In this document: positions 1 to 64,000 of the stretch, piece after piece | Layout: every line of letters starts with the position of its first letter | Numbering within the stretch: the first letter of the stretch is position 1 | Program-made: the position numbers and the translations under genes | DNA from: Marsupella aquatica | Taxonomy: Eukaryota; Plantae; Marchantiophyta | Direction of reading: 5' to 3' | Length of the DNA: 64,000 nucleotides | Assembly (NCBI GenBank): GCA_973895155.1 | Contig: OZ316892.1 | Span: 16,296,357 to 16,360,356 of the forward strand | The notes under the pieces: generated by a model | Seen by the model: only the letters and a program-made list of their open reading frames with translations | Database searches by the model: none | What the model was told of the DNA's origin: nothing

Positions 1-2254
1 GTCGGCGGCACCAAGGAAGCCAGTAGACCAGGGGAATAGAAGGCAGGCAAAAACTGAGGAGGAGGTCAACCCCATCAATGTCATCCCAACTTCAGATGAC
101 ACCTGGAAAGGCTGGGTGGCGATCCTCCCCGAGGAAGTGCAATTACACTTTGCACGGGAGGAGGATACGCGCTTTATGGCCATGCAGACCAAGAAGTACC
201 AGGGCTTCATGGCCGGATCCAGCTTGGAAGCCTTCGTAAAATTGCCATGATTGAAGCCGGAGGTGCCAGATTTAGACTTAGTAGAATTCGTGGGATCATG
301 GGAGCCCGAGACCAATTCCACAAGGGTCTATGGGAAGGATTTCTATCTCACTCCCCGGGTGATTGCCGAAGCGTTTGGCTTGCCGATGGGCAATAAGACC
401 AAAGTAGATACCAGGAAGACCTTGCTTGACAAGGAGTTCCGGTCGTTCCCAGGGTCATCAACGAAGAATGGCTTCTTTCGGAACACATGCACCTACCCGC
501 ACATTGGGGAGAAGATCGATTTCTTGCGAGTGACCATGCATTGCAACTTGCCAAAGGCAGAGATCGGCAAGGCACAGGTCTACCTGGCAGAGAGGCCAGA
601 CCCAAGCCGGGACTACAACGGGTACCTCCTCAACCAACTGAAGAAGATCTTGAAGGAGGAACAACAGGTGATCAGCATGGGAAGCGTATCCCGGCTTGGC
701 TATCACATGCCGCTGTTGTGCTGGTATGCCCAAAGTTAGATCTTTGCCCTAGTACTTCCCCTGCAGGTAAGGGCACCAAAGGAAGTTTTGGAACAGAGGC
801 CGATAGCAGAGAAGCCCAACCAGCCTGCTAGTCCTACGATCGAACAAGTGTTTAGGCCAAGGAAAGAAGACTTGCCGATGTAGCAACCAGGCATGCAAAA
901 TCTGCTGAAATTGCTGGAGAAGGAAAGGAGAACAGCAACGGCACCGGCAACGGCAACACCACCGGTACAGGACGCTGCCCCGGAAGTTGGCCTAAGACAA
1001 CTCATGAAGGAAAACCCCTTTACCGGAGCCAAGGAGAGGGGGAGGTCGGAACACGAGTCGGGAGTTTGAATGTATGTGGGAGCCTCAAGCTCCGAATCCG
1101 AGGCAGAGCAGCCTAAGGCTCCTACCCGCGGTATAGAGAGGGGGAAGCCGGTAGTCCAAGCAGCAAAGGCGATGGAGGACTATGGCAATGATAATTCCGG
1201 CTGCGGGTCGGACCATCATGTTCCAGGAGTAAGGACCTGTGGCCGGTTCATCCCCACTCTTCCAAGAGTAGTTCGAGGGGACCCCACCCAGCAGAGCAAC
1301 CCCGAGTCTCCCCCACCGGATGTCGCTCCCCCAAGCTTTGACGGCATAAAACAGACAGCACAAGAGTTTCAAGAGCGACTAAGGGAGGAAGAGAGGGCAG
1401 CCCTGGCTAGGGAGAAAGATTTACCAGGAGGAGATTGGCCAGAGGACATCAGGCGACTTGCCAAAAAAAGAAGCAACCCTCTAGCCACGATTGAAGAGAT
1501 CCGCAAGGCGGCTTGGGAGCAGAGGCCGCGATGGTTGATGCCAATGACTTCTACTTACTCCACTTATGCTAAGGATAGAGCCATGGAGTACGGAGAGATG
1601 TGTGGGGAACTTGCGCTCAGCATCTTTGGGGAGGAGTTGGAGCAGGGACCCTTTTTCCAAAGGGAAATGTTGGAGAAGCGCCGATTAGAAGAAGCGGTGG
1701 CTTTGGAGAGAAGCAAGAAGGACGAGGTCATCCGACGGCTTAGGGAGAGGGAAGCCGAGGCAGAAGGCCTGTAGGCAGCCAGGAAAGCCCAAGATGAGTT
1801 GTGGATTAAGCAGCATGAGCTAAACATCATGCAAGGGCAATTAGATGTCGCTCAGTCTGACAATCAGATTATCAAAGATAAACTGACTCGGACCCAAGGA
1901 GAGTTGGCCGGCGCAGTCAAGGAAAGAGAGAAGTGGAAGCGGGAGCTAAGGGACGCAGAGGAGGCCCACTTAGCAACCAACAATCGGGCCACGGCGGAGA
2001 CCCAGAGAAGGGAGAGGGCATTAAAGGGGGAACTCGAGGATATCCACGGAGCCCTTGAGCAAAAGGAGGTCGAGTTAAGGAAGGCCTATCAAGGGATCAT
2101 TGCGCTACAGCAGGAGCTTGCATCCCTGACGGCCAGCTTCAAGGCCGACCTACAGGAGAAAGATGACCAGCTCGATCAAACTTATGCCAAGATGGATAAG
2201 ATGGAGTCTGAGGTCATGAAGGAGCTTGACAAGGAGCTAAGAGCAACCCCATAA
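1..2254 (+). pseudogene. Family-A LTR-encoded ORF (plant-transposon-protein/PMD-like domain plus coiled coil), disrupted
   Basis: ORF pieces 251-739, 1070-1774 and 1799-2254 match the proteins at 52537-55770 and 56672-60031. Stops occur at TGA/TAG codons (e.g. 248-250, 737-739, 1772-1774). Confidence 0.75.
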
Positions 2255-2257
2255 GAG
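1..2257 (+). mobile_element. Gypsy family-A LTR, copy 1, left part (5' end outside the window)
   Basis: Colinear with 52986-55350 and with the reverse complement of 57420-59625. It is cut at 2257 by element B and resumes after the AAGAG duplication at 36637-36641. Confidence 0.9.
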
Positions 2258-2370
2258 TGTGGATATACAGTAAACTTGAAAAGCTAAGATTGAGTGCAAA
2301 TTTTTAAATTTTCTGGTCGCTAAAGTTTAAGTTCACTTAAACTTACATTTTTTACGCCTTTTAGTAAGAT

Positions 2371-2411
2371 ACGATCTTACGATCTTACGATCTTACGATT
2401 TACGAACTTAC
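2371..2411 (+). repeat. 8-bp CTTACGAT tandem array in the B LTR (second cluster at 5226-5302)
   Basis: acgatcttacgatcttacgatcttacgattt is read directly. The array is 24 bp longer in the 3' LTR (32764-32830). Confidence 0.9.
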
Positions 2412-2591
2412 GCGGTACTAGAAGATTACGCCGTTGCAAGACTAACGGGCGGAAAGTACACTATGAGCCGCATCGCGTGAAATCTTACGACCAGAGCGAA
2501 TCACTCTCTGCATGACTATTTCCGACGCTTACAAGCATCGCTCCGCTTCATCTGATCAGCATCCACCTCAAGATTTGTGAACCCAAGAGCT

Positions 2592-4709
2592 ATGGCAACA
2601 TTCGATTGTGATGAGGAATACCTCATTGATTCTGTGGCAATTCCAAAAGCGCTCGTCATCAGGCTCCCAAGGACCGAAGAGAGCTATGAATCATTACGCC
2701 AATCCTTGAGAGAGCTTGGACTGGAAAAATTATTACGACTACCATGGACTTCAGAGTTGGACACCTACCTGGAAGATTTTGTCAGAGGATCAATTGTCGC
2801 CTCACCTTCGCCTACTTCTATTCGAGGACGGCCCAGCAAATGGACCATAGATCACTTCGCGTATGCTTTTGGATGTTCTGCTGACGGAGAAGCGCTACTT
2901 TCGCCCAAGAATGATACATCAACTCCATACTTTTCAGGTACCCGGAATAAGAGAAATGGCTGGAATGTGAGTCAATGCAATCATTTGGAGCTAAGAATTC
3001 TTTTGGAATTTTTGGTTCCTATTTTTCATCCCAAGAAACCAACTGTTTGCTCCATTTCTCTGGCCAATACCATCATCGCTGCGCACAGTGGTAGAGTAAA
3101 GGTCAATTGGGCTTTGGTATTTTTCAATGTTGTGAGGGATCAACTTCGGACATTAAGGGCGAATCAATCAACTCAACTGCAAAACTATCTAGCCCAGCTA
3201 TACTCCGCTTTTGATTGCTCACTTCCTGAGGAGGTGATGGAGAGAGATTATCTTATGGAAGAAATCTCCAAGTTGTGGGAACAAGATGAAATTATGCCTA
3301 CTACAGCAGAAGAGGCAAACGTCATATCGCCAGCTTCTCCAGGCAGCCGGGCAAGTCTTCACAATTCAAGTCCTTCAGATGAGGTACCCATGGACCTAGA
3401 AGCACTTACTACAGATGCTGAGATGATAGACTACCCAGGGATCCCCTCACCACCCCTTTCCACAGGAATTGGGAAGTTTCCTATTCGACTTGCACAGGAC
3501 GACTCCAATCAGACCCTGATCAGTAAGGTGTGTGCTTTGCTCAACTGTGACTTTCATTCACTGTACGAGACCATTGAGCAATTGCGCCATGACGCAGTGA
3601 CACAGGTTCCTCCTTCTGCACTTTCATCTCCGGATCATGAGAATTCGCCATCATCTTCACCTCCAGCAGAAATTCAGCTCTCCACAGAGGAACTTTTTGC
3701 TGTTAAGACCGTGGCTCAAATCTCAGTTCCATCCCCTACAGACTTGAAGGAGACCTCACCTACAAATTCAGAGCCTCCTCCCTGCTCATCTGTAGAACAT
3801 CACTCCTGCCTTAAGATTGTCCATGAGTTAACTACTATGTTAGGCTGCCGTTCAGAAGAAGGAACCTCCATAGTCGATGAATTTCTTGATAAACCTGAAC
3901 CTTCACGCTCCCCACTGCCATCCTCTCAGTTTCCCTATAGTCCTGATTCCAATTATGAGCCTACTGATAGTCTACCTCATAAATCTTTGCACTCCACACA
4001 GCCCTTCTCTCAGCAAGGATTTCCCTTTTCTGAAGATTCTGATCCTCCATCCACACCAGAATACTTCTTTCCCTATGATATTCCAGTCTGTGACTCACCA
4101 GATCAGGGATTCGAAAGAGTTAATGCAGCCTTGCGATCTAATCCCAACCTTGTTGCAGTTGTCACTTCTTCTACCCAGACTCCTAGAAACGCTATCATCT
4201 ATAAAATGGAGCCTAGAACACCAGAGCAACAAGTCCAGAAGTATGTCACCACTTGTAAGGTTATGCATGCCAATACACCGCCTATAAGTGAGTTCTGGAG
4301 GTTTTATTATTTGAAGAAAGCAGAGGCTAGCTACATTTTTGATCTCAGGATGATTGGTACCTCTTGCGTGGAGTTGGCTCAGTTTGATGAGTACTGGACA
4401 GATTCAGTCTACTTCCGACCTATACTGGCCGTTATGTTTCTACAAGGTGATGTTGAAGTTGATGACCCGGATTTAATCCTGGCCTATTTGGGAAATATAG
4501 CCACTTATGCTTTAGATTTCTTACTGATTTTTCTAAAACAGAGCAACAAGTCTACTACCCCTGATCACTCATATATTCCCACTGGACCCAAGGTTATCCT
4601 TACTTCAACCACTTCTTATGAAGACAAGCAGCGAGTATGGAACAACATCAGCACGCAGCAGCTAACAAACTACACTCGCTACTTCCGGGATGTGCAGTGG
4701 AAATTATGA
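2592..4709 (+). CDS. LTR-encoded protein of element B (N-terminal plant-transposon-protein/PMD-like domain, S/P-rich linker, unknown C-terminal domain)
   Basis: Open 705-aa ORF from ATG 2592, wholly inside the LTR. The motifs GLEKLLRLPW...FAYAFG...NKRNGW...LEFL...VNWA align with the family-A LTR protein. Confidence 0.75.
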   Translation: MATFDCDEEYLIDSVAIPKALVIRLPRTEESYESLRQSLRELGLEKLLRLPWTSELDTYLEDFVRGSIVASPSPTSIRGRPSKWTIDHFAYAFGCSADGEALLSPKNDTSTPYFSGTRNKRNGWNVSQCNHLELRILLEFLVPIFHPKKPTVCSISLANTIIAAHSGRVKVNWALVFFNVVRDQLRTLRANQSTQLQNYLAQLYSAFDCSLPEEVMERDYLMEEISKLWEQDEIMPTTAEEANVISPASPGSRASLHNSSPSDEVPMDLEALTTDAEMIDYPGIPSPPLSTGIGKFPIRLAQDDSNQTLISKVCALLNCDFHSLYETIEQLRHDAVTQVPPSALSSPDHENSPSSSPPAEIQLSTEELFAVKTVAQISVPSPTDLKETSPTNSEPPPCSSVEHHSCLKIVHELTTMLGCRSEEGTSIVDEFLDKPEPSRSPLPSSQFPYSPDSNYEPTDSLPHKSLHSTQPFSQQGFPFSEDSDPPSTPEYFFPYDIPVCDSPDQGFERVNAALRSNPNLVAVVTSSTQTPRNAIIYKMEPRTPEQQVQKYVTTCKVMHANTPPISEFWRFYYLKKAEASYIFDLRMIGTSCVELAQFDEYWTDSVYFRPILAVMFLQGDVEVDDPDLILAYLGNIATYALDFLLIFLKQSNKSTTPDHSYIPTGPKVILTSTTSYEDKQRVWNNISTQQLTNYTRYFRDVQWKL

Positions 4710-4724
4710 TCCTCCTACAACAAG

Positions 4725-5003
4725 ATGCTGAGTACAGAGATGTTCTTACAATTCTACCCATCTGTCTACGCCAACTCGTGCAATTGTTTAGATGTCATAG
4801 GCATCTTACGGGAAGCAATCAGAATCAACCAGTGCTTTTTGGAGAAAAGGATGTCACTTATGTATTGGGGAAGACAGATGAGATGTCTACCTTACATCCG
4901 GGATCAACCTCACTATGATGAAGTAAGGGAAGCTATTCGGACGCGCACTATTTGGAAAGTAGAAATTAGAGAACCAGAGGATATTCGACAACCAAAATAT
5001 TGA
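4725..5003 (+). CDS. In-frame downstream continuation of the B LTR ORF
   Basis: Same frame as 2592-4709, separated only by TGA 4707-4709. Conserved in the 3' LTR (35143-35421). Confidence 0.5.
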   Translation: MLSTEMFLQFYPSVYANSCNCLDVIGILREAIRINQCFLEKRMSLMYWGRQMRCLPYIRDQPHYDEVREAIRTRTIWKVEIREPEDIRQPKY

Positions 5004-6227
5004 AGCAGACCTGCAATTTTGTTAAGTGTCAGAGGCAGTTTCAGTTACTGTACCCCGCTCGATTTTATTAGACATGTTTTAAGATTCCAAAACTCATCAA
5101 GTCTTTTTCAGTAGACAGCTTATACATAGGAAAACACATTGGCAAAGTCTCAATCACTTTGGATTGTAGTTAGAAAGTTAGAAATACTTTAGTTTGCTGA
5201 GTTTAGGGTTATCGTTAAGTTTCCGCGACTACGACTTTACGATCTTACGATCTTATGATCTTACGAACCTACGCTTTTACAAATTACGATCTTACGATAC
5301 TACGGTAAACTTAACTTAGTTAGTTTTAGACCTTTTCATACTTAGTTTTCATTTTTGACTTTTTGAGGGTTTTGAAGGGTCATGACTCTTCAACCCCCAA
5401 GGGTTTTTCCTCGATGTTTTTCACTATAAGTACCTTCCACTTCTAATAAGCAGAAGTAAGTAAGTCAAACATGACTTGTCGCCCATTGGTGTTGTCCTTG
5501 TGATTTTGGACTTTTTGAAGTTCAGAGTAGGCAATCCTAGGAGGGACTTACCTCCTTCTTGTATTTTGGAACCCAAATACTTGAAGTAAAACCTCAGTTA
5601 TGAATCTCGTGAATTATAATGTCAGATTCCGCTTTGGTGACACATTGTAATCTCACAAGTTCTTAGAGTTAACCCATTGAGTTTAAGTTGCATTGGAAAT
5701 GATGTTTTCACCTTCATGTTACTTAGTACCATCTAAATGCTGAAGTATTTATCCTTTTAGATCTTGACTAAGTATCACTTAGGAAGAAAGGTCAAGACAT
5801 GTTGCCGGCATTTTAAAAGGATACTCTAGTATGCAGTTTAGATCTGAAAAGCTGTGTGGATTTGAATTCCCTTAAAGTCATTCCATTATTGCTTATGTCT
5901 AAGGAGTAACCTTGGTATATTCCAAACTCCCTTAAGCATACTCTAAGAGATTTTTCCTTGTGTTTTGTTAATTGCAACCTTTTGCTTAATTGATGGTTAT
6001 ATGATGTTGAGTTATCATCAAAAACTGCTCATCGCTGTGGAGCGATCTTCAAAGTACCTAATTAAAGTAGTCAAGATTGATTACTATGTGTGACACAACA
6101 GCTTAAAGCTTTATTTTTAGTTTATTACATCAAACCAACCCAATCTTGTTCTTAACGGGAACGAATACCGAGTTTAGAGACGTAAAAGAGTTCTTTTGGT
6201 TCTCTATAGCAAACTACATGAGATTTT

Positions 6228-6245
6228 TGGCGCCGCTGCCGGGGA
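6228..6245 (+). promoter_or_regulatory. Primer binding site, tRNA-Asp type
   Basis: TGGCGCCGCTGCCGGGGA, 9 nt after the LTR end. One mismatch from the Athila-type PBS TGGCGCCGTTGCCGGGGA. Confidence 0.85.
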
Positions 6246-6342
6246 ACAAATCAAGGTTGGTTTGAAAACCAGGCAGTGAATGCCAAATCAAGGTTAAATT
6301 TCAACAAAAATCTTTGGAGACAAAGGAGTGACAAGTGCAATC

Positions 6343-7718
6343 ATGACCTCCCCTGGAGAATGGGTGTTTCCAAGGCTAGAAGTTATACCCTTGTCGGTGG
6401 AAAATGCACCAAGAATGATAAGAGAAAGAATGGAACAAGAAGAAGCCCTCATTCATCGAGAAGAAAGAAAGGAAGCCAGAGCCAGAAGGGAAAGGCGAAA
6501 CGGTGCTTAAAACAGAAATTAAAAAGTCAAATCTTTCAGGAGATGGTGAGAAAAAGCCACCCTCAGAAAAAAGAGAGCCCAAATCTTATTAAGAGAAAGG
6601 CAAACACATGTGGTAAGAAGCACCTGCAACAGAGGAAGGGCAAAGATCCTAAGGAAATCTAATGGAAGTTATTATTGGAGCCGGGGGCTGGTGAGTGTTA
6701 ATTCCTGGGATACAAATGTTTTCTTAAATAGCCTTCTCATTTTTCAAAGTTCTGAAAATGGGAAATTAACTCTGGAAGAGGTAACCTGGGATGAATATTT
6801 CGACCAAAGCTCCATCCCTCACATTCTAAGCACCAATTTAATAGAAGAAGTGGTGTTGGAAAGTGCAATTGAGAGAGCATTGGATAAGGCCCTAGAAATT
6901 TTAAAAGATAACCCTAAGTGGAGGGAACACTTGGAGGAGGTTCTTAATAAATTTTATGAAACATCCAATGTTTTACTGGATTTGGAAAGACCATGCATGA
7001 CTCCTGCAAGGAGGGCATTGATAGCATCATTGAGATGGAGAAATGGAGATGGGTGGTTTGTGGTCAAACGAAGAAAAGGTCAATATCATGAATCACCTTT
7101 CAAATGGATAAAAGATCTACCACTCACTTCTCAAGTGGTGAACCTAGTACTTCTAAAAAAGGAAGGTTTGCAGGAATTTAGGTTACAACCCCTACCAGAA
7201 GAAAATGATTTGGAATTCTTGCTAAGAAAGTTCAGACAGCAATTTGTGTTTGTATCCTTAGAAGAAGAAGAAAATATTGAGATCAAATTAGGTGCCCTTC
7301 ACCTAATTGAGTCTCCATGGACAGATCACATCAATGCTATAGAAAATTTATTAAATAATTATGCACCAATGTCCGAGGTAAGAGGTGTGGAAGAAGAATT
7401 CTTTGAATTTGAAGTTTAGGAGAGTATCAACATGGCCCCATTAGGTCATTAGGAACATTCAGGATAAGGAACCTTAGACACAGGTATGTTCAGACCTGGG
7501 TCTTGTTATTAAGAGGGAGAAGAGGGATCCATTTGCTGTCTATCATCTGGTGGGAAGGAGAAAACCTACACATAGTTATTTTAAAACTAAATGGTAGGGT
7601 AACAGGAGAAGAGTATGTTGTTATGACCCTACGAGATTTAGTCGGACCAGTTCTCCAGAAGCAACGGGGAGATTATGAAAAGTGGCGTCTGGCGAAGGGG
7701 TGGTTGGACCCCCCTTAG
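6343..7718 (+). pseudogene. Extra ORF upstream of gag in element B, decayed, unknown function
   Basis: 6328-6510 and 6610-7419 share one frame, interrupted by three stops (6508, 6520, 6547). Further stops and a frame change follow after 7419. Confidence 0.5.
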
Positions 7719-8350
7719 AAGGGGAATGCATTAACACCCTTCCGTATCTGCACCGCTCTGGAAACACAAGGAAGTGTTACGATCTTATGTTCCTACGGCG
7801 TTATGGGTTTTACGAGCTTACGACCCTACTGCCTTACGATCCTACGGGTCTACGCTTTTACGAAGCCTTACTTGGTGGCAGGAAATATTCCGCACGCACA
7901 CGGATTGACTTCCGAGAGGTGCACCCTTACAACAGAAACGTCGCGCCTTCCCCAGAAGGACATAGAAGGAAAGGGCGCGACTCCTGAGCGTGCCTCTAGC
8001 GAAAGGGTATGAGCGGAACAGGACAGCCCTTTGCACCAAATCGGGGTTCTCTCTCTCACATTCCGACTACCCGAGATTAATTTCCTGAATATGAATCAGG
8101 GGAATCGTCAAAGCGCTTGGCAAGGCATCACTATGAGCTCCGAGAAATTCTCCGCAAAAGCAACCCAGGTCCTGTATTGAAGGACAGGAGAGGCTGGCAG
8201 AACATGCAATTCCGAGGGTGTTAGTTGACAAAGGACCTCGTGTTAACCTGATCTCGTTACGCTTGGTTCAAAATCTTCATCAAGGTCAAACCCTTCCAAC
8301 AAGCACTCACCTCAGGAAAACTAGGCTACTGAATTTAACTGGAATGTGGA

Positions 8351-9336
8351 ATGTCAGAAAAGACTCCGCAGTCATGGAAAAGGAAAAAATTTGTGCCCTC
8401 TCCAAGTGAACCTACTCAGTCACCAGTCCAACCAAGGGACCTGAATATAGCGCTGCAATCACCAAAATTCCCACCAAAAGGAAGTGTGAATGAGAGAGTG
8501 TCATTAATTCAACAAAACTCACAACTTGGAACATTGGATAATCCCACGCAGAGCCGGCCTTTGTTTGTAAATCTTAGGTCTGGACCAAAACTGGTGGTTC
8601 CCCAAAAGTTTAAAAGAATAAGAGGAGAAAGGAAACGCTCCACAAGCTTGGAAGAGTATCAGCGCACCCCTAGATTTCAGTCCTTAGGAGGAACTCGCTC
8701 TTGGGTAGACGACCAAACAATCCGAGATAGAGATACAGAGGAGGTGCAAATCAAGGACGACTCGGTCAGGGAAAGATTGCTCGCATACAGGGAAGGAACT
8801 ACCCCCCCTAAAAATACGTCAGGACAGGAGTCGCCCTCTACTAATCAAGAAACAATATCAGACTCGCCAAATAGTGTGGATAGTGTTCCTTTTGCAGAGC
8901 TGGGAAGTACCCCTACTTCGGCAAGCGCACACAGTGTATCACCAAGCTCTAACCCGCCAACCACTCCTCCCACATCACCTGGTTCACTACCACCACCAAT
9001 ACCTCACCCTCTCACTCCACCAACAGCCACCGTGGCTGCAGCAGCAGCACCTCCTGTACCTCCGGTAACCCCAGTTAATCCCCCGGCCAGAATGGCAAGG
9101 AATAATATAAGATATGACACTTTTAAGGGGACATCCAAAGAGGATGCAGAAACGTTTCTGAAAGAATTTGAAGCCGCAGCCACATCCAATGGACAGACCC
9201 TAGATGCGGAAAAAGCCACCATTTTTGGTGGTTTGTTAAAGAAAGGAGCTCAAAAGTGGTATGACCGTTTTGCTCATAAACAAGATTGGGGCCTAACTAA
9301 AACAGCCTTCTTGGACAAATATAAAGAGGATGGAGT
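8351..9336 (+). CDS. gag: Gag N-terminal part of element B (interrupted by CACTA)
   Basis: Pro-rich region, then capsid-like FKGTSKEDAETFLKEFE...LKKGAQKWY...W...KTAFLDKY. Joins in frame to 27407 (EDGV-SARAFARIS) when the CACTA and one AGT are removed. Confidence 0.9.
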
Positions 9337-10181
9337 CACTAGAAGAATCCGAGGTGAACTGAGACCGCAATATATGACTCATTTTGGCTCATGTGACTTC
9401 ATTGTGACTTGACCCACGCTGTGACCCTTGGAGTTGCAAAAGTTGAGACCAAAAAATGGAAGTCACTATTGATACTGGGCTTTGCAACTTGCTTGATACC
9501 CATTTGTGACTGATCTGTGACTTTATTGTGGAGTCTAGCCTTGTTTCGACGTGACTGCAATATGACTTCAGCGAGTCACATCGTAAGTCACATACATGAC
9601 TTACCCGCATTCAACAACGACTAGCGTGTGACTATTTAGTGTCACAGGAGAGACCAATGGAGACCCTGGCCCGCGTCACACAACAGAACCATTTGGGACT
9701 CTATATACTCATGTTTATAACTAATAAGGTTCACATGCAAGTTATAACCATGACTAATGAACACAGAGGGACAGTTCATAAGGAGAGAGAGCACTCGACA
9801 TTACAATACATAGAAACCTGATGTTCTAACTTTAGAAATATAACACATTGAATACAAGAAATGAACATAGCATGAATGACATCCACATGAAACAAAGCAT
9901 CATATAAGCAAATCCTACATAAAACATTCATAAGAATTAAACACAATCACAATCTTGCTAAAAAATGAAGATCATTTGAATTCCAATGGAATAGTTTACA
10001 ATGTGATCAATGTAATTTAGACAAAACAGGAACTCATAATTGATGACTGTAGGATGAGATAACTGAAAGCACATGCATGATACTATGAATCTCCAAGAGG
10101 ACATGATTCTTGTACTGCTTCTTGACATCTAAAATCTACATAACATGACTCACACTACAAACAAATAATGGCATGACATTG

Positions 10182-13100
10182 TTATGGATCCTCTATGAAC
10201 TTGCTTGGCCATAATACCAAAGAACCTGCAGCATCTCCAAGTGTCTTTTGAGGAGGATCATCATTTGTGTTTGGAATGGGAAGGACAGCTTTAGGTTTCA
10301 CTAGTAATGTGACTAACACTACTGAATAACCTGGGGGAATCCTCTTGCCATGGAACGTTGTGGAACCAACCTGCACTCTGGCAAATCCTACTCGTGTTCC
10401 ACTCTCATCAACAGCTAACAAGCCACTTTGTCCCTCAGCATTAGGTGCTTTCCCCACTTCCACCTTAGATCTTTCTGCCAGCACTGTTCTTGGAGGTTTG
10501 TATGAAACCTTTGACGTGGCTCTGCTCCCACCAGCAGACTTGCTTCGTGTGCGCATGCTTCCTCTCTTCACAGTAGTGAAGCTAGGCTCAGTAGGTTCCT
10601 CTATTAGGACTGTCACAGTAGCAGGTTCATCACCTGGGAGTGTCATACCAACTAACTCTTTGGTTGGATTTATCTCAACAAGAGGCACACCTGTCATTGA
10701 GAATGATACATTCTGCAAATCATTTATCCCTGCAATGGAGTCAAGATCTACATAGCATGAATCTGGCTCAATGGTATCATTGTCATGCTTGCTGATATCC
10801 TCATTTGCCCCAACATTGATATCATCCACTCCCTTGCCAATGTCATCCTCATCCAAACATGGTTGACTGCCCTCTGTCAAACAAGTTGCTTGTACAGACT
10901 GCAACTTTGTTGCCTCTAAATTACAGCGAGTATTTGCCAGGTTCTCATACTTCTTCTCTGTAGCACCTGTCTTATTCTCTATGGACACAACAACCACAAT
11001 ATATGTTACTGAAAATAACACATTCAACAAACAATGTCAATTCAAACTATACATTTAATAATCATATCCCACACAGTTGTAAAGGCCTTACCTTCAAGCC
11101 TACATGTCGTTGGCATGCCAGAAGAGTGCATCGACTTTGCCACCTCAAGTGGTGATGGTGGAACTCCTGCAGAATTGGAATCAATTTTATCTCTCACCGA
11201 CACAACATCTTCCATTAATGTCTTGAAGTTCACATGGAACAAGTCAGTCAATGAATTCAAACGTTCATTGATCTCTGGAAGACATGTTTCGACAGCCTTC
11301 AAACGACCACTTATCTCTGTAAGTGAAGATCCACCTCCCTACATGACACAGGGGTATAGGTTCAATCACTCCATATGAAATGTTGGGCAATATATGCACA
11401 ATCAATGTTATATACAGTGTACACCTGAAATTCAACGCAGGTCATTCAATTACCAATCAGAACTCATATAACTTACATGCTTGGAGGATTCAGATGCACC
11501 CTCTTGAGCCCGGGTGTTCACAATTTCAGCCCTCAACTCTTCTTTTGAAGGGCTTTGCCCCAATTGGGCTTTCTGCACATGCATGGCAAACACAAGTTAT
11601 CGATCAATATTCAGGGAACGTACACTAAAAAACAAAGTTTACATGTATGGGTTTACACTAAAAAACAGTACATAGTGTAGCATAAATTACATAGCTAGGC
11701 CATTCATTCTTACCAAACGTTTAGCTGTCGGTGCAGTGCCGGTCCTTCCTGTCAGATTAGGGTTCTGAACACTCAACCTGGCCTCGGTCATCTGTGAACT
11801 CTTCTTTTTTGAAGCATCTGTTACAAAATAAGCTACTAACCTTGCCCACACTTTATCATCACAACTGGCTGGTGGAGGCATATCTGGCTTCTCCCCACCT
11901 TCCTTCCAAGCCTTATGCATTCTCCACCTCTCTTGCTTGATAATTTTACCTGCTGTACTCTCTAGGCAACCTATGTCCACGCCATCATCACTGCCCACAT
12001 AATTCCATTTGGCAGCAACATTTTCACATACAGTCTTCCAATCTTTTGGATGCTGTTTTTTAAAATTAATAACACTCACATCTAACCAACGCAATACTTC
12101 AGCTTTCAAATCAGCATGCCATCGGTTCTTGCGAGGACACTCAGCATCCACCCATTGTCTCTCATTCAACTTTATGTTCCCTTTCTTTGTCACCTCCCCT
12201 CGTGCACTGCTCTCGGTAGTACTGGGCGTTGTATTGGCCACCCCTTCATTCACCCTACCTGGGGTTCTGAAGCCACCTGGGAAAATACAATGCCATTCAT
12301 GCTTGAGAACTACATATAGCAGAATGGATGACGGCAACATTCAATGCTTCACTTCAAGAAAAATTCTTCAAACATACATACCTGTAGCTCTGCCTGTAGA
12401 TGCCTGTGCAGGGACTGCACTCTGAAATTGTTGCGACCCTGGACCACCTGTCCAGCCTAGTACAGGGGCCGGATGATGTCACTTTCTAGGTATGTGTGTG
12501 CAAACATATGTACTGAAAACTAAGTACAAACTGTAGGAAAACAACTGAACATTCACCGACATACCTGTCCCCCTTCCGTGCTGCATCTGCATAGGGGCAT
12601 TAGTGAATACTTGAGTCGATGGTTCGACTGTCCAACCTGCACACATACATTTTCTATCATTATACATGTGCAGAGTCCCCCCCATGTGAATGGACTCCAC
12701 ATATAATGAGTTCTTCCATTGCTGACAAGATCAGACATTACCTGCTCCTCTTCCAGCGTTTGTAGGTACTGAATTTTGATATCCCTGCCAATTACCTTCA
12801 CCACCTTCCCAACCTTGTTCATTCCACGACCCACCACCATCCTCCCAACCTGGTTCAACCCATGTCTGTCCTTGTGGACATTGGAACTGATCATTACTAG
12901 CATTTGCCCAATCAGGTTGGGCAGAATCTGCATGCAATGGCAGGTGGACAGAATTTCATGTTGTCTGAATCCAATACATCCCAAACAATGTCAAAAATTG
13001 ATATGCAGTCTGAAATTCAGGAGTGCCATGCCTTCACAAAGAACTGGCATATAGATATATACTCACATCCCCATGGTTGAGGTGGACGTCCATACCCACG

Positions 13101-13971
13101 AGATTGTGGGTTTGGACCTGCTCTGCCTCTACCACGGGCATAACCTAGAGCTTGCCCCCTGCCATAGTATTGGGCACCAGCCTGGGATCTACCACTACTA
13201 CCACCTCGCCAACCTTGATCAGAGGTCAGCCCCCCCTGCTGGTATGGTGCATGCACAGGCTTCGAAGGCAAAACAGAACTGGCAGGACGCTGCATCACAT
13301 CACCAACTACAATGTCAGGAACTAAGCAAGGTACATATGTGTAGTACTGAACATATGAAACCTCTAAACAAGAGTTTTTAACTCAAAACCTTGTTGGGAA
13401 AACTACTTACATGTTTCTTTTGGGGCTGCTCTGCAATGTATTCATCTTCATAACCCCCATCCTCATCCATTTCCTCTGGAAAATACTCATCATCTGCATC
13501 TTCTTGTCTAGTGTCTGCACCCATCTGTACAGCATCAATGTCATCTCCACATTCTGCCATTGTAGGTACGACCTTCTTGCTCAACCTGTCACTCCGACGC
13601 ACAGGCCCAGAGATAGTGTTGGTCACCCTTCTTGCGTACTCCTTTTGTTTCTTTGAAAGTGCTGTGGCCTGCGACATTCCAATATGAGAATACAGTCACA
13701 ATTTCAGTGCCACATTGAACTATTCATGTCACACAAACTCAGCGGAGGGGTGTAGTTGAGAATCGTTCCCTTACAATTCAGCCACATCCTTTTCCAGATC
13801 CAGTTCTACGATTTTGGCTTTCACGTATGCTCGTTGTTCCATAGCTTTCCTTTCATACTCACACATCTCTGTGTCACTCTGTTCCATCCTACTGGACCAC
13901 AAAAACATGTCATCTATGGTCACCCCGTATAACACAATGCAACCACAATCACCAGGCATCCATCCATACAT
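10182..13971 (-). CDS. CACTA TNPA/TNP1-like second gene, multi-exon (exon boundaries approximate)
   Basis: Series of minus-strand ORFs separated by intron-like gaps. 11687-12340 resembles Ptta/En-Spm (WARLVAYF...KKKSSQMTEAR...TGRTG). 10182-10400 has the C-terminal motif FHGKRIPPGYSVV...LPIP...TLGDAAGSLVLWP. Confidence 0.7.
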
Positions 13972-14043
13972 CTGTGTTGCTTCAGAATTACTTTATTACA
14001 CATCCTTCCCCTCACTAATGTCCATGCAAACAATTCACATTAC

Positions 14044-17000
14044 TCATGGCACAGGCACACTGTTGGCATCTGCATCTCTGAATTCGCCTCCTTCAGCAAA
14101 TGCATCTACCCTTGTCACAGGAATGAAGTCCCCGCTATCATGAACTACAGGCACTTGGTCTGATCGCCGACGATCAAAGGCACTATGAGAGTGTAAATGA
14201 AACTCAAGGTTTGATCCTTCCATCTGACGTTGCCTGGCCTGTTTATGACACACTACACGCCAACCTGGGGAGTCTTCCACATCCAGGAAGAAAGCTTGCT
14301 CCACCTGACTAGGAAACACAAATGGCTCAGACCATTCGGGCAATTTCCCTCTGAAATTGGCCAGCAAGAAACCGTCGTTGTCTCTCTTCATGGTAGCCCT
14401 GTTACCAAGCCAATCCTGCCGCACCCATGAACCTTTCATAAGAATCACAGGACTGGACACCGCCCCATAGTCCAGAGCCCATATGTCAACTAATTCTCCC
14501 ACATATCCCATCTCCATCCAGGCCCTGTCGTGATTGTGGCTCTGTTGCTCAAATACAGTGATGAGCCCGCAGTCATTCGTCACCCTGTAGGCACTGTCAC
14601 CATCCTTCACTCGGAAGTGATTCCCATATGCTCTCATCCGTTTGTAAGTCTTCACTTTCAGGCTAGGGGCATTAGACAGTAGGTAAACATCTGCATCCAT
14701 GTTTGGGTGGGTCTCGTGATGCTCTCTAATTGCCACTCTGATCCACTCCATGAAACCTGGAAAAGTTGTTCCTGCAGTGGGATGGGCCGCCTTCAATGAC
14801 TCATACTCCCTGAACGAACAACCACACAGCATTAGCTTGGGTAAACATGAACAGGCTGAAGGAGAAAACCACACGAACACAACATTTAAGCTCATGAACT
14901 AGATTATAGCACATGTATGCACTCACTGTATCTAGGGTTCCATCACCACAGTGTTGTGCAATACAAAGTCATGTGCCAAGTCTCTCATAGATATGGTCAG
15001 GTTCTTTGTGGTTGCAGCCCCTTCCAGTACTTCACCTATCACCCCTTCCTCCTCATCAGAATTCCACACCCTGGTCTTCACATGCTCATATTGTGCTATG
15101 TATTCGGTCAGAAATCCCAGAGTCTCATCCTTGATGTAACCTTTAGCCATGCTTGCTTCAGGTTTGTAATATGTTCTCACGTGACCTTTGAGTAGCTTCA
15201 TGTACCGTTCCAAAGGGTACAACCAACAAGCACTCACAGGCCCAAATTGGTGTAGCTCTTCCACAACATGGACAAGTAGGTGGGTCATGACATCAAAAAA
15301 TGCGGGAGGAAAATAAATCTCCAGGTCACACAGCACCTGAGCGACATCTTCTGTCAGTTGTGGGAAGTGTGTTTCATCCCAAACCTTCACACAAATACGA
15401 CGAAACACATCACTGAGTCGCATGATCACAGTACGAACAGGCTTCTGCAACAGGCTCCTCAGGCATAAAGGCAACACCTGTTGCATCAACATATGGTAGT
15501 CATGGCTTTTCATACTACCAAGCTTTCTAGTCATGATATGCTTCTTGAAAGCACTGCCATAGTTTGAAGGAACCTTCAAAGAACTCAACCTCTGCACAAA
15601 TAGTTCCCACTCTGTGTCTGTCAGAACATAGGGCGCTTGGTACTTCAAGAGCACATCAGCTCTGTGGGCATGTGGCCTCAACCAAAGATGGGGTTTCATT
15701 CCCCTCTGTTCAAGATCCAATCTCACTGAACCAGTGTCTTTCTCTCCACACAAGAATCTGAGTAGACTCTCACAAATATTCTTTTCAATGTGCATAACAT
15801 CAATGTTATGTTTGCTTGGCTCAAACTCCTGCATCGTTGCAATGCAAAAGCGTCAGGAAATGCCTCAAGTTTAGTCTCTCTCTTCGAAATGAATGCACAT
15901 GCTCTGAACCAAAACATGTATCCCAATTAGCATCAACTCCAAGAGGCTTACCCTCCAGTACTTGAGCTCCAAGTCCAATATGCTCAGTCTTTTTACACCA
16001 TATCGCTTTATTGGATCACTCACTCCATCTTCCCTGCCCCCTCGTTTGATATAGTCATCCCTCAGTGCTCCCCACTGCCTGATCTCCTCTTTGGTCACTC
16101 GTGTCGGGGGTCCACGTTGCTCAATCTCATTGCCAAAGTGTGCAATCAGTGCCTGTCTTTCTCTGTAAGGGTGATCTGCCTTCAGAAAACGACGATGGCC
16201 CATGTATATCACTTTCTGCAGGGCTCTAGAGTACTCACTGGTGACATTGCACCCACAGATAGTACAAGCATAATATCCTTTTGTTGTTTGGCCTGATATC
16301 ATCCCATGGGCTGGGTAGTCAGCTATAGTCAGAATGACAATGGCTCTAAGGATGAATGGGTTTAACCTCCCAAGCCTCTGTAGGACATCATATGTGAGAA
16401 CTCCTTCCTCCCAAAGCTTTCTCAATTCCTCCACTAGGGGAGCCAGAAACACATCTATGTTGGCAGATACAGCACTGTCTGGCCCTGGTATCAGTAGGAC
16501 CATCAGAACAAAAAATCGCTTTGTAGTCATCCAAGGAGGAAGGTTATAATTCAAAATAGTTACAGGCCAGCACGAAAATTTGTTGTTCTTGTCTCCAAAT
16601 GGGTTTACCCCATCCAATGACAGCCCAAGTCTGACATTCCTCGGCTTAGCAGCAAATTCGGGATACATCTCATCTATGAGTTTCCATTGCCTTGAATCTG
16701 CAGCATGTCGTTGTAGCCCATCATCACTTTTCTTGTCAGTTGCCCAAGTCATCATCTCCGAGATGGCACGGCTTCTGAACATCCGCTGAAGTCTGGGAAT
16801 GAGTGGAAAATGACGAAGTACCTTGGCGGGAACCATAGACTTTCCTGAGTTCCGATACCTGTGCTTCCCACACTTAGGGCATGTCAACGATTCTTTATAC
16901 TCCTTTCTGAAAAGAACATGCCCATCAGGACAGGCATGGATCGAATCATAGTTCAATCCAAGATTAGATATGCATCTTTTTGCCTCGTACATGTTCTTGG

Positions 17001-17634
17001 GCAAAATATTACCATCTGGTAGCACAGTTGTTCGCAAGAATGCCAACAACTCAGAAACCAAAATGTTGGGGACATTGTGGTTGCCGCAAATGTTCAGGAA
17101 CATGATGACAAATCCCAGTTTAGAACATTTGCTACCGGGGTACAAAGACTTCCTGCCTTCCTGTATTTGCAGGGGAGAGCCAAACATCCCATCATGCCCA
17201 GGGGTTTCCTGCCCTATCTCAAACTCATCAAGAGGCTCTTCGACAGGGGGCACACTTGCATCTGCAGCCGTATCCTCTTCATTGTCCAGCCCATCATGAA
17301 ATGCATCCAAGTCTTGGAAGATGTCTCTCACCATCTCTTCCACATGAATTCCTTCGTCACGTGGTGCTGCCTGAGCACCATCCCGTTGGAGAGCTGACAA
17401 CCCACAGAGACCAGCTACAACATTTTCAAATGCACCAGGCAGAACCTCACTTGCCCGTCTTGCAGCATTGGCAGCATCAAATTCTAACCTCCACTCCTCG
17501 TCGGAAGAATCTTCCTCTGCAGGATCATTCCAAACTCGATGTCGTGGATCTCTTCCATGAACCGCGATATGCCGCCAAACCTCATTCAGACCCCTGGTAC
17601 GGGATCCTTGGCAGATTGCACAAGGACATCTCAT
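14044..17634 (-). CDS. CACTA TNP2/TnpD transposase (Transposase_21, DUF4218, DUF4216 regions), spliced, with one probable premature stop
   Basis: Motifs MRCPC..C, IHACPDGH, RNVRLGLSLDGVNPF, YNLPPW, DYPA, HNIDVMHIEKN, KSHDYH, FFDVMTHL, WLYPLERYM and EPFVFPSQVEQAFF. TAG at 14932-14934 sits just before a GTGAGT donor. Confidence 0.93.
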
Positions 17635-18208
17635 CCTACTGGCTCCTTAAAGTCTGGTTCGTAACCTTTCACGCTGCCAAAGCTTATTATCATGGCGTGA
17701 TATCCTTGTGGGATGATGCAAAGGCAGTGCCTGTGCCCTGGGCTGGGTCTGGGGAGGGTGGTGACCAGGGTGCATTGTAACAGGCTGGGAGCTCTGCAGT
17801 CATGGACAGCAGTGAACAAGGATGCCTAATGGTGGTATTTGTGTTCCATATATCCCTGATTGTATCTGCCAAAAGAGTTAACATAACGTGTACTAAATTC
17901 TCACAAACCCTAAACCACCCCAAAAGAAAAAAACAGGTTCGCAAGTAGTGTACCTATTGTCAAGTGAATGACACAAAATTCCTAAATGTTGGAGGGTGTC
18001 ACCACCTCCTCCGCTGTCCTCAAATGTACCGCCTCTGCATGTACGTTTATAGTGACACCCCCAGGCAGCAGGAAACAACAATCCGCCAACAGTAAAATAA
18101 GCCCAACTGCCACCAACCATAACAAGGTACATTAGTTCAAAGATCACATTTATTTCAATGATCTGATTTATACAAAAAAACTTGTGTCCAAACTGATGCT
18201 ACTACTCC

Positions 18209-19081
18209 TCACTCTGATTCAGAATCGCTAATGACCCATTCCTCACTTGTTGTCTCATAGTCCTCTCTGTAAGGATCCTGACCCTTCCGTGGCCAGGCCT
18301 CAAAAAGATCATAGTCCATTGGGTTTTGACGCTTCCCAGCTGCTACTGATTCCACAAGCCAAGCATATGAAACCACAAACACATTATGGGACATGACATA
18401 AAAGCGAATGTCTCCCTTCCCAAACTTGCGGCAGGCTTTGGGATATGACTTAGTAATGACATGAGTGGTGTCCTCTGTTATATTCTCCTCCACTGTCCCA
18501 CCTAGGTCAAGCACTGTGGACTTGTACACTTTGCACTTAACCTCTCCAATTCCCGCCTCCACAAATACCATGCTCAGCCCTTTCAGAATGGGGGTTGGTT
18601 GCTTCGTCTCCTCAGCCAACATACACTTCAGCCTTGTAGAGCTCTGTCCTTTGTTGAGTACAGGTCCATATTGGAGATCAGCAAGCCGTGCCTTTGCTTC
18701 CCAGACTTCTTGTTCAACCCAAGCTGATGCAGAAGCTTCTTCATCCTCCCACAACTCATATTGCTCAGTATCCTGTACAATCTTATGTGCTATGGAATCT
18801 GTGATCCAAGAGGCCTCAACTACTTTTAGGCCTTGCTTAGTAATTGCAGAATTCATGTAGGACCATGACCACTTCTTTATCACTGATAGCCATGTCCCTG
18901 CAACAACATGTGTAGTCTCTGGAGTGATGTCCTGAACTACAGTGCCATGGAGCTCAGAGAATCATTTCTGTACAGTTGGCCAATGCACTTTGGTCAACCC
19001 ATGCTGGCCATGGACCAAAATCGCTCTGACCCCTGTAAACACTGCTGGGTGGTCACACTTTCTACGTTTACCAGGCTCCAT
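18209..19081 (-). pseudogene. Tandem BRCT-domain gene (Pol-lambda-type BRCT) inside the CACTA, one in-frame stop
   Basis: Manual translation from ATG 19081 gives MEPGKRRK..VFTGVRAILV..QK*FSELHGTVVQDITPETTHVV..VVEASWITDS. A second repeat follows: ILKGLSMVFV..LGGTVEENITEDTTHVI..VVSYAWLVESV. The TGA is at 18962-18964. Confidence 0.8.
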
Positions 19082-19673
19082 GTACACACACTCTACGTGA
19101 TGATAGTGAATTTTGGAAGAATGGGTTCACCTGACAATACAAGGACAACAAAATTCCTGCTTTTTGAGTTGATCTGGCCCACTGGTGCTCAGGTCCGATT
19201 TTGATAGGTACAAGGGATATGTGAACAATACGTACTAGGCACCTGCACGGATGCAGGACATTGTTTGAATATATACTACAAAATCCATATCCGTGGTGAA
19301 ATGAAGTGCAACCAACTTGTCATGGCACATACATATTTTGTTGTAAAGGAGGATACATTCAATGACAAACTTATAGGGCAATTTGATTAATTGCATGCCT
19401 GATAATTTATACGCTTACAACTTAGAAGTCCTGTTTTAATTTAGCAGTCTGATGAAAGTGTTTATGAAAATGACCACTCAGCCTAAATACTTCCAAGAAG
19501 GCTTGTAAGGATAAGTTTGTATAGGCATGTACCCAGCCACTGACGCCAGAGCACAAGATAAGTGCTGCCTATATAAACTCGCCTACCCAACTCCTTTTCA
19601 AAATTGGAATCTCTGCAATCTCAAAAAATAGTACATCCACATCAGGTGCACTGTGCATGTACAATGTTCAGCT

Positions 19674-20354
19674 TCACAGCCAAGATATGTGATCTCTCAC
19701 AGGAGTGCGCGAGGTAGGATCAATGGCATGGCGATGACAATAAAATATCCATCGATCAACACCATGTGCAGAGTGATCATAGATTTCTCTGTCACAAGCA
19801 TAACCCTCTGCTTGATGATCTTTCAGGCAATGATAGTGCCACATAGTGGGACACCTAGCACAGTGGACTATGTCAGTCCAGTAGTCATCATCATGCTCAC
19901 CACATGCCTTGCACCTATGAAGTGGGCAAGCTGTGGCATGAGCAGGAAAACACTCAAAACAGAAAAATCTCACACAAAAACGGTCTGGACATTTCCTAAC
20001 ATTTGCTGCAGCATCAACAGAGCCCTCATAGGACCCCAACTTCCCACACTGTGCACACTTAGCCTGCTTCTCCAAACAATCAGTGCACATCCAGTCTCCC
20101 TGGTGTGTTGACGGGAGGCCCACCCCTGGACAGTTGTTTTCTGCAGCAAGGTCAGACTCCGGGTTGAGGTGGAAATGCCTCATGCAAGGGCCCTCACAAA
20201 TGACCAGGCCCCCACCATCGTCACAAATGGCACAACAATGAGCTGCCTTCTGGAAAATCTGACTTGCAGAGAAGTTAGTAGCATCTACCCCAAGTACACC
20301 TGTGTTTCTCACCTTTGTCACACGCTTTTTGGCTTGAATTTTAGGCCGTGCCAT
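19674..20354 (-). CDS. EDM2-like PHD-finger cluster protein (reader module only) inside the CACTA
   Basis: Motifs CAICDDGG..CEGPCMRHFH, C..C...KC..CGKLGS, CPLHRC..C, C.RCP..WH..CL and IFYC.RH.ID....TPVRDHI. These match the EDM2 PHD region as I recall it (CAICDNGG..CEG.CLRSFH...LIYC.EHEID..L.TPVRDHV). Confidence 0.85.
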   Translation of the reverse strand: MARPKIQAKKRVTKVRNTGVLGVDATNFSASQIFQKAAHCCAICDDGGGLVICEGPCMRHFHLNPESDLAAENNCPGVGLPSTHQGDWMCTDCLEKQAKCAQCGKLGSYEGSVDAAANVRKCPDRFCVRFFCFECFPAHATACPLHRCKACGEHDDDYWTDIVHCARCPTMWHYHCLKDHQAEGYACDREIYDHSAHGVDRWIFYCHRHAIDPTSRTPVRDHISWL

Positions 20355-22511
20355 GCCTGCGCATGAGATAGACTCTACAATTTAGCAGACTGCATAGAAA
20401 GTAAAATATATTTAGCATTTAAGGTACAAAGGCATTTGCTACTGCAATGAATTGGAATGGCCCACACAAGGATGCAGAGCACACATACTTTTGGTATGTT
20501 GAGCCCACACACAAAACTGATCCCCTAATACAATTTCTCCACCAACACCTCAATTTTAATTGTGGCTATGATTCACCAAAGGAGATCTGCAACAACATTT
20601 CATGCATTTGAATCACATACAATAGTCGTGACATGTAAAACAGGCATTCTTCGAAGAGGATTGGTATGAAGCAGTGTCATAAGGGTTGAAATTTATACAT
20701 CCTAAATAGGTTATGATAGTGGCTGAGACAAATAAGTGAGGCATAAATCATTTTGCATATTATCACATGGCCCATTAATTCATTCAACGTTGCAATGTTC
20801 ACCAGGTTAAAGCAGTCATGAAAGCAGTCTTTCAATAGAGACTTTTATGCGAGTTTGCTAGCCTCTTAAATTAGGATATTTTGCTTAGTGCAGGCATAAT
20901 AGGATATAAGTTATGTACTGTTGACCCTAAACCCTGGACCCAAAATTGCTCATACATCAAAATTTTAAGTAAATATCCTCTGTGTTGAAGTGAGAGTGTT
21001 AAGCTATAGGTCAATGGTATCTGGTCTGTGCATGCGGTGTGACAAGTGGTCCTCTAGAGCATGTGATCCAAACATGTGTAGACACCAAAGTCACCGGTGG
21101 TGGGGTCTGGGAGGGCAGGACAAGTGACATCACCAGGCACACTGCAGGATGGCGAGTGGTTCCAGATGATACATTGTGCTCTGTGCAAAAATCGGCATCC
21201 AAGAGAACGGTCATCCAATTCTGGGCCAGAAGCCCTACAGGCAGGACAGTCATATTGGCAACTGTGTACACACCCTTGGCACCTAATTTGTGGCGGGTCA
21301 TGTACAAGAGACACAAATACCAAGGATGTCGGGAAGGGTACTGAAGCAGGTAGAGGCCGGCTGTAGTTGTTCCTGGAAACAACAGGGTACTCAAAGTACC
21401 ATGCAGACTGGGCTGGAAGGATCCCAAGTCTGACATACTCAAGGCGCAACATCTCTGCCTTGCGTGCAAGTCGCACATGTTCAGCGTTGTGGGTCCTCAC
21501 CATAAGTGTTGCTTTCGTTGTGATGTCCTCTGTTCACGTCCTTTGATGAGCAAGGTGAGCAGGAGGTCGACTTGCCTCGCCAACAGCAACCACCTAAACT
21601 AATCAGTTCCCACTCATTGTCTTGGTTCCAACTACAGGTCATAGTATACACATAGCATGAAACGTGCATAGTACATATTTGATTCTGAGTTTATGAGTTT
21701 CCTAAGACAAAGAGCTTGGTGATAAACCCATATTCTCGACGGACATGTATATCAATCATATTAAACTCCTGTTTTTTCATCCAGAAAGACCGAAAGTCTC
21801 ACCTTGCAGGTTGCAGCAGAGAGAAAATTCACTGGTTGTCGTGTTGTGCAAGTGAACCTCCACTGATGCCCCGGTGTAGCCCCTCAGATGCAGGTGACAC
21901 TTACCAACTCCCAAGTTGCCTGGTCTAACAGAAAATGCTTATATCTTCAGAACTTTATAGAGCAAGTACATGATCACATACTTCTGGATCTATTCATATT
22001 TGGAACTCTTGCCAACTACAACTCCCATTATGCACAAGCTCACATCAACAGAGAAAGATACAGAATGCATACTTACTATGGCTCTAAGCACCTTCACTAC
22101 CTTGTTGAACCCAGTCCTGAAGTCTTTTCAGCGTGTTTGTTGTGCTGTCTCCTTTGGCACCCAACACCTTAGTCCTTGATGTAACAGAATGCGATTTTAC
22201 AAGTTAGATGCTTTGGAACCTTCTATGGTCTTAGCTGAATTGATGTCATCGTAAGTGGTGAAAGACAAGGAAGATGAAAGCTGGTTGAAGAGCTGTGGAC
22301 AACACACTAGCATGAAGTGCTTCAACCAATCCACTGCCAAACGGAACTCTTACACAGTCACATTCTTTTAGTAAACAAAAACTCAGTCAAACTTCAGAAT
22401 CAAAGTACAGACTCTGAAGGACCAAAGGAGGATGTTGTGAGTTTCTCTGTTGTTTAATGTGTTACCCTTCTAGTTTCGAAGTTAGCAAATGCTGAATAAT
22501 GTGTCTACCAG

Positions 22512-22854
22512 ATCTTCGAAAAGAAGCCCACCACAATTAAGAACTTCGGTATCTGGGTCCACGTATCAGAGTCGTACAGGTTATCACAACATGTACAAGG
22601 AATATTGTGATACCACAAGAAACGGAGCTGCAGAGCAGATGTATGATGAGATGGCTTCTTGTCATAGAGTTCGGTTCCCTTGCATCCAGATCATGAAGAC
22701 TACGACAGTCCCTGTCTCTCTGTGCAAGCGAGAAAGTACCAAGCAGTTCCATGATTCAAAGATCAAGTTCCCCTTGACGTACTGCAAGATTCAACCTCCA
22801 TTGCGAAAGCTAAAGAAGACTTACAAGGCCACCAAGCCCAACACAATTGTTTGA
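22512..22854 (+). pseudogene. RPL18A: Captured last exon of 60S ribosomal protein L18a (eL20), frameshifted
   Basis: After a CAG acceptor the sequence reads [15 protein letters not shown], then a frameshift, then [38 protein letters not shown]...[12 protein letters not shown]...[10 protein letters not shown]. Confidence 0.92.
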
Positions 22855-25800
22855 GTAGTGCGGGTGCAGGTTCCCAATTTTGAGACAATTTGGCTCATTT
22901 TATGTCCCGAGGGAATCCTGGAGTTTATGTATTGAGTTTCTAGGTGAAGATGCTTAATATAAGGAAATTCAATTATCACTTCGTTCCCAACTTCTATTAA
23001 TTGAAAATACACAAGCTGGAAGCAAGAAGACAAGCCACAATCTAGCATCTTAGCCAAACACAATCGTCCCGACAAAGCAAAACTCAGCTGGACAGAAGTC
23101 ACTCGGATCCACAAAAAATTGAAGATTCACCTCCAAGCCGGAGGCTGATCACTTCAGTACAGCAACTTCTAGAGGGAACAAACTCTGCTCAGCCCCACAG
23201 AAACACAAATGTTAAGGCTCCAAGTCAGAGCTCACAAACAAAAACTCAGATAAATAACATTCAAAATCTGTCCAGGTTTGTGCAAAGTGTACATATTCAT
23301 TCTTCTGGAATGAACACGCAATGCATACATCACCTAGACACAGTCATTATAAATCATTGGGCGATTGGGGACCACTAAGCAGGTGTGTTCCTATTTCGAG
23401 GCTACAGGAAAGGATAGAGTGACACCAAACTCAAGAGTACACCAAAAGAAAAACAGCAAGAACCAAAGTCAATCATGTGTGGATAAACTGCACATGGGAA
23501 GTTCCCCTGAAGAAGCATCAGTTGCTAACATTGTCACCCGAACCACACCTAGTTTATGACCTCAATGTCTTCAGCCTCAATATCCAATCCTCAGCCCCCT
23601 GGTGCTTCCGTGTTTGTTCTGAAAATTTCTGTGATGAAATAATTATTCAATACATTCAATAGGAGTTCAGACAATCTGAAGAGGACTTTGGACTTGAATG
23701 GGGGACAGCGTGGCCATATAGTTATCCTTGTGGCCTTCAGCTACGTGTCTCACGCTGAATTTCACTTTCCAGTTTCGAGAGTTGTGAAGGTCTAGTTTTA
23801 GTAACTTCCTCCTGACTCGACTTGGGAGCATTCTCTGTATTTGCTAGCTTGTAGTTAGCTTTGACTCCTTTCAGCTTAGTTGACGACCCTCTTGAGATAT
23901 TAACAATTAATATCAAAGGCATTGAAACAAAGCGGGTGGCAGTTTCAGTATCTCAGGCAATGCAAAATTAATCCATACTTAATCAGCCCTGGCCACACAT
24001 TCCTTCAAAGCCCCTCATACTAGCAAGCAGGTCTGGCCTGTGAATCTTGTAGTGCTTAACGATACAAAGCCTTCCCAAGTACCAATTCAAAAGTAGCAGA
24101 AATAGATCGAAAGCTAGTTCCGATGATAGCTCCCAAAAGCTTTCCTCAGCCCGATTCCTATGCACATCAGAGGAGCTCAAACCATTTAGAAATGAGATCA
24201 CAGATTACTCTTGACAATCTCAAAAATGCCACAACCTAAGCACTGACAGCTCCGTCCCCCCATTCTAATTTCTCCGACAAGTTTGCCTTAAAGCACATCC
24301 ACTCGCAGTTCAAGCAGATTCAGAATCATCATAGACAATAGAGTGTTCTACCATAGCCCACGGTAGGTCCACGGCCATCGTAACAAACGCTCCACCCCCG
24401 GGGCTTATTAGTATTGCTCACTTTTAAGAAGGGCAGTTTTCGCAAAAGCAGTCTAATTGCCTAGACTGCACTAGAAAAGTTGGAGGCAATATCACAGCGG
24501 AGCATTCTGTGTCTAAGGGAGAGCGACGCCGTTCAGGAGATAGATGCGCGAGAGAGTGAAGGTGGTGGGGAGCGAAAGACGGGTTGGGACTGGACCCTTG
24601 GTGCCGGTGGGTAATATGTGGGGTTTCAATGAACAATGGGCCAGTTTGAGGAGGATTAAGAAGCGCGCACCCCACGTTCTTGTGTGGTGGTTGGGTGGGG
24701 TTTTGTTTGATAGAAGAAGAAATCACCATTCTCTTATGGAAGAAAGAAAATCGCAGGAAACAGTGGGCAGGAGAACAAGGCATGTAATAGAGAACAACGA
24801 GGCATGTAATAGAGTACTTGCGGTTACTCTAACGGTGCACGAACACTCACCTTTGTCTTCCGCTTTGTCTGCTGTGGCCAACAAATCCCAGAGCGCTGCC
24901 GAGCTTGGTGGTTGCTTGATGGTTGAAAGTGCGTAGCTCACGTCCCTACCTCAATGTCCAACTCAATGTGGGATGCAGCAGCTTCTCTTGGTCGCATCTC
25001 CTCTTCGTCGCATCTCCTCTTGGTTGCATCTCCTCCTTGTCGCAGCTCCTCTTGGGGTTCACAGCTAGCGCGCAGCAGCGCTCGATGGTTGACAATGCGC
25101 AGCTGAGCTAGGAGAAGAACTGAATGACTGTGGCTGCTCTTCTCTGCAGTCCAAGCACCCGGCTGGCAGAATGCTACGACACCTGAAAGAAGCGCACTTT
25201 CAGCTGCATGGCCGGGACTAGTAGAAACCGTTGACGGTGAAGGGCATTCTCGGTTTGGACCTCCTCTCTCCAACCCTTCTAACCCGCACCTCCAAAGTTG
25301 ATTCGGGAGTTGATTAGCAATAACGTCGCTCCTATGCCAAAGGCACCAAGAACCAAGCCAAAAGAAAGGGTTTAGCAAAGGGAGAGCGATGTAGTGTGCA
25401 CTGATCAATGACTCAAAGTTGACGTCGAACCCTCCATTGCGCTAGCTATTGGCGATTGCCACACAGAGAGCAGCCGTATGTAGCAAACTGTAATGCAGAT
25501 ACTCCCGTCAAAGGTCGATGCGTCACACTCAGCTTTAGAGGAAGGATAAACGATTGAGCAGCATTGCATTGTGCAAAAATGTTGGAGAAGCACATTGCTT
25601 CCAGGCCCGAGCTCACCTCCTTCCCCTTTCACCACTTCGCAGCTCCTCCAAGAGACATTCACTCAAGGGCACATCACGCAGTTGCTTGCCCTCCTCAGAA
25701 GCTCAACACCACAGCCACCAAAGTTGTCAGCTCCCACTGCAACTGAACAGGTCACTACCAAAAGCCCGCTCCCACCGCAGCTGAACAAGTGAGCGACACA

Positions 25801-27406
25801 AGAGTGTAGGACCTCCGCCAAGCCCAGGGCAGCAGCTCAATGAAACTCAATTTGCAACTCGTCTCACTCTCGCTCTTGCTGCAAAGAAAAAAAAGCGCAG
25901 GTCAAACTCCTTTGTGGCCTCAGTCCCCACCGCTTTCCCCAAGCTATGGACAACTACTAGCAGCTTGCGCTCACAGCATGACATCCAGGTCTTTAGCCAA
26001 CTGCACACTGGAAACCGAGAGAAGTGAGCGCAGTCACGCAAGGCCAAAAAAGACCAAAGTTGAGCCAAAGCAAAACTTTACTAATGTATTTATAGTCAAG
26101 CATGAGGGCAATCAGGTAAGCAGAAGACCACGCATTCCCGCAAAGAGTTGTAGGTTCTCGTCACTTCCTCGCCTCTGTATAGAAGGTCGATCGTTGTATC
26201 TCGGGTACCCAATGATAGTGGAGATGAATGCAAATAGGCCTCACCAATCGCCAGTCATCCGCGATAACCCTCCCGACAACCTTTGTAAACTCTGGACCCA
26301 GCCTCAACCTCACTCAGCACAGTAGCAAAACCTAGCAATGTCACCGCTGCAATGTTTTGTGCTTGCAATAAGCAGCCTCCTAAACCCACAGCTCCTTCCA
26401 CTGCCAACAAAATGCCAATGACTCAACCCTCATTCCAACCCCGAGCTCCCAATAGTAGCGAGAATCCAAGCCTTTGACTGCAAGCGCACAGCGGAGACAA
26501 GACACTCAAAGAAGCTCGATAGGATTCACTCAGGAAACCTAGGGCCCAAGCCTGACGATGTTCGGCTCTTCCTTCTCGCTCGCCAAATGCCGACACTCTG
26601 TGCGCGCGAAGGCACTCGTCGTTTCTCCCAAGGGTTTTGGCACAAGGGGTTTGGGAAAAACAGTCAATGGGCAAAGGCATTACCATGTAACACGTGGAAA
26701 CTTGTGGCATGGTCCATTAGGTGAAGGGGTTCATGAAGCCAATTGAGGGCAACACGCATTACAAGGAAGAGTAGGTAGAAGTGGTCTTGCGGCAAAGGCA
26801 TTGCATTGTACCCTTAACAAAAAGAGTCCCTAATATTGGGCTGTTCAATATTCCTAGATGAAGGGAGTTGCAACCATTTGAAATTGGCCAAGGGGTATAT
26901 TTGGAGACAGAATGCTGCCAAATGATGTTAGTGGGTTCAGTGTGTGTCTTTCTCTTTGTATGATGGAGTAACCAGTGGCCTGCATCATGGCGCGCGACTT
27001 GCAATTGCACCGACCTCCGGTACATATACCTATAATCATTTTGTCAATCATACATATAAAGTATATATGTATGGGTTGGATTTGGGATGTGGGTCGGCAT
27101 TATTATTTAATAAGAGCCAAAGTTATATTGTTCTTATATATGTGCAACCATGGTGATAAATATGGCAGAAAGCGCTATTATAATTGTGCTGAGTCACTTA
27201 TAAAACTTCAAAATAATTGCCTACACTAAGTTACAATTGCAACACTCCAAATAGTTATAGATATGACTCTCCAAAAATTCACCAAAACTTAGTTGAGAAG
27301 GTGTAACAAAGATGACACCAATAACCTTGGAGTCACTAATTTCCAAAGGTCTCAAGTAAGTCATGTAAGGGAGGGTCTCAGATAGGGCCGGTTTCTTCTA
27401 GTGAGT

Positions 27407-29714
27407 GTCAGCACGAGCCTTTGCACGGATTTCTAGCTTGTCCATGAAAAAGCATGGGTCGGTGAGAAAGTATGCTGATAGGTTACTAGACTTGGTTGAC
27501 AAGTACAACCCAAACACAGCCAAGTCTACTCAACGAGATTGGTTCATCAATGGGTTACCTTCTCGAATTGCTCACTACGTTAGAAGGGAAGGTGGCACTA
27601 CATTCGAAGAAGCCCAGGAAGCAGCCCAGAAATATGTAGATTCTGAGGTATCCGAAAAGAAGCGTGTAACGAAGGATCTGCGGAGAAATAAAAAGAAGGA
27701 TAGGAAGAAAAGGAAGAAGAGTAAATCTTCATTCAGTTCGGAGTCTGACGAGAGCGGAACTTCCAGTTCGGGTGAGACAAGTGAAGACTCGGGATCGAGT
27801 AGTACCACCAGCTCAAGTTCGAGTTTAGAGGATTTGAAAGGAAAAGGCAAAAGGGTGCAAAAGCCAAAGGTACCACAGAAAGCAAAGCAGCTTGACAAAA
27901 TAACGGACAACCTAACAAGCAAACTAAATAAACTATCAGTTAATGCGGCTATACTTAAACTACCGCGTAAACCCCCTCCTACAATCCGCAATAATGTGTG
28001 GTGCCCCAGATGTAACAATCAGGGACACTATCACCATGAGTGCCCCACTTTACAGAGAGCAGTAAACTACGGGGAAGAGGAGCAAACTTATGACTATGGG
28101 GATGTTTATGCGGTACCAGCCCCATTTTCTGGACAATATTTTCCTTCACCAACTGCTCCACCTCCCTATGCAGTACCAAAAACACCAGCACTAACTGCCT
28201 ATAATAGACCTGTTCCAAGACCACCAATGGGACCACCTGGTGGGTATCCACCTAGAGGAGCACCTCGGGAGAGAGGCACCTATTACAATTGTGGACAGAC
28301 TGGACATTATTCTCTTGAGTGCCCCTATCCCAAGAGAGAAGTGGGGTATACCCCTATTTGTGGAAATTGTGGGAAGGATGGACACTTACCAGTTGAATGC
28401 CCAAGCCCCCCTAAACCAAAAATGATAGTTAGATTTGCAAAAGAGCCCGTGAAAGAAGTCTCCAGAGCAGAGGACCTCAGAATGGTGTACACACAACAAG
28501 ATGAAGATCAATGCGGACGAATTACAGTGGAATCGGACGCAGATGACCTCCACAAAGTACACAATGTTTTCTCCCAATCATTAAGTGGAATTATTCCAGA
28601 TGTGGAACTACATGACTTGGTGCAAGATGAGGTTGTAGGTATGCCTCACAAGCGAGTCCAGGAAAGGGATAAAATTTTGGATATTTTTGCAACTACCCGT
28701 TCCAAAACTTCACACAAAACTTCAGCACACAAGGGTAAGGAGGAGACGAGAAGCAAAGACCTTAAGAAGCATAAAAAGCCTAGAGTACCAGCGGAAGAAG
28801 GAATCCCAAAGGAGAGTGATCCAGCATATGATAGGTACGACCCTAAATATTTCCAACCTGACATCTCCAATGAGATCCGCAACCAGATCCAAGACATAAC
28901 AGAAAAACTAGACCAGTACAAGGAACTAACATCTACCCTAGGGGCGGAAAAAAATAATATATCCGCATCTCAGAACGCTACAATGCCAAAACCAAAGGGG
29001 TATGACATTGTAGAGGTAGTCAAAAACCACCCAGCGAATATCACTGTGGGGGACTTATTGCAAGAAAACCCGGTGTATAGAAAGCAGCTAAAACTACTTC
29101 TTACCGGCAACAAGAGGAGAAAGAGACTACCTTCGGCTCAAGCCTTCCGTTTGGAATGGGAAGACAAGGGACCACCTGAAATAGAAGTGCAAATTTCAGG
29201 ATGCGTGTTAACTGATGTACCAGTGGATGGTGGGTCCAGCGTTAACATCATTACAGAGGATGCAGCATTTAAAATTGGGATAATCCAGTTTGAAAAGACC
29301 CTTCAGATCCTCCGAATGGCAGATCAGTCTAGAGTGGTACCTGTGGGTAAACTCACTCAAGTACCAACAGTCATTGGGGGACTAACCTTTCCATTAGACT
29401 ATGTAGTACTTCGACCAACAGGGCAGTCTACTTATCCAGTATTATTGGGTAGGCCGTGGCTGTATAAGGCCAAAGTCAAGGTAGACTGGGAGCGCAGACA
29501 GATGACTTTTGGGAAACCAAGAGTGACAATTAATTGGGCAGTGGACCCTCACCAAGGAGAAACCCAGACAGATACTGGGTACACCTCAGATTTTTCTGAC
29601 TCTTCCCTACAGGTAGAAGAGAGGGATTTTAACGTTGTTGATGTAGGATACCTGGACGAGGAAGAACCTGAGAGTGCCCCTTTCACTCAGGTTGACCACC
29701 ACGGATTGCTCTGA
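27407..29714 (+). CDS. gag: Gag C-terminal part with three CCHC knuckles plus aspartic protease of element B
   Basis: Knuckles CPRCNNQGHYHHEC, YYNCGQTGHYSLEC (first C lost) and CGNCGKDGHLPVEC. Protease motifs VDGGSSVNII and VLLGRPWL. Confidence 0.92.
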
Positions 29715-32622
29715 CGCCAGGAGAAGGAGGCCCAAGTGACGGGTCTGCCCGATGAACAGGAGAATTATCCCTGGCATTCCGTGGGCCAGGAACGTAAGGA
29801 AGGAATTGTAGACCCCCGTCAATGCCAGAAAATTGAAGTGGAACCAGGAAAGTTCATTAATATTAGCAACCACATCCAGGGAGAACTAAAGGAGAAGTAT
29901 ATCCAACTGCTGACTCAATACAAAGATGTCTTCGCATGGAGCCACCAGGACCTCAAAGGAATACCATCCCACCTAGGTGAGCACCGCATAGACTTGATTG
30001 AGGGAGCGGTCCCAGTACGGCAAAAGCAATACCGTTTAAACCCGAAGTATTCCAGCATGGTGAAGGATGAGTTAGATAAGCTTACAGCGGTTGGCTTCAT
30101 TTACCCTATCCTTAATAGTGATTGGGTCTCGCCCATTGTCATTGTACCAAAGAAAACAGGACCAGATGGGAAACCAAAAATCCGAGTGTGCCAGGACTTC
30201 CGGAAACTTAATGCTGCTACTAGGAAAGATCACTACCCTTTGCCCTTCATTGACATAATTCTAGACTCAGTGGTTTTGCATGAATTATACAGCTTCCTGG
30301 ATGGATATTCCGGCTATAATCAGGTTTCCATAAGGAGGGAGGATCAGGATAAAACTACTTTTACTACGGATTGGGGTACTTATGCCTTCAGAGTCATGCC
30401 ATTTGGACTATGCAATGCCCCTGGCACATTTCAGCGGATCATGATGATAATTTTCCAGGATTTTTTGAGAAAATTCTTGGAGATTTTTCTTGATGACTTC
30501 TGCGTATATGGATCATCCTTAGACCACCTGCAGCATTTAGAGCTCACCTTCCAGAGATGTCGTACCTCTCAACTTTGCCTTCACCCGGAAAAATGCTACA
30601 TTGGTATGAGAGAAGGAATCTTGTTGGGGCATGTCATATCTCAGAGAGGTATAGAAGTGGACGCAGAAAAGGTAAGGATCATTATGGCACTTACACCTCC
30701 TACCAACTTGAAAACACTTAGAGGATTTCTTGGCTACGTGGGTTACTATCGCAGGTTCATTCACAAATATGCGGATTTAGCTATGCCCTTAACCCACCTA
30801 CTGAAGAAAAACCAGGAGTACCAATGGACCTCGGAAAGGCAGCAAGCATTTGAGGTACTCAGGAATTATTTAACCAATGCTCCAGTTCTACAACCCCCAA
30901 ACTGGAATAAACCCTTCCATGTATATATTGATGCATCTGCATACTGTGTCGGGGCGGTGTTGAGCCAATTAGATGAAAATAAGAAAGATCACCCGATCTA
31001 TTACGCCAGCCGACAAATGAATAGTGCGGAAAAAAATTACTCCGTCACAGAACGAGAAGCCCTAGCTGTAGTCTTTTCTTGTAAAAAATTCCGACACTAC
31101 TTGCTAGGATATAAGACCATTTTTCATACGGACCACTCTTCCCTAAAATACTTGGTGAATCAGCCCGACTTAAGCGGAAGAATTGCTCGTTGGGTACTAC
31201 TTTTGCAAGAGTATGACTATGAGGTGCAGGTCAGACCAGGGAAACACCATGATAATGCAGACTTCTTATCTAGGTTGGAAGGACCTGAAAATGCAGAGGT
31301 ATTGTCTGACCAGTTTCCGGATGAACATCTATGGCACTTGGAGGGGGAAGAGTCTCAATATGCAGATATTGTACGAATGTTGACGGATGGCAGTTACCCC
31401 CCAGACCTAAATGCGGAAGAAAAGGCAGTGTTCCTTCATAAAGTAGGACCTTATACTCTGATCCGTGGCAACTTGTTTAAACTACTTCCTAACTAGAGAC
31501 TTCATCGGTGTTTGGAGGCAAGAGAAACCAATCAAGCCATTGCTGCGCTACACACCGAAACTGCAGGAGGGCACTATGCGGTTAACACTACAGTTCAAAA
31601 GATCAAAGATGCGGGATATTGGTGGCCCACAATGCACCGAGACACTTACAGATATATTCAGAGCTGTGACCCATGCCAGCGAGTGGGGAAACCCACAACT
31701 ACTTCTAAATGGCCACTCACTCCCATCTTACCACTCTCACCCTTCGAAAAATGGGGTATAGATTTCATTGGACCCATATCGCCTGCAGCAAGGAACAGTC
31801 GCAGCAGATACATTATCTTAGCCACGGATTATATGACAAAATGGGTCGAGGCTAAGCATACACGACGGAATGACGCTGCCACAGCTGCTAGCTTCCTATT
31901 TGAAAATATTATCACTCGTTATGGTTGCCCACTGGAGTTGGTAAGTGATAGAGGGTTACATTTTTTGAACACTACTATTGAACTCATCACTAGTAAGTAT
32001 TTGATTAAACATCGCAAATCCACTCCTTATAACCCAAGAGCTAATGGACTTACTGAACGTGCTAATGGAATAATGGGAAAGATACTCAACAAAATGGTTG
32101 AGGCACACAAAACGGATTGGGACTTGAAACTTCCATCTGCGCTGTGGGCCTACAGAACAGCTGAGAAGATCACCACTCTTCACACTCCCTTTTATATGGC
32201 ATTTGGTTTTAACAGTGTCACTCCCATTGAATTTGAAATCCCCACCGAGAGAATTGTTTCCCCACAAAGAACTATAGAACCTGAGAGTTTTTCTGCCCGC
32301 TTGGAAACCCTGGATATGTTGGAAGAGCACCGGTTGCTGGCTTTAGAGCAAACCCATCACCAACAAGAGAAAAGGAAGCTCCAATATGATAAGAAGCTAA
32401 AGACACCCACTTTACAGGAAGGAGATCTGGTCTTAGTATATGATTCAAGGTACATGTTCTTTCCTGGAAAACTACATACTCATTGGATTGGACCTTACAC
32501 AGTAAAGAAAGTATGGCCTAACGGATCCCTGACATTGCATACCCTAAGTGGAGACTCTGGACACGCGCATTAATGGCTTCCGAGTTAAGAAGTATTATCT
32601 TCCACCACCTGATGGCTTGTGA
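29715..32622 (+). pseudogene. pol: Pol of element B: RT, RNase H, integrase (in-frame stops at 29712 and 31494; frameshift near 32560)
   Basis: RT: DFRKLN, LDGYSGYNQ, MPFGLCNAP, FLDD. RNase H: DASAY, YYASR, EREAL, TDH. Integrase: H..GGHY, CDPCQ, WGIDFIG, SDRG, NGLTER, WIGPY. Confidence 0.95.
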
Positions 32623-32638
32623 GGATACGGCGCCGTTT

Positions 32639-32651
32639 GAAGGGAGGGCTA
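32639..32651 (+). promoter_or_regulatory. Polypurine tract of element B
   Basis: GAAGGGAGGGCTA immediately before the 3' LTR TG. Confidence 0.85.
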
Positions 32652-35600
32652 TGTGGATATACAGTAAACTTGAAAAGCTAAGATTAAGTGCAAATTTTTA
32701 AATTTTCTGGTCGCTAAATTTTAAGTTCACTTAAACTTACATTTTTTACGCCTTTTAGTAAGATACGATCTTATGATCTTACGATCTTACGATCTTACGA
32801 TCTTATTACCTTACGATTTATGAACTTACGCGGTACTAGAAGATTACGCCGTTGCAAGACTAACGGGCGGAAAGTACACTATGAGCCGCATCGCGTGAAA
32901 TCTTACGACCAGAGCGAATCACTCTCTGCATGACTATTTCCGATGCTTACAAGCATCGCTCCGCTTCATCTGATCAGCATCCACCTCAAGATTTGTGAAC
33001 CCGAGAGCTATGGCAACATTCGATTGTGATGAGGAATACCTCATTGATTCTGTGGCAATTCCAAAAGCGCTCGTCATCAGGCTCCCCAGGACCGAAGAGA
33101 GCTATGAATCATTACGCCAATCCTTGAGAGAGCTTGGACTGGAAAAATTATTACGACTACCATGGACTTCAGAGTTGGACACCTACCTGGAAGATTTTGT
33201 CAGAGGATCAATTGTCGCCTCACCTTCGCCTACTTCTATTCGAGGACGGCCCAGCAAATGGACCATAGATCACTTTGCGTATGCTTTTGGATGTTCTGCT
33301 GACAGAGAAGCGCTACTTTCGCCCAAGAATGATACATCAACTCCATACTTTTCAGGTACCCGGAATAAGAGAAATGGTTGGAATGTGAGTCAATGCAATC
33401 ATTTGGAGCTAAGAATTCTTTTGGAATTTTTGGTTCCTATTTTTCATCCCAAGAAACCAACTGTTTGCTCCATTTCTCTGGCCAATACCATCATCGCTGC
33501 GCACAGTGGTAGAGTAAAGGTCAATTGGGCTTTGGTATTTTTCAATGTTGTGAGGGATCAACTTCGGACATTAAGGGCGAATCAATCAACTCAACTGCAA
33601 AACTATCTAGCCCAGCTATACTCCGCTTTTGATTGCTCACTTCCTGAGGAGGTGATGGAGAGAGATTATCTTATGGAAGAAATCTCCAAGTTGTGGGAAC
33701 AAGATGAAATTATGCCTACTACAGCAGAAGAGGCAAACGTCATATCGCCAGCTTCTCCAGGCAGCCGGGCAAGTCTTCACAATTCAAGTCCTTCAGATGA
33801 GGTACCCATGGACCTAGAAGCACTTACTACAGATGCTGAGATGATAGACTACCCAGGGATCCCCTCACCACCCCTTTCCACAGGAATTGGGAAGTTTCCT
33901 ATTCGACTTGCACAGGACGACTCCAATCAGACCCTGATCAGTAAGGTGTGTGCTTTGCTCAACTGTGACTTTCATTCACTGTACGAGACCATTGAGCAAT
34001 TGCGCCATGACGCAGTGACATAGGTTCCTCCTTCTGCACTTTCATCTCCGGATCATGAGAATTCGCCATCATCTTCACCTCCAGCAGAAATTCAGCTCTC
34101 CACAGAGGAACTTTTTGCTGTTAAGACCGTGGCTCAAATCTCAGTTCCATCCCCTACAGACTTGAAGGAGACCTCACCTACAAATTCAGAGCCTCCTCCC
34201 TGCTCATCTGTAGAACATCACTCCTGCCTTAAGATTGTCCATGAGTTAACTACTATGTTAGGCTGCCGTTCAGAAGAAGTCACCTCCATAGTCGATGAAT
34301 TTCTTGATAAACCTGAACCTTCACGCTCCCCACTGCCATCCTCTCAGTTTCCCTATAGTCCTAATTCCAATTATGAGCCTACTGATAGTCTACCTCATAA
34401 ATCTTTGCACTCCACACAGCCCTTCTCTCAGCAAGGATTTCCCTTTTCTGAAGATTCTGATCCTCCATCCACACCAGAATACTTCTTTCCCTATGATATT
34501 CCAGTCTGTGACTCACCAGATCAGGGATTCGAAAGAGTTAATGCAGCCTTGCGATCTAATCCCAACCTTGTTGCAGTTGTCACTTCTTCTACCCAGACTC
34601 CTAGAAACGCTATCATCTATAAAATGGAGCCTAGAACACCAGAGCAACAAGTCCAGAAGTATGTCACCACTTGTAAGGTTATGCATGCCAATACACCGCC
34701 TATAAGTGAGTTCTGGAGGTTTTATTATTTGAAGAAAGCAGAGGCTAGCTACATTTTTGATCTCAGGATGATTGGTACCTCTTGCGTGGAGTTGGCTCAG
34801 TTTGATGAGTACTGGACAGATTCAGTCTACTTCCGACCTATACTGGCCGTTATGTTTCTACAAGGTGATGTTGAAGTTGATGACCCGGATTTAATCTTGG
34901 CCTATTTGGGAAATATAGCCGCTTATGCTTTAGATTTCTTACTGATTTTTCTAAAACAGAGCAACAAGTCTACTACCCCTGATCACTCATATATTCCCAC
35001 TGGACCCAAGGTTATCCTTACTTCAACCACTTCTTATGAAGACAAGCAGCGAGTATGGAACAACATCAGCACGCAGCAGCTAACAAACTACACTCGCTAC
35101 TTCCGGGATGTGCAGTGGAAATTATGATCCTCCTACAACAAGATGCTGAGTACAGAGATGTTCTTACAATTCTACCCATCTGTCTACGCCAACTCGTGCA
35201 ATTGTTTAGATGTCATAGGCATCTTACGGGAAGCAATCAGAATCAACCAGTGCTTTTTGGAGAAAAGGATGCCACTTATGTATTGGGGAAGACAGATGAG
35301 ATGTCTACCTTACATCCGGGATCAACCTCACTGTGATGAAGTAAGGGAAGCTATTCGGACGCGCACTATTTGGAAAGTAGAAATTAGAGAACCAGAGGAT
35401 ATTCGACAACCAAAAGATTGAAGCAGACCTGCAATTTTGTTAAGTGTCAGAGGCAGTTTCAGTTACTGTACCCCGCTCGATTTTATTAGACATGTTTTAA
35501 GATTCCAAAACTCATCAAGTCTTTTTCAGTAGACAACTTATACATAGGAAAACACATTGGCAAAGTCTCAATCACTCTGGATTGTAGTTAGAAAGTTAGA

Positions 35601-36636
35601 AATACTTTAGTTTGCTGAGTTTAGGGTTATTGTTAAGTTTCCGCGACTACGACTTTACGATCTTATGATCTTATGATCTTACGAACCTACGCTTTTACGA
35701 ATTACGATCTTACGATACTACGGTAAACTTAACTTAGTTAGTTTTAGACCTTTTCATACTTAGTTTTCATTTTTGACTTTTTGAGGGTTTTGAAGGGTCA
35801 TGACTCTTCAACCCCCAAGGGTTTTTCCTCGATGTTTTTCACTATAAGTACCTTCCACTTCTAATAAGCAGAAGTAAGTAAGTCAGACATGACTTGTCGC
35901 CCATTGGTGTTGTCCTTGTGATTTTGGACTTTTTGAAGTTCAGAGTAGGCAATCCTAGGAGGGACTTACCTCCTTCTTGTATTTTGGAACCCAAATACTT
36001 GAAGTAAAACCTCAGTTATGAATCTCGTGAATTATAATGTCAGATTCCGCTTTGGTGACACATTGTAATCTCACAAGTTCTTAGAGTTAACCCATTGAGT
36101 TTAAGTTGCATTGGAAATGATGTTTTCACCTTCATGTTACTTAGTACCATCTAAATGCTGAAATATTTATCCTTTTAGATCTTGACTAAGTATCACTTAG
36201 GAAGAAAGGTCAAGACATGTTGCCGGCATTTTAAAAGGATACTCTAGTATGCAGTTTAGATCTGAAAAGCTGTGTGGATTTGAATTCCCTTAAAGTCATT
36301 CCATTATTGCTTATGTCTAAGGAGTAACCTTGGTATATTCCAAACTCCCTTAAGCATACTCTAAGAGATTTTTCCTTGTGTTTTGTTAATTGCAACCTTT
36401 TGCTTAATTGATGGTTATATGATGTTGAGTTATCATCAAAAACTGCTCATCGCTGTGGAGCGATCTTCAAAGTACCTAATTAAAGTAGTCAAGATTGATT
36501 ACTATGTGTGACACAACAGCTTAAAGCTTTATTTTTAGTTTATTACATCAAACCAACCCAATCTTGTTCTTAACGGGAACGAATATCGAGTTTAGAGACG
36601 TAAAAGAGTTCTTTTGGTTCTCTATAGCAAACTACA
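32652..36636 (+). repeat. 3' LTR of element B (3985 bp)
   Basis: Near-identical to 2258-6218, followed by the TSD AAGAG. Confidence 0.95.
33010..35127 (+). pseudogene. 3'-LTR copy of the B LTR-encoded gene with a premature stop
   Basis: Near-identical protein to 2592-4709, with CAG>TAG at 34021-34023. Confidence 0.85.
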
Positions 36637-36641
36637 AAGAG

Positions 36642-38266
36642 AGGGCTACCTTAGGGAAAGAATTGCAAGAAGCCCGGATTGAGTTAGAAGACGCCCAGAA
36701 GGAGCCGGAGGAGGCGCGCAAGGACCTGGATGACACCCAAGAGGAGTTGGAGGAAAGCACGAGGAAGATGGAGAACTTACAGCGGCGGGCCAACAACCAA
36801 ACGGAGCGGTTGAAGAAACAAGCCGCAGTATTTAAGTGCTTGGCTTCATCAAGTCCAACTCAATTGGGGCAACCCAGTTGCCAGGGGTAGTACCGGCCGA
36901 AGGACAAGCCAAGACACTCACCCCGGTGCCGGAGGTAAGTGGCAAGGGAACCGGCTGTCGAAACAGGGAAGAAGAAGAAGCGGAAACCTTCTGGGTCTGG
37001 GAGTTATACGGCTTCTCAAGCCGTTGTGCCCGAGAAGGTAAACACGGCACCAACCTCCGGCATCAAAACGGCGGTGGATCCATCGGTCCTAGGAAGTGGG
37101 GATGGCAAGGCCGAGGCTGGGACAACCAGTAATGAAGCCGAGGTACCGGATCCTCCACTAGAACATGCCGGGAAGGCCGTAACCGTATCGGAGGCCATGG
37201 CCGAGGCCGAAGCCGAGGGTGGACCGAGTCAGGCCGATGAAGAGTTGACTCGGTCCGGGGCAGGTAATCTATGAGAGGACGGACCAACGGCAGTGGTTGA
37301 GGAGGAAGCATTAGGAGCGTCCATTGAGGATCCGCCACCGGTGTCGTGACGGTGCAAGGGCGCCGTTCCTTTTAGGGAGGGCGGACGTGGAGGTAGGAAG
37401 TGTGAGTGGGCAGGACGGGCGCTGATCTCCAAGTTTAGACTTAGGATCAGGACCAAGAGACAGTCCTGACACTTAGATTAGTGGGATTGCGGATCCACGG
37501 GTAAGGGCAACACTTGTGCTCCTGCCTCGCTGTACATAGGTAGATTACAGTTAGGTAGATTACAGATAGGTAGATTAGGCTTACGCTGCAAGGAATCAGG
37601 CGGATCCACAGCCAGGATAAGTACCTGGGCTGCGGGGAGTTAAGGGCCTCTTCTTTAGCAAGTTTTAGTTGCACCAGCAGGGCTGGGATCAAGTAGTAAG
37701 AGAAGCTCTCGGTTAGTTATACAGTGACCCTTGTGTATATTCATGTTTCCTCATGCCTAAGAGCTGAATAGAGTTGGCCTCACGGCTTAGTTCGCAGAGC
37801 TTGTGTATGAGATGTACTGTTTGTATGGCAAGTGCATGGTATAACTCAGTCAGAAGGAGTCATTTTGCTATTTGTGTGTCGCATTAACTTGTGTGAAGAG
37901 TGCCCACATCGACTAATATAGAGAAGGGAAGCAAGCAAGGGAGTGAGAGTTGGATGTGTCGAGCTGAGAGAGGTCTTAGCGGCTTAACCAAGCCAATTGG
38001 GGATCATTCCGGCGGCGGAATCCAAATATACCTAAAGAAAGTGAGGAGAAGACAAGGGAAGGCCTAGATTAGGCCGACTTCGTATCTCATGACCCGATGA
38101 AGGATCTGTCCAGTATATGTGTATAAAATGTTAATAGTAGTAGTAGAGGATTAGCAGCGTCCCATGCCGCTAAGCCGCGGAAACGGCCTCGCCGAGGATG
38201 AAACCTGCGGGAATCGGCTTGTGCAGGGGGGTTTCTTGGGTTTGGGGAGTCATGGGACGCACCACA
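36642..38266 (+). mobile_element. Family-A LTR, copy 1, right part (end of the LTR ORF to ~37349, then noncoding LTR end)
   Basis: Continues ...ERATL.KEL, as at 55352. Ends gggacgcaccaca, matching the solo LTR end at 55772 on the reverse strand. No PBS follows. Confidence 0.88.
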
Positions 38267-38336
38267 AAAACCCTTAGCATGAGGAAAAAAAGAGAAAATC
38301 AGCCTATTCATTAAAAGTGTATTATTATTTGATTTA

Positions 38337-38661
38337 TGTACATTTGGGCAATGAAAAGTGTACTTTTGGGCTTGGAAAAGTGTACATTTGGCCAATGAAA
38401 AGTGTACATTTGGGGATAGAAAAATGTACAATTGGCCCAAAGAGTGTACATTTGGGCAATGAAAAGTGTAAATTTGAACATCAAAATAGGTACATTTGGC
38501 TTTAAAAGTGTACATTTGAGTACATTTGGCCTAGAAAGTGTACATTTGAGTGAAAAATGCATACATTTGGCTTAAAAAGTGTACATTTAAGTGCATTTGG
38601 TCTAGAAAGTGTAACTTTTAATGCAACAAAGTGTACATTTGGCCTAAAAAGTGTACATTTG
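38337..38661 (+). repeat. Left subterminal ~22-bp repeats (AAAAGTGTACATTTGG core)
   Basis: More than ten degenerate copies are visible directly. Confidence 0.9.
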
Positions 38662-38912
38662 CCTACCAACTCTTCTTATAATCATTTAAAAGAAAGGAAT
38701 GAATAGAAAAATATTTTTAATTATGTAGAAAAAGCAAACATTCATATTCATAATGATCAAAAGTTTAGAAAATGAGGAGATAGTATCAAATTAAAACTAT
38801 TAGAATAGTAAATAACTAGTACGTAAATTACTATGTTTGAATGAGTGACTATCTTAGTTACATAAAAACTAGTAACTATCTATTTAATTATTATAGCTTC
38901 TAACAACTAAGT

Positions 38913-41900
38913 CTACTTGTCCATCCTTTGAAGATAATTTTGGACAGTTTGTAGAACATTTCGAGGGATCTTCAAACCTCTGCCCGCCATGTTTTCTTCT
39001 TTCATTCCAGATTTAAAACCATACATTACAGAATTTGCATACTGCCAATGTTGAGTATTCTCACCAAACCCTAGATCTCGTTCCCAGTGGACATGAAACA
39101 ATTTAGATACCGCGCACTCTCAGTCACATCAAGTTTAGAGTGTTTAGGCCTCCACCATTCAACTGGGAACATTGGAGCGTACTGTCGAGGCAGAGAAGGG
39201 TTTGTTGAAGATGTAGTTGGGACTTCATGCTTTGGGTCCACCAAACCCAAAGCTCTCACCAACCAGAAATGACCTCCACCATTTTTATTCTCCCAATCAT
39301 CCTCGGGTCGAAGAAATACAAAGTTTCCTTCACAAATATCCTGTAAAGGAATCCATCGTCCTTGTTCTCTCTCAGCTCGAGATCCAACAAATGGTGTTGC
39401 TTGATCTTCCATCTCTTCCAAGACCTCATTTTGAAGAGCCGTTATCTCTGCATTCTCCTCATCTTCACTTGGAGGACCACTTTGTTCCGGTTGGTTGACC
39501 TTGTAACCAGTGCCGTGGTTAGTCTTAGGCCAAAATCTGTTTTTCAAGGGAAATTGAGTACTTCCCTCCCCTTCTAGTGCGAGCCCATTTGTCAACAACT
39601 TCACAATTCTCTCCCAATATTTCACAAGAGGAAATCTTTCCTTATATGCTATAGATGTCTCATCAGTGCAACTCCTTCTCAAAAATTCAAGGTACTTGTT
39701 AAGAAATGGGATAATCTCTTCAGATTTTTTGTGTATCTCTCCAATGGATTTAGCTAAGGGCTCTCCACTAGGTAAAAGAAGAGAATTTGTTGTCAGATCT
39801 GTTGCCCAAATGCACCTTCCACCAACTGGAGCCCAAGCTTGCTTTACATGGGACTTATACTGAAATATTGGTACATTATCTCTCATAGAGAAAAGAAATG
39901 ATACAGGTTTTGAGTGACCTTGAATATCTTTCACCTTGAAAGTTTGAAGATATTCTTTGTAAGATGCAACTTCTTGTATCAATCTGGGAACTGGATGAAT
40001 GCTCTCGCATTCCCATACCTCTGCCATAAGAGCAAGGAGGGTTGCAACTTCTTTGTGCTGAACTTGATATGATACCTTTGAAAAGAGTGCATCAACATCT
40101 TCGTGCGTATGACCAACCATTAGAAAAGACATTTGAACAGTTTCAAATACTCCTCTACTCACAAGCTCGCTACAAAATGCCATGACAGTCTGGTTTTTGT
40201 TGTCCTTTGCTGAATTATCCATCTGCAATGTTAGGTGCCTTGGCAAGGGCTTGAACGATGGACTGCCTTGCTCTCCTTGCATGTCTTCTCCTTCATCCTC
40301 ATCTTGTTGGTTTGGGACGGTCTCAGTCCGACTCTCAGCTCCATCTTCAGAACCAATATACCTATTCATCGGTATATTCTTTGGTTCCAAATAACCCGTC
40401 AAAAATGCTTCAAAGTCAAGTAGGGCTTGAAAGAAAGGTCTGTGAGGTTCCCAATGAAGGCCATCCAACATGTCACCTGTCTTGTCTCCATTGTACTCTT
40501 CAAGGTCTCAAAGACACTTAGCCAAGGATGTCACTGTGAAATCGGCATCTCCTGGCCAAAGGCCAGTGACACTAAAGTGTGCATAAACTCTTGGATCCCT
40601 CCCGTGGGTCAACATCCCTGTGAGAGCAATAGGTAGCGGCATTCCATGACCCGAAAGAGATTTAGGAGTACTAACCATTTTTGGAATCCATGTCTTTGCT
40701 TGATCCATCTTGTCGTGAATAATGCAAAGATATTCTCCTGGGTGTTGTTTGGCCATCACTCGATGAGCGTAGTAAACATATCTACGTGACATTTGCTCAT
40801 GAAGATGTTGCGCTCGCTTTTCTTCAATTTGAGCACGTTCTTTTTTCCTTCTTTCTCGCATCAAACTGTCTTGTATTCACAACAAAGAGTACACTTGGCA
40901 AATGCACCATCTTTATGAAAACTAAAGTTTGCAAATGAGTTGCTCCAGATCTTGTAGAGAGTATTCTCTATGACAGGAGGAAGCCCTTCTTCCTTCATCT
41001 TTGTTCTCACATCTTCCAGAATCTCTAGCTTCTTGTAACACGCCGGAAGACGGTACTCAGTAGAGTCTGTCCCATGTGCCCCTCCATAAGGCATATGAGG
41101 CATGGGCTCTGCATTTCGAGTCAAAAAATCCTCCAACAGAGCTCGTGCATGCAAGGTATTTGCCCTTGTTTTCATCAAGCCCGTATTGCCATGGAACCCA
41201 ATTTTGCAACCCTCCACATATCTCCTTTTGTAATCATAATATTTGGTGTGGCTAAAACCGTGGATAATTGCAAATGCATGTCTGCATACGACCATACCCT
41301 TAAGAACATGGTGTCCCTTATCACGAACATCATCCTCTCTATAGTGAAAGAGGTTGAAAATGTGTGACGTTTTTGACTCGCTTGACATCCCATGAAATTC
41401 CATCCTAATATCTTCGATGTTTTCCCTTGGCATAATGAGACAACATTTTTGCTTGCAACAATTTTCTCTTTTCACGTCATCAATTGACGCCTCTGTTGTT
41501 TTTGAAATTGCCTTGGTTTCCAACAACCTCCTCTTCTTTTCATTAGGATCTACTTGATTCCTCTTGTTGAAATTGTACGGCCTTGAACACAGTACTCCTC
41601 TATCACTTACATCCGCATTGAGTTCATCCCTATCCATTGAGTCCATCCTCTCAGAACCTTCCACCAAAATGTCTGACAAAAATTTTCCATTTGCAACTAG
41701 TTTTGTTGAATCAATCCGCCATCGAATCAAACTCACTACTCCCTTGTGGATGTTGGGAAAGTATTGTGCTGCCACGACATCTTTCACAGCAATCCCAACA
41801 TGGTCATCACCAAGAATTTCATCATCAACTGCTGCTGTCACTTGAGGGACAGTGATCGTTCCAGTGGCAACCATTTTGGTTCGATCCAAACCAGTGTAGA

Positions 41901-42684
41901 GTTCAACCAACTCTGACATCCAGTTTGCCCGATGAAAATAGTCACACCTAGTGTCCGTGGTGTTCGCCAAACAAGACTGTGAAACAAAATTTGCCTTGTC
42001 CTTCTGCTTCTTAGAGGAAGATTTGTTGCTCCCATCAATATCAACATTCCATACTTTATTGTGGACGTCAACCACATCCCATAGAACCCAGGAGCCCTTT
42101 GCCTCTTCAATTGTTGTAGCTCCACCATGTGCGTAAGGTAAAGTCTTACTACCATGGATCACATCTGTGACTTTTACACTAACCCGAGACTCACCGAGTA
42201 ATATGTTATGACATCTCTCCATTGGATCGATCTTGAAAACAACTCCAAAGGCCACACAATGGCCAGAGATAAACATTTCAACCTCATCGCCTGGCCTTAG
42301 GGTGGTCGAAGCATCCTCCTCTACATTTGCAAAATTATGGATGTTGTTATCTTTTTGAGTCGAACAACTACCAATACTGATGCGTTTTTGAGTAATCTTA
42401 TCCGCAGATCGATATGCACATGACATATCCCAAATGACACATGAGTCAATGGCATCATGAAGATTTTCTGCCCTAGGCATTGGAAAAGGGAGCTTCCTAG
42501 TCTCACCAAAGGCCTTCTCAATGAGAACCCCAATTCGATTCTCTCCCAGCACAATATTTTGAACACTCTCTCGCGGATCTGTCTTTTGAACTGTCCCATT
42601 TCCAACGTCGTAACCATCGATTGTCAAGGTAACATCATCGCCCCTAGAAAACCTTTGAGACATCCTTTTCCTATTTTCCTGCAC
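38913..42684 (-). pseudogene. Sola-like DDD transposase with three N-terminal En/Spm-TNP1-like repeats; frameshifted
   Basis: Motifs CCKQKC, VCRHAFAIIHG, FAKCTLC, IIHDKMDQAK, LQMDNSAKDNKN and FLMVGHTHEDVDALFS. Frameshifts near 40862 and 39095; TGA at 40508. Confidence 0.75.
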
Positions 42685-42749
42685 ACTGAAAAAAATGGAT
42701 TAAAACCAACCTCATGCAAATTTTGATTCAGACTACTATCCTCCAATTT

Positions 42750-43565
42750 CGGATTTGGACTAGGACCATCCGAGTTCGGATTTGCACCGGGACCATCCAA
42801 GTCTAGATTAGGACTGCAATCCTCCGAGTCTAGATTTGGACTACGATCCTCCGATTCTGGATTTGGCCTGGGACCATCCGAGTCTGGATTTGGACCGGGA
42901 CCATCCAAGTCTAGATTTGGACTGCAATCCTCCGAGTCTGGATTTGGACTACAATCCTCCGATTCTGGATTTGGATTGGGACCATCTGAGTCCGGATTTG
43001 GACCGGGACCATCCAAGTCCGGATTTGGACTGCAATCCTTTGAGTCTGGATTTGGACTACAATCCTCCGATTCTGGATTTGGACTGGGACCATCCCAGTC
43101 CAAGGTTGGACTAGGACCATCCCAATCCAAACTAGGACTTGGACCATCCCAATCCAAACTAGGACTTGGACCATCCCAATCCAAACTAGGACTCGGACCA
43201 TCCCAATCTAAACTAGGACTTGGACCATCCCAATCCAAACTTGGACTCGGACCATCCCAATCCAAACTAGGACTTAGACCATCCAAGTCCAAACTAGGAC
43301 TCGGACCATCCCAATCCAAACTTGGACTCGGACCATCCTAATCCAAACTTGGACTCGGACCATCCAAGTTCAAACTTGGACTCGGATGATCCCAATCCAA
43401 AGTTGGACTCGGACCATCCCAATCCAAACTAGGACTTGGACCATCCAAGTTCAAACTTGGACTCGTATGATCCCAATCCAAAGTTGGACTCAGATGATCC
43501 CAAATGAATGCAAACTTGGACTAGGACCATCAGAATCCAAACTTGGACTAGGACCATCCTAGACC
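42750..43565. repeat. 27-bp tandem array of the palindrome TTGGAYTNGGA-CCA-TCCNARTCCAA
   Basis: Unit such as ggactcggaccatcccaatccaaactt, about 30 copies. Lies between a minus-strand GTGAGT donor (43766) and a polypyrimidine-CAG acceptor (~42680). Confidence 0.92.
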
Positions 43566-44099
43566 AACCCATGATGTAATGGGAGATAAACTTCAAACAT
43601 CTTAAGCTAAGAAAAATCCAAATTTAGGAAGACCCCGTATTTTACGGATCTCCCTAGATATGGTGTAGCCTAAAGTTTGCGTGGTCTTAAGGCAGACCCT
43701 AATGTCTACATACAGTTTCATGAAATAATGGAACCTTATATTTGAATGCATTAACCTTATACTCACCTTAGTATTAAGATCTGGTAGAAGATGAATATCA
43801 CATCCAAGGGGTATACATTGTTGTTTGAATAATGGTAAAAACTTCCCAGAAGCTTGAAATACAAGCTATATGCCACTAAATCTTGGGAGTAAAAAACAAA
43901 CTGAACCCTAAACCACACATGTCTGTAAAAGATAAACTGAGAGGACTCCAAAAGTCAAGAAGCTGGCTAAGCTGACCCAATGAAGGTAAGTGGCTCAATA
44001 CATAACACTTTAAGAGAAACTCCACTCCGGATTACATGGAGCTTAGATTTGGGAAACTAGAACAAGAATGAGCTCCGAAGTGGGCGTCTCCCAAATTAT

Positions 44100-44614
44100 A
44101 CCCTTTGCTCGAGTCGGCTCAACCGGAAATCGCGTGAAGATAAGGGTTGAGTACGCGTTCACCTTAGCTTGCGGACACACCTTATCTTCACGAGCCTATT
44201 TGCGCGGGGACTACCATGGAAGGCTGTTAGGTAGGTAGGACATCAAGGAAGGAGGCCGTATGCAAGGTGAGGGCAACGGGCCGTACGCCATAGCAGGCCG
44301 TATGCAGTAGAAGGAGGCAACCGGCCGTACACAGGCCGGGGTGAGGCAGTAGGGGGTAAAGGGACGGAGAGGTCCAGCCAGGACCTCATTCTCATTCTCT
44401 CACTCCTCGCTCTCTCGCTCTCTCGCTCTCCTCTTGCTCTCCTCCTCACTCTCTTGCTCTCCTTGCTCTCCGCTCTCTCTCCGCTGTTCGTTCTCTCTCT
44501 GCCTCCCCGCCTCCGCCTGCCTCCGCCTTCCACCTTCCACCTCCATTCTTTTTTATTGCCCTAGATCGGACGCCTGCTAAGATGCCACGTGTCACGCTGC
44601 CACGTGTTAGAAAG
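44100..44614. promoter_or_regulatory. Probable divergent promoter region between the transposase and the ParB-MTase gene
   Basis: GC-rich, with a CT-rich tract at 44387-44550, two GCCACGTG G-box/ABRE motifs (44584, 44599) and a 13-bp inverted repeat (44133-44145 / 44180-44192). Confidence 0.45.
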
Positions 44615-47600
44615 ATGGAAGCGAATCGCGTCCTTGTGATGTCCTACATGGAAGAAACGGAGGAGTTTGACCTCTCCTCTATGAGCGACAGTGTGGAACT
44701 TGCACTCGAAGACTCTAGACAATTTCAATCACGAATCCCTAGTAAGTATCTATCACCTATCCTCCCTAAGTCTTAGAGGACTGGGACCATCCGAGTCCAA
44801 ACTTGGACTCAGACCATCCCAATCCAAACTTGGACTCGGATGATCCCAATCCAAAGTTGGACTCGGACCATCCCAATCCAAACTTGGACTCGGATGATCC
44901 CAATCCAAAGTTGGACTCGGACCATCCCAATCCAAACTTGGACTCGGATGATCCTAATCCATCTGGGAGATTGAATCCCGATTGTAGGAGCAAGTCTAAA
45001 ACCATCTCAAGTTGGACTAGGACCATCCTAATCCAACAAGAGTTATTCGAATGTTTTAAAGGTTTCAAGTCTAACATGGATGACGTTTATGATGCAGGGA
45101 GTGATCTTGTTGTTTTCAAACCCGTGATTGCACCGACCCACTGCCTGGACGGATTCTTACTAGATGAGAGATCCCCACGCTTTCGATGGGGGCTTGAGTT
45201 CTCAAGAACCCCGCTTAATAATGAAGTGCCATCAACCACGATTGAACCTGTTTTGACCTTAAAGTGCAGAGAAAATGATAGCCTGACTTTTGTTTGCGGA
45301 CCTGTGGTCTCTATTGGCATTGGAGGGAGAGGGATGAATACGGTCATTCTCGAGATGCATGATAAGTCCTATTGGGTTAAAGTTAACCTTCTGTCAAAGG
45401 CATACTCCTCTGAATTCAATGTCGAATGGCACGCAAGTGGGGAATTGAGCATTTTGTCAATGGGATTTTTTCCAAAGACCTATGACACAAAGAAGTTGGT
45501 TGCCGGGGTAACTGGTATGCTTCCAGTCGACATTATGTATGGGTTTCAATATTTGAAACTCAACATGATGAAGCACCAAGGCAATTTTTCTTTTGCAACT
45601 ACCTGGACGTTAAGCAATTTACTTGAGAAAGCTGGATTGTTATCGTTGGAGTCGGAGGAGCCTGGTGTTTTAATTGATAAGGATGTTGCATTTGCTCCCA
45701 AGTTTGATTTAGTCAAAGCAAAGCAATGGATAGAATCTTTGTCCAAGATGAGAAAGCTTCCAGCGGTGAATACAAACCCTGTGCCCGAGAAAGCGCCAGA
45801 GAAAGCTCCAGAACCTACAACAGAGACCGCGGGAACTACAGCAGCGACCTCTCAAAGAGCAGTGGGAAGACGAAAACAAAGCCAAAGGAAACCTCCGGTT
45901 GAGAAGAAACTTCCGGTTGAGAAGCCGAGTACGAGAAGCCGAGTTGACAAGCCAGTTGACAAGCCAGTTGACAAGCCGAGTACGAGAAGCCGAGTTGAGA
46001 AGCCAGTTGAGAAGAAACGTCCGGTTGAGAAGCCGAGTGCAAGTGAAAAGAGACCAAGACAGAAGAAGAAACAGAAAATTGATAGTGCCATCATGGATGA
46101 CACTACAAAAAACCTGACAGTGCATTCACAAGATGTGGACGAGCAGTTGGACGCTCCTGAGGAGAAGAAGGTCTTAGAAGGTAATGAGGTATTGCAACAA
46201 ATGGAGCAATATTATACGTTTGGGATCAATTCGATATTTTCTATTCCTGTAGACAGTATTTTCCCTGCGTCGGCAAGACTCTGTTACAGAATGTTGAATG
46301 CAGAACATGTAAAGGAGGTGGCCAATTCCATGATAAGAAATCCGGGGCATGAACCACACATAGCAGACTTGATTCCTTACACTACAAAACATAGAAACCT
46401 AATGCAGTATGACAACACAGAATCAGATAGGAGGGACTTTGTAGCAGCCGTGAAAAAGGGCGAGGTTCAATTCCTTGCCATTAGCGGTCAACATTCGGCT
46501 AGAGCAGCCAGATGGATTCGAGAATGGGCAAACAAGGATGCCAAGCTGACAGCATTGGCGAAAAAGCTGGAATTTCAAAAGTCAAGAATATTATCTCATC
46601 GAACACCATCGTCAATATTAGTTGAGCATTCAATGCGATCTAATGCGATCAATAGCACGATGGTGTTTCAGTCATGCTTCAAAGATACAGTCGTTCATGC
46701 TAGGCGACAATTTGTGGAATGTGGAAAACCTAGCCGGCCAAAACATGGGGACAACAAAACAAACGCTCAAGACAATCAAAAATTTCAGGTACGAAGTCTT
46801 ACTGCTTGATGGGTACAATACCGTAGATTCATGCACATTCAGTAGAATATTTCCACTGATATCGCCTAGTTTTGTGTTGGACCGGGATGGTCCCAGTCCA
46901 AATGGATTCATGCACATTCAATAGAATCTTTGTCCATTGATATCGTCTAGTTTTGTGTTGGATTGGGATGGTCCCAGTCCAAATGGATTCATGCACATTC
47001 AGTAGAATATTTCCACTGATATCGCCTAGTTTTGCGTTGGACTGGGATGGTCCCAGTCCAAATGGATTCATACACATTCAATAGATTATTTTTCCACTGA
47101 CACTGTCTAGTTTTGTTCTGGACTGGGATGGTCCCAGTCCAAACTAAATCATGCACATTCAATAGAATATTTCCACTGATACTGTCTAGTTCTGTGTTGG
47201 ACTGGGATGGTCTCAGTCTGCACCTGAGTGCTATCAAACAATTGAGTTATGGAGAACTAATAGACTTTCCTTTGCAATTGTAGGATTGGTTGGCTCTTGC
47301 AAGAATGACCATGGGAAGGAAAGATTGTCGAAATGTTTACTGGTTACTGTTTGCGGACGATGCTCTTTTTGAGTTATGGAGTTTGGTATGCCAGTTGTGG
47401 TTGGATGGGAAACTTCCCGATGGAGCTGGGGTAGAAGGAAATGAGAAGTCTGAAAAAGCAATTACTGTTGCCATGTTTCGTTGTTTTGATGGTGAGTTGA
47501 TCTCACAACGAGACATCACAAGAATACTGACGCGGGTGAAGTCAGGAAAGGTATTGCTAAAGAAAGATGCCTCTAATAAATCAGACATGCCATCTATAGA

Positions 47601-49668
47601 GGAGTTGGCCAAAGATGTGAAGATCGTGCGGAAACTGAAGTCCCTTATTGAAGACTACTATTGCACCAAAGATGCGGTGAATTTCCTGGCAAATACTAAT
47701 TGGGGGAAAGTAGTGGAGGTTCTTCCTACGCTAGCAATTGATTCAGAGTTCAGCAGGTGTCGAAGAGCCGTTGGCGAGGTCTATCTTGCCAACCTTTTAA
47801 AACCAAATCATACGTGGGAGAGCGCAATCTTGCCGACGGCATTGGCATTCCGCCTAGATGATATATACTGCCAGAAATTTGGCGGAGGATCACGTTCTCA
47901 GACCCTACCATGGGCTACATTTTTTAGCGACAATCTCATGAAGACCATTGATCCAGAGTCATTGCAAGAAGCTCCTCCGACCTGCCCTCTTGCCATTGTT
48001 GATTTTAGCCGGCTTCCGCAAAAACAATGGACTGAAGCAGAGATTCTTGTTCTCTTTGAATACATTGTGGAGCTTCCACAAAATCCCATGATTGTTGTGA
48101 CGATAACAGTTCATCCTGGACAACTTGCATTGAATGTCCATGGTGCCCTTCGTAAACTGGGACAAGAGAAAGCTTTGACCATTCACATTGAGTATGGGAG
48201 TTATTCTCGAGATGATCAACCGCACCCTCATGACTCATGTTGGGGTGGGGGGATTGAAGAAGTTATCTTTGCGGGGATTTCTCGAGATGAAGACGTCAAT
48301 TGGAATGAAGTTTTCAAGCCCAACTATCCAAAGCCAAAATTCTTGTATACTGCAAAGGATGTTGATTACGAAGTATGCAAGATCGACAAGGGAAAGGGGA
48401 AGGCTAAGGAATCAGATGAAGGGACACAAAACGACGACCTAAAAGTGGTTTTGGACCCGGAAGAGGCCGTCAAGATTATGAATATGGCCCCTCGATTTGA
48501 GACAGTTGGCAGTCGCGGAGGGTGGGTTAATCCTCATGCCAAACCCACGCGGATGATCCGAAGGATTATTGAATCCTTGTCAGAACCGGGAGATTTGGTT
48601 CTAGATTTTTTCTCCGGTGGCCAAGTCATGAAGACATCATTTTTTTGCGATAGGGAATGCTTTGTTTATTGTGACTCTCACTCCGAGAGGCATTTTGTGG
48701 AAGCTTTTGCTTCCTACCTTTGCGAGAGAGTTCCCTCACTTAAAGCTCATTGTGAATCACTTGCTGAAAATTCTCGACAATGGGCTACCATTGTTGCGGC
48801 TGTAGCTGTCGCTGTTGAATCCGATGGTTCTGAGTCTGAAGATGTTGCTGACAAAGTGGCTGAAGGCGTAGAGGCATCAGAGGAGGCATATGTCATGAAT
48901 TTGGATGACCGTGTTGGTCAAGGTGAGCCTTACGATGTAGATGATGATATTGGACTTGCACCAAACCGTTCATCTGGTTTAGATGACATCCCTCCGGGGC
49001 CCAATGAAGTTCAAGTTGATGATAACTTGGACAAGGATGATCCCAATCCAACAACGCCGGGAGGACAGATGGAGCAACTGGAAGGAGCAAGGGTTCATAC
49101 GTTTGATCATCTTTCTTCAACCAATCTGATCAATGAAGGCGCAACGAGGCTCGGAGATTCAAATGAAGCTGAAACTAAAGAATTGACTCGGGGGGAGACC
49201 AAGGGGGAGACTGGCGGATTGCCTGACATTCCGATCAATCCAGGAGGAAATGCATCAACAGTTGCTGACAACCAGGCAGGTGCTTCAACTTGTCCTGACA
49301 CACTCTTTTCAGCTTCTGATGACAAATTGGTGTTCGTTCGTTCACACTCGGGGAGTCCTCTTGTCCTTCCGCTCTCAAAAAAGAAAGGAAATAGAGTTGG
49401 ATCAACTGGATGGAGGTCATTGGAATGCGACGCACGATGTTACGTGTGGAAAAGTGGGCCAAATCGAGGCCAAGAAATATCATTGGATGCTGCTCATTCA
49501 ATTCTCAATAAGGAGGAGTATAAGAGTGGAGAATTGGGGTTGATAACTCCTATTTGGACTTCACCTTATTGGGTAGAACAAAGTACTTCAGATGTCAATT
49601 TTGAAATCCAACAGGAGCTTGGTGCTGACATGATTATTGATGAATACGGATCTCTTATTTTGGAATGA
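44615..49668 (+). CDS. ParB/Srx-like domain fused to a beta-class N6-adenine/N4-cytosine DNA methyltransferase-like domain (predicted exons 44615-44741, 45062-46788, 47284-49668; ~1412 aa)
   Basis: Both GT-AG introns keep the reading frame. ParB-like: IPVDSI..R.LNAEHV..VANSM..FLAISGQHS. MTase-like: FFSDNLM, LAIVDFSR, NPHAKPTRMIRRIIESLSEPGDLVLDFFSGG..DRECF. Confidence 0.75.
44777..45036. repeat. Second 27-bp palindrome array (predicted intron 1 of the ParB-MTase gene)
   Basis: Same unit as 42750-43565. Confidence 0.88.
46827..47220. repeat. Five ~79-81-bp tandem units, each with the palindrome TTGGACTGGGA-TGG-TCCCAGTCCAA (predicted intron 2)
   Basis: Units start at ~46827, 46906, 46987, 47066 and 47147. 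The core is the 27-bp-array motif in the opposite orientation. Confidence 0.9.
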
Positions 49669-49885
49669 AATTCAGCCTTTGACTTTGTATTTATTCATAT
49701 CAATCTAAAATACTTCTCGGTCTCACAGAATGCGCTCAAGAATTAAAGTCTCCATATCCGTCTACACATTGTGAGGCTTCTAAAAATGGTATGTAGGTTA
49801 ATTTTCTTTTTTGTCAGCCATTGTCTTGTATTTTTGGACTGAGACAATCCTAATCCAAAGTTCACTTTTGGTCTTTTCTCTAAGA

Positions 49886-50944
49886 ATGGTGTTTGGTGCA
49901 CTTGCAAAATCGAGACCTGGTCCCCTCAAGCGGAAGTTGCTGATTTTGGACCTTAATAAAATACTTTGGGATTCTATTGAATTCCAAAGCAAGGGCACAT
50001 CCAGGAATATTGTTACCTCAAGTGGAGTGCATTGGGATAGATCAAATGGAACTAGTCGCATGTATACAGAGAGGCCACGGCTCCATGAGTTTCTAAAGTT
50101 GGTTTTTGACCGGTTTGACGTTGCAATTTGGACATGTGCTGGGATGCCGCGAACAGTGAAAATGTTGAACATGATGTTCACAATTGAGGAGCGGTTGAAA
50201 CTGAAGTTTGTATTCACACAGGTGGAAGCCTTTGACACAGGCATTCAAAGGTGTGACGTTACAAATGGAAAGGCAAATGTGCTATTGAAGGATTTTCGGG
50301 TGGTATGGAGTGCATTTGGAAATCTATATGATGAAACCAACACACTCCTTGTGGATGACTCCCCCTTGAAGGCATTTGCCAACCCAGACATGACCGGACT
50401 ATTTCCAGTGCCCTACACGCATGCCAATCGTGGAGACAATTTTCTTCTAACAATTCTTTGGCCATGTCTTGAGAAACTGTCACATGCAAGTGACATTCGT
50501 TGTTATCTTCTCCTAAACTCTCCAAAGTGGTCTCTATTGCACATTAAGAGAGACAAGGCAAAAAATGAGATTACTTATGATCAACTTAGTAAGAGATGTG
50601 CAGCAAAAATTTGGAAGTCACAGTATAGGCATAGTGTGCTGGACCTCAATAACAATGAGATTCCTTGGGCTGTGAAGCACCGTATATGTAGCTTACGTCC
50701 TGAGGTGGAACTTGACGATGCACTTGTCACCTCACTTGCTAGATCATTTGTAGGACGGGAATATTCAGGTCTATATAGAGAAAATCCCAGACATTTTTTG
50801 CGGGAGATTATAGCAGTTAGGAACAACACCACCAAATTTCATCTCCCTGAAGATAAAGGGAGTTGCAACCGTGACATTAGGGTAGATAGTAAAGGAGACA
50901 AAGGCACGTGCTCAAATAAATATTGTAAGGAGCACTTTGTTTAG
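49886..50944 (+). CDS. FCP1/SCP (NIF) family HAD phosphatase-like protein, intronless
   Basis: Motifs KRKLLILDLNKILW, ERPRLHEFL...FDVAIWT, LKDFRVVW and NTLLVDDSPLKAFANP. Confidence 0.88.
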   Translation: MVFGALAKSRPGPLKRKLLILDLNKILWDSIEFQSKGTSRNIVTSSGVHWDRSNGTSRMYTERPRLHEFLKLVFDRFDVAIWTCAGMPRTVKMLNMMFTIEERLKLKFVFTQVEAFDTGIQRCDVTNGKANVLLKDFRVVWSAFGNLYDETNTLLVDDSPLKAFANPDMTGLFPVPYTHANRGDNFLLTILWPCLEKLSHASDIRCYLLLNSPKWSLLHIKRDKAKNEITYDQLSKRCAAKIWKSQYRHSVLDLNNNEIPWAVKHRICSLRPEVELDDALVTSLARSFVGREYSGLYRENPRHFLREIIAVRNNTTKFHLPEDKGSCNRDIRVDSKGDKGTCSNKYCKEHFV

Positions 50945-51200
50945 AGATCTGACTCATGTTAAGCGCATTAGATAGTAAAAATGGGTGTCAGCCCTGGATA
51001 TTCATTGTAAGTTTGGACACAATTGTATATAATTATTTTCACACATTATCAATCAATGGTCCTTGCCTGGGCTTCTTTGTGCGGAAATGTTTTTACAAGT
51101 ATGATCTCTATCCCATGGTTCTTTGTGAACTAATAAATAATATAATACTATTATAATTAATATAATATAATATAATATATTAATATAATACTAATAAGAT

Positions 51201-51289
51201 TTGGCCTATAAAGTGTACATTTAGGTATCAAAAAGTGTATATTTGGGCTTCGTAAAGTGTACATTTGGGGACATAAAAGTGTACATTTC
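51201..51289 (+). repeat. Right subterminal AAAGTGTACATTT repeats
   Basis: Four copies, in the same orientation as the left-end copies. Confidence 0.85.
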
Positions 51290-51337
51290 AGGACTGATTT
51301 GTGAACAAAAGAAAATACACTTTTAATGAATAGGCTG

Positions 51338-52190
51338 ATCCATCCTCGAAGGAACAAGTACATAATCCTGGCCACTGATTATGCAACTAAGTGGGTGGAG
51401 GCCAGGCCGACAATGAAGGATGATGCAATTACTACGGCTCAATTCATGTTTGAGCAGATCTTCACCAGGTATGGCGCACCACTAGAATTAGTTAGTGATA
51501 GAGGAACCCATTTTCTGAATGATATAATTAGTCGTTTAAATAAGCAGTATTTAGTTAGACATAGGCCTACTACTCCTTACCACCCAAAGGCAAATGGGTT
51601 GACAGAACGAGCCAATGGAATTGTAGGAAAGATATTAAATAAGACCGTAGCCCAGAACAAACTCAATTGGGATGATAAATTGTTTGCTGCTGTTTTTGCT
51701 TACAATTTAGCCTATAAATCCACTACCGGTCATACACCCTTTTTCTTAACATTTGGACAGGAAGCTCTGGTACCCATGCAACTTGAGATTCCTACATTTC
51801 AAGTTACAATTAAAGAGAGAGCCTCAGAGGAGGAAAGCCTAGAGGAGCGAGAATATAGATTAGAAGCTTTAGAAGAGGCCAGAATAATTTCAGCCGAGAG
51901 AGTAGAATATAGACTAAATACCATGAAGCAACAGTATGATAAAAAGTTGAAACCAGTTAGTATTCACACATGAGATCTTGTATTACTTTACAACAGTAGG
52001 TATAGTAGATTTATTGGTAAACTTTACACTCGCTAGTTAGGACCCTTCAGGGTAGCCATGAAGTTCTCCAATGGCTCCGTGCAATTGGCCAACATAACTA
52101 GAGAGGTGTCCCTAGTTCGCATTCACTATGACCGCCTCAAGATATACTATATGGACAAAGATGAAGTTGTTCACGAGGACGCTTCACAAT
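51338..52190 (+). pseudogene. pol: Integrase C-terminal fragment of a family-A Gypsy element
   Basis: YIILATDYATKWVEA, SDRGTHF, NGLTERAN, then a degenerate GPF tail with stops. Confidence 0.9.
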
Positions 52191-52191
52191 T

Positions 52192-52204
52192 AAGTGGGGA
52201 GCTA
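52192..52204 (+). promoter_or_regulatory. Polypurine tract of the family-A element
   Basis: AAGTGGGGAGCTA directly before TGTGATG; resembles the B PPT. Confidence 0.8.
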
Positions 52205-52578
52205 TGTGATGCCTAGCCAAGAATCACTAGGCCAGTTTAAATGGTAAAATCAGGAGTGTACCCTGGAAACACATTAGTATAGTAACAAAAACACGGAAAA
52301 TATAAACAATTAAGGGTGATTATGGAACCCGAGCCGAGGCCGGAAGTTAGGACATCGGGAGAGGGAACACGATTAGGGTTAGGGTGTGCTAAGTACAGGC
52401 AGCTATGGGTAACTAACAGGAAGGAAGACCAGGCAGGGGGGTAAGGATCGATCGCAAGGAATGGTGGCTCATTTGCAAGCACGAACTAAGCAGACGACTA
52501 TGTAAAGCAACTACTGTTAGCTGCTTAGGCAAGCACTTGGGGAGGGAGCAGATACCGACTATCAATTCAAGGAAGGGT

Positions 52579-55500
52579 ATGAGCAACGTCAATCAGGCTG
52601 CTCATTTTTTGGGATGCCTGTTAGAACGGGCAACTGAGTACATTGGGACCTACGAGGACGAAGAATCGGAGAGAGCCGCTCAAGAATGGCAGGAGCTTGC
52701 TCGATTGTGGGAGCTGCAAAACTTTGCCTTCTTAGGAGGAGAACTCATCACGGCTGAATTCCTGTGGACACCTACTGGCAACAAACTTGACGATCTTCTA
52801 TTTTGTGAGAACAGAGTAGTTGGCATCCGGGAAGCCATCAACCGCTGCAACAACATACACTGGGAGTTGAAGGGTAGCACGGAGGGGTGGACAAAGGCAA
52901 CTGTGCTAGGAGAAACATCCACGGCAGCAGCTATGAAGAGGAAAGGGAATGCCAACGAAGTGACCACCCCTGCAAAGAGAACGAGGTCGGTGGCACCAAG
53001 GAAGCCAGCCGAGCAAGGGAGCAGGAGGCAGGACGAAGCCGAAGAAGAGGAGGTTGACCCCATCAATGTCGTTCCAACAAGAGATGACACCTGGAAAGGT
53101 TGGGCGGCGACCCTCCCCGAGGAACTGCAACTACACTTTGCAGGTGAAGAGGATGCATGCTTTACGGCTATGCAGACTCGGAAGTACCAGGGCTTCATAG
53201 CCGGATCCAGCTTGGAAGCTTTTGTGAAATTACCATGGCTGAAGCCGATGGTGCCGGATTCAAACTTATTAGAATTTGTGGGATCATGGGAACCTGAGAC
53301 CCATTCCACAAGGGTCTATGGGAAGGATTTCTATCTCACTCCCCGGGTGATTGCCAAAGTGTTTGGCTTGCCGATGGGCAATAAGACCAAAGTAGATACT
53401 TGGAAGACCTTGCCAAACAAGGAGTTCCGATCATTTCCAGGGCCATCAACAAAGAATGGCTTCTTTCGGAACACCTGCACCAACCTGCACATAGGAGAGA
53501 TCATCGATTTCTTGCGGATAACCATGCACTGCAACTTGCCAAGGCCAAAGATTGGCAAGGCACAGGTCTACCTAGCGGAAAGGCCAGACCCAAGCCGGGA
53601 CTACAACGGGTACCTCCTCACCCAACTGAAGAAGATCTTGAAGGAGGAATAGCAGGCGATCGGCATGGGAAGCGTGTCCCGGCTTGGCTATCACATGCCG
53701 CTGTTGTGCCGGTATGCCCAAAGTCAGATCTTTGCCCCGGTACTTCCACTGCAAGCAAGGGCACCAGAGGAGGTTCCGGAATAGAGGCCGGCAACAAAGA
53801 AACCAAACCAGCTTGACAGACTTACAATCAAGCAGGTGTTTAGGCCGAGGACGGAGGACTTGCCGATGCAGCAACCAGGCATGCAGAAATTGTTGGAGAA
53901 GGAAAAGAGAACGACAATGGCAACGGCACAGGTACAGGACACTCCTTCAAAGGTCAGCCTAAGCCGACTCGATCATGAAGGAAAACCCCTTTACCGGAGC
54001 CAAGGAAAGAAGGAGGCCGGAACACGAGCCGGTTGTTTGAATATATGTAGGAGCCTCGAGTCTTGTAGCTGAGGGAAGGCAGCCTAAGGCTCCTGTTTAG
54101 GGGAAACAAAGGGAGAAGACAGCCTGGAAGCCAGAGGAGGAACTAGGACCTGCTAGCTATGATCGGCAAGACCAGGGGAACAGTCGGGGGAGCCGGTAGT
54201 CCAAGCAGTGGAGGAGGCGGTGGAGGACTACGGCAATGATGACTCCGGCTACGGGTCGGACCATCATGTCCCAGGAATAAGGACCTGTGGCCGTTTCATC
54301 CCCCGCTTCCAAGAGTAGTTCGAGGGGACCCCACCCAGCTGAACAGCCCCGAGTCCCGCCCGAGCTTTAACGGCATAAAACAGATGGCACAAGAGTTTCA
54401 AGAGCGACTCAGGGAGGGAGAGAGGGCAACCCTGGCTAGGGAGAAAGATTTACCAGGGGGAGAATGGCCAGAGGACATCAGGCGCCTTGCAGAAAAACAA
54501 AGTAGCCCTCCAGCCACGATAGAAGAAATCCGCAAGGCGGCTTGGGAACAAAGGCCACGATGGTTGATGCCGATGACTTCTACTCACTCCACCTATGCTA
54601 AAGAAAGAGCCATGGAATACGGGGAGATGTGTGGAGAACTTGCGCTCAGCATCTTTGGGGAGGAGTTGGAGCAGGGACCTTTTTCCACAGGGAGATGTTG
54701 GAAAAACGCCGATTAGAAGAAGCGGTGGCTTTGGAGAGAAGAAAGAAAGATGAGGTCATCCATCCACCTAGGGCAAGGGAAGCCAAGGTGGAAGACCTGA
54801 AGGCGGCCAAGAAAGCCCAAGATGAGCTATAGATTAAGCGGCATGAGCTAAACATCATGCAAGGGCAATTGGATACCGCTCAGTCTGATAATCAGATTAT
54901 CAAGGATAAACTGACTTGGACCCAGGGGAGTTGGCCGTTGCGGTCAAGGAAAGGGAGAAGTGGAAGCGGGAGCTGAGGGACGCAGAGGAGGCCCACATAG
55001 CAGCCAACAATCGGGCAAGGAAAGGGAGAAGTGGAAGCGGGAGCTGAGGGACGCAGAGGAGGCCCACATAGCAGCCAACAATCGGGCCATGGCGGAGACT
55101 CAGAGAAGGGAAAGGGCATTGAAGGGGGAACTCAAGGATATCCGCGGAGCCCTTGAGCAGAAGGAGGCCGAGTTAGGGAATCCTATCAAGGGATTATTGT
55201 GCTGCAGCAGAAGCTTGTATCCCTGACGGCCAGCTTCAAGGCCGACCTGCGTGAGAAAGACGACCAGCTCGATCAGACTTATGCCAAGATGAATAAAATG
55301 GAGTCTGAGGTCGTAGCGGAGCTCGACAAGGAGCTAAGAGCAACCCAAGAGGAGAGGGCTACCTTAAAGAAGGAATTGGAGGAAGCCCAAAAGGAGCTCG
55401 AGGAGGCGCGCAAGGACCTAGATGAAGTGCAGGAGGAGTTGGAGGAAAGCACGAGGAAGATGGAGAGCTTACAACGGCGAGCCGACAACCAAACGGAGCG

Positions 55501-55771
55501 GCTAAAGAAACAAGATGCAATATTTAAGTACTTGGCTTCATCAAGTCCAATTGGGGCAACCAAGTTGCCAGGAGTAGTACTGGCCGAAGGACAAGCTGCG
55601 ACACTTGCACCGGTGCCGGAGATAAGTGGCAAGGGAAAGGGACCAGCTGCCAAAATAGGGAAGAAGAAGAAGCGGAAACCTTCTGGGTCAGGGAGTAATG
55701 CGGCTTCTCAAGCCGTCGTGACAGAGGAGGTACAACCAGCGCCAACCTCAGGCACAATCACGGTGGATCCA
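52579..55771 (+). pseudogene. Family-A LTR ORF, copy 2, disrupted
   Basis: Starts at ATG 52579 (MSNVNQAAHFLG). PMD-like core, coiled coil and KKKKRK motif. Carries stops, frameshifts and a 71-bp duplication. Confidence 0.75.
54945..55087 (+). repeat. 71-bp tandem duplication
   Basis: caaggaaagggagaagtgg...aatcggg occurs at 54945 and 55016; single in the other two copies. Confidence 0.9.
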
Positions 55772-58700
55772 TGTGGTGCGTCCCCTGCCTCCCCAAACCC
55801 AAGAAACCCCCTTGCTCAAGCCGATTCCCGCAGGTTTCGTCCTTGGCAAGGCCTTTTCCGCGGCTTAGCGGCATGGGACGCTGCTAACTCTCCTTCAACT
55901 ACTTCTATTAACATTTTACACACATATACTAGACAGATCCTTCGTCGGGTCATGAGATACTTAGCCGGCCTATTCTAGTCCCTCCCTTGTATTCCTCTCC
56001 TGGTCTTCCATTAGGTATGTTTGGATTCCGCCGCCGGAATGATCCCCAATTGGCTTGGTTAAGCTGCTAAGACCTCTCTCAGCTCGACACATCCAACTCT
56101 CACTCCCCTGCTTACTTCTATTCCTCTATTAGTTGATGTGGGCACTCTTCACATAAGTTAATGCGACACACAAATAGCAAAATGACTCCTTCTGACTGAG
56201 TTATACCATGCACTTGCCATACAAACAGTACATCTCATACACAAGCTCTATGAACTAAGCCGTGAGGCCAACTCTATTCAGTTCTTAAGTATGAGGAAAC
56301 ATGAATATACACAAGGGTCATTGTATAACTAACCGAGAGCTTCTCTTACTACTTGATCCCAGCCCTGCTGGTGCAACTAGAAACTTGCTAAAGAAGAGGC
56401 CCTGAACTCCCCGCAGCCCAGGTACTTATCTTGGTTGTGGATCCGCCTAATTCCTTGCAGCGTAAGCCTAATCTACCTACTGTAATCTACCTATGTACAG
56501 CGAGGTAGGAGCACAAGTGTCGTCCACACCCGTGGATCCAAAATCCCACTAATCTAAGTGTCAGGGCCGTCTCCTGATCCTGATCCTAAGTCTAAACTTG
56601 GAGATCAGCGCCCACTCACGCCTCCTACCTCCACGTCCGCCCTCCCTAAAAGGGACGGTGCGCTTACACCGTCACGACACCGGTGGCTGGTCCTCAATGG
56701 ACGCCCCCAACGCTTCCTCCGCAGCCACTGCCGTTGGTCCGTCCTCTGGCAGATTACCTGCCCCTGACCGAGTCAACTCGATCTTCATCGGCCTGACTGG
56801 GTCCACCCTCGGCTTTGGCCTCAGCATCGGTCACGGCCTCTACTACGGCTACGGCCTCTGCTACGGCTACGGCCTCTAATACGGCTACGGCCTCCCCGAT
56901 ATGTTCTAGTGGAGGATCCGGTACCTCGGCAGCATTACTGGTTCTCCCGGCCTCGGCCTTGCCATCTCCACTTCCTAGGACTGGTGGATCCACCGCCGTG
57001 CCGATGCCGGAGGTTGGTGCCAGGTTTATCTTCTCGATCACAACGGCTTGAGAAGCCGTATTACTCCCAGACCTAGAAGGTTTCCGCTTCTTCTTCTTCC
57101 CTATTTCGACAGCCGGTTCCTTCCCCTTGCCACTTACCTCCGGCACGGGGGTGAGTGTTACGGCTTGTCCTTCGGCCAATACTACCCCTGGTAACTGGAT
57201 TCCCCCAATTGGAGTTGGACCTGATGAAGCCAAGCATTTAAATACTGCGGCTTGTGTCTTCAGCCGCTCCGTTTGGTTGTCGGCCCGCCGCTGTAGGTTC
57301 TCCATCTTCCTCGTGATTTCCTCCAACTCCTCCTGGGTCTCATCCAGGTCCTTGCGCGCCTCCTCCAGCTCCTTATTGGCTTCCTCCAATTCTTTTTTCA
57401 AGGTAGCCCTCTCCTCCTAGGTTGCTCTTAGCTCCTTGTCGAGCTCTGCTACGACCACAGACTCCATCTTATTCATCTTGGCATAAGTCTGGTCGAGCTG
57501 GTCGTCCTTTTCATGCAGGTCGGCCTTGAAGCTGGCCGTCAGGGACGCACGCTCCTGCTACAGCGCAATAATCCCTTGATAGGATTTCCCTAACTCTGCT
57601 TCCTTCTGCTCAAGGGCTCCGCGGATATCTTTGAGCTCTCCTTTCAACGCCCTCTCCCTTCTCTGGTTCTCCGCCATGGCCCGATTGTTGGTTGCTAAGT
57701 GGGCTTCCTCTGCATCCCTTAGCTCCCGCTTCCATTTCTCTCTTTCTTTGACTACGCCGGCCAACTCTCCTAGGGTCCGAGTCAGTTTATCTTTGATAAT
57801 CTGATTGTCAGACTTAGCGGTATCCAACTGCCCTTGCATGATGTTTAGCTCATGCCGCTTAATCCGCAACTCATCTTGGGCTTTCTTGGCCACCTGCAGG
57901 TCTTCCACCTTGGCTTCCTTCTCCCTAAGCCGCCGGATGACCTCGTCCTTCTTGCTTCTCTCCAAAGCCACCACTTCTTCTAATCGATGCTTTTCCAACA
58001 TCTCCCTTTGGAAAAAGGGTCCCTGCTCCAACTCCTCCCCAAAGATGCTGAGCGCCAGGTCCCCACACATCTCCCCGTACTCCATGGCTCTATCCTTAGC
58101 ATAGGTGGAGTAACTAGAAGTCATCGGCATCAACCACCGTGGCCTCTACTCCCAAGCCGTCTTGCGGATTTCTTCTACGGTGGCAAGAGGGTTGCTTCTT
58201 TTTTCGGCAAGCCGCCTGATGTCCTCCGGCCAATCTCCTCCTGGTAAATCCTTCTCCCTAGCCAGGGCTGCTCTCTCTTCCTCCCTAAGTCGCTCCTGAA
58301 ATTCTTGTGCCGTCTGCTTTATGCCGTCAAAGCTCGGGGGAGCAACCTCTGGTGGGGGAGACTCGGAGTTACTCTGTTGGGTGGGGTCCCCTCGAACTAC
58401 TCTTGGAAGCGTGGGGATAAATCGGCCACAGGTCCTTACTCCTGGAACATGATGATCCGACCCATAGCCGGAGTTATCATTGTTGTAGTCCTCCACCGCC
58501 TCCTCCACTACTTGGACTCACGGCTCCTCTGCCTCTGATTTGGGGCTTGAGGCTCCCACGTACATTCGCACTCCCGGCTTGTGTTCCGGCCTCAATCTCT
58601 CCTTGGTTCCGGTAAAGGGGTCTTCCCTTCTGAGTCGGCTTAGGTCGACTTTTGGGGCAGCGTGCTGTATCGGTGCCATTGCCAGAACTGTTCTCTTTTC

Positions 58701-60408
58701 CTTCTCCAGCAATTTCAGCAGATTTTGCATGCTTGGTTGCTGCATCGGCAAGTCTTCTTTCCTTGGCCTAAACACCTGCTCGATCGTCGGACTGTCGGGC
58801 TTGTTGGGCTTCTCTGGTGCCGGCCTCTGCTCTGGGACCTCCTCTGGTGCCCTTGCCGATAGGGGAAGTAATGGGGCAAAGATTTGACTTCTGGCATACC
58901 GGCACAACAGCGGCATGTGATAGCCAAGCCGGACACGCTTCCCATGCCGATCGCCTGCTATTCCTCCTTCAAGATCTTCTTCAGTTGGTTGAGGAGGTAC
59001 CCGTTGTAATCCCGGCTTGGGTCTGGCCTTTCTGCCAGGTAGACCTGAGCCTTGCCGATCTCTGCCCTCGGCAAGTTACAGTGCATGGTCACCCGCAAGA
59101 AATCGATCATCTCTCCGATGTGCGGGTTGGTGCAGGTGTTCCGGAAGAAGCCATTCTTCGTTGATGGTCCTGGGAACGACCGGAACTCCTTGTCAGGTAA
59201 GGTCTTCCTGGTATCAACCTTGGTCTTATTACCCATCGGCAAGCCAAACACCTCAGCAATCACCCGGGGAGTGAGATAAAAATCCTTCCCATACACCCTC
59301 GTGGAATTGGTCTCGAGTTCCCATGATCCCACGAATTCTAATAAGTCTGAGTCCGGCACCTCTGGCTTCAGCCATGGTAATCTTATGAAGGCTTCCAAGC
59401 CGGATCCGGCCATGAAGCCTTGATACTTCTTGGTTTGCATGGCCGTAAAGCATGCATCCTCCTCCCGTGCAAAGTGTAATTGCACTTCCTCCGGTAGGGT
59501 CGCCGCCCAGCCTTTCCAGGTGTCATCGTTTGTTGGAATGGCATTGATGGGATCGACCTCTTCCTCATCGGCTTCTCCCCTTGTCCTACTCTACTGCTCT
59601 GCTGGCTTCCTAGGTGTCGCCGACCTCGTTCTTTTTGCCGGGGTGGCCTCTTCGTTGTTGTTTCCTTTCCTCTTCATCTCGGCTGCCATGGATGTTTCTC
59701 CTAGCAAGGTTGCCTTCGTCCACCCCTCCGTGTTACCCTTCAACTCCCAGTGTAGGTCGTTGCAGCGATTGATGGCTTCCCGGATGCCGACGATTCTGTT
59801 TTCGCAAAACAGAAGGTCATCGAGCTGATTGGCAGTAGGAGTCCACAAGAACTTGGCCTTGATAAGTTCTCCTCCTAAGAAAGCCGTCTTCTGCAGTTCC
59901 TAGAGCCGAGCGAGCTCCTGCCATTCTCGAGCTGCTCTCTCCGATTCTTCATCCTCTCAAGTCCTGACGTACTCACCTGCCCGTTCGAACAGGCATCCCC
60001 AAAAATGTGCCGCTTGATTGACGTTGCTCATACCCTCCTTGAGTCGATCGTTGGTATCTATTCCCACCCCGAGTGCTTGCCTAAGCAGCTGACAGCATTT
60101 GGCCTCCCGTAGTCATCTGCCCAGTTCGTTCTTGCAAATGAGCCGCTATTCCTCGCGAGCGGTCCTTACCCCTCTCCTCCTCTGGTCTCCCCTCCCGTCG
60201 GTCACCCCTAGCCACCGACGCTTAGCGCACCCTAACCCTAATTGTGTTCTCTCCCCTGACGTCCTTACTTCTGGCCTCGGCCCGGTTTCCATAGTCACCC
60301 TTAATTGTTTATATTTTCCTTGTTTTTGTTCCTATACTAAGGTGTTTCCAGGGTACACTCCTGCTTTACCATGTAAACCGGCCTAGTGATTCCTAGCTAG
60401 GCATCACA
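55772..60408 (-). mobile_element. Family-A solo LTR (4637 bp) inserted in opposite orientation into a family-A LTR
   Basis: TG...CA termini and TSD ATCCA (55767-55771, 60409-60413). Confidence 0.95.
56672..60031 (-). pseudogene. Family-A LTR ORF, solo-LTR copy (~1100 codons, disrupted)
   Basis: ATG at 60031. Pieces 59591-59848, 58958-59485, 58518-58916, 58146-58508, 57558-58133 and 56754-57401 are separated mostly by single stops. Confidence 0.78.
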
Positions 60409-60636
60409 ATCCACCCCTAGAAGGTGGGGATGGTAAGGCCAAGGCCGGAACAATCAGTGATGAAGCCGGGGTATCGGATCCTCCACTAGAGCATGTCGGG
60501 GAGGCCGTAGCCGTATTAGAGGCCGTGGCCGATGCTGAGACCAAAGCTGAGGGTGGACTCAGTCAGGCCGATGGAGAGTTGACTCGGTCCGGGGCAGGTA
60601 ATCTGTCAAAGGACGGACCTACGGCAGTGGCTGCGG

Positions 60637-63115
60637 TGTCTGGGGAACCGTTAATGGCGGTATGAAATACTAGTTTCTTACATATTTTAGGGACTTTCTT
60701 ACTTTCTTTTAATCACATGTGTTTCAGTTTTCTTAATGTGTTTCAATCCAGGTTAAGAGGTTCTATTTGGCATAATTTTTCCTTTTGTACTTTAGCTTCT
60801 TTTAAACAAACAATTTTCTCTATTCAATCATTCTATTCCTTATTGGTTCAAGCTAAGGTGTTTTTTGTTTTGTTTTGTAGATAGTAGATGGTTTAACAAA
60901 ATTTGTTTTAGTTCACTCGTTAAAATCAATCATGTCATATTAAATTTCAACTCTTATTCTTATTCCTTGTTTTCAGGATAGCTAGAATTCACTCAATCTA
61001 TTCACAACACTTTTGCAACATCCAAGATTTTTCAGAAACACTCTTCTTTATTTCTTCTCCTTTTTATTCATTTTAAACCCTTTTAAGGTTTTAAAATTAC
61101 AACATCTTTGTAGTCTACAAAGTCATTATTGTCGGCTCTTCCTCATATGGGCCTCGACTCAGCTCAGGTCAGGTCTCCAGGTCAGGTTCAACTTCTTATT
61201 CACGGTTGCTTAGCTAATCATCAATTGTTAACCCAAGGCGCTACACAATTTCATTCGTCGTCTTGCCTCCTTCTCAGCTTCTCTTTCCTCCTCCTTAAGC
61301 ACCCCATAATTCTTTCTCCCCTGGCCCTTCTCCTTGTCTTCCCAATCCCAAAGGAGGAAAAAATTTCTCCTTGTCATCTCTACTTTCTTCCTCTAGTTAT
61401 AATTTATTAACTTAAGTCTGGTCCCCTATCCTTAAATTAAGTTCTTAAATGTATTTCTCCAGTCTTCCGCTTATCCGCTGATGTATTCTACCTCTACAAT
61501 CAGTTCAAGACGTTTGGCACCACATTTGGTCCAATTCCTTTCTTCTTGTTCAGACTGTCTATCCCCTTCGCTAGAGTGTTCCTTACTTTAATTTTCAGTG
61601 AGTTCCGTTCCTTTTCCCTCAACCTGACTCTTTTTTTCTCCCGAACTCAGCCTTCAGTGCAAATTTATTTCCTTGCCTCCGAATTTCTTTCCTCCCGATC
61701 ATCTTCCACAATTCCATCACCTATCGCTCCTTGCCGTCCACAAAATTAAACCTCCCACATCATCGTTCAGCAGCAACGTTCTTAGAATTCATTCTCGGAT
61801 CTTTATCACATGTTCTTTTCGCTTTGATCTCCAGTCCTCTTTACCTTCATCATAGCTCAGACTTTCAGCACACATGTTTTATTTTGTTTTTCCACCATGA
61901 CGAAGCTCTGCCGTTTTCCTTCCTGAATCTCAATCTGATCTGTTCACTCGAGAAAAGTCCTCAAACGATAACAACGAAAGTCAAGCTTCTCCAATGCCGT
62001 TTCTCAGTCTGTACTTTGATCTTTATGAGCTTCTATGCTCCTGCCATCAGCGCCCGACCCCAGCCTCTAAGACCTTTCTCATTGCAGCAAAGCTTACTCC
62101 TTCAACGTTCGGCAACATTTCCTTCTCATTTGTTCACAAAAAAACCCTTCGATAATCACCACAAATCACTGCCCACAATCGGCCGTTTCCTTTTCCCCAT
62201 TCTCCTTCCACGTTTCGCCGCTCGCGCCCTTGTCTCCTTCTCCTTCCAAAATTCCTTTCCAGTTCTCTGATTTTTGCCTTAACCGACAAGCGCGCCACTG
62301 CCTTCCTTGATTACAATCAATTCCCCGTCTTTGGCTGAATCACTCCCCTTTTCTTACGAGCTCTCAAACGCACCTCCACTTCCCTTTGTCTTCTCCTTGC
62401 CTTTGCCTCGAGTCTGAGCAAACATTCGGCTTCTTTTCTCGCTCAAACGCTCTTCCAAGGCTTCCTGCTTCCGATACTGTAACTCCCTATCACTTTAATT
62501 CTTTCCTTGATGGCTCTTCTGCTTGACGCGGATGCTCACACATCTCAATCTCTCTTTCTCCCTGGATCACTCAATTTTGCATCATCGCTCCTTCTTCCCT
62601 GATCCCTTTTTCGATTGACTCCCTCCGCCTTCACCCAAAAAATTCCCAAGACCTCAACACTCCATCAACACTCCACTTCGGCTGAATCTCACTCCTTTTT
62701 CTCTCTGAACTCCTTGGCACACACACATGACTCCCCGCCCATCACCACAGCTATGCTCGATCAGCCATTTTCTTTCCTTCGCTCCCTTCCCTTTTTCACC
62801 AAAAACTTGATAACTACTCCACACCTCCTTTTGGCCGTTTCTTCCTCCTTATTCACTTCCATTCCCATCCGCGCGTCAACTCAAACTGCCCCTTATGCCC
62901 GAGCGCACACAAGCTTCCACGTGTCATCTTCTCACAATTCTGTCATTAAAGCCCTTTTAAGCCTTGGCAAAACTGGTTCCTCTATTTTTCTTTTGTCTTA
63001 TTACTTTTTTCCCACTACAACAAAAATCTCACCCAAATTGAATTCCTTCACCAAATACCTCCAACTCAAAAATAAGGCCTTCACTTCCCCTCCTCTATTA
63101 TCCATCCCGACGACA
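60637..63115. mobile_element. Unrelated 2479-bp insertion, probable solo LTR of a third family
   Basis: TGTC...GACA termini and 4-bp TSD GCGG (60633-60636, 63116-63119). The family-A LTR is continuous across the site. Confidence 0.75.
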
Positions 63116-64000
63116 GCGGAAGAAGCGTTGGGGGCGTCCATTGAGGATCAACCACCGCTACCATGACGGTGGTGGAGGGCCGCTCCTTTTAAGGAGGGCG
63201 GACGTGGAGGGAGGAGGCATGAGTGGGCAGGGTGGGCTCAAATCTCCAAGTTTAGAATTAGGATCATGACCAGGAGGCGGCCCTGACACTTAGATTAGTG
63301 GGATTGCGGATCCACTGGTAAGAGCAACACTTGTGCTCCTGCCTCGCTGTACATAGGTAGATTAGAGTTAGGTAGATTAGGCTTACGCTGCAAAGAATTA
63401 GGAGGATTCACTGCCAGGATAAGTACCTGGGCTGCGGGGAGTTCAGGGCCTTCTTCTTTAGCAAGTTTTTAGTGCACCAGCAGGGCTAGGATCAAGTAGT
63501 AAAAGAAGCTCTCGATTAGTTATACTGTGACCCTTGTGTATATTCATGTTTCCTCATGCCTAAGAGAAGAATAGAGTTGGTCTCACGGCTTAGTTCGCAG
63601 ATCTTGTGTATGAGAAGTACTGTTTGTATGGCAAGTGCATGGTATAACTCAGTCAGAAGGAGTCATTTTGCTATTTGTGTGTCGCATTAACTTGTTTGAA
63701 GATTGCCCACATCAACCAAGAGAAGGGAGTAAGCAAGGTAGTAAGAGTTGAATGTGTCAAGCTGAGAGAGGTCTTAGCGGCTTACCCAAGCCAGTTGGGG
63801 ATCATTCCGGCGGCAGAATCCAAACATACCTAAAGGAAGACCAAGAGAGGAGACCAAGGGAAGATATAGAAGAGGCCGGCTATGTATCTCATGACCCGAT
63901 GAAAGATCTGTCCAGTAGATGTGTGTAAAATGTTAGTAGAAGGAGGTTAGAGCGTCCCATGCCGCTAAGCCGCAAAACCGGCCTTGCCAAGGGCAAAACC

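Follow-up and report, generated by a model that had tools for sequence, protein, structure and literature searches.

An 803-codon gene inside the 4-kb LTR of an Athila-like retrotransposon, with a candidate route of capture and a predicted VANC-like product

Coding sequence inside an LTR is familiar from retroviruses, where MMTV sag and lentiviral nef lie in U3 and hence in both LTRs. Elements of the Athila lineage, for which the described criterion is neither an archaeal-type RNase H nor a chromodomain (PMC6317226), carry extra ORFs that are placed as a rule in the internal region (PMC7264820; PMC6317226), in agreement with the initial annotation of this locus, which gave a position between the LTRs as normal for Athila/Tat/Ogre. 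Athila extra ORFs with Transposase_32/ATHILA domains are described as having no established function (PMC11728184, PMC6317226), and an extra polypurine tract (PPT) has been reported for Athila4 and Calypso (PMC2829016). Sireviruses are described with CG-rich repeated motifs in their LTRs and upstream of their extra ORFs, for which that source gives no known cognate protein and which it interprets as regulatory CpG-island boxes (PMC2829016). Retrosat2/RIRE3 is reported to have LTRs of >3 kb, an ORF0 and 2.6 solo LTRs per complete element (PMC3485330). The targets of the VANC proteins of DNA transposons are described as family-specific short motifs in tandem arrays in non-coding DNA (PMC5735166). 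VANC and the plant mobile domain (PMD) are reported to be structural homologues (PMC13547354; 10.1101/2024.09.27.615353), and the PMD relatives MAIN/MAIL are described as host regulators for which direct binding to DNA is unproven (10.1101/2024.09.27.615353). PMC12844716 asks whether VANC-like anti-silencing factors are also encoded by LTR retrotransposons. A literature search by title and abstract, made largely outside the subscription journals, listed neither an ORF within the LTR of a plant Gypsy element nor a link between VANC and Athila.

The window is the whole stretch of 64,000 nucleotides that was analysed; coordinates are on the plus strand unless stated otherwise. Positions 2258–6218 (3961 bp) and 32652–36636 (3985 bp) are direct repeats, each running from TG to CA, which differ by 27 substitutions and one 24-bp indel within a tandem array. 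The 5-bp target site duplication (TSD) AAGAG stands at the outer side of each (2253–2257 and 36637–36641), the PBS-like TGGCGCCGCTGCCGGGGA starts 9 bases past the first repeat (6227–6245), and a PPT right after pol (32636–32651) precedes the second. The TSD, PBS and PPT rule out a segmental duplication as the source of the repeats and confirm the initial annotation's view of them as LTRs: this element, B, is an LTR retrotransposon, and 2258–6218 is its 5' LTR. The PBS, putatively of the tRNA-Asp type that marks the Athila lineage, shares 23 identical bases with that of a relative, L001; no tRNA gene was found in the window. A nested CACTA transposon (9338–27403, minus strand, TSD AGT) splits gag into a 5' part (9090–9337) and a remainder that is followed by protease, RT, RNase H and integrase (27405–32573), with in-frame stops at 29712 and 31494. 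The order PR-RT-RH-INT is that of Ty3/Gypsy elements. There is a single RNase H match with a short tether to integrase, and no match to an archaeal-type (second) RNase H or a chromodomain was found in element B. We call it an Athila-like Ty3/Gypsy element, a name that rests on domain order and features.

The accessory gene lies wholly inside the LTR. In the 5' LTR it spans 803 codons (2592–5003), made up of an ORF of 705 aa (2592–4709), closed by a TGA, and 97 further codons. A chance ORF is ruled out, since the longest stop-free frame across 2000 shuffles of the LTR was 229 codons. The stop at codon 706 (4707–4709) is common to both LTRs, and the second gene copy, in the 3' LTR, has an extra nonsense codon at codon 338, so that only the 5' LTR has the 705-aa frame intact; both gene copies of this element are broken. 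Neither stop is present in the majority contigs, in which the base at 4707 differs from the window in 4/4 runs, and the bases at the twin site 35125 and at 34021 in 3/3 covering runs. A full-length homologue of 808 aa, P0002, present in several data sets, also reads through codon 706. These comparisons show the stop to be a lesion of this copy and not the end of the gene, and its lack in the majority contigs rules out both 705 aa as the true length and read-through at codon 706. The initial annotation had placed a 705-aa ORF, with a continuation to 803 codons, between the TG and CA termini of both LTRs: the location and the 803 codons stand, and the frame is open in the 5' LTR, but it is not open in the 3' LTR and its 705-aa end is the lesion. 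That the gene itself extends over 803 codons, its breakage in both LTRs, the route of entry into the LTR and the resemblance of the protein had not been noticed there.

At E <= 0.001 the gene has 301 relatives. P0002 is 53% identical to it over aa 1–225, 35% in the linker, 72% over aa 501–705 and 61% past the stop; of the 23 candidates from a metagenome scan with P0002, 0 were relatives. Between the N domains of B and L001, codon positions 1/2/3 differ at 55/44/70%, with synonymous sites saturated. In divergent subfamily contigs, five of the eight listed differences are synonymous, a count for the listed subset only. Five gene differences from the majority contigs are common to both LTRs, and four of these alter the protein. 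The homologue P0002, the wider relatives and the comparison with L001 show a real gene under purifying selection, against the neutral evolution that the initial annotation had named as refuting its reading.

The N domain (aa 1–235, 2592–3296) is predicted to have a VANC/PMD/Transposase_32-like fold. Its structure model had a pLDDT of 94.7, and its conserved residues include R78, K149 and W173. VANC21, a transposon protein that removes silencing marks from its own family, ranked first in Foldseek (prob 0.80, TM 0.46, with E 0.095 lying above 0.001), all other matches having prob <= 0.02. It was again first in VIA-align (Z 6.5, which falls below Z 8; rmsd 4.5, 199/235 residues aligned, 11% identity), where the runner-up reached Z 4.1 over 59 residues. 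VANC21 was the only solved fold spanning the whole N domain in both structure searches. By Atlas similarity, Transposase_32 and ATHILA lead at 0.90. A Pfam search of the accessory protein gave no family match, including at the curated cut-off for Transposase_32/ATHILA ORF1/PMD; DUF1985 was matched neither by the protein nor by 94 N-domain relatives, PF10536 neither by the protein nor by the relatives searched, and Transposase_32 weakly by only 2 of the 94 (best E 0.005). A profile search against solved structures returned only coiled-coil and low-complexity matches. Given the structural homology of PMD and VANC, the N domain likely joins their group, and on the structure model we consider its membership of the VANC/PMD/Transposase_32 fold group probable; a common fold does not show function. 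The C domain (about aa 530–803, 4170–5000), which is helical and cut by the premature stop, had no fold match in the PDB (Foldseek; VIA best Z 3.5) or BFVD, a result that shows neither a new nor a different fold. A degenerate methyltransferase was considered for it and is unsupported by the model and the searches, the Atlas matches being <0.9 and scattered.

A family-specific 8-bp CG motif clusters in the non-coding DNA, as VANC targets do. Array 1, of the 8-bp TACGATCT, lies upstream of the gene (2370–2412), array 2 (5228–5300) upstream of a CTATAA at 5424, and array 3, a degenerate array of the TTACG motif, in the 5' leader (7777–7865). Seventeen of the 18 GATCTTA sites in the window fall in the non-coding clusters of element B, all on one strand. 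In L001 the LTR and leader carry another motif, AGCGCTA, and 6/14 AGCGCT sites fall in coding linkers; the motif sequence differs between the two elements, with the LTR and leader positions kept. The leader of the LTR gene (2258–2591) is CpG-rich (CpG o/e 1.58 versus 0.47 in the ORF) and is a putative promoter of its own. A bacterial promoter scan, a method not relevant here, gave no match. CTATAA at 5424, behind the gene, is the sole TATA-like site in the non-coding LTR, and together with the comparison with L001 it points to a location of the gene in U3. The putative R/U5, the 3' part of the LTR (5611–6218), is common to far more abundant relatives.

The pol of L001 is 63.6% identical to that of element B, and its layout is pol, tract 1, gene, tract 2 and an LTR of about 1 kb, both tracts being PPT-like. 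Because the assembly of L001 is circular and collapsed, with a single LTR, only the tract–TG junction indicates where that LTR begins. Its gene, between pol and the LTR, has the same N domain as that of B, and no match to the C domain was found in L001, so that only the N domain is common to the two. The LTR of element B begins at the pol-adjacent tract, and its PPT and flank resemble tract 1, the upstream tract of L001. The 1.2 kb after the gene in B aligns with the post-gene region of L001, weakly but better than 100/100 shuffles; downstream of its gene, B showed no trace of another PPT with a TG after it. With the gene flanked by two tracts in L001 and the LTR of B starting at the pol-adjacent one, a PPT switch likely drew the gene into U3. 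Reading from these sequences, we favour, with fair confidence, an L001-like ancestor that lost tract 2 and acquired a TG end at tract 1, in keeping with the extra PPT reported for Athila4 and Calypso (PMC2829016). Plus-strand priming would have shifted to the upstream polypurine tract, and the gene, having become U3, would be copied into both LTRs.

Contig depth was then compared across the element. The pol contig (0–1 differences) had a depth of 21.4 in X1 and 36.2 in X3, the gene 234–270 and 336–385, and the PBS and PPT flanks 25 and 59–89. The depth of the LTR is about 9–12 times that of pol, contig depth being a rough proxy and not a copy number, and this ratio suggests many solo LTRs of family B, although none was observed directly. 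Between the LTR 5' end and the end of the gene the depth stays level, so the gene module is not a separate element; a nested element carrying the gene is ruled out by this and by the lack of bounding repeats. Recombination between the long LTRs has very probably left many solo LTRs, each of which would keep the gene together with the CpG-rich stretch before it and the poly(A) region further down the LTR. That solo LTRs retain the gene, as proposed in the initial annotation, has indirect support from depth in family B and direct support in a second LTR family, the sister family A, with a related internal gene. A 4637-bp solo LTR of family A (55772–60408, minus strand, TG..CA, TSD ATCCA) holds a gene that has decayed and whose N domain is weakly related. 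Element B itself is inserted in the gene of a family A LTR (1–2257, continuing at 36637–38266), and another LTR of this family (52205–55771, continuing at 60409–60636 and 63116–64000) stands right after an integrase remnant (51305–52160) and PPT. The family A frames gave dN/dS of 0.10–0.26 in 5/7 comparisons, and on these values its LTR-internal gene is under purifying selection.

Taken whole, our reading is of a 4-kb Athila-like LTR with a complete 803-codon gene, likely captured by priming from an upstream PPT, whose product is predicted to be a VANC-like anti-silencing DNA-binding factor; we give it an even chance. The N domain would bind the family's own TACGATCT arrays and lower methylation or other silencing there. 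The protein would act in trans, and copies with a broken gene, like this one, would still move; since the stop is common to both LTRs, the gene was likely already broken when the parent moved. This binding and action in trans are put forward tentatively. The same capture could have served another function, with the product an ordinary Athila-type accessory factor (integration targeting, particle/RNA handling or host-protein binding); the arrays would then be sites for host transcription factors within CpG islands. We hold this possible at somewhat less than even weight: Athila extra ORFs lack an established function in the descriptions cited (PMC11728184, PMC6317226), Sirevirus motifs are taken as regulatory CpG-island boxes (PMC2829016), accessory proteins are reported to have many predicted host contacts (PMC13547354) and the C domain is without any match, whereas the sole solved fold over the whole N domain is that of a sequence-specific DNA-binding anti-silencing protein, and B and L001 have different motifs in corresponding LTR and leader places.

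The gene may also have reached U3 otherwise, by way of a gene-bearing fragment or a switch of template into the 3' LTR; alternatively, the long form of the LTR may be ancestral and the short LTR of L001 derived. Family A, with its related LTR gene and a tract-2-like junction right behind integrase, allows an ancestral or repeated LTR location; this junction resembles tract 2 and not tract 1 of L001, so family A does not fit the same switch. Yet no independent TIR or TSD surrounds the gene module, depth is level from the LTR 5' end through the gene, the PPT flank of B resembles tract 1, and an internal position is described as usual for extra ORFs (PMC7264820, PMC6317226), and we think such other origins somewhat unlikely. 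It is quite improbable that the gene is a passenger of the LTR, of real ancestry but by now neither required nor expressed, least of all from solo LTRs. Each of the two copies in this element is broken, and the four of five shared differences that alter the protein form a neutral pattern for the lineage of this copy; however, both stops are missing from the majority contigs, the 808-aa relative is full-length in several data sets, five of the eight differences in the listed subset of the subfamily are synonymous, and the low family A dN/dS values are against it.

For the role of the extra ORFs carried by Athila/Tat/Ogre elements, the VANC-like capture reading offers a structural lead and candidate target motifs, one in B and one in the related L001, which allow a direct reciprocal binding test. 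It also offers a concrete route by which an LTR could grow by 3 kb with uptake of a gene. Solo-LTR formation, the host's main removal route for such elements, would leave coding units, and LTR-based dating and annotation that assume non-coding LTRs overlook such genes. A wider generalisation, that Athila-like plant elements encode VANC-type, sequence-specific anti-silencing proteins co-evolving with family motifs, that at least two families in this genome moved the gene into the LTR and that solo LTRs form a scattered pool of helper genes in trans, we consider unlikely as a whole; if the helper pool were true, solo LTRs, usually dead ends of host-driven removal, would keep the family unsilenced in trans.

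Compared with Athila-lineage Ty3/Gypsy elements that have a 3' sense extra ORF (ATHILA PF03078, Transposase_32 PF20167), element B shares the PR-RT-RH-INT order, the lack of a chromodomain or second RNase H match, the 5-bp TSD, a long leader and, directly downstream of pol, an accessory ORF in sense orientation whose N domain is likely related. It differs in the place of this ORF, beyond the PPT and within the LTR, in its duplication and in a new C domain; the extra ORF stands between pol and PPT in L001 but not in B. Retrosat2/RIRE3 resembles B in its very long LTRs, extra ORF and many solo LTRs, but its ORF0 is described upstream of gag-pol and not as part of the LTR. The N domain likely falls in the same structural group as plant mobile domain proteins (Ogre PMD-A, MAIN/MAIL); the B protein, however, has no PF10536 match and its gene is inside an LTR. 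Of the known structures, VANC of the VANDAL (Mutator-like) DNA transposons best matches the N domain over its whole length, and B likewise has a family-specific short motif in non-coding tandem arrays, but its protein is encoded by an LTR retrotransposon, shows 11% identity and no sequence match, and has an extra C domain. The gene of element B, like MMTV sag and nef, is present in both LTRs; those genes are retroviral, unrelated and much shorter, whereas B holds an entire gene of 2.4 kb for which an origin can be proposed.

The longest internal repeat of the window, 2258–6218 and 32652–36636, starts with TG and ends with CA in both copies. It is flanked on both outer sides by AAGAG, with a PBS-like sequence 3′ of the first copy and a purine tract directly 5′ of the second, so that the initial annotation of 2258–6218 as an LTR is upheld, and both the LTR anatomy of this Athila-like element (element B) and the gene inside it are real. 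The region between the LTRs encodes gag, protease, RT, RNase H and integrase, arranged as in Ty3/Gypsy elements, and gag is interrupted by an 18-kb CACTA element (9338–27403). The two LTRs are separated by 22 transitions and 5 transversions (K2P 0.0069, or 0.3–1.6 Myr at the plant rates we assume) and by one 24-bp indel.

The inserted CACTA element (TSD AGT) encodes Transposase_21, DUF4218, DUF4216 and Transposase_24, and has cargo-like BRCT (18212–18961) and PHD (19677–20381) frames. A 13-kb block further on (about 38267–51300) has 22-bp GTACATTT arrays at its borders and contains DUF7869 (39074–40507), a frame matching N6/N4 DNA methylases (47284–49668), a NIF phosphatase (49802–50944) and coding or tandem repeats of 27 and 81 bp. 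It is probably a DNA transposon carrying unusual cargo.

The LTR frame starts at 2592 and runs for 705 codons to a TGA, followed by 97 further in-frame codons; in 2000 shuffles of the LTR the longest open frame was 229 codons. Among 7992 scored candidates, the sole full-length match, P0002 (808 aa), spans both sides of the stop, with 53% identity over aa 1–225, 35% in the linker, 72% over aa 501–705 and 61% beyond the stop. The base at 4707 differs in the majority contigs of all four sequencing runs compared, as does the twin site of the codon-706 stop in the 3′ LTR in 3/3 covering runs. An extra stop at codon 338, present in the 3′ copy only, is likewise replaced by another base in the majority contigs (3/3 covering runs). 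Judged from these sequences, the gene is 803 codons long and broken in element B: the 803 in-frame codons initially annotated in both LTRs stand, while the 705-aa end is a lesion and the 3′ copy is stopped earlier still. Because both LTRs carry the codon-706 stop, along with four other differences from the majority contigs, the gene was likely already decaying in the parent copy at the time of transposition. This suggests that the element either receives the protein in trans or can do without it.

The route by which the gene entered the LTR was approached through L001, a metagenome contig assembled as a collapsed circle (its ends overlap by 123 bases) that encodes a relative of the gene product (36% identity in the N domain, aa 1–235). 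Its pol is 63.6% identical to that of element B, and the PBS is identical over 23 bases. Its order is pol, purine tract 1, gene (4222–6450), tract 2, a 990-bp LTR, PBS, leader and gag. Both tracts end in GAGCTA, followed by GG at tract 1 and TG at tract 2. In element B the tract lies directly behind pol and is followed by the TG where the LTR begins; its upstream flank resembles that of the first L001 tract, and no second tract remains 3′ of the gene. The 1.2 kb behind the gene aligned weakly with the post-gene region of L001 (score −111), compared with −163 ± 15 and a best of −128 in 100 shuffles. If the second tract was lost and a TG end arose at the first, all DNA between the tracts would become U3. 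We infer such a PPT switch, its direction unrooted, from a single relative in which the start of the LTR is read only at the tract junction. An extra PPT is reported in Athila4 and Calypso, and upstream tracts are said to fail because they lack an attachment site (PMC2829016).

Other features of the internal region were also seen. A decayed 289-aa leader ORF (6550–7718) has no clear Pfam family and ends in a tail (WWE...FHIVI...LNGRVT) similar to a short frame in the L001 leader (about 7700–7950). An in-frame stop lies between protease and RT in both element B (29712–29714) and L001 (814–816), the latter in a context fitting the UAG-CAR-YYA read-through signal.

The gene product matched no Pfam family. 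Against 1.8 billion representatives it gave 301 matches at E ≤ 0.001; among the 150 listed, most align to aa 20–230, ten to the C-terminal part only, and P0094 to both parts. The N domain model (pLDDT 94.7, 94 sequences) placed DNA-bound VANC21, the anti-silencing protein of VANDAL transposons, at rank 1 in Foldseek (E 0.095, probability 0.80, TM 0.46), the other matches listed having probabilities of 0.02 or less. In VIA-align (48,161 chains) VANC21 was the sole chain with Z ≥ 5 (Z 6.5, rmsd 4.5, 199 residues), the runner-up reaching Z 4.1 over 59 residues. The match is of moderate strength. Atlas returned Transposase_32 and ATHILA clusters at 0.90, and VANC and PMD are reported to be structural homologues (PMC13547354, 10.1101/2024.09.27.615353). 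The C domain (about aa 530–803; pLDDT 81, 15 sequences, X placed at the stop) had no fold match in PDB or BFVD. The P0001 linker has two copies (aa 312–335 and 410–432) of a short helical motif, L/M-x-C...I...V..L, which recurs in P0002, P0010, P0050 and P0094.

Arrays of an 8-bp unit containing CG lie at 2370–2412, shortly upstream of the gene, and at 5237–5298, upstream of the sole TATA-like site in the non-coding LTR; the leader has a looser cluster (7777–7865). These three places hold 17 of the 18 GATCTTA sites in the 64 kb, all on one strand. CpG o/e reaches 1.58 and 1.02 at the arrays, compared with roughly 0.5 for coding sequence, a retention partly due to the CG within the motif itself. 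This motif is absent from L001, whose own motif, AGCGCTA, occurs in the LTR and leader and additionally within two coding linkers. VANC proteins bind short motifs that are specific to a transposon family and stand in tandem arrays in non-coding DNA, and they demethylate their own family in trans (PMC5735166). Family-specific arrays together with this behaviour lead us to a tentative prediction, at somewhat less than even odds, of a VANC-like self-protecting factor. The arrays being plain regulatory sites is a live alternative, for which Sireviruses, with repeated motifs and no known cognate protein, offer a precedent (PMC2829016).

The DNA into which element B inserted is itself an LTR, of a sister family A (1–2257 and 36637–38266). 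A second copy (52205–55771, 60409–60636 and 63116–64000) starts right behind an integrase remnant and PPT, and nested in it is a family A solo LTR (55772–60408, − strand; 4637 bp, TG..CA, TSD ATCCA). At about 60637–63115 a family A LTR is interrupted by 2.5 kb of pyrimidine-rich sequence, possibly another solo LTR. The 4.6-kb family A LTRs carry a long gene, now decayed. Its N-terminal part, followed by a coiled coil, weakly matches the element B N domain (E 4e-6 to 1e-4 among 36 frames; hhalign probability 70%). Between copies, dN/dS was 0.13, 0.13 and 0.26 in the N-domain frame and 0.19 and 0.10 downstream; two further values, 0.31 and 0.68, are likely disturbed by frameshifts. The family A PPT junction resembles the second L001 tract, so its gene may have been captured independently, by a different route.

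Family A contig depth is hundreds of times that of element B pol. For element B, a 4145-base gag-pol stretch formed one contig in run X1 with zero differences at depth 21.4, against 234 and 270 for gene contigs; the corresponding depths were 36.2 against 336–385 in X3 and 74–109 against 750–1350 in X2 (X4, uneven, and X5, with little of the element, were left out). PBS flanks had depths of 25 (X1) and 59 (X3), and PPT flanks 25 and 89. As one element has two LTRs, this suggests about eight further LTR copies per element without these internal ends, but only suggestively because contig depth is not copy number. The proposal that solo LTRs keep the gene has direct evidence in family A (55772–60408), where the gene is decayed, and suggestive support from depth in family B. 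The last 600 bases of the element B LTR (5611–6218) are 87–95% like a much more abundant family, in which the gene is not shared at this level of similarity.

Extra ORFs of such elements are placed in the internal region (PMC7264820, PMC6317226, PMC11728184, PMC3485330, PMC2410132), and our literature search, of limited coverage, found neither an LTR-internal gene in a plant Gypsy element nor a VANC–Athila link. Element-encoded methylation modulation in Athila is described as an open question (PMC12844716); PMC12859917 added nothing specific. The origin of the gene is inferred from one good relative, and its function is a testable prediction. Element B, Athila-like by domain content, functions like an Athila element that carries an extra ORF at its 3′ end; the gene product may work like VANC, but is no member of that family, having no DUF1985 match and belonging to another transposon class.

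Follow-up and report, generated by a model that had tools for sequence, protein, structure and literature searches.

A complete CACTA (En/Spm) transposon in the liverwort Marsupella aquatica carries a stand-alone gene for three PHD fingers of the EDM2 type. This gene is confirmed, is conserved and belongs to the transposon; its type is that of EDM2, although it is not a full member of the EDM2 family. In our best explanation, it is kept under purifying selection in a multi-copy CACTA family, and its product would be a histone-tail-binding adaptor through which the transposase proteins of the element reach heterochromatin. We give the adaptor a probability of about 0.42, which makes the reading a tentative one. 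The window (i.e., the whole stretch of 64,000 nucleotides that was analyzed) contains the following features.

2258..36636, plus strand: Gypsy LTR retrotransposon (LTRs 2258-6218 and 32652-36636), its gag hit by the CACTA element
9337..27403, minus strand: complete CACTA (En/Spm) element of 18,067 bp, all protein genes on the minus strand
10182..13695, minus strand: TnpA-type gene, spliced, with exon-like ORFs (Transposase_24 E 1.5e-4, under the cut-off)
14044..17866, minus strand: TnpD-type transposase gene, spliced (Transposase_21 E 4e-70, DUF4218, DUF4216)
18209..19081, minus strand: tandem-BRCT cargo gene, intronless, with a basic N-terminus (Pfam BRCT E 1.9e-13, two stretches)
19674..20354, minus strand: stand-alone EDM2-type triple-PHD gene, 226 aa, coding sequence without introns, basic N-terminus
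20357..20358, minus strand: splice-acceptor-like AG by sequence context, 2 nt ahead of the PHD ATG
21054..21503, minus strand: open Cys/His-rich ORF of 149 codons, from its translation a second possible cargo gene
22486..22854, plus strand: captured piece of ribosomal protein L18a, now decayed (Pfam Ribosomal_L18A E 3.4e-18)

The preliminary description had placed the PHD gene in a CACTA transposon, and this location stands on terminal inverted repeats (TIRs), an AGT target-site duplication (TSD), transposase domains and a reconstructed open gag frame. The TIRs at 9337 and 27403 begin CACTAGAAGAA... and agree in 14 of their first 15 bases. The 3-bp TSD AGT is present at both ends, and excising the element in silico joins the flanks into one open gag frame. 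GTGACT-type subterminal repeats are also found, most of them near the left end. The element therefore has what characterizes the CACTA superfamily, namely CACTA-type TIRs, a 3-bp TSD, and genes of the TnpD (Transposase_21) and TnpA types; the Pfam domains inside it are Transposase_21, DUF4218, DUF4216 and Transposase_24. In minus-strand order, it holds the L18a fragment (itself on the plus strand), the Cys-rich ORF, the PHD gene, the tandem-BRCT gene, TnpD and TnpA. The insertion is recent, because the LTRs of the interrupted Gypsy element are 98.8% identical. This sole target site known lies within a Gypsy element, in a window made up of TEs. The Gypsy LTRs are unusually long (~4 kb), and each has an ORF of ~700 codons without a Pfam match, with a stop in the second.

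The PHD ORF is intact in this copy, whereas the TnpD and BRCT genes each hold one stop. The TnpD stop at 14932-14934 is premature, and contigs from all four runs compared differ in the base (variant row 14933); the stop in the BRCT gene is in frame at codon 40. The BRCT gene has weak matches to BRCA1-BRCT in the PDB (E 0.006) and may encode a transposon-borne DNA-repair adaptor. The Cys/His-rich ORF yielded no match in Pfam and no usable match in the Atlas; the depth summed over its bin is high in both X2 and X3, two of the runs, and such sums are not taken as copy number. Across the genes of the element, CpG observed/expected ratios of 0.21-0.40 suggest methylation. The C-terminal exon of the TnpA-type gene (10182-10500, minus strand), for which Pfam found no match, presumably resembles the small beta-barrel domain of TnpA. 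Such TnpA domains are restricted to flowering plants according to PMC13547354, and a beta-barrel-like TnpA exon in a bryophyte host would contradict this range. Another large element resembling a DNA transposon lies at ~38298-51339, with DUF7869 ORFs, a 26-bp perfect inverted match near its ends and 27-bp tandem arrays in inverted orientation. It also contains an ORF matching an N6/N4 DNA methyltransferase (E 2.4e-6, SAM-binding motif only) beside a NIF-type, CTD-phosphatase-like phosphatase ORF.

The PHD ORF runs on the minus strand from the ATG at 20354 to the TGA at 19674, giving 226 codons without a stop or a frameshift. It is thus the compact, open and intronless ORF of 226 aa first described, and its N-terminus is basic as claimed, with seven K/R and no D/E in residues 1-20. 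The same description had the protein consist only of a PHD cluster and stop right after TPVRDHI. Pfam detects three NSD/EDM2-type PHD models in sequence, each under its curated cut-off, and no PWWP or SET domain. DNMT1-RFD was matched neither in this protein (P0001) nor in its compact relatives, the nine matches among the 54 scanned proteins all being in long proteins. The methyltransferase-like ELP domain is missing from the C-terminus, which reads TPVRDHISWL and stops four residues past DH, i.e., three residues later than described. The protein has all 24 zinc ligands, distributed across three zinc-finger units.

Unit 1: C41-C44-C53-C57-H62-C75-C90-C93
Unit 2: C100-C103-C122-C127-C132-C135-C143-H146
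Unit 3: C148-C151-C165-C168-H173-C176-C206-H209

With at most one exception per ligand column, every family row of the alignment (11-12 rows) has Cys/His at these positions. The AlphaFold model of the protein is moderate (mean pLDDT 68.7) and weak at finger 1, where residues 39-48 fall below 50. Foldseek searches with this model returned generic PZP/PHD and PHD-C5HCH folds with low TM-scores, the PHDV-C5HCH tandem of NSD1 among them (E 0.02-0.05). Sequence searches of the PDB matched NSD and AIRE alone and no EDM2 chain. To call the protein a histone reader is to infer a function that goes beyond its sequence.

The AG just ahead of the start codon is likely the end of a 5' UTR intron, and its position 2 nt before the ATG makes an upstream exon in the PHD mRNA probable. 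Such an exon would probably be non-coding, because relatives at 37% identity share the MARPK start at the same place. More generally, relatives at 37-43% identity open with MARPK or MARTK at equal spacing to finger 1 and finish with DHISW[LI]. The possibility that the PHD ORF is the last coding exon of a longer protein was considered less likely, since relatives share the MARPK start; a search for longer proteins retained only three among 2,498 candidates, one resembling EDM2 and two being NSD proteins, which speaks weakly against this model. A TATA-like TATATAAA is located at 19570-19577 on the plus strand, ~100 bp beyond the PHD stop and directed antisense into the ORF.

The PHD protein belongs to a compact family. 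Five of 69 candidates were compact relatives (217-245 aa, 37-81% identical to it), and the seven matches with E <=1e-30 among 244 representatives were all 166-245 aa long, with long EDM2-like proteins ranking next. The compact relatives form a single clade in every tree (support 100/99 and 100/100), on a long stem of 0.87-1.7 changes per column. The relatives examined come from Logan, ENA or JGI contigs. Many of them are truncated or frameshifted, as expected for copies of any transposon gene. A scan of metagenomes yielded one locus among 147 stretches (L001, 1,867 bp, too short to reveal a transposase), with a stop upstream of finger 1. Two further proteins, a PHD-only relative of 43% identity (P0012) and a Transposase_21 protein (P0210), were each traced to an ENA contig with a length of exactly 13,432 bp. 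This is probably the same contig, from which we infer linkage of the PHD gene and the transposase outside this copy.

Parts of the region are contained in ten runs from eight studies, and four of the ten, represented by contigs, were used in each of the comparisons of the element and of the ORF. The whole element is covered in 30 of 30 bins in all four runs. In run X3, 1,228 contigs align to the 681-bp PHD ORF at 80-100% likeness. Diverged pieces in runs X5 and X6 stack on TnpD and on those stretches of the PHD ORF that are conserved; these runs were chosen via the PHD region, and the pile-up is only a hint. The same two runs, which bear two further organism labels, present low-depth pieces of ~99% identity across 9200-27550, reflecting either sharing between species or mixed samples.

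The variants in these contigs show that the PHD gene is constrained. No indels at a share of at least 10% were found in the PHD ORF among the run contigs, and such indels were listed in the flanks. Based on 40 of the 86 variant rows of the ORF, 15 variants were silent against an expectation of 21-27% (P 0.012-0.088 depending on the transition weight), and pN/pS was 0.44-0.61; this excess of silent variants is modest and the test crude. We then considered conserved columns, defined as those kept in at least five of seven distant relatives (77 of 226 columns). Only one of the 21 codons with amino-acid changes falls in these columns, compared to seven of the 12 codons with silent changes only (Fisher P 0.0012). 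The lone exception, F136L, restores the Leu of the family, and the departure belongs to this copy. An apparent stop at E134 among the variants was rejected, because it falls in a codon of which one contig has changed all three bases.

Several results place the family with EDM2 rather than with NSD proteins. EDM2-like proteins score up to 144 bits with the family profile and NSD-like proteins 37-86 bits, and none of the ten family members has an NSD protein as its best BLAST match. In the tree, the family and EDM2 are split from NSD-like proteins (99/94), and a grouping with animal NSD proteins is rejected (p 0.040). Against Arabidopsis EDM2 (P0163, named ENHANCED DOWNY MILDEW 2), BLASTP aligns the PHD protein at 30% identity over 211 columns, corresponding to EDM2 residues 225-432 (E 3e-27). 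Arabidopsis EDM2 and the PHD protein have in common the three-finger cluster, i.e., the atypical EDM2-type PHD cluster of two and a half fingers, with finger 2 modified in the latter. EDM2 and the transposon family also share a long H-x12-C loop in finger 1, a C-terminal YCxxH...TPxxDH[IV] motif, and later fingers that end in a C4HC2H-type pattern (as given in PMC3776765). NSD1/2/3 match the same Pfam models and have a short finger 2 like that of the transposon protein, but their PHD clusters lack the finger-1 loop and are combined with SET and PWWP, both missing here.

Arabidopsis EDM2 has 1,297 aa, whereas the transposon-encoded protein has 226 aa and lacks the RFD, acidic tract, ELP and proline-rich region of EDM2 (domain list from PMC7529245). 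Its finger 2 is ~20 residues shorter than that of EDM2 and the fifth ligand is changed from His to Cys. The preliminary description had called for a comparison with host EDM2. The nearest host relatives appear to be short liverwort paralogs and not the studied Arabidopsis protein. These paralogs include Calypogeia fissa CAM6087769.1/CAM6093230.1, Marchantia Mp1g03210 and Mp4g03050, and Riccia R1sor_003797, and the Marchantia genes, like the others, were not named in the literature searched. Several short EDM2-like host paralogs of bryophytes end at or near the PHD cluster (P0047, P0015, P0029 and P0022); of these, Mp4g03050 (P0047, 280 aa) is a PHD-only host protein of Marchantia.

The short liverwort paralogs are the best host match for eight of the ten family members, and no close host protein is found among the long host matches (244 representatives). 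Five of the eight paralogs listed end, like the transposon protein, no more than ~7 residues from the DH motif. The Calypogeia pair also has the F[ST]xxEVN...P motif that precedes finger 1 in the family, and has it in register (z ~4.5 within a set of 130 host-type proteins, a post hoc value). However, the paralogs retain the finger-2 insertion and the His ligand, and most have long N-terminal parts. One quick tree unites the family clade with the short liverwort paralogs (87) and three other trees do not, so we do not claim the donor as demonstrated. Two of these three are mixture-model trees, and in two of the three the family branches off before any of the host EDM2 proteins, possibly an effect of long-branch pull. 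The AU test rejects angiosperm EDM2 as the sister group of the family (p 0.003); it does not reject the short liverwort paralogs in this position (p 0.375), nor do the trees establish them there. The most likely donor of the PHD module would thus be a short liverwort EDM2 paralog, a point that the trees do not resolve. Taken alone, the same affinities would make the host a probable bryophyte, with a liverwort as the likeliest case.

In canonical PHD fingers, acidic residues right before the first Cys read unmodified K4. The acidic run found at this place in EDM2 is replaced by QKAAH or QCSPH in the transposon family, whose members have 0-2 D/E in the 12 residues before finger 1 compared to 3-7 in long host EDM2 proteins. 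Finger 1 retains, across the family, a GGxLxxC strand and an acidic residue (Asp/Glu) after the third Cys; these features align to AIRE PHD1 and we take them to be H3-binding features. Since the H3-pairing strand is kept while the acidic run and RFD/ELP are lost, binding of H3 tails with changed specificity, without an EDM2-like effector function, would be expected. H3K9me2 is among the marks that EDM2 fingers reportedly bind (review PMC7472560), and EDM2 with ASI1 and AIPP1 favours distal polyadenylation of host genes (PMC7472560 and PMC7529245).

The preliminary description had cited the H3K9 methylation reading of EDM2 and its pathway with ASI1/AIPP1, and had proposed a TE-borne reader or decoy that could counter silencing or guide targeting. 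With RFD and ELP gone, the acidic patch replaced and finger 2 altered, neither H3K9me2 reading nor an ASI1/AIPP1-like action is to be assumed for the transposon protein, and the step from EDM2 to this protein is not supported. The same description would have been undermined by a gene present in this copy alone and evolving neutrally, or by one nearer to NSD than to EDM2. What we found is a compact, multi-copy family with constrained variants, which is closer to EDM2 by profile bits, BLAST, trees and the rejection at p 0.040. Neither objection therefore holds, and the broader idea of a transposon-borne chromatin factor is supported, while the carry-over of EDM2's H3K9me reading is not.

The module would go back to an old capture. 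Its source may have been a short EDM2 paralog of a bryophyte, with a liverwort as the likeliest, and the captured piece was probably free of introns, having come either through RNA or as a single large exon. The basic N-terminus may direct nuclear import, and finger 1 could bind the H3 N-terminus with a specificity shifted from that of EDM2. A partnership with TnpA or TnpD would make the benefit private to this CACTA family, whether this benefit lies in picking TE-rich target sites or in access to silenced donor copies. Such a partnership is what we would expect, since selection best maintains a trans-acting gene that lacks a DNA-binding domain when only its own family profits from it.

Family conservation, the zinc ligands, the constraint on variants, the H3-type features of finger 1 and the target site inside a Gypsy element all favour the adaptor, as do the precedents of VANC from MAIN and of a TnpA domain from NDX (PMC13547354). 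The replacement of the acidic residues ahead of the first Cys weakens it, and so do the modest result of the crude silent-excess test and the low quality of the model at finger 1. In addition, a single target site is too few to establish a preference, and TE-dense sites are also those at which insertions survive. Alternatively, the bare module might act as an anti-silencing decoy, occupying H3K9me nucleosomes or titrating EDM2-like partners and thereby weakening the silencing of the element. The retention of the binding module alone fits a decoy, and the effect of EDM2 on transposon H3K9me2/CHG and transcripts can go either way, with Mu1 being repressed and COPIA4 favoured (PMC3632883); VANC, an anti-silencing factor, has a host silencing protein as its presumed origin (PMC13547354). 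However, a decoy without a DNA-recognition domain would profit all transposons and should be only weakly selected in one family, and a mimic would be expected to preserve the H3-facing residues, which are unlike those of the host. We consider a decoy unlikely, although it ranks ahead of the other rivals. It is less likely again that the fingers bind a host or element protein (e.g., the BRCT or Cys-rich product) and read no marks at all. PHD clusters need not bind H3, as indicated by the PHDV-C5HCH tandem of NSD1, a fold match of our model that binds Nizp1 but H3 only weakly (PMC4838375), and by VEL PHDs, which do not bind H3 at all (PMC9640981); the loss of the acidic patch and the remodelling of finger 2 point the same way. 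Against such a role stand the retention, in finger 1 across the family, of the H3-pairing strand and of the Asp/Glu that follows its third Cys, and the marks reported to be bound by EDM2 fingers (PMC7472560).

Two further explanations have lower probabilities. An EDM2-like read-through factor would promote distal polyadenylation so that transcripts started upstream reach TnpD and TnpA through methylated DNA, as the ASI1-AIPP1-EDM2 complex does on host genes (PMC7472560). The cargo genes, TnpD and TnpA do follow each other on one strand with acceptor-like sites ahead of genes, and the CpG ratios of 0.21-0.40 suggest that these genes are methylated. Nevertheless, the PHD cluster alone is left of such a factor, the RNA-binding, RFD and ELP parts being missing, and TnpD and TnpA are separate genes in some Arabidopsis En/Spm families according to PMC13547354; we regard this role as improbable. 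Finally, the gene might be neutral cargo, a captured fragment of the Pack-CACTA type that is open by chance, similar to the L18a piece. A decayed host fragment does sit in the same element, and many relatives are truncated or frameshifted, L001 with its stop before finger 1 included. However, start, end and all ligands are kept down to 37% identity on a clade with a long stem, and variants steer clear of conserved positions, which makes neutral cargo unlikely. A Pack-CACTA capture is a recent, near-identical and unconstrained host fragment; here, no close host protein was found and constraint is evident. Neutral cargo is thus already largely refuted and has by far the lowest probability of the readings considered.

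Transposon co-option of host chromatin proteins is already known, but an EDM2-type cluster as a separate CACTA gene appears to be new: the literature searched, which does not extend to most subscription journals or to Repbase, describes no CACTA element with a PHD gene, be it of EDM2 type or another. How cut-and-paste elements persist and choose their targets in H3K9-methylated plant genomes is poorly known beyond VANDAL and Spm, and an element-owned, EDM2-derived gene is a small and easily expressed candidate for the reading of histone marks by a DNA transposon. The protein also offers a minimal natural EDM2-type module for structural study, and the finding draws attention to the unstudied short EDM2 paralogs of bryophytes. 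One could further imagine that a bryophyte CACTA clade long ago took the histone-reading module of EDM2, a host factor for transcription through heterochromatin, and turned it into a small reader of its own, which together with a captured BRCT repair adaptor lets it target, and stay active in, H3K9-methylated chromatin. This would be the equivalent, in a DNA transposon, of VANC and of the chromovirus chromodomain; we find this wider scenario rather doubtful, and it is less probable than the adaptor itself.

The system also resembles other cases of host chromatin modules in transposons, namely VANC, the NDX-B domain of TnpA, the chromovirus chromodomain and the PHD of Rehavkus. VANC binds DNA sequence-specifically, and the chromodomain of chromoviruses is a module of host chromatin proteins that the element has taken over. 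According to PMC13547354, MAIN is the presumed origin of VANC, and NDX that of a TnpA domain (NDX-B, En/Spm); the transposases of Rehavkus contain PHD (PMC6446971). In Rehavkus, an animal MULE-like element, the PHD is fused to the transposase, whereas the gene described here is a separate CACTA gene with an EDM2-type cluster. In our best reading, the PHD protein would be analogous to VANC and to chromovirus chromodomains as a chromatin-binding adaptor owned by the transposon.

Follow-up and report, generated by a model that had tools for sequence, protein, structure and literature searches.

We analysed a 64,000-bp stretch of DNA (hereafter, the window) that contains a transposon-like unit of 13,038 bp with a minus-strand transposase gene, two plus-strand cargo genes, and arrays of a 25-bp palindrome (Table 1). 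The unit is bounded by exactly matching 22-bp inverted ends (38300-38321 and 51316-51337; 0 matches in 100 shuffles), whose arms reach 34 nt at 91% identity, which bears out the TIR-bounded 13-kb unit of the first-pass annotation and gives the element the terminal inverted repeats of Sola (Sola1) DNA transposons. Sola elements duplicate 4 bp at their target, with a preference for AWWT/AWDT (PMC3845634). Such a 4-bp duplication was not seen here: the flanks read AAAT on the left and ATCC on the right, with AT alone common to both. To the left lie 33 bp and then the edge of an LTR, and the sequence to the right opens partway through an integrase. The two flanks therefore do not derive from a single site and cannot be rejoined to show a target duplication.

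Table 1. Features of the element, with positions in the window
Feature	Position	Strand	Basis or remark
Left TIR (CAGCC...)	38300..38331	+	22 nt same as right end
Left subterminal 20-22-bp repeats, 12 copies of TIR-core 13-mer	38337..38665	.	Repeat search
DUF7869 DDD transposase pseudogene, N-terminal repeated domains	38913..42663	-	Pfam and frame analysis
Lone palindrome in transposase CDS, variable loop	40307..40331	.	Palindrome scan
Palindrome array 1, upstream of transposase	42731..43567	.	27-bp period, 26 copies at ≤6 mismatches
Spacer between divergent genes, CT-rich tract	43568..44775	.	Sequence layout
Palindrome array 2	44776..45036	.	7 copies, plus one 40 bp before cargo-1 ATG
Cargo 1 exon 1: N-terminal domain, Lys-rich linker, ParB/Srx-fold domain 46150-46788 (SGQH)	45076..46788	+	Alignment and model
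Cargo 1 predicted intron, five ~80-bp repeats each with palindrome	46789..47283	+	GT-AG prediction and relative
Cargo 1 exon 2: helical domain, MTase fold, acidic linker, conserved C-terminal domain	47284..49668	+	Alignment and model
Lone palindrome before cargo 2	49834..49858	.	28 bp before cargo-2 ATG
Cargo 2 HAD/NIF-family protein, 352 aa, DLN in motif I, Cys-rich C-terminal tail	49886..50944	+	Pfam and alignment
Right subterminal 22-bp repeats, 4 copies of 13-mer	51199..51288	.	Repeat search
Right TIR (...GGCTG)	51306..51337	-	Inverted-end comparison

The minus-strand gene matches DUF7869 (E 9.8e-39, Pfam scan) and conserves the IHDKMD, QMDNS, and HTHEDVD motifs, which we take to be Sola1 markers; our quick transposase tree comprised DUF7869 proteins only and bears no Sola labels. 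Relatives carry PF26133 for its repeated N-terminal domains. The annotated DDD transposase is thus present but carries three lesions: its frame shifts near 40868 and again near 39085, and a stop codon interrupts it at 40508-40510. In the transposase of a relative (L001), a single open frame runs across the places of the 40868 shift and of the stop. We read the element as a degenerate Sola-like transposon of the cut-and-paste type.

Counting as a copy any site with at most 6 mismatches over 22 arm positions (null mean of 0.08 per 13 kb), the 25-bp palindrome occurs 42 times inside the element and not once in the remaining 50,962 bp of the window. Of these, 26 precede the transposase gene, 7+1 precede cargo 1, and 5 fall in the cargo-1 intron; single copies occur in the transposase CDS, in the cargo-1 CDS (49027-49051, within the acidic linker of exon 2), and before the cargo-2 ATG. 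The earlier observation of one palindrome in or beside all three genes holds. The spacer between the divergent genes likely contains the promoters of both. A second repeat class is a subterminal 13-mer that has AAAGTGTA in common with the TIR; besides the 12 left and 4 right copies, 5 matches (≤2 mismatches) are scattered elsewhere in the window. The left subterminal repeats are likely transposase sites. CpG o/e is 0.34-0.70 inside the element, which overlaps the 0.40-0.70 of neighboring retroelements and so leaves no clear footprint of 5mC protection.

Folds and motifs of the cargo proteins

Both cargo genes lie on the plus strand as annotated, but only cargo 2 is uninterrupted: cargo 1 is split by a predicted GT-AG intron, removal of which leaves 1,366 aa in one open frame, and its KFQ|DW junction is also found in a relative (P0038). 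For the upstream domain of cargo 1, Pfam scans gave no match in the ParB region, while the structure model (pLDDT 95) supports a ParB-N/Srx fold: Foldseek ranked Noc, PadC, and ParB chains 1-9 and Srx 10 (best E 8.7e-4), and structural comparison with VIA gave Z 7.3 (under Z 8) for 99 aligned residues at rmsd 3.3, and its 8 best rows share this fold. The CTPase motif of centromere-binding ParB proteins is GERRxRA; this has no match in cargo 1, where SGQHS stands instead, with G, Q, and H each at least 90% conserved (60 rows). Cargo 1 resembles bacterial ParB/Noc with their parS/NBS sites in its ParB/Srx fold and palindromic sites, and departs from bacterial ParB in having SGQH for GERR and only 10-15% identity. 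No HTH was identified in the pieces of cargo 1 that were modelled, among which exon-2 residues 1-200 gave weak matches.

The downstream domain (~47899-48753) matches N6_N4_Mtase (E 2.4e-6, Pfam scan) and, over its C-terminal motifs, M.RsrI (E 3e-8), and has motif IV before X-I, the order of beta-class N4C/N6A DNA methyltransferases. Its model (mean pLDDT 69) matches CcrM (Z 17.2, rmsd 4.1, 213 residues), which supports a beta-class amino-methyltransferase fold. Motif I, DFFSGG here, reads D[FL]FSGG in 8/8 rows, one residue shorter than the FAGSG of M.RsrI (FxGxG), and the NPxxKP...DFFSGG (motif X/I) region is strongly conserved in the family. The catalytic motif IV of the beta class, (D/N/S)PP(Y/F/W), was sought in the column picked out from the alignment and from where the strands lie in the model; this protein reads DFSR, and among the 10 aligned rows, none of the 9 with letters has PP[YFW] (DFSR, DFTR, DFGR, DLAR, DFAR, or DLI) and all 9 retain the Asp. 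Because motif IV is lost in 9/9 rows, methyltransferase activity is doubtful, and the domain is probably inactive as far as its sequence indicates. Hence, of the ParB-DNA amino-methyltransferase fusion first proposed, the two folds stand by structure prediction, but the activity is in doubt.

Cargo 2 has a NIF domain (PF03031, E 4.2e-15), and its closest solved relative is UBLCP1. FCP1/SCP phosphatases have DxDx(T/V) as motif I, and cargo 2 shares with them and with UBLCP1 the PF03031 domain, the motif II Thr, motif III Lys, and motif IV DD; it differs in motif I, where DxN is found in 11/13 rows and DxDxT in 0/13, and in an extra Cys-rich tail. Profile scores are far under curated cut-offs, the best (HAD-IIID/UBLCP1) being above FCP1 (E 0.055). 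A CTD-phosphatase assignment of the FCP1/SCP kind, as in the first-pass annotation, is therefore unsupported, since DxDxT is absent from all 13 rows.

Relatives and previously described systems

All relatives with names are liverwort sequences. Several dispersed copies of cargo 1 exist in Calypogeia fissa (3 proteins on 3 contigs) and Riccia sorocarpa (6 proteins on 4 contigs), and cargo relatives have diverged to 25-61% identity with intron position and linkage retained. Twice, distant cargo 1 and cargo 2 relatives lie on contigs of exactly equal size, 8134 (P0008/P0118) and 6073 (P0045/P0122), ties that a jittered null gives about 1 time in 1,000 among 28 x 11 proteins; cluster partners of the 8134 pair come from the same run. 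Transposase and cargo showed no such tie (0 of 9 x 39), the Riccia locus tags sampled for the two were not adjacent (nearest ~100 genes apart), and none of 80 metagenome transposase loci, most of them short or distant, had ParB, MTase, or NIF cargo. A second copy of the three-gene layout between TIRs was not seen among these loci, so the linkage of transposase to cargo rests on a single copy. Among 19 close transposase loci, 7 have at least 2 copies of their own, different palindrome, more than shuffling explains (null ≤2 of 200), and in six of these the copies precede the gene; the other 12 show no repeated palindrome above that null. At distant loci, 11/64 have at least 2 copies of some palindrome. 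In L001, that locus's own palindrome covers the same E-T-V transposase codons, with arms changed yet still complementary, and in L033 palindromes flank both sides of the upstream spacer, the contig stopping at the far copy. A pattern scan found no prokaryotic or viral locus.

Contrary to the first-pass view that no described Sola-type element has such cargo, the main part of this layout is already published: Sola1-1_Ec32 of Ectocarpus, a giant Sola-type element of 21.5 kb, has an opposite-strand 1,104-aa ParB-like and N4C/N6A methyltransferase fusion (PMC12477816), as does the >10-kb element here with its PF01555-type fusion opposite the transposase. Its authors propose self-binding and self-modification, and report the moss element Sola1-1_PPa_tp as its best blastp match (PMC12477816). 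By description, the two differ in host (a brown alga), termini (AACCG-CGGTT versus CAGCC-GGCTG), TIR (282 bp versus ~32 bp), and the 4-bp TSD of Sola1-1_Ec32, and the available part of that account reports no phosphatase gene (the word occurs 0 times) or palindrome arrays (PMC12477816). Likewise, ParB cargo beside inverted-repeat arrays is already published for red-algal Plavaka elements, where PAG2/PAG3 place a transposon-borne ParB-like domain beside tandem inverted-repeat arrays, in a cassette that also encodes a PF01555 methylase and for which self-binding has been proposed; these have an EnSpm/Plavaka transposase and separate genes for ParB-2OG oxygenase and methylase-SET fusions, and no HAD gene in the part of the report available (bioRxiv 10.1101/2025.02.11.637652).

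VANDAL elements also have family-specific tandem motifs in intron, intergenic, and upstream DNA, including an intron of the factor's own gene (PMC5735166), and arrays in all three settings are found here. They differ in their MuDR transposase, DUF1985/DUF287 protein (neither found in our element, Pfam scan at E≤1), and 9-bp non-palindromic motif, and VANC function is proven experimentally in Arabidopsis (PMC5735166), whereas the role of cargo 1 here is a predicted one. Another beta-class amino-methyltransferase fold in a liverwort is that of Marchantia MpDN4MT1a/b, which are host genes with intact TSPPY and, in the accessible text, without mention of ParB (bioRxiv 10.1101/2021.02.12.428880); no Marchantia-named protein was among the 5 matches listed. 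In phage ParB-terminase loci, ParB adjoins amino-methyltransferases (PMC4738411). As far as searched, no precedent emerged for four traits: occurrence in a land plant, a methyltransferase that is probably inactive, linkage to a HAD gene, and palindromes retained within CDS.

Proposed self-recognition and its alternatives

The reading we favor, tentatively and with close to even confidence on the strength of sequence, models, and analogy, is that of a decayed Sola-like transposon whose ParB-fold accessory protein would bind its own 25-bp palindromes and keep its promoters open against host silencing. The TIRs and the 13-mers near the ends would serve the transposase; cargo 1 would recognize the internal palindromes, which are unrelated to them, much as ParB does parS, with its ParB/Srx domain binding nucleotide as the protein loads at and spreads from these sites. 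The methyltransferase fold, with its SAM-side motif retained, may act as a DNA-binding or shielding module rather than a methyl writer. The HAD protein may be an accessory whose substrate is not the Pol II CTD but perhaps the nucleotide that cargo 1 handles. The present copy would be mobile only with transposase supplied in trans. The self-recognition or anti-silencing cassette originally suggested appears strengthened because relatives have element-specific palindromes and cargo linkage, though methyltransferase activity is doubtful and a CTD-phosphatase role unsupported; the VANC-like placement of the palindromes and the proposals made for the algal elements also favor it. Weighing against it are the transposase-cargo link seen in one copy, the 12 close loci without a repeated palindrome above the null, the 11 distant loci that do have repeated ones, the CpG values, the ParB match under Z 8 with no HTH identified, and the ability of transposases themselves to activate cognate copies.

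We consider it unlikely that cargo 1 writes 4mC or 6mA by non-canonical catalysis, with its ParB domain targeting it to the palindromes so that the element is marked as self. The predicted fold is complete, the motif X/I region and the first Asp of motif IV (9/9 rows) are conserved, the same reading was proposed for the Ectocarpus protein (PMC12477816), and 4mC occurs in Marchantia; however, the enzyme there, DN4MT1, retains TSPPY (bioRxiv 10.1101/2021.02.12.428880), whereas cargo 1 lacks PP[YFW] in 9/9 rows and has a motif I one residue short against M.RsrI, and DIRS1 offers a precedent for inactive transposon-borne MTase domains. If instead the palindromes were transposase binding sites, for autoregulation or transpososome assembly, with cargo proteins acting elsewhere, one could account for the largest array adjoining the transposase and for the 7 relatives with palindromes beside it and no demonstrable cargo; transposases can also be sequence-specific activators of cognate copies (bioRxiv 10.64898/2026.08.24.746577). 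That a different, TIR-sharing motif already makes subterminal arrays, that the palindromes in the cargo-1 intron and CDS and before cargo 2 lie 4-7 kb from the transposase gene, and that the red-algal inverted-repeat arrays go with the ParB gene (bioRxiv 10.1101/2025.02.11.637652) make this distinctly unlikely.

A partition or tethering device, with the ParB-like protein on parS-like arrays holding excised elements or chromosomes for inheritance or preferential reinsertion, seems improbable to us: it would suit the ParB/Noc fold and palindromic arrays, and among the Atlas clusters nearest in features is DUF3723 (score 0.95, 168-181 shared features), a conserved Starship gene for which homology to chromosome segregation genes has been described, but that match is a lead with no alignment, no ParA-like ATPase was found among the element's frames, and the sites cluster at promoters and in the intron, fitting transcriptional control. 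Highly improbable is passive (Pack-type) capture of host genes with repeats as neutral slippage products, a reading open to a three-gene layout known from one copy and countered by the intron position and linkage kept at 25-61% identity, by two intact cargo frames against three transposase lesions, and by isolated palindromes retained in CDS, at homologous codons in L001.

A bolder form of the favored self-recognition model, which we regard as doubtful, is that a ParB-parS system of two genes, derived from phages and refitted to eukaryotic chromatin, travels in the Sola-like transposons of bryophytes. Here, a nucleotide-gated ParB clamp fused to a catalytically dead methyltransferase would load at co-evolving family-specific palindromes (even in CDS) and spread along the element, with a dedicated DxN HAD enzyme setting the nucleotide state. 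This would amount to anti-silencing that is programmable by sequence, through a mechanism with no relation to VANC or TnpA.

For the ParB-bearing accessory genes of brown- and red-algal transposons, function has been proposed only, in the portions of the reports available (PMC12477816; bioRxiv 10.1101/2025.02.11.637652). Our data extend this class of ParB-cargo transposons to a probable land plant and name a candidate binding site, of which the differing variants in relatives suit specificity swaps. The alignments also suggest that the methyltransferase can remain conserved even after its catalytic motif is lost, which counts against self-methylation as the whole story. As liverworts and mosses are transformable, protection of giant transposons from silencing is directly testable, and if the protein opens chromatin at the 25-bp site, it could serve as a tool.

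A decayed Sola-like element and its transposase

The element (13,038 bp) lies among nested LTR retrotransposons and a CACTA element. Its inverted ends share 22 identical nucleotides, for which no chance match arose in 100 shuffles, and the TIR-bounded 13-kb unit of the first-pass annotation therefore stands. Subterminal short repeats occur at both ends (12 left, 4 right), AAAGTGTA being common to these repeats and the TIR, and AT borders the element on each side. Because an LTR edge follows after 33 bp of left flank and a gypsy integrase is cut by the start of the right flank, the insertion site is rearranged and a target duplication is unreadable.

Coordinates of features in the window and, where a locus is named, in related metagenome loci
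Feature	Coordinates	Strand
Sola-like element	38300-51337	
Transposase gene	42663 to about 38913	minus
Cargo 1, first frame (exon 1)	45076-46788	plus
Cargo 1, N-terminal domain	45076-45780	plus
Cargo 1, predicted GT-AG intron	46789-47283	plus
Cargo 1, second frame (exon 2)	47284-49668	plus
LTR family, inverted copies	52205-60636	
LTR family, same arrangement left of the element	36681-38266	
4-kb duplicated segment, first copy	2258-6218	
4-kb duplicated segment, second copy	32652-36636	
CACTA element and adjoining frames	10182-21533	minus
Twin BRCT domains	18209-18961	
NSD-like PHD fingers	19674-20381	
L054, element	79-9757	
L065, transposase with divergent frame	150-5586	
L061, transposase with divergent frame	164-1684	
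L073, transposase with divergent frame	118-1596	
L051, 63-bp tandem array	2134-3018	

The transposase matches DUF7869 (E 9.8e-39), and three acidic motifs in it are conserved; it is putatively of the Sola1 type, a label that we assume from its motifs and the parallel with an Ectocarpus element. Identity to it was 29-55% over the searched region in 17 of the 20 longer relatives, and only short parts matched in the remaining three. The gene bears two frameshifts and one stop. L001, the nearest related metagenome locus, reads continuously across the first two of these places; either mutation or an error of assembly could account for the indels. A quick tree of 58 rows kept 42 of 80 loci, L029, L033, and L080 being among the loci excluded because their cores were short. 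In it, the window transposase grouped with L001 and two protein relatives (P0009 and P0012), and this group was nested in a 17-row clade that included Riccia proteins (SH-aLRT 100). The named close relatives of both the transposase and cargo 1 are all from liverworts, namely Calypogeia fissa and Riccia sorocarpa, which makes a bryophyte host probable. Pattern scanning of viral contigs found transposase relatives in 0 of 234 cases, and the N-terminal repeats of the transposase gave no BLASTP match to the CACTA-linked ORF (E 0.049). Overall, this copy is decayed and Sola-like, and its accessory cassette is real and conserved.

The surroundings hold further structure. One LTR-element family, which carries additional non-pol frames, is present as inverted copies (84-87% identity) that enclose a 1.2-kb segment of LTR plus leader, an arrangement repeated to the left of the Sola element. 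A 717-aa frame without a Pfam family lies in a 4-kb segment that is found twice at 98.7% identity, the second copy being downstream of a gypsy pol. The CACTA element encodes Transposase_21, DUF4218, DUF4216, and Transposase_24, and is adjoined by frames that encode a pair of BRCT domains (E 1.9e-13) and PHD fingers resembling those of NSD proteins; it is possibly another transposon with chromatin-reader cargo, and its ends were sought in the window and not found.

The two cargo genes

The two frames of cargo 1 join across a predicted intron into a stop-free product of 1,366 aa, so the gene is split and not uninterrupted as had been proposed. We rejected a lesion as the cause of the gap since a stop or splice falls at the same place in relatives: among 84 relatives of the exon-1 domain, many terminate at the intron boundary, P0038 reads through it with an identical junction, and two Riccia proteins (P0090 and P0104) contain both cargo-1 domains. 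The N-terminal domain is conserved in four relatives (P0029, P0031, P0032, and P0034) and matched no family in Pfam, NCBIfam, or PHROG. The exon-1 domain was modeled confidently (pLDDT 95), with structural matches to Noc, PadC, ParB, and sulfiredoxin and a conserved SGQH motif, and residues 206-490 of exon 2 are predicted to adopt a beta-class amino-methyltransferase fold (Z 17.2 to CcrM). At the level of predicted folds, the proposed ParB-methyltransferase fusion is thus upheld. Sequence-profile searches with the ParB domain returned no match in PDB, Pfam, or NCBIfam and only weak PHROGs matches, to families of unknown function, and a homodimer prediction run without an alignment scored 0.00, a value that speaks neither for nor against a dimer.

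The catalytic position of the methyltransferase fold reads DFSR, PP[YFW] was found in 0 of 9 rows, and D[FL]FSGG is invariant in 8 rows of the alignment. Judged from these residues, the family appears to keep the fold and its cofactor side without the base-binding motif, which favors a non-catalytic role, and an unusual active site is possible. DUF3723, described as a cargo gene conserved in Starships (bioRxiv 10.1101/2021.12.13.472469), is among the nearest ESM Atlas clusters, and we treat this as a lead. Pattern scans yielded no cargo-1 relative among 35 candidate stretches in metagenome contigs, in viral contigs (0/502 and 0/17), or in prokaryotic genomes (0/104). Two ParB-domain relatives come from contigs close in size to the element, P0133 from one of 13,396 bp and P0134 from one of 13,415 bp, and these may be whole collapsed elements.

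Cargo 2 is a 352-aa NIF/HAD frame; 12 of its relatives are clear, and a further match is weak. In motif I, 11 of 13 rows read DxN, motifs II-IV are retained, and the best matches, UBLCP1 and HAD-IIID, score far below curated cut-offs; an FCP1/SCP enzyme was rejected as a reading. The suggested likeness to CTD phosphatases was likewise not sustained, with DxDxT in none of the 13 rows and no pointer to the Pol II CTD.

Palindromes and gene linkage among relatives

The element contains 42 copies of the palindrome (25 bp, two 11-bp arms around a 3-bp centre), and the remaining 51 kb of the window contains none. Arrays stand on either side of the divergent spacer and within the cargo-1 intron, and single copies precede each cargo ATG and lie in both long coding sequences, which bears out the earlier observation of one palindrome in or beside all three genes. 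The 27-bp arrays were considered as protein-coding and rejected, the long frames there being pure repeat. Seven of the 19 related loci taken as close have a palindrome of their own, in two to twelve copies beyond the shuffle null, a count to be read with caution given that some repeated palindrome was also found at 11 of 64 distant loci. The two copies at L028 were matched by 22 of 200 shuffles, and 11 of the 19 have no repeated palindrome, several of them lacking enough upstream DNA. In L001, a palindrome with different yet complementary arms spans the E-T-V codons of the transposase loop, as it does in the window. CpG observed/expected ratios (0.34-0.70 in element parts, 0.40-0.70 in retroelement parts, and 0.20-0.37 in CACTA parts) gave no clear sign of element protection across the window. 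At L051, a 63-bp tandem array that includes a long palindrome lies downstream of a distant DUF7869 transposase.

Recurrence of the three-gene layout between TIRs was not found: the metagenome scan gave 233 transposase relatives, of which the best 80 were kept, tblastn and HMM detected cargo genes at none of these 80 loci, and the layout is seen in the window copy alone. Neighbors at these loci were other or unknown (Pfam on 53 of 208 long frames, 32 loci). In a comparison of 28 x 11 proteins, cargo 1 and cargo 2 are connected by two exact contig-size ties (chance expectation about 1 in 1,000), one of them backed by a shared run accession, and this is indirect evidence that the cargo genes are linked in relatives; no such tie joined the transposase to either. 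Several short-read contigs of relatives approximate the inter-array distances of the window (about 4 kb with the transposase, 1.6-2.1 kb with exon 1, and 4.1-4.5 kb with exon 2 plus cargo 2), which is suggestive of repeat arrays breaking assemblies at the same places. Other layouts were observed. The 9.7-kb element at L054 is bounded by TIRs of 440 bp and encodes a DUF7869 transposase, a frame with a Tudor domain, and two divergent frames (808 and 381 aa) for which Pfam gave no match. At L065, L061, and L073, a distant DUF7869 transposase is paired with a divergent frame of 460-510 aa, and the ends of L065, AACGG...CCGTT, come close to the termini of Ectocarpus Sola1.

Known systems and possible function

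The first-pass annotation knew of no Sola-type element with such cargo. For the main part of that cargo, this is overturned by Sola1-1_Ec32 of Ectocarpus, described as a giant Sola element with a ParB-like and N4C/N6A methyltransferase gene on the opposite strand; the authors of that description also point to comparable proteins in green and red algae (PMC12477816). The likeness is drawn from the published description. Red-algal Plavaka elements are reported to carry ParB cargo beside inverted-repeat arrays (bioRxiv 10.1101/2025.02.11.637652), and ParB-methyltransferase loci of phages have been described, as have DIRS1 MTase domains that are inactive (PMC4738411). Our literature search, which extended neither to Repbase and the founding Sola paper nor to the term "phosphatase", found no bryophyte Sola element with the cassette, and the moss Sola1-1_PPa entry of Repbase may already hold the layout. 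The cassette belongs to a recently described kind and is not a new system.

The repeats fall into two unrelated classes, which suggests a separate reader for each: the transposase would read the subterminal motif that resembles the TIR, and the internal palindrome would be read by a dimeric protein. ParB-parS is the established analogue for a ParB-fold protein on palindromic sites, and by that analogy the ParB-fold protein encoded among the palindromes is the natural candidate reader. The palindromes also match the target motifs of Arabidopsis VANC in placement (PMC5735166), and for both reasons we favor self-recognition serving anti-silencing, to which we give slightly less than an even chance; the methyltransferase fold would then shield instead of writing.

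The kept fold and cofactor side would suit cargo 1 as an active methyl writer, and with the base-binding motif gone we consider this unlikely. A little less probable is binding of the palindromes by the transposase. The ParB fold might also recall a partition or tethering device, which we regard as improbable, and passive capture of the cargo genes seems very improbable. The element adds to the described kind a probable land-plant host, a family-wide loss of the catalytic motif in cargo 1, a linked HAD gene with the DxN motif, and a precisely defined candidate binding site that exists in natural variants.

Follow-up and report, generated by a model that had tools for sequence, protein, structure and literature searches.

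A 13-kb DNA transposon (38298-51339) lies in the 64-kb window, which is the whole stretch of Marsupella aquatica DNA analysed here, and it encloses every copy of a 25-bp palindrome. The element has the features of a terminal-inverted-repeat DNA transposon: 34-nt inverted ends with subterminal repeats next to them, and between these a DDE-type transposase. The left terminal inverted repeat (38298-38331) pairs with the right one (51306-51339) with 91% complementarity. No blastn similarity was found between the element and the remainder of the window. Its copy number is high in the contig data of four DNA runs. There are three genes in the element, encoding a DUF7869 transposase, an accessory protein with PH-like, ParB-fold and methyltransferase-like parts, and a NIF phosphatase.

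The transposase gene, with its DUF7869 core (Pfam PF25273, E 9.8e-39), was delineated from its ORFs at 39071-42663 on the minus strand, and its ATG is predicted at 42663-42661. This copy carries an in-frame TGA (40508-40510) and a frame change near 40861-40876. An acidic stretch of ~85 codons splits the DUF7869 profile, with profile positions 48 and 55 on either side. A motif scan placed 13 copies of the subterminal repeat AGTGTACATTTGG at the left end (38335-38662, plus strand; TRF periods 20-22) and four at the right end (51212-51290, plus strand) in the identical orientation. Within 2 mismatches, the repeat gave 21 matches against 1.9 expected, and 13 of the 21 are at the left end. These repeats are likely the transposase sites, distinct from the palindrome. 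The palindromes might instead be internal binding sites of the transposase, as in cases where a transposase also recognises internal repeats. The transposase N-terminus had been named as a candidate binder by the first-pass annotation, and transposases can regulate their own copies sequence-specifically (from the portion consulted of bioRxiv 10.64898/2026.08.24.746577). However, a separate end-specific repeat is the usual layout, no palindrome lies in the terminal 770 and 395 bases of the element, and the 600-residue N-terminal ORF showed no recognisable DNA-binding domain. The idea is therefore quite improbable, and the transposase more likely binds the subterminal AGTGTACATTTGG repeats rather than the palindrome.

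The accessory gene lies divergently from the transposase gene. The region between them (43767-44581) would hold a divergent promoter and the 5'-UTRs, a promoter role assigned from the gene layout, and contains a CT-rich tract (44396-44485) and two CACGTG boxes. Exon 1 of the accessory gene is predicted at 44582-44741 on the plus strand, starting at the ATG at 44582 or 44615; its frame is open and its phase fits the acceptor at 45040. It is followed by predicted intron 1 (44742-45040, GTAAGT...AG, phase-consistent), exon 2 (45041-46788), intron 2 (46789-47283, GT...AG, phase 0) and exon 3 (47284-49668). On the other side, a 5'-UTR intron of the transposase gene is predicted from splice signals at 42686-43766 on the minus strand (donor AAG/GTGAGT, acceptor TTTTTTTCAG/TG). 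The NIF/FCP1-like phosphatase gene (Pfam PF03031, E 5.3e-15) is located at 49886-50944 on the plus strand.

Palindrome copies and the three arrays

The palindrome TTGGAYTNGGA-NNN-TCCNARTCCAA (pattern TTGGAYTNGGANNNTCCNARTCCAA) has 13 exact matches in the window. Within 3 mismatches there are 36, all inside 40307-49858: 21 in 42755-43567, eight in 44776-45036, four in 46877-47142 and one each at 40307, 49027 and 49834. The mean and the maximum in 100 dinucleotide shuffles were 0.00 and 0 for both counts. Overall, the element holds ~45 copies, mostly within three predicted introns. A weight matrix was built from 32 good units, and three isolated copies scored 33.9, 30.8 and 27.3 bits with it, whereas no site in the other 51 kb of the window exceeded 4.1 bits. 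The motif is real, and its confinement, which had been left as a point to check, was found at the scale of the window, where all copies are in one transposon. Likewise, the VANC-type pattern, a motif enriched in the non-coding parts of its element and rare elsewhere, holds within the 64-kb window. The palindrome could alternatively belong to a dispersed satellite. In metagenome contigs, four matches were found, each a single site, which is about the chance number by a hand estimate. The contig depth over the arrays is 0.3-5 times the flank depth in the four DNA runs. Therefore, the palindrome does not belong to a separate satellite of far greater abundance.

Array 1 (42731-43567) consists of ~30 units of 27 bp. 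Its left part forms a 108-bp higher-order repeat of degenerate units, and its right part consists of good palindromes. TRF gave period 27 at 42751-43100 (13.0 copies, 77% matches, 0 indels), with the 108-bp higher-order period over 42731-43122, and again at 43079-43559 (17.6 copies). In the left third (42755-43076), the unit is a degenerate relative with 4-7 of 11 arm positions complementary, and four of its 12 units are within 3 mismatches. The most amplified unit is itself an imperfect palindrome, with nine of the 11 arm positions complementary. Array 2 (44776-44962) has seven 27-bp units arranged as 54-bp dimers (TRF period 27/54 at 44778-44961, 6.8/3.4 copies) and is a copy of part of array 1. 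Because 44785-44944 is 93% identical to 43277-43436 over 160 bp in direct orientation, the two arrays are of one lineage, and thus independent amplification took place twice, not three times. The 27-bp arrays described in the first-pass annotation were both recovered by TRF, but the left third of the first is degenerate and the second is a copy of the first.

Array 3 (46826-47221) is composed of five units of 79-81 bp, in which a 56-bp spacer is joined to a palindrome whose centre is inverted. TRF gave period 81 at 46826-47218 with 4.9 copies, and the motif starts are spaced 81, 79, 81 and 79 bp apart. The opposite orientation reported for these units was borne out: the centre is CCA where the period is 27 bp and TGG in the 81-bp units, and the segments 43078-43102 and 47119-47143 are 100% complementary. 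Array length varies among genomic copies, with joints that skip 246, 320 and 130 bases. Some genomic copies are without parts of the arrays or have a different intron-2 sequence.

The arrays fill 77% of the transposase intron and 79% of intron 2, and the motif fills 71% of intron 1. Array 1 begins 199 nt and array 2 begins 34 nt inside the predicted first introns, which flank the putative divergent promoter region. Amplification in introns was backed by homologues for intron 2, while the other two introns are predictions from splice signals. The Calypogeia fissa homologue reads ...SRFQ/DWQV... over the joint, two homologues end Q/V, and other genomic copies diverge directly after 46790. The accessory homologues begin at the exon-2 equivalent, without the repeat.

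Four copies are isolated. A degenerate one (40307-40331, 3 mismatches, 27.3 bits) lies in the acidic stretch interrupting the DUF7869 profile. An exact one (45012-45036) lies 4 nt before the predicted acceptor, and the ~70-bp segment around it is tandemly duplicated in contigs of two runs (joint 45048 to 44979). The single copies described in coding sequence and before the phosphatase ATG were located with 1 mismatch each: the former (49027-49051) is in exon 3, where it reads LDKDDPNP in a linker not conserved in three homologues, and the latter (49834-49858) is 27 nt upstream of the ATG. As had been claimed, copies are found in or adjoining all three genes. The contexts of the palindrome comprise periods of 27/54/108 bp and 79/81 bp, the ~70-bp tandem duplication and the four isolated copies.

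Selection, RNA structure and coding capacity

The first-pass annotation had taken the occurrence of one motif in two repeat periods as a sign of selection on the motif. This was not supported by three tests, on arm complementarity, arm covariation and palindrome against spacer, which were negative or powerless. Between the arms, 81.8% of the cells were paired against 82.8% in shuffles, and the covariation score was 0.148 against 0.155, with 387 of the 500 shuffles at or above the observed value. Changes on both arms were seen in five cells against 6.7 in shuffles. Within the 81-bp units, variable columns numbered 7/25 in the palindrome and 21/58 in the 56-bp spacer, and conservation of the palindrome does not exceed that of the spacer.

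The main rival explanation is a tolerated, slippage-prone minisatellite without function. An ancestral palindrome would have grown by replication slippage and unequal exchange, would have been moved by ectopic conversion or template switching, and would have been kept where length is harmless, that is, in introns, an acidic linker and a leader. This is possible although doubtful. The degenerate units, the arms without covariation and the spacer conserved as well as the palindrome agree with it, and so do the block copy in array 2 and the array length that differs among genomic copies. Both coding copies are in acidic, non-conserved stretches, and the 27-bp unit is a multiple of three and therefore harmless in frame. 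However, slippage does not account for a 25-bp word that stands at six or more sites within 10 kb, as part of two unrelated repeat units and in either orientation. Also, all three arrays are in predicted introns and none is in the ~2.2 kb of other non-coding DNA. Introns make up ~433 of the ~2633 non-array non-coding bases of the element, and the chance of the observed placement is 0.164^3, or ~0.004, by a hand count in which two of the introns were predicted after the arrays had been seen. Furthermore, unrelated transposons with ParB-like genes are also associated with inverted-repeat arrays, according to the portions consulted of the sources compared below.

A role at the RNA level was considered, in which the intronic arrays would fold into long imperfect duplexes, compacting the introns for splicing or feeding regulatory small RNA. 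Every array is in a predicted transcribed intron, and tandem repeats are known as siRNA sources and RdDM targets (PMC10398659, consulted in part). Two predicted introns fold much better than their shuffles, with -111.2 kcal/mol for one (shuffles -74.9, z -7.55) and -163.8 kcal/mol for the other (shuffles -129.5, z -5.05), and the transposase intron folds at -529.9 kcal/mol. On the other hand, the compensatory, stem-keeping changes of a structured RNA were not found in the palindrome units, and neither strand pairs consistently better when G-U is allowed. At 49834 and 49027, the palindrome would form a single 11-bp stem each, shorter than dicing requires. The RNA role is thus unlikely. The missing arm covariation speaks against a function as a hairpin and agrees with recognition of half-sites.

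It was also considered that the 27-bp units are, or formerly were, translated as disordered acidic/proline N-terminal repeats of two proteins, LDSDHPNPN on the plus strand and LDWDGPSPS on the minus strand. The frame of exon 2 stays open through array 2 (ORF 44770-46809), on the transposase strand 237 codons of array 1 can be read without a stop, and the exon copy at 49027 is read in the same unit frame, as LDKDDPNP. Synonymous unit variants in the sense frames amount to 7/18, 6/14 and 5/13, against ~20% of the possible changes. However, all six unit frames are open, and other frames give a similar synonymous excess (8/18 and 7/14). Neither array has an in-frame upstream ATG, the frame of array 1 ends out of frame with the transposase ORF, and the arrays are bracketed by good splice signals. 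The LD.D.P.P pattern occurs in none of the 106 homologous proteins, and the 40307 copy is read in a different frame. A coding origin is hardly probable.

The accessory protein

An element-encoded protein combining ParB and methyltransferase parts had been proposed, and it was recognised here by a ParB N-domain fold and a beta-class amino-methyltransferase motif. The search for homologues found 101, the closest named ones being from a liverwort. Exon 2 encodes a PH/PTB-like domain, a K-rich linker and the ParB N-domain fold, and its AlphaFold model has a pLDDT of 78.7. The best fold match is 7bnk_B (Z 9.2, rmsd 2.2 Å, 94 residues), followed by 7bnr_A, and all nine chains at Z>=8 are ParB or Noc. 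The best 12 Foldseek matches are all ParB, Noc, Srx or PadC, with E-values of 4.5e-3 or weaker. The Pfam ParBc domain was found in none of 65 family members. No helix-turn-helix or other DNA-reading domain was found, and the fold matches cover model residues 391-534, the ParB N domain. The fold alignments end at about residue 534, KorB alone reaching 576, and the exon-3 model, with a pLDDT of 42, is unusable. CTP-binding ParB carries the arginine motif GERRxRA. This arginine-rich motif is absent from the accessory family; at the aligned position is SGQHS, conserved in 45-54 of the 56 sequences.

Exon 3 encodes a helical region, a beta-class amino-methyltransferase-like region and an acidic linker. 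Pfam PF01555 matches the second of these over 29 residues, its 28.1 bits lying above the cut-off of 26.7, and a profile of four sequences matches M.RsrI with E 4.6e-5 over 98 positions. The AdoMet-binding motif I (FxGxG) and a preceding NPxxKP-type motif are present. The catalytic motif IV, (D/N/S)PP(Y/F/W), was not found in the four aligned proteins, all of which read VDFSR or VDFGR in the column chosen by alignment judgement. Therefore, methyltransferase activity is doubtful. Among the element ORFs searched, Pfam names none as VANC.

Known systems and interpretation

The published sources compared here were consulted in part. In the red alga Bostrychia moritziana, the Plavaka (EnSpm/CACTA-type) giant transposons carry the accessory genes PAG2, with a PF01555-type DNA methylase domain, and PAG3, with a ParB-like N-terminal domain whose best HHpred match is 7BNR; inverted-repeat tandem arrays adjoin the ParB-like gene, and according to the authors' proposal, the protein would bind the element that it comes from and modify it (10.1101/2025.02.11.637652). 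The present element similarly encodes a ParB-like protein, with 7bnr_A ranking second in the fold search, and has inverted-repeat tandem arrays by the accessory gene, two in its predicted introns and one 1.2 kb upstream. In contrast to Plavaka, a single protein here carries the ParB fold, the methylase-like region and a PH-like domain, with no SET or 2OG-oxygenase domain. The transposase is DUF7869 instead of EnSpm, and the arrays are in predicted introns of two genes with single copies at the third. The lineage here is a plant relative, its closest named homologues being of a liverwort, and the likeness described here is that of the array layout. Sola1-1_Ec32 of Ectocarpus encodes a protein of ~1100 residues, ParB-like and then a 4mC/6mA-type methyltransferase domain, from an accessory gene transcribed divergently from the transposase, and the proposed role of the protein is to bind the transposon that encodes it and to modify it epigenetically (PMC12477816). 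A single transposon-borne ParB-like and methyltransferase-like protein, divergent from the transposase, is common to both elements. The transposase superfamily differs (Sola1 there), the portion consulted mentions no motif arrays, and DFSR stands at the motif IV position here.

The first-pass annotation had compared the motif to VANC sites. VANC21 binds a short motif that is tandemly amplified in introns and upstream regions of VANDAL21 in Arabidopsis (PMC5735166). Both elements have a specific motif concentrated in non-coding parts, among them introns of two genes and the region upstream of the third (PMC5735166; PMC10398659), and both gain sites by tandem repetition, which differs from copy to copy. 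The VANDAL21 motif is bound by an element-encoded accessory protein, as found there by ChIP-seq and EMSA, and the counterpart here is putative. In contrast to the palindrome, the VANC motif is 9 bp long, not palindromic and in one orientation, VANC is unrelated to ParB, and the transposase there is Mutator-like. The comparison fits in architecture (PMC5735166), but Plavaka is a closer precedent in print. In baculoviruses, hr regions are dispersed arrays of ~64-bp units with a 24-bp imperfect palindrome, which are bound by IE-1 and act as enhancers (PMC4535591, PMC2834656). The 79/81-bp units with their 25-bp palindrome resemble them; however, a virus is not a transposon, hr regions are also replication origins, and none of the proteins here is related to IE-1.

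The accessory protein shares its N-domain fold with the proteins of the bacterial ParB-parS, Noc-NBS and KorB-OB systems (7bnk, 6sdk, 7ol9 and 8qa8 matched). ParB, Noc and KorB bind palindromic sites of 13-16 bp as dimers, and the sites are often clustered near their own genes. The motif here differs in being 25 bp long with 11-bp arms, no HTH domain was found in the part covered by the fold matches, and SGQHS replaces the arginine-rich CTP motif. Because the host is eukaryotic, a partition function does not apply.

The reading of the palindromes as parS-like or VANC-like binding sites, made in the first-pass annotation, is plausible. We propose, with a rough probability of 0.4, that the 25-bp palindrome forms private docking arrays beside the divergent promoter for a two-fold symmetric protein, most likely the ParB-fold accessory protein of the element itself. 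The accessory protein would load at the arrays and would then act on the chromatin or the transcription of its own element, and this may be by VANC-like anti-silencing, by enhancer action like that of baculovirus hr/IE-1 or by loading and spreading like that of ParB/KorB. Tandem duplication would be a quick route to more sites, and introns may be the places that tolerate array growth near promoters. A more specific and rather speculative version is dimeric loading on the first-intron palindromes that flank the promoter, followed by ParB/KorB-like spreading that would shield or mark the chromatin. The palindrome might then be a private address for self-directed anti-silencing, and in red, brown and green algae, transposons of unrelated superfamilies might follow the same logic. 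Algal transposons that combine ParB-like accessory genes with inverted-repeat arrays have already been described, with docking on the repeats as a proposal, and the element described here is a variant with arrays in predicted introns.

Palindrome arrays and their host transposon

The 25-bp palindrome TTGGAYTNGGANNNTCCNARTCCAA was found by pattern scan of the window in 13 exact matches and in 36 matches at up to 3 mismatches, all of them within 40307–49858. Neither scan returned a match in 100 dinucleotide-preserving shuffles. Tandem Repeats Finder delimited three arrays, so that the motif and arrays described in the first-pass annotation were recovered: array 1 (42751–43559) with a 27-bp period and a left part forming a 108-bp higher-order repeat, array 2 (44778–44961) with a 27/54-bp period, and array 3 (46826–47218) with an 81-bp period. 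The opposite orientation claimed for the 79/81-bp units was also borne out. Units of the 27-bp arrays have CCA as their centre triplet and the 81-bp units have TGG; 47119–47143 of the latter is 100% complementary to 43078–43102 of the former. Array 1 keeps its 27-bp phase unbroken over 28 units; its left third is degenerate, with complementarity at 4–7 of the 11 arm positions. In array 2, part of array 1 is copied as a block (160 bp at 93% identity, direct orientation). With a weight matrix built from 32 good units, the isolated copies scored 33.9 bits (49027), 30.8 bits (49834) and 27.3 bits (40307), against at most 4.1 bits at any other site outside the arrays. The palindrome occurs in two repeat units unrelated to each other; four further copies stand alone, and between them they lie within or next to all three genes of the element. 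In contigs of two sequencing runs, other genomic copies carry a tandem duplication of about 70 bp (44979–45048) that spans the isolated copy at 45012; it is a third repeat period around the same palindrome. A metagenome scan for the motif returned four single sites and no array, a count close to a hand-estimated chance number. Contig joints inside motif copies (44845, 46984, 49039) were left out as evidence, the matched side being shorter than 30 letters. GANTC or GATC within the motif as a methylase target was considered and rejected, as these words occur in some unit variants only and are absent from the 81-bp units.

The element carrying the arrays is a DNA transposon of 13,042 bp. Its terminal inverted repeats of 34 nt (38298–38331 and 51306–51339) are 91% complementary, and its target-site duplication may be a 2-bp AT. 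A subterminal repeat, AGTGTACATTTGG, is distinct from the palindrome and occurs in 13 copies at the left end and 4 at the right, with 21 matches where 1.9 are expected. All 17 subterminal copies (38335–38662 and 51212–51290) run in one direction at both ends and are not mirrored. A kinship of the array junction AGTCTAGATTTGG with the subterminal repeat was tried and discarded (2 of 21 matches at 2 mismatches, with a chance expectation of 1.9). That the palindromes are internal sites for the transposase is very improbable.

No similarity of the element to the remaining 51 kb of the window was found. That DNA holds other mobile elements: a CACTA-type transposase (Transposase_21, DUF4218; 14044–17646) beside an ORF with BRCT domains (18209–18961), a Gypsy-type gag-pol polyprotein (27405–32573) and an integrase-core ORF abutting the right end of the element (51305–51973). 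In Logan contigs from four DNA runs of two organisms, the whole element was covered at a summed depth of hundreds to tens of thousands and in many sequence variants. Therefore, the element belongs to a high-copy family. Contig depth over the arrays was 0.3–5 times that of their flanks in the four runs, a ratio that speaks against a separate satellite of far greater abundance. In three of these runs, the depth of the phosphatase segment (50032–50695) was about 3–10 times that of the remaining element, which suggests that other elements or deletion derivatives hold extra copies of the phosphatase gene.

Genes and introns of the element

The transposase is encoded on the minus strand by a DUF7869 ORF (Pfam E 9.8e-39) preceded by a 612-codon ORF. 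Its frame in the window copy holds an in-frame TGA (40508–40510) and a frame change at 40861–40876 (near 40870), and therefore this copy may be defective; the breaks are either defects or small unrecognised introns. No homologues of the N-terminal ORF were found within the length range searched, so its predicted start is unsupported. Pfam at E up to 10 gave nothing useful for the transposase N-terminus, the Protein Atlas returned DUF7869 only for the transposase, and no publication on DUF7869 was found in the literature. On the plus strand, the ORFs 44770–46809 and 47284–49668 form one accessory gene, followed by a NIF-type phosphatase ORF (Pfam E 5.3e-15).

The intron between the two accessory ORFs (46789–47283) has three lines of outside support. 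An annotated homologue from Calypogeia fissa reads across the joint as ...SRFQ/DWQV..., two other homologues end Q/V there, and other genomic copies depart from the window directly after 46790, into GTGAGAAAC.... A transposase leader intron is predicted between the donor AAG/GTGAGT (exon end 43767) and the acceptor TTTTTTTCAG (exon start 42685), which lies 22 nt ahead of the ATG opening the frame of the long ORF. A possible first accessory exon starts at ATG 44582 or 44615 and ends at a GTAAGT donor at 44742. The phase-consistent acceptor at 45040 leads into LFECFKGF..., the point where the accessory homologues begin. A CT-rich microsatellite and two CACGTG boxes (44396–44485, 44586–44606) lie just upstream of the first ATG of the accessory gene, within the putative divergent promoter region.

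With these predicted coordinates, the arrays occupy 77%, 71% and 79% of the three introns. The earlier claim of amplification in introns has homologue support at 46789–47283, and the other two introns are predicted only. Introns make up about 16% of the other non-coding DNA of the element, yet three of three arrays fall in predicted introns; by hand count the chance of this is about 0.004, two of the introns having been predicted after the arrays were seen. If both predicted introns were wrong, their arrays would still stand upstream of conserved coding sequence. Overall, the arrays are real, private to the element within the window, and mostly intronic.

It was also considered that the repeat is translated. 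The palindrome reads LDxDxPxP on either strand, array 2 shares the frame of accessory exon 2, and the copy at 49027 lies in an exon and reads LDKDDPNP. Among unit variants, 7 of 18, 6 of 14 and 5 of 13 were synonymous in the sense frames, compared with about 20% of possible changes. However, the other frames show an equal synonymous excess, and all frames of the unit are open. Neither array is preceded by an in-frame ATG, the reading frame of array 1 is out of register with the transposase ORF where it ends, a different frame runs through the copy at 40307, and LD.D.P.P was present in 0 of 106 homologous proteins. Translation is the least likely of the explanations considered.

The accessory protein as candidate binder

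Sequence searches said little about the accessory protein. Pfam gave no ParB match among 65 family members, and with the cut-off relaxed to E 10 it had nothing useful for the ParB-like exon. A PDB sequence search found no match for the single sequence; with the profile it returned nothing beyond lysine-rich chance matches. For the ParB-like region, the Protein Atlas offered a weak lead to DUF3723. With phmmer, 101 relatives of the exon-2 protein (45041–46788) were collected, and AlphaFold with an alignment of 64 relatives returned a confident two-domain model (pLDDT 78.7). The C-terminal domain of this model matched ParB N domains, best 7bnk_B (Z 9.2, rmsd 2.2 Å over 94 residues), and all nine chains at Z of at least 8 were ParB or Noc. 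An independent all-against-all fold search gave PadC, pNOB8 ParB-N and KorB at Z 7.4–7.5. A ParB-N-type fold also filled the top 12 Foldseek rows, none of which reached E 0.001. CTP-binding ParB carries an arginine motif; the accessory family has its signature SGQHS in that place. A homodimer prediction for the ParB-fold domain returned a score of 0.00 and no verdict. The start of the protein (45133–45765, exon-2 residues 25–235) was confidently modelled as a PH/PTB-like domain, with Z 5–6.3 to FERM F3, PTB and TFIIH p62 PH domains. In-frame coding repeats of 12, 39 and 51 bp (45888–46014) encode a K/P-rich linker (VEKP/VDKP) from the PH-like to the ParB-fold domain, which is disordered in the model.

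Exon 3 (47284–49668) carries the NPxxKP...DFFSGG motifs of beta-class amino-methyltransferases. Its methyltransferase-like region gave 28.1 bits over 29 residues in Pfam, and its profile matches M.RsrI (E 4.6e-5). Motif I is intact, and the presumed motif IV, DPPY in beta-class enzymes, is VDFSR or VDFGR in the window protein and three homologues. The domain may have lost its catalytic activity or may serve another purpose. In the accessory protein, no domain that reads DNA was found, and the AlphaFold model of exon 3, built with four sequences, had a pLDDT of 42, too low to be of use. The label ParB-MTase given by the first-pass annotation is therefore right for fold and motifs (Z 9.2; M.RsrI at E 4.6e-5), whereas both activities are doubtful.

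Possible function of the arrays and related systems

Selection on the motif, as proposed earlier, gained no support from three tests. Over 37 distinct units, the arms paired in 81.8% of cells versus 82.8% with the 3' letters shuffled, and the covariation score was 0.148 versus 0.155. Variable columns in the five 81-bp units numbered 7 of 25 in the motif and 21 of 58 in the spacer. The most-amplified unit departs from a perfect palindrome at two asymmetric positions. The main rival explanation, doubtful in our estimate, is a tolerated and slippage-prone minisatellite dispersed by ectopic copying. Arm variants are not compensated, which argues against a hairpin function, and a role of the arrays at the RNA level is unlikely. 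What still speaks for a function is how the motif is distributed: two repeat units, the duplication of about 70 bp, the isolated copies and the intronic arrays. The best-supported explanation, with a probability of roughly 40%, is that the arrays serve as docking sites for a symmetric DNA-binding protein, with the ParB-fold accessory protein of the element itself as the likeliest candidate. These docking arrays would lie beside the putative divergent promoter between the transposase and accessory genes, and would have grown by tandem duplication; binding, binder and effect are all inferred.

To our knowledge, the way in which a transposon distinguishes its own copies from other genomic DNA has been detailed for very few elements, VANDAL/VANC among them. 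In Arabidopsis, VANC21 binds a motif of 9 bp. Tandem repeats have amplified this motif within introns of two genes of VANDAL21 and ahead of the third gene, and these repeats change rapidly from copy to copy (PMC5735166). They are also targets of RdDM (PMC10398659). A closer parallel is the giant Plavaka transposons of the red alga Bostrychia, in which inverted repeats are arrayed next to an accessory gene of ParB-like type; for its product the authors suggest binding and modification of the transposon that encodes it (10.1101/2025.02.11.637652). The Sola1 element of Ectocarpus encodes a single protein with ParB-like and methyltransferase domains (PMC12477816). Since 2025, accessory proteins of this kind have been reported from transposons of algae, and in the parts of these reports consulted a target sequence is defined for none of them (10.1101/2025.02.11.637652, PMC12477816). 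Those parts also do not mention a PH/PTB-like domain, which the accessory protein of the window has. The 64-bp units of baculovirus hr regions, each with a 24-bp imperfect palindrome, have the same design as the palindrome-bearing units described here (PMC4535591). From these recent algal proposals the present element differs in its transposase family, its fused three-domain accessory protein, the intronic position of its arrays and its plant-lineage host.

The element has its closest named relatives among the liverworts, which include model species that can be transformed. Together with a sharply defined 25-bp candidate target and a compact three-gene element, this puts the proposal of an accessory protein that binds its own element and modifies it within reach of a direct test. 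Should the arrays turn out to be neutral, the result would still be useful, as a warning against seeing binding sites in every repeat inside a transposon. The value of the finding is that a class of transposon proteins with no defined target so far gains a precise candidate of 25 bp.

What the first reader, a model, noticed from the sequence alone, without database searches (positions are those of the whole stretch)
46230..48680. Prokaryote-style ParB plus N6A/N4C methyltransferase architecture in a spliced plant TE gene
Seen: ISGQHS at 46480-46497 within a ParB/Srx-like context, and NPHAKP..IRRIIESLSEPGDLVLDFFSGG at 48529-48621. The latter matches the beta-class HPxxKP...S.PGD.VLDPF.GSG signature. 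Known: ParB-MTase fusions are common in phages and conjugative elements; horizontally acquired N4C methyltransferases exist in bdelloid rotifers (N4CMT) and Marchantia (DN4MT1). Inference: a bacteria-derived module has been intronised and is carried by a plant transposon, possibly related to the origin of plant 4mC enzymes.
Basis: partly seen in the sequence, partly recalled or inferred. Interest (0 to 1): 0.88.

Follow-up and report, generated by a model that had tools for sequence, protein, structure and literature searches.

The report
Liverwort transposon ParB pseudo-methylase helper gene
A 13-kb plant jumping gene carries a second, likely spliced gene whose product is predicted to join a bacterial-type ParB fold to a DNA-methylase fold that lacks the standard catalytic motif, and the element holds 42 copies of its own palindrome that this protein likely binds, a probably non-methylating land-plant version of helper genes already reported in seaweed transposons.

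Summary
The gene (1411-aa model, three exons) lies inside a 13.0-kb terminal-inverted-repeat DNA transposon (38298-51339), back to back with a broken DUF7869 transposase. Predicted folds match ParB (Z 9.4) and beta-class amino-methyltransferases (CcrM, Z 18.4). A 31%-identical relative has intron 2 at the same position, and 9 relatives run across that junction. The catalytic motif IV reads DFSR: Asp is kept in 33 of 36 relatives, PP(Y/F/W) in 0 of 36. Motif I is one residue short and the ParB arginine is Ser, so this is most likely a pseudo-methylase. It lacks the SPPY of DN4MT1 and N4CMT, so the proposed link to plant 4mC enzymes is not supported (no tree with DN4MT1 was possible). A 25-bp palindrome occurs 42 times, all inside the element and 40 outside coding sequence, like VANC target arrays. 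Binding and function are untested. ParB-methyltransferase helper genes are already published for Ectocarpus Sola1, and ParB helper genes beside inverted-repeat arrays for Bostrychia Plavaka. Verdict: real, and a new land-plant, motif-degenerate variant of a known kind.

The parts
38298..38331 (+). Left terminal inverted repeat of the element
   Evidence: 34 nt, 91% complementary to 51306-51339; contigs from all four runs begin at 38298, with unlike loose ends in X3 and near-zero depth at 38270-38296
38337..38665 (+). Left subterminal 22-bp repeats (AAAGTGTACATTT core); likely transposase-binding sites (inferred)
39071..42699 (-). DUF7869-family transposase gene, broken in this copy into three ORFs (frameshift near 40870, in-frame stop at 40508-40510)
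   Evidence: PF25273 E 9.8e-39 and 0.0087; ORFs; other copies differ by an indel at 40870
42731..43567 (.). 27-bp-period array holding 26 copies of the 25-bp palindrome, upstream of the transposase ORF (probably a 5' intron; inferred from splice consensus)
44582..44741 (+). Exon 1 of the helper gene (inferred)
   Evidence: open model, GTAAGT donor; no homologue or RNA support
44742..45097 (+). Intron 1 (inferred), with 8 palindrome copies
45098..46788 (+). Exon 2: conserved N-terminal domain of unknown fold, basic repeat-rich linker (45754-46170), ParB/Srx-fold domain, start of a helical region
   Evidence: homologues 47-61% identical over the ParB part; coordinates
46234..46659 (+). Predicted ParB/Srx-fold domain; motif ISGQHS (46480-46497) has Ser where ParB has Arg
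   Evidence: model pLDDT 80.6; VIA Z 9.4; top 8 of the wide search are ParB/Srx-type chains; BFVD E 4.9e-4
46789..47283 (+). Intron 2, GT..AG, phase 0, 495 nt, five 81-bp repeats each with one palindrome
   Evidence: same-position 109-nt intron in L001; 9 proteins align across the junction
47284..47904 (+). Conserved all-helical region between ParB and MTase; candidate DNA-binding part (HTH not shown)
   Evidence: model; hhalign against ParB HTH not significant; best VIA hit Z 5.6, a designed protein
47905..48750 (+). Predicted beta-class amino-MTase fold: motif IV strand LAIVD-FSR (47989-48012), NPHAKP (48529), DFFSGG (48604); no PP(Y/F/W)
49315..49668 (+). Small conserved C-terminal domain ending in EYGS, after an acidic low-complexity linker
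   Evidence: alignment; no Pfam or PHROG hit
49802..50944 (+). Third gene: NIF/HAD phosphatase-like ORF with DLN instead of DxD
   Evidence: PF03031 E 5.3e-15; motif; annotated in one protein with the MTase-like part in P0075, P0121, P0146 (P0075 is Riccia)
51199..51339 (+). Right subterminal repeats and right terminal inverted repeat (51306-51339); a Gypsy integrase fragment follows

Best explanation
This is the helper gene of a multicopy 13-kb plant DNA transposon: its likely spliced product joins a predicted ParB fold to a predicted beta-class methyltransferase fold that lacks the standard catalytic motif, and it likely binds the element's own 25-bp palindromes and would help keep the family transcribed and mobile, probably without methylating DNA. 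Shown in the sequence or by calls: the element ends, the gene order (transposase and helper gene divergent, then a NIF-like gene), the open reading frame, the missing PP(Y/F/W) across the family, and the confinement of the palindrome to the element. Predicted: both folds. Inferred: splicing (intron 2 well, intron 1 weakly), a dimer reading the palindrome as ParB reads parS, the methylase fold acting as a binding or scaffold module, and an anti-silencing or activating outcome like VANC on VANDAL. My odds for the steps: architecture 0.9, no methyl transfer 0.65, binding to the palindrome 0.6, anti-silencing role 0.45.
For: Folds. Motif loss: a global profile alignment puts LAIVD-F on the DPPY strand of 53 phage MTases; D in 33 of 36 rows, PP-aromatic in 0 of 36; no [DNS]PP[YFW] and no DxFxGxG in 0 of 166 fetched proteins; the motif II Glu of the phage profile aligns with Cys here. 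N4CMT loses activity when SPPY becomes APPA (PMC8885841 passage). Palindrome: 42 copies, 0 outside the element in 64 kb, 40 of 42 outside coding sequence, 0-2 in each of 20 simulated windows. A second, different repeat marks the ends, leaving the internal one for another protein (inference). Unit of movement: in run X3, contigs over the left end, transposase, ParB and MTase have similar depth (363, 455, 383, 431) against 18-19 for diverged copies (depth is only a rough guide). The helper ORF is intact while the transposase has two lesions. Precedent: VANC binds tandem motifs in introns and intergenic DNA (PMC5735166 passages); Bostrychia PAG3 lies beside inverted-repeat arrays.
Against: No binding, expression or activity data. 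Conserved residues (motif IV Asp 43 of 46, motif X Lys 51 of 54, motif I Gly-Gly 46 and 44 of 50) show a maintained pocket that could still be catalytic. A ParB-type HTH was not detected by profile alignment, and the ParB arginine is Ser, so CTP clamping is doubtful. Arrays can arise by slippage without a ligand. The one distant locus with DNA (L001, 1.8 kb) lacks this palindrome (best 9 mismatches), so pairing of protein and site across families was not shown here. Earlier unreviewed notes read other elements of this genome as active methylases.
Confidence: 0.45

Rival explanations
1. The methylase fold is active with a non-canonical site (D-F/L-S/T-R/H) and, guided by the ParB part, writes 6mA or 4mC on its own element.
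For: Motif IV Asp, motif X Lys and DFFSGG are strongly conserved down to about 20% identity. The whole fold is kept, mean pLDDT 89.5. The same role is proposed for the Ectocarpus protein.
Against: 0 of 36 keep PP(Y/F/W), motif I is one residue short and motif II has no constant acid. I recall no active amino-MTase with this motif IV (recall, not a search).
Confidence: 0.2
2. The protein is a structural transposition helper: it loads on the internal palindromes and compacts or bridges the 13-kb element so that the transposase can pair the ends, with no effect on silencing.
For: ParB proteins bridge and condense DNA (established knowledge). ParB-type helper genes are reported in giant elements, and DUF3723, the nearest feature neighbour (0.93), is conserved Starship cargo.
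Against: The arrays sit in the promoter region and introns, as VANC targets do, not near the ends. It does not explain why the methylase pocket is kept.
Confidence: 0.2
3. The gene is captured cargo with no tie to the palindromes; the arrays are minisatellites or extra transposase sites.
For: Arrays have 27- and 81-bp periods typical of slippage. No HTH was shown.
Against: Single copies lie far from the arrays (40307, 49027, 49834), the same motif sits in two unrelated repeat units, and arm symmetry is kept at several positions (42 of 42 at the innermost pair). MTase-to-NIF order recurs in Riccia.
Confidence: 0.1
4. The family is the transposon-borne source or sister of Marchantia DN4MT1.
For: Same beta-class fold and a liverwort-type host range.
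Against: DN4MT1 has TSPPY and no added domains. None of the 166 fetched proteins has SPPY (63 of 213 weak hits were not shown). The motif IV residue here is Asp, as in N6A enzymes.
Confidence: 0.05

Closest known systems
Accessory gene of Sola1-1_Ec32, Ectocarpus (PMC12477816; passages, outline and supplement rows seen)
   Same: [quoted passage not shown]
   Different: Brown alga, 21.5 kb, AACCG termini, 282-bp TIR, 4-bp TSD. The passages seen say nothing of motif IV or palindromes. Here motif IV is degenerate, TIRs are about 34 bp and a NIF-like gene follows. Sequence homology was not tested.
Plavaka accessory genes PAG2 and PAG3, Bostrychia (bioRxiv 10.1101/2025.02.11.637652; passages; supplements closed)
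   Same: ParB-like helper protein (their best hit 7BNR; mine 7bnk/7bnr) beside tandem arrays of inverted repeats; a PF01555 domain in the same element.
   Different: There ParB is fused to a 2OG-oxygenase and the methylase to SET, in separate genes of an EnSpm/Plavaka element of red algae.
VANC proteins of Arabidopsis VANDAL elements (PMC5735166; passages)
   Same: Element-encoded helper; family-specific motif amplified as tandem repeats in introns and intergenic DNA; variable peptide repeats in the protein.
   Different: VANC motifs are short and arrayed in one orientation, and function is proven. No homology is known or was tested here.
Phage ParB-N6_N4_Mtase fusions (36 fetched; Atlas structure rows)
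   Same: ParB-type domain followed by a beta-class MTase.
   Different: They keep DPPY and mostly FxGxG. Their ParB does not align to this one by profile. The plant family forms its own long branch in a 93-column quick tree.
N4CMT (bdelloids) and MpDN4MT1 (Marchantia) (passages)
   Same: Beta-class fold of prokaryotic type in a eukaryote.
   Different: Host genes with SPPY and proven 4mC activity; no ParB reported.
METTL14 and DIRS1-borne MTase domains (PMC4738411; passages)
   Same: Amino-MTase folds with disrupted active-site motifs, the latter carried by a transposon.
   Different: Different clades. A 2026 preprint (passages) finds Asn-Pro-Pro kept in most retrotransposon DAMs.

Membership tests
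Beta-class DNA amino-methyltransferases (PF01555) | Circularly permuted Rossmann fold | tested here: met
   CcrM Z 18.4, rmsd 3.4, 217 aligned; the top 11 of 48,161 chains are of this class
Beta-class DNA amino-methyltransferases (PF01555) | Motif IV strand lies N-terminal of motif I | tested here: met
   aa 853 against aa 1058; profile register
Beta-class DNA amino-methyltransferases (PF01555) | Catalytic motif IV (D/N/S)PP(Y/F/W) | tested here: not met
   DFSR; 0 of 36 relatives
Beta-class DNA amino-methyltransferases (PF01555) | SAM motif I FxGxG and acidic residue ending the next strand | tested here: not met
   DFFSGG is one residue shorter; the Glu column aligns with Cys/Ala/Ser. SAM binding itself is untested.
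Beta-class DNA amino-methyltransferases (PF01555) | Methyl transfer to N6-A or N4-C | not testable with these tools
   needs an assay
Eukaryotic 4mC writers (DN4MT1, N4CMT) | SPPY motif IV | tested here: not met
   against passages
Eukaryotic 4mC writers (DN4MT1, N4CMT) | Common clade in a tree | not testable with these tools
   no tool gave their sequences
ParB/Srx superfamily | ParB N-terminal fold | tested here: met
   Z 9.4, rmsd 3.0, 95 aligned; Foldseek PDB best E 3e-3; BFVD E 4.9e-4; model built from only 14 sequences
ParB CTPases | GxxR arginine of the nucleotide site | tested here: not met
   GQHS or RQHS in 11 of 11 relatives plus the window. Phage fusions with GNHT/GNGT also occur.
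ParB CTPases | Central HTH DNA-binding domain | tested here: inconclusive
   helical region present; hhalign score 11.1, reached by 7 of 40 shuffles; ParB-N itself also fails this test
Algal ParB-MTase transposon helper genes | ParB-like and PF01555 domains in one ORF, divergent from a transposase inside TIRs | tested here: met
Algal ParB-MTase transposon helper genes | Sequence homology to the Ectocarpus or Bostrychia proteins | not tested
   sequences not at hand
Sola2 transposons | SDGxxxQYKN and ATSHGK catalytic motifs | tested here: not met
   Sola2 alignment (PMC3627910 supplement file 2, part 1) against MDNSAKDNKN and VGHTHEDVD here; compared by eye
Sola1 transposons | 4-bp target-site duplication and Sola1-type DDD transposase | tested here: inconclusive
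   the two flanks share no 4-bp duplication; the DN..NKN / GHT motif likeness to Sola1 is recalled, not tested

The most novel reading that the evidence does not exclude
Liverwort DNA transposons run a private parS-like recognition system: a ParB-fold protein docks on family-specific palindromes, and a re-engineered methylase pocket (D-F/L-S/T-R/H) either reads or shields methylated bases or writes an amino-methyl mark by a new chemistry, switching off host silencing of its own family only.
Probability: 0.25. Interest if true: 0.85.

Novelty: new variant of a known kind. Interest (0 to 1): 0.5.

Why it matters
It extends a class of self-targeting transposon helper proteins, so far described in brown, red and green algae, to land plants. 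In this family the methylase motif is lost while the pocket stays conserved. The protein and a defined 25-bp candidate site lie side by side, so the open question of what these helpers do becomes testable in a liverwort. If it is an anti-silencer, it is a second solution beside VANC and a possible sequence-specific epigenetic tool. It does not explain the origin of plant 4mC enzymes.

Tried and rejected
No RNA holder was listed, so splicing and expression were not tested with reads. No whole genome was held. A homodimer-plus-SAM prediction gave no answer (0.31 against a mark of 0.32, controls not folded). A search for full-length relatives over 1000 aa found none (weak by the tool's note). tblastn against 50,697 phage records found nothing for either domain. 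Pattern scans of GTDB genomes, viral contigs and metagenomes gave no prokaryotic relative; one search gave one locus, L001, which has a spliceosomal-type intron. Profile alignments to 36 phage ParB-MTase ParB domains and to 74 GERR-type ParBs were not significant. Pfam gave no ParB or DUF3723 hit for 12 proteins at E up to 10. The tree is the quick version on 93 columns with 36 plant and 45 motif-selected phage rows; rows lacking the motif I block were dropped, and it names no donor. No target-site duplication was found: the right flank is a Gypsy integrase fragment and the left is 31 unique bases then an LTR-like end at 38266, so this copy may be recombinant. My ten paper searches showed no description of this family in land plants, but none listed the Ectocarpus paper, so they are not exhaustive. 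Bao et al. 2009 (Sola) and the Cell 2025 DN4MT1 paper were not held. bioRxiv supplements (Bostrychia Table 6) could not be seen and may list land-plant cases.
Full report
Observation. All three motifs are at the stated places. The model 44582-44741 / 45098-46788 / 47284-49668 gives 1411 aa. Intron 2 (495 nt, GT..AG, phase 0) is well supported without RNA. Nine of 166 fetched proteins align across the junction, among them annotated Calypogeia fissa and Riccia sorocarpa proteins and P0160, a 1009-aa ENA record holding ParB motif, MTase part and C-terminal motif in one chain. Locus L001, 31% identical, has a 109-nt intron at the same codon. Exon 1 rests on splice consensus only. No RNA run was listed.

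The element. A 34-nt inverted repeat pairs 38298-38331 with 51306-51339. Contigs of all four public runs start at 38298, X3 shows unlike loose ends there, and depth is near zero just outside. Inside lie a DUF7869 transposase on the minus strand (E 9.8e-39; broken by a frameshift and a stop in this copy), the helper gene running away from it, and a NIF/HAD-like ORF (E 5.3e-15). In run X3, near-identical contigs over the end, transposase, ParB and MTase have depths of 363-455 against 18-19 for diverged copies, in keeping with roughly twenty copies moving as a unit (the tool warns that depth is no copy number). No target-site duplication is seen. The transposase is not Sola2 by motif; Sola1 likeness is recalled only.

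The family. A profile of four exon-3 sequences found 213 proteins at E up to 0.001 among 1.84 billion representatives; 150 were shown. Of 30 looked up, 11 carry an organism name: 8 Riccia sorocarpa and 3 Calypogeia fissa; three more Calypogeia names came. The host range beyond liverworts is unknown. No prokaryotic or phage relative was found by sequence.

Methylase fold. Pfam PF01555 is passed on 29 residues and the family profile hits M.RsrI at 7.9e-9. The model (pLDDT 89.5) matches CcrM at Z 18.4 (rmsd 3.4, 217 aligned), PvuII at 15.7 and N4CMT at 15.6. Atlas structure neighbours of a Calypogeia homologue are mostly phage PF01555 clusters, some with ParB_N. A global profile alignment to 53 phage DPPY enzymes puts LAIVD-F on the DPPY strand, opens a one-residue gap in motif I and sets Cys against the motif II Glu. 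Of 56 aligned rows, 36 cover motif IV: Asp in 33, PP-aromatic in 0. None of 166 proteins has [DNS]PP[YFW] or DxFxGxG anywhere. Yet motif X Lys (51 of 54) and the DFFSGG loop are kept. In N4CMT the motif IV Ser, the Pro carbonyl and the Tyr shape the active site, and SPPY to APPA abolishes activity (passages). I read this as a pseudo-methylase with a maintained pocket (0.65); a non-canonical enzyme is not excluded.

ParB fold. The model (pLDDT 80.6, 14 sequences) matches M. xanthus ParB at Z 9.4. The top eight of 48,161 chains are ParB/Srx-type at Z 5.1-7.8 (superfamily assignment partly from titles, partly recalled), and viral ParB-like proteins score E 4.9e-4. Z values are modest and sequence profiles fail, so the call rests on the consistency of the hits. 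The GxxR arginine is Ser in all 11 relatives showing the motif. An HTH in the following helical region is not shown. By language-model features a homologue's ParB-plus-helical part is nearest to fungal DUF3723 (0.93, 143-151 of 256 features shared, a lead only), a conserved Starship cargo gene.

Palindromes. A 25-bp palindrome with 11-bp arms (perfect at 43079 and 47037) occurs 42 times at up to 6 mismatches: 26 upstream of the transposase ORF, 8 in intron 1, 5 in intron 2, and singly at 40307, 49027 and 49834. None lies outside the element, and 20 simulated windows gave 0-2 each. A different repeat marks the ends. This layout resembles VANC target arrays and the inverted-repeat arrays beside Bostrychia PAG3. 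L001 lacks this motif, as expected for family-specific sites but also for no link.

Mechanism. Most likely the protein docks, as a dimer, on the palindromes in the shared promoter and introns and keeps its family active, with the methylase fold as a binding or scaffold module. Binding and outcome are inferred. Rivals are an active odd methylase (0.2), a transposition scaffold (0.2), unrelated cargo (0.1) and a DN4MT1 source (0.05). All three cargo domains have altered catalytic motifs (GQHS, DFSR, DLN/DVE), which fits a shift from chemistry to binding.

What is known. Earlier unreviewed notes on this genome (20 fitting notes, 8 shown) pointed me to PMC12477816. Its passages describe a 1104-aa ParB plus N4C/N6A methyltransferase gene opposite the transposase of Sola1-1_Ec32, and cite similar proteins in green and red algae. 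I had found the palindromes and the motif loss before reading those notes. Several report the same layout in other elements, and two read their elements as active enzymes; I did not check them. The architecture and the self-binding idea are therefore in print. What my searches did not show in print is the land-plant family and its family-wide loss of motif IV.

Verdict. Real feature; first reading partly supported; new variant of a known kind; interest 0.5.

Noticed in passing
window 10182-21533 (-): A CACTA/EnSpm element (Transposase_21 E 4e-70, DUF4218, DUF4216, Transposase_24) lies next to ORFs with two BRCT domains (18209-18961, E 1.9e-13) and NSD-like PHD fingers (19674-20381), possibly chromatin-reader cargo. 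Element ends not mapped.
   Followed up: partly
window 49802-50944: The NIF/HAD-like gene has DLN here and DVE in four relatives instead of DxD, so it may be a pseudo-phosphatase; it follows the MTase-like part in Riccia annotation too.
   Followed up: partly
window 41700-42660 (-): The transposase N-terminus seems by eye to hold three copies of a roughly 70-aa unit resembling the end of the CACTA ORF at 10182-11036; blastp printed only self hits, so this is unconfirmed.
   Followed up: partly
window 38267-38297 and 51340-51973: The flanks differ: 31 unique bases after an LTR-like end at 38266 on the left, a truncated Gypsy integrase on the right. Both element ends read AT, which could be terminal bases or a 2-bp target.
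   Followed up: partly
window 45098-45760 and 49315-49668: Two further conserved domains of the helper protein have no Pfam or PHROG match and were not folded.
   Followed up: no
window 2258-6218 and 32652-36636: Two 4-kb copies, 98.7% identical, with a 717-aa ORF of no Pfam family; the second follows a Gypsy gag-pol (27405-32573), suggesting very long LTRs or an extra ORF.
   Followed up: no
window 1-2257, 36681-38266, 52205-64000: At least five fragments (83-89% alike) of one LTR-like family with coiled-coil ORFs, in both orientations.
   Followed up: no

What the first reader, a model, noticed from the sequence alone, without database searches (positions are those of the whole stretch)
52205..60408. 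A second Gypsy family carries a homologous gene in its LTR
Seen: the family-A LTR (4.6 kb, delimited by PPT and TSD) holds a ~1100-codon ORF. Its core GLEAFIRLPW..LLEFV..RVYGK..IAEVFG..FPG..TKNGF..C.N..IDFL aligns by eye with family B GLEKLLRLPW..LEDFV..IRGR..FAYAFG..FSG..KRNGW..CNH..LEFL. I see no evident DNA similarity, and the C-termini differ. Known: PMD proteins (MAIN/MAIL1) are TE-derived and affect silencing. Inference: LTR-embedded PMD-like genes are an old, conserved trait of this lineage.
Basis: partly seen in the sequence, partly recalled or inferred. Interest (0 to 1): 0.75.

Follow-up and report, generated by a model that had tools for sequence, protein, structure and literature searches.

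The report
VANC-like gene inside retrotransposon LTRs
Two distantly related jumping-gene families in what looks like plant DNA each carry a large, weakly related protein gene inside their long terminal repeats; one family's protein is predicted to fold like VANC21, a transposon protein that removes silencing marks, so the gene likely helps the element escape silencing.

Summary
Observation largely confirmed. Family A (LTR 4,637 bp) and family B (LTR 3,961 bp) are Gypsy elements with 52% identical integrases and no LTR DNA similarity. Each has a sense-strand gene starting 335-378 bp into the LTR (A about 1,090 codons, B 803), broken in every window copy. A's gene shows purifying selection (dN/dS 0.13-0.18 in its domains). 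A profile made only from database relatives of B finds the three A cores (14.5-21.4 bits; best shuffle 6.8); hhalign gave 91% with a broad alignment but 15% with a narrow one, and only about 100 residues match. Neither protein reaches Pfam PMD, Transposase_32 or ATHILA. A confident model of B's core has VANC21 as top match in two structure searches (Foldseek E 0.13; Z 6.2, 195 residues): a moderate match. Papers link PMD to VANC's fold. New here: family B carries same-strand 8-bp TTACGATC arrays in three non-coding places, the layout of VANC targets; A shows none clearly. Best reading: a DNA-binding anti-silencing or activating gene built into the LTR (0.5). Host lineage, expression and LTR placement in other species were not shown.

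The parts
55772..60408 (-). Family-A solo LTR, 4,637 bp, TG...CA, nested antisense in another family-A LTR
   Evidence: 5-bp duplication ATCCA on both sides; 84-87% identity to the other A copies
56754..60031 (-). Family-A LTR gene in the solo copy, about 1,090 codons, broken by 8 stops and a frameshift: N-terminal region, core, linker, long coiled coil, low-complexity tail
   Evidence: dN/dS
59084..59401 (-). Core of the A protein that matches the family-B profile
   Evidence: 21.4 bits as a protein; window-scale E 2e-5 in six frames
52205..55771 (+). 5' part of a family-A 3' LTR (resumes 60414-60636 and about 63116-64000); gene starts at 52579, core 53212-53517; broken
51340..52204 (+). Family-A integrase C-terminal part and purine tract; no chromodomain hit
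   Evidence: Pfam rve 34.5 bits; 52% identical to the B integrase over 250 aa
1..2257 (+). Third family-A LTR copy, split by the B element (continues 36642-38266)
2258..6218 (+). Family-B 5' LTR; followed by a primer-binding-like site; element ends at 36636 with duplication AAGAG
   Evidence: 98.7% identical to the 3' LTR
2592..5003 (+). Family-B LTR gene, 803 codons, one internal stop at 4707; core domain 2637-3281 is intact
   Evidence: model pLDDT 94.6
32652..36636 (+). Family-B 3' LTR with the second gene copy (33010-35421; stops at 34021 and 35125)
27404..32651 (+). Family-B gag-pol (gag begins about 8339 and is split by a CACTA insertion 9337-27403)
   Evidence: Pfam zf-CCHC, RVT_1, RT_RNaseH, Integrase_H2C2, rve
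2352..2433 (+). 8-bp TTACGATC array upstream of the B gene (also 32745-32830)
   Evidence: unit number varies between copies
5229..5305 (+). Second array, downstream of the B gene (also 35647-35725)
7777..7865 (+). Third array, in the internal non-coding region before gag; units diverged but 8 of 11 keep YTACG

Best explanation
Both Gypsy families carry a large accessory gene inside the LTR whose cores are related, and the protein likely is a DNA-binding factor of the VANC/PMD fold (predicted from family B's model only) that would bind short repeats in its own element and keep it from being silenced. Shown: position in the LTR, selection on A's gene, A-B similarity over about 100 residues, B's three same-strand TTACGATC arrays. 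Predicted: the fold. Inferred: the gene lies in U3, is read from the 3' end of the element's RNA or from a promoter at the LTR's left edge; the core binds the arrays; the acidic, basic and coiled-coil parts oligomerise and recruit host factors; silencing drops locally and the LTR promoter fires. As gene and two arrays lie within one LTR, every solo LTR would be a self-contained module acting in trans on its family.
For: LTR limits, TSDs. dN/dS 0.13-0.18 in frame. Profile of 107 B relatives, no window sequence in it, hits only the 2 B and 3 A cores plus one -1.2-bit stretch in six frames of 64 kb; A scores 21.4, 17.0, 14.5 bits, best of 2,000 shuffles 6.8; repeated with 102 non-redundant relatives: 18.8, 15.2, 12.1 bits, best shuffles 4.0-6.8; hhalign 91.4%, E 9e-7. 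B model pLDDT 94.6; VANC21 first in Foldseek (E 0.13, prob 0.69, TM 0.45; next E 2.1, prob 0.01) and the only Z>=5 of 48,161 chains (Z 6.2, rmsd 4.3, 195 of 234 residues). Atlas leads: Transposase_32/ATHILA for both cores. All 12 exact TTACGATC in the window lie in B non-coding DNA on one strand; TTACG 19 seen against 2.5 expected; unit number varies. VANC targets are dense same-orientation tandem motifs in non-coding parts (PMC5735166); PMD resembles VANC's DUF1985.
Against: The structural match is moderate: Foldseek E 0.13, 10-11% identity, Z 6.2, below the Z of 8 the tool calls commonplace. A's fold was not obtained (pLDDT 33). hhalign against a narrower 40-sequence alignment gave only 14.8%. 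The N- and C-terminal thirds of the domain do not score in A (32-524 of 1,000 shuffles reach the score). No Pfam hit to PMD, DUF1985, Transposase_32 or ATHILA. A's non-coding LTR parts show no clear motif array (top z 5.7-6.4, like background). Tandem repeats are common in long plant LTRs and inflate motif counts. Contigs about ten times deeper share only the last 700 bp of B's LTR and leave it at about 5713, so abundant relatives may lack this gene. No binding, expression or methylation data.
Confidence: 0.5

Rival explanations
1. The proteins are distant members of the ATHILA/Transposase_32 accessory-ORF group and serve another step of the cycle (RNA binding or export, particle assembly, nuclear import, choice of insertion site); the arrays are ordinary host-factor sites or neutral repeats.
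For: Atlas nearest clusters are ATHILA and Transposase_32, not DUF1985; these domains sit in Athila extra ORFs of unknown function (PMC6317226, PMC11728184); A lacks a clear array.
Against: Best solved-structure match is a DNA-bound anti-silencing protein; the same motif is kept in three separate non-coding places on one strand, with a conserved core in otherwise diverged units.
Confidence: 0.27
2. The cores are homologous, but each family moved a gene from the pol-to-3'LTR region into U3 on its own, so LTR placement is convergent and not an old shared trait.
For: No DNA similarity, different N- and C-terminal parts; extra ORFs are usually internal (PMC7264820); relatives sharing only B's LTR end exist; no context for any relative.
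Against: Both genes start at nearly the same offset (335 and 378 bp) in the same orientation, and both LTRs follow the integrase directly. This rival concerns history and can hold together with the best explanation.
Confidence: 0.15
3. The A-B resemblance is chance; A's gene is unrelated to B's family.
For: BLASTP E 0.009 only; 14.8% in one hhalign; flanks do not score; 21 bits would not be significant in a library of billions; the pair was picked by eye.
Against: 0 of 1,000-2,000 shuffles come near; A cores are the only other hits in the window; conserved family columns (L.LPW, F, K.G, C, FL) are matched in order; the Atlas independently sends A to ATHILA/Transposase_32 (score 0.87, a lead only).
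Confidence: 0.08

Closest known systems
VANC21 / DUF1985 anti-silencing proteins of Arabidopsis VANDAL (Mutator-like) DNA transposons (PMC5735166; PDB 9LNJ, 9LNK)
   Same: Predicted fold of the B core over 195 residues; transposon-encoded accessory gene with a coiled coil (A); dense same-orientation 8-bp tandem motifs in several non-coding parts of the element, with variable unit number (B).
   Different: Here a retrotransposon, an intron-free gene inside the LTR, 11% identity, no DUF1985 hit; VANC is described as dicot-specific (PMC13547354); activity untested.
Plant mobile domain (PF10536): MAIN/MAIL1 and Gypsy-encoded PMD-A (PMC5418596; Ogre extra ORFs, PMC6317226)
   Same: Gypsy-borne accessory domain; linked through the VANC fold according to two papers.
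   Different: No PF10536 hit; no direct structure comparison possible; the passages read describe PMDs from angiosperms and do not place them in LTRs.
ATHILA ORF-1 (PF03078) and Transposase_32 (PF20167) extra ORFs of Athila elements
   Same: Nearest Atlas clusters for both cores; non-chromovirus-like Gypsy host element; domain plus coiled coil.
   Different: No Pfam hit; reviews place plant extra ORFs in the internal region, not in the LTR (PMC7264820).
LTR-encoded retroviral genes (MMTV sag; nef and foamy-virus accessory genes reaching into U3; recalled, only MMTV seen in a search listing)
   Same: Gene position in U3.
   Different: Unrelated proteins, far shorter, animal viruses.

Membership tests
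Gene inside a true LTR | Gene lies between TG...CA ends, duplicated at both ends of an element or in a solo LTR with target duplication | tested here: met
   B: two LTRs 98.7% alike, TSD AAGAG; A: solo LTR with TSD ATCCA and a 3' LTR after the purine tract
PMD (PF10536) | Pfam score above the curated cut-off | tested here: not met
   No hit at E 1 in 37 of 42 window ORFs scanned, none at E 0.01 in 66 of 150 listed relatives
PMD (PF10536) | Same fold as MAIN/MAIL1 | not testable with these tools
   No AlphaFold DB library; only the indirect link through VANC21
Transposase_32 (PF20167) / ATHILA (PF03078) | Pfam score above the cut-off | tested here: not met
Transposase_32 (PF20167) / ATHILA (PF03078) | Remote likeness by language-model features | tested here: inconclusive
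   B 0.90 (154-157 shared features), A 0.85-0.87; leads only
VANC (DUF1985) | VANC21 fold | tested here: inconclusive
   Top and whole-domain match for B in two searches but E 0.13 and Z 6.2; A model unusable
VANC (DUF1985) | Encoded by a VANDAL/Mutator DNA transposon, DUF1985 Pfam hit | tested here: not met
   Gypsy LTR; no DUF1985 hit
VANC-type system | Dense same-orientation short motifs in tandem repeats in non-coding parts of the element | tested here: met
   Family B: three arrays, 12 of 12 exact matches on one strand. Not seen clearly in family A, of which only LTRs and an integrase part are in the window
VANC-type system | Sequence-specific DNA binding and loss of methylation | not testable with these tools
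   needs bench work
Athila clade of Ty3/Gypsy | No chromodomain, no additional RNase H, non-Met primer | tested here: inconclusive
   Pfam shows neither chromodomain nor second RNase H in B; the primer site resembles the tRNA-Asp type (recalled)
Athila clade of Ty3/Gypsy | Placement on an RT tree | not tested

The most novel reading that the evidence does not exclude
A retrotransposon anti-silencing module packed entirely in the LTR: a VANC-fold protein plus its own tandem target sites, spread also by solo LTRs, in an old non-flowering-plant Gypsy lineage. The PMD/VANC fold would then be an ancient retrotransposon counter-defence, later tamed as MAIN/MAIL1 and reused by VANDAL, and the many ATHILA/Transposase_32 extra ORFs may do the same job.
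Probability: 0.3. Interest if true: 0.88.

Novelty: new variant of a known kind. Interest (0 to 1): 0.67.

Why it matters
The role of extra ORFs in plant Gypsy elements is open (PMC7264820), as is whether PMD began in retrotransposons or in host genes (PMC5418596); a 2026 paper derives VANC from captured MAIN-like genes (PMC13547354). A Pfam-less family of at least 307 sequence clusters with a predicted VANC-like fold, sitting in LTRs beside candidate target arrays, gives a protein and a motif that can be tested directly. It would also be missed by surveys that look only at internal regions.

Tried and rejected
No whole genome was held. Word-based protein searches with the B and A cores found nothing; PDB sequence searches found no relative of the core (only coiled-coil noise). 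Scans for DNA around relatives were empty: metagenome contigs with the A core and with a 20-sequence relative alignment, viral contigs. Cluster look-ups of 30 relatives gave no organism and no name beyond 'hypothetical protein', so the host lineage stays unknown. No RNA holder listed. The A-core fold from 3 sequences was unusable; its helix spacing resembles B's but was given no weight. The viral fold library gave nothing; the 'pdb_via' second look never ran. An env-like membrane role was not favoured: A has no hydrophobic 19-residue stretch (maximum 0.72), B one of 1.78 in its C-terminal part. The tail segment was set in the wrong frame; its true-frame value (about 1.1) suggests no constraint and was not used. 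The VANC21 structure paper and the 2022 EMBO J paper were not held, so DNA-contact residues could not be compared. Depths were not taken as copy numbers.

Full report
Anatomy. The window is a nest of transposons. Family B is a whole Gypsy element, 2258-36636, with LTRs of about 4 kb that are 98.7% alike, a 5-bp target duplication, a primer-binding-like site, gag split by an 18-kb CACTA insertion, and gag-pol at 27404-32573. Family A is present as three LTR copies: one split by B (1-2257 and 36642-38266), a 3' LTR that starts at 52205 after an integrase and purine tract, and a solo LTR (55772-60408, minus strand, duplication ATCCA) nested in it. The A and B integrases are 52% identical over 250 residues; the LTRs share no DNA similarity.

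The genes. Both LTRs hold a sense-strand gene that starts 378 bp (A) or 335 bp (B) from the LTR's left end. A's gene spans about 1,090 codons but is broken in all three copies. Pairwise dN/dS between copies is 0.16 (N-terminal part), 0.13 and 0.13 (core), 0.32 and 0.39 (linker), 0.15 and 0.18 (coiled coil), against 0.55-1.82 in shifted frames: the gene was under selection while the family spread. B's gene has 803 codons; both window copies share a stop at codon 706, which the contigs of runs X1 and X2 covering that place do not carry, and an 808-aa database protein is 49% identical over the whole length. Long X1 contigs cover the gene without gaps at 0.5% difference, and the two B LTRs differ at 27 of 3,960 positions, so B is young.

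Are the cores related? BLASTP gives E 0.009. The B core found 307 clusters at E up to 0.001 (150 listed). A profile from the 107 of these that cover 130 or more query positions, with no window sequence, hit in six frames of the window the two B cores and then the three A cores; as proteins the A cores scored 21.4, 17.0 and 14.5 bits, the best of 2,000 shuffles 6.8. A second profile (102 non-redundant of 294 cores) gave 18.8, 15.2 and 12.1 bits. hhalign gave 91.4% against the 108-sequence alignment that includes B but 14.8% against a narrower one of 40. Only profile positions 37-138 score; the flanking thirds do not. I put homology at about 0.9.

What is the domain? Pfam names neither protein (37 of 42 ORFs scanned) nor 66 of the 150 relatives. 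The ESM Atlas returns Transposase_32 and ATHILA clusters for both cores, as leads. The B core folds confidently (pLDDT 94.6). Foldseek ranks VANC21 bound to DNA first (E 0.13, probability 0.69, TM 0.45; the next row E 2.1), and the independent aligner gives VANC21 the only Z of 5 or more among 48,161 chains (Z 6.2, rmsd 4.3, 195 residues). A's own fold could not be obtained. In 23 long relatives the domain starts within the first 100 residues and those I read are followed by acidic, basic and coiled-coil-like stretches.

Candidate targets. VANC proteins bind 8-9-bp motifs arrayed densely, in one orientation, in tandem repeats in non-coding parts of their element (PMC5735166, Results read in full). 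Family B has this layout: arrays of period 8 before the gene, after the gene, and before gag. All 12 exact TTACGATC of the window lie there on one strand; TTACG occurs 19 times against 2.5 expected; in the third array 8 of 11 units keep YTACG while the other bases vary; unit number differs between copies. Tandem copies inflate such counts, and long plant LTR elements often hold tandem repeats (PMC6317226). A's non-coding LTR parts show nothing comparable.

Mechanism. Most likely (0.5) the protein binds its family's repeats and relieves silencing or activates the LTR, and solo LTRs keep supplying it. Binding, expression and effect are inferred. Rivals: another accessory role (0.27), convergent LTR placement (0.15, compatible with the first), chance similarity (0.08). 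Against generality: deeper contigs share only the last 700 bp of B's LTR, and no DNA around any relative could be fetched. The host is taken as a plant from its CACTA and Gypsy content; 'non-seed' was not shown.

Literature. Eight searches listed no plant Gypsy gene inside an LTR and no VANC-like retrotransposon system; six phrasings of 'ORF in the LTR' gave one MMTV review (listing only). Read: PMC7264820 parts 1-2 of 3 (extra ORFs placed in the internal region); passages of PMC6317226, PMC5418596, PMC11963269, PMC11728184, PMC13547354, PMC12859917, PMC12844716, PMC13468544, PMC3485330 (Retrosat2 ORF0 lies upstream of gag-pol) and the bioRxiv preprint; part 1 of PMC10508981. The VANC21 structure paper, Sasaki 2022 and Steinbauerova 2011 were not seen, nor any supplements; they may already note such relatives. 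Two earlier scan notes on genes in Gypsy LTRs of other genomes are untested parallels.

Verdict. A real feature; a new variant of known kinds (Gypsy extra ORF; works like VANC, not filed as PMD or VANC). Interest 0.67.

Noticed in passing
window 38298-51339: A 13-kb unit with inverted ends and 22-bp subterminal repeats carries a DUF7869 ORF on the minus strand and, on the plus strand, ORFs with an N6/N4 DNA methylase hit (47284-49668, 28.1 bits, cut-off 26.7, short stretch) and a NIF phosphatase hit (49802-50944); looks like a DNA transposon with chromatin-type cargo.
   Followed up: no
window 9337-27403: An 18-kb CACTA element (3-bp duplication AGT) in B's gag carries BRCT and PHD-like ORFs at 18209-20381 besides its transposase.
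   Followed up: no
window 6550-7419: Family B has a further unnamed ORF (289 codons stop to stop) between the primer site and gag, so it carries two extra genes.
   Followed up: no
window 4100-5003: The C-terminal part of B's LTR protein is strongly conserved with P0001's cluster only, has no Pfam hit and was not folded.
   Followed up: partly
window 5516-6247: Contigs about ten times deeper than over the gene share only this end of B's LTR, pointing to a more abundant related family with a different U3.
   Followed up: no
window 56830-56895: The tail of A's gene holds a variable 6/18-bp repeat whose opposite strand reads as TACGG units, like B's motif core; may be chance.
   Followed up: no
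window 60637-63115: An unrelated 2.5-kb insertion without Pfam hits interrupts the plus-strand A LTR.
   Followed up: no
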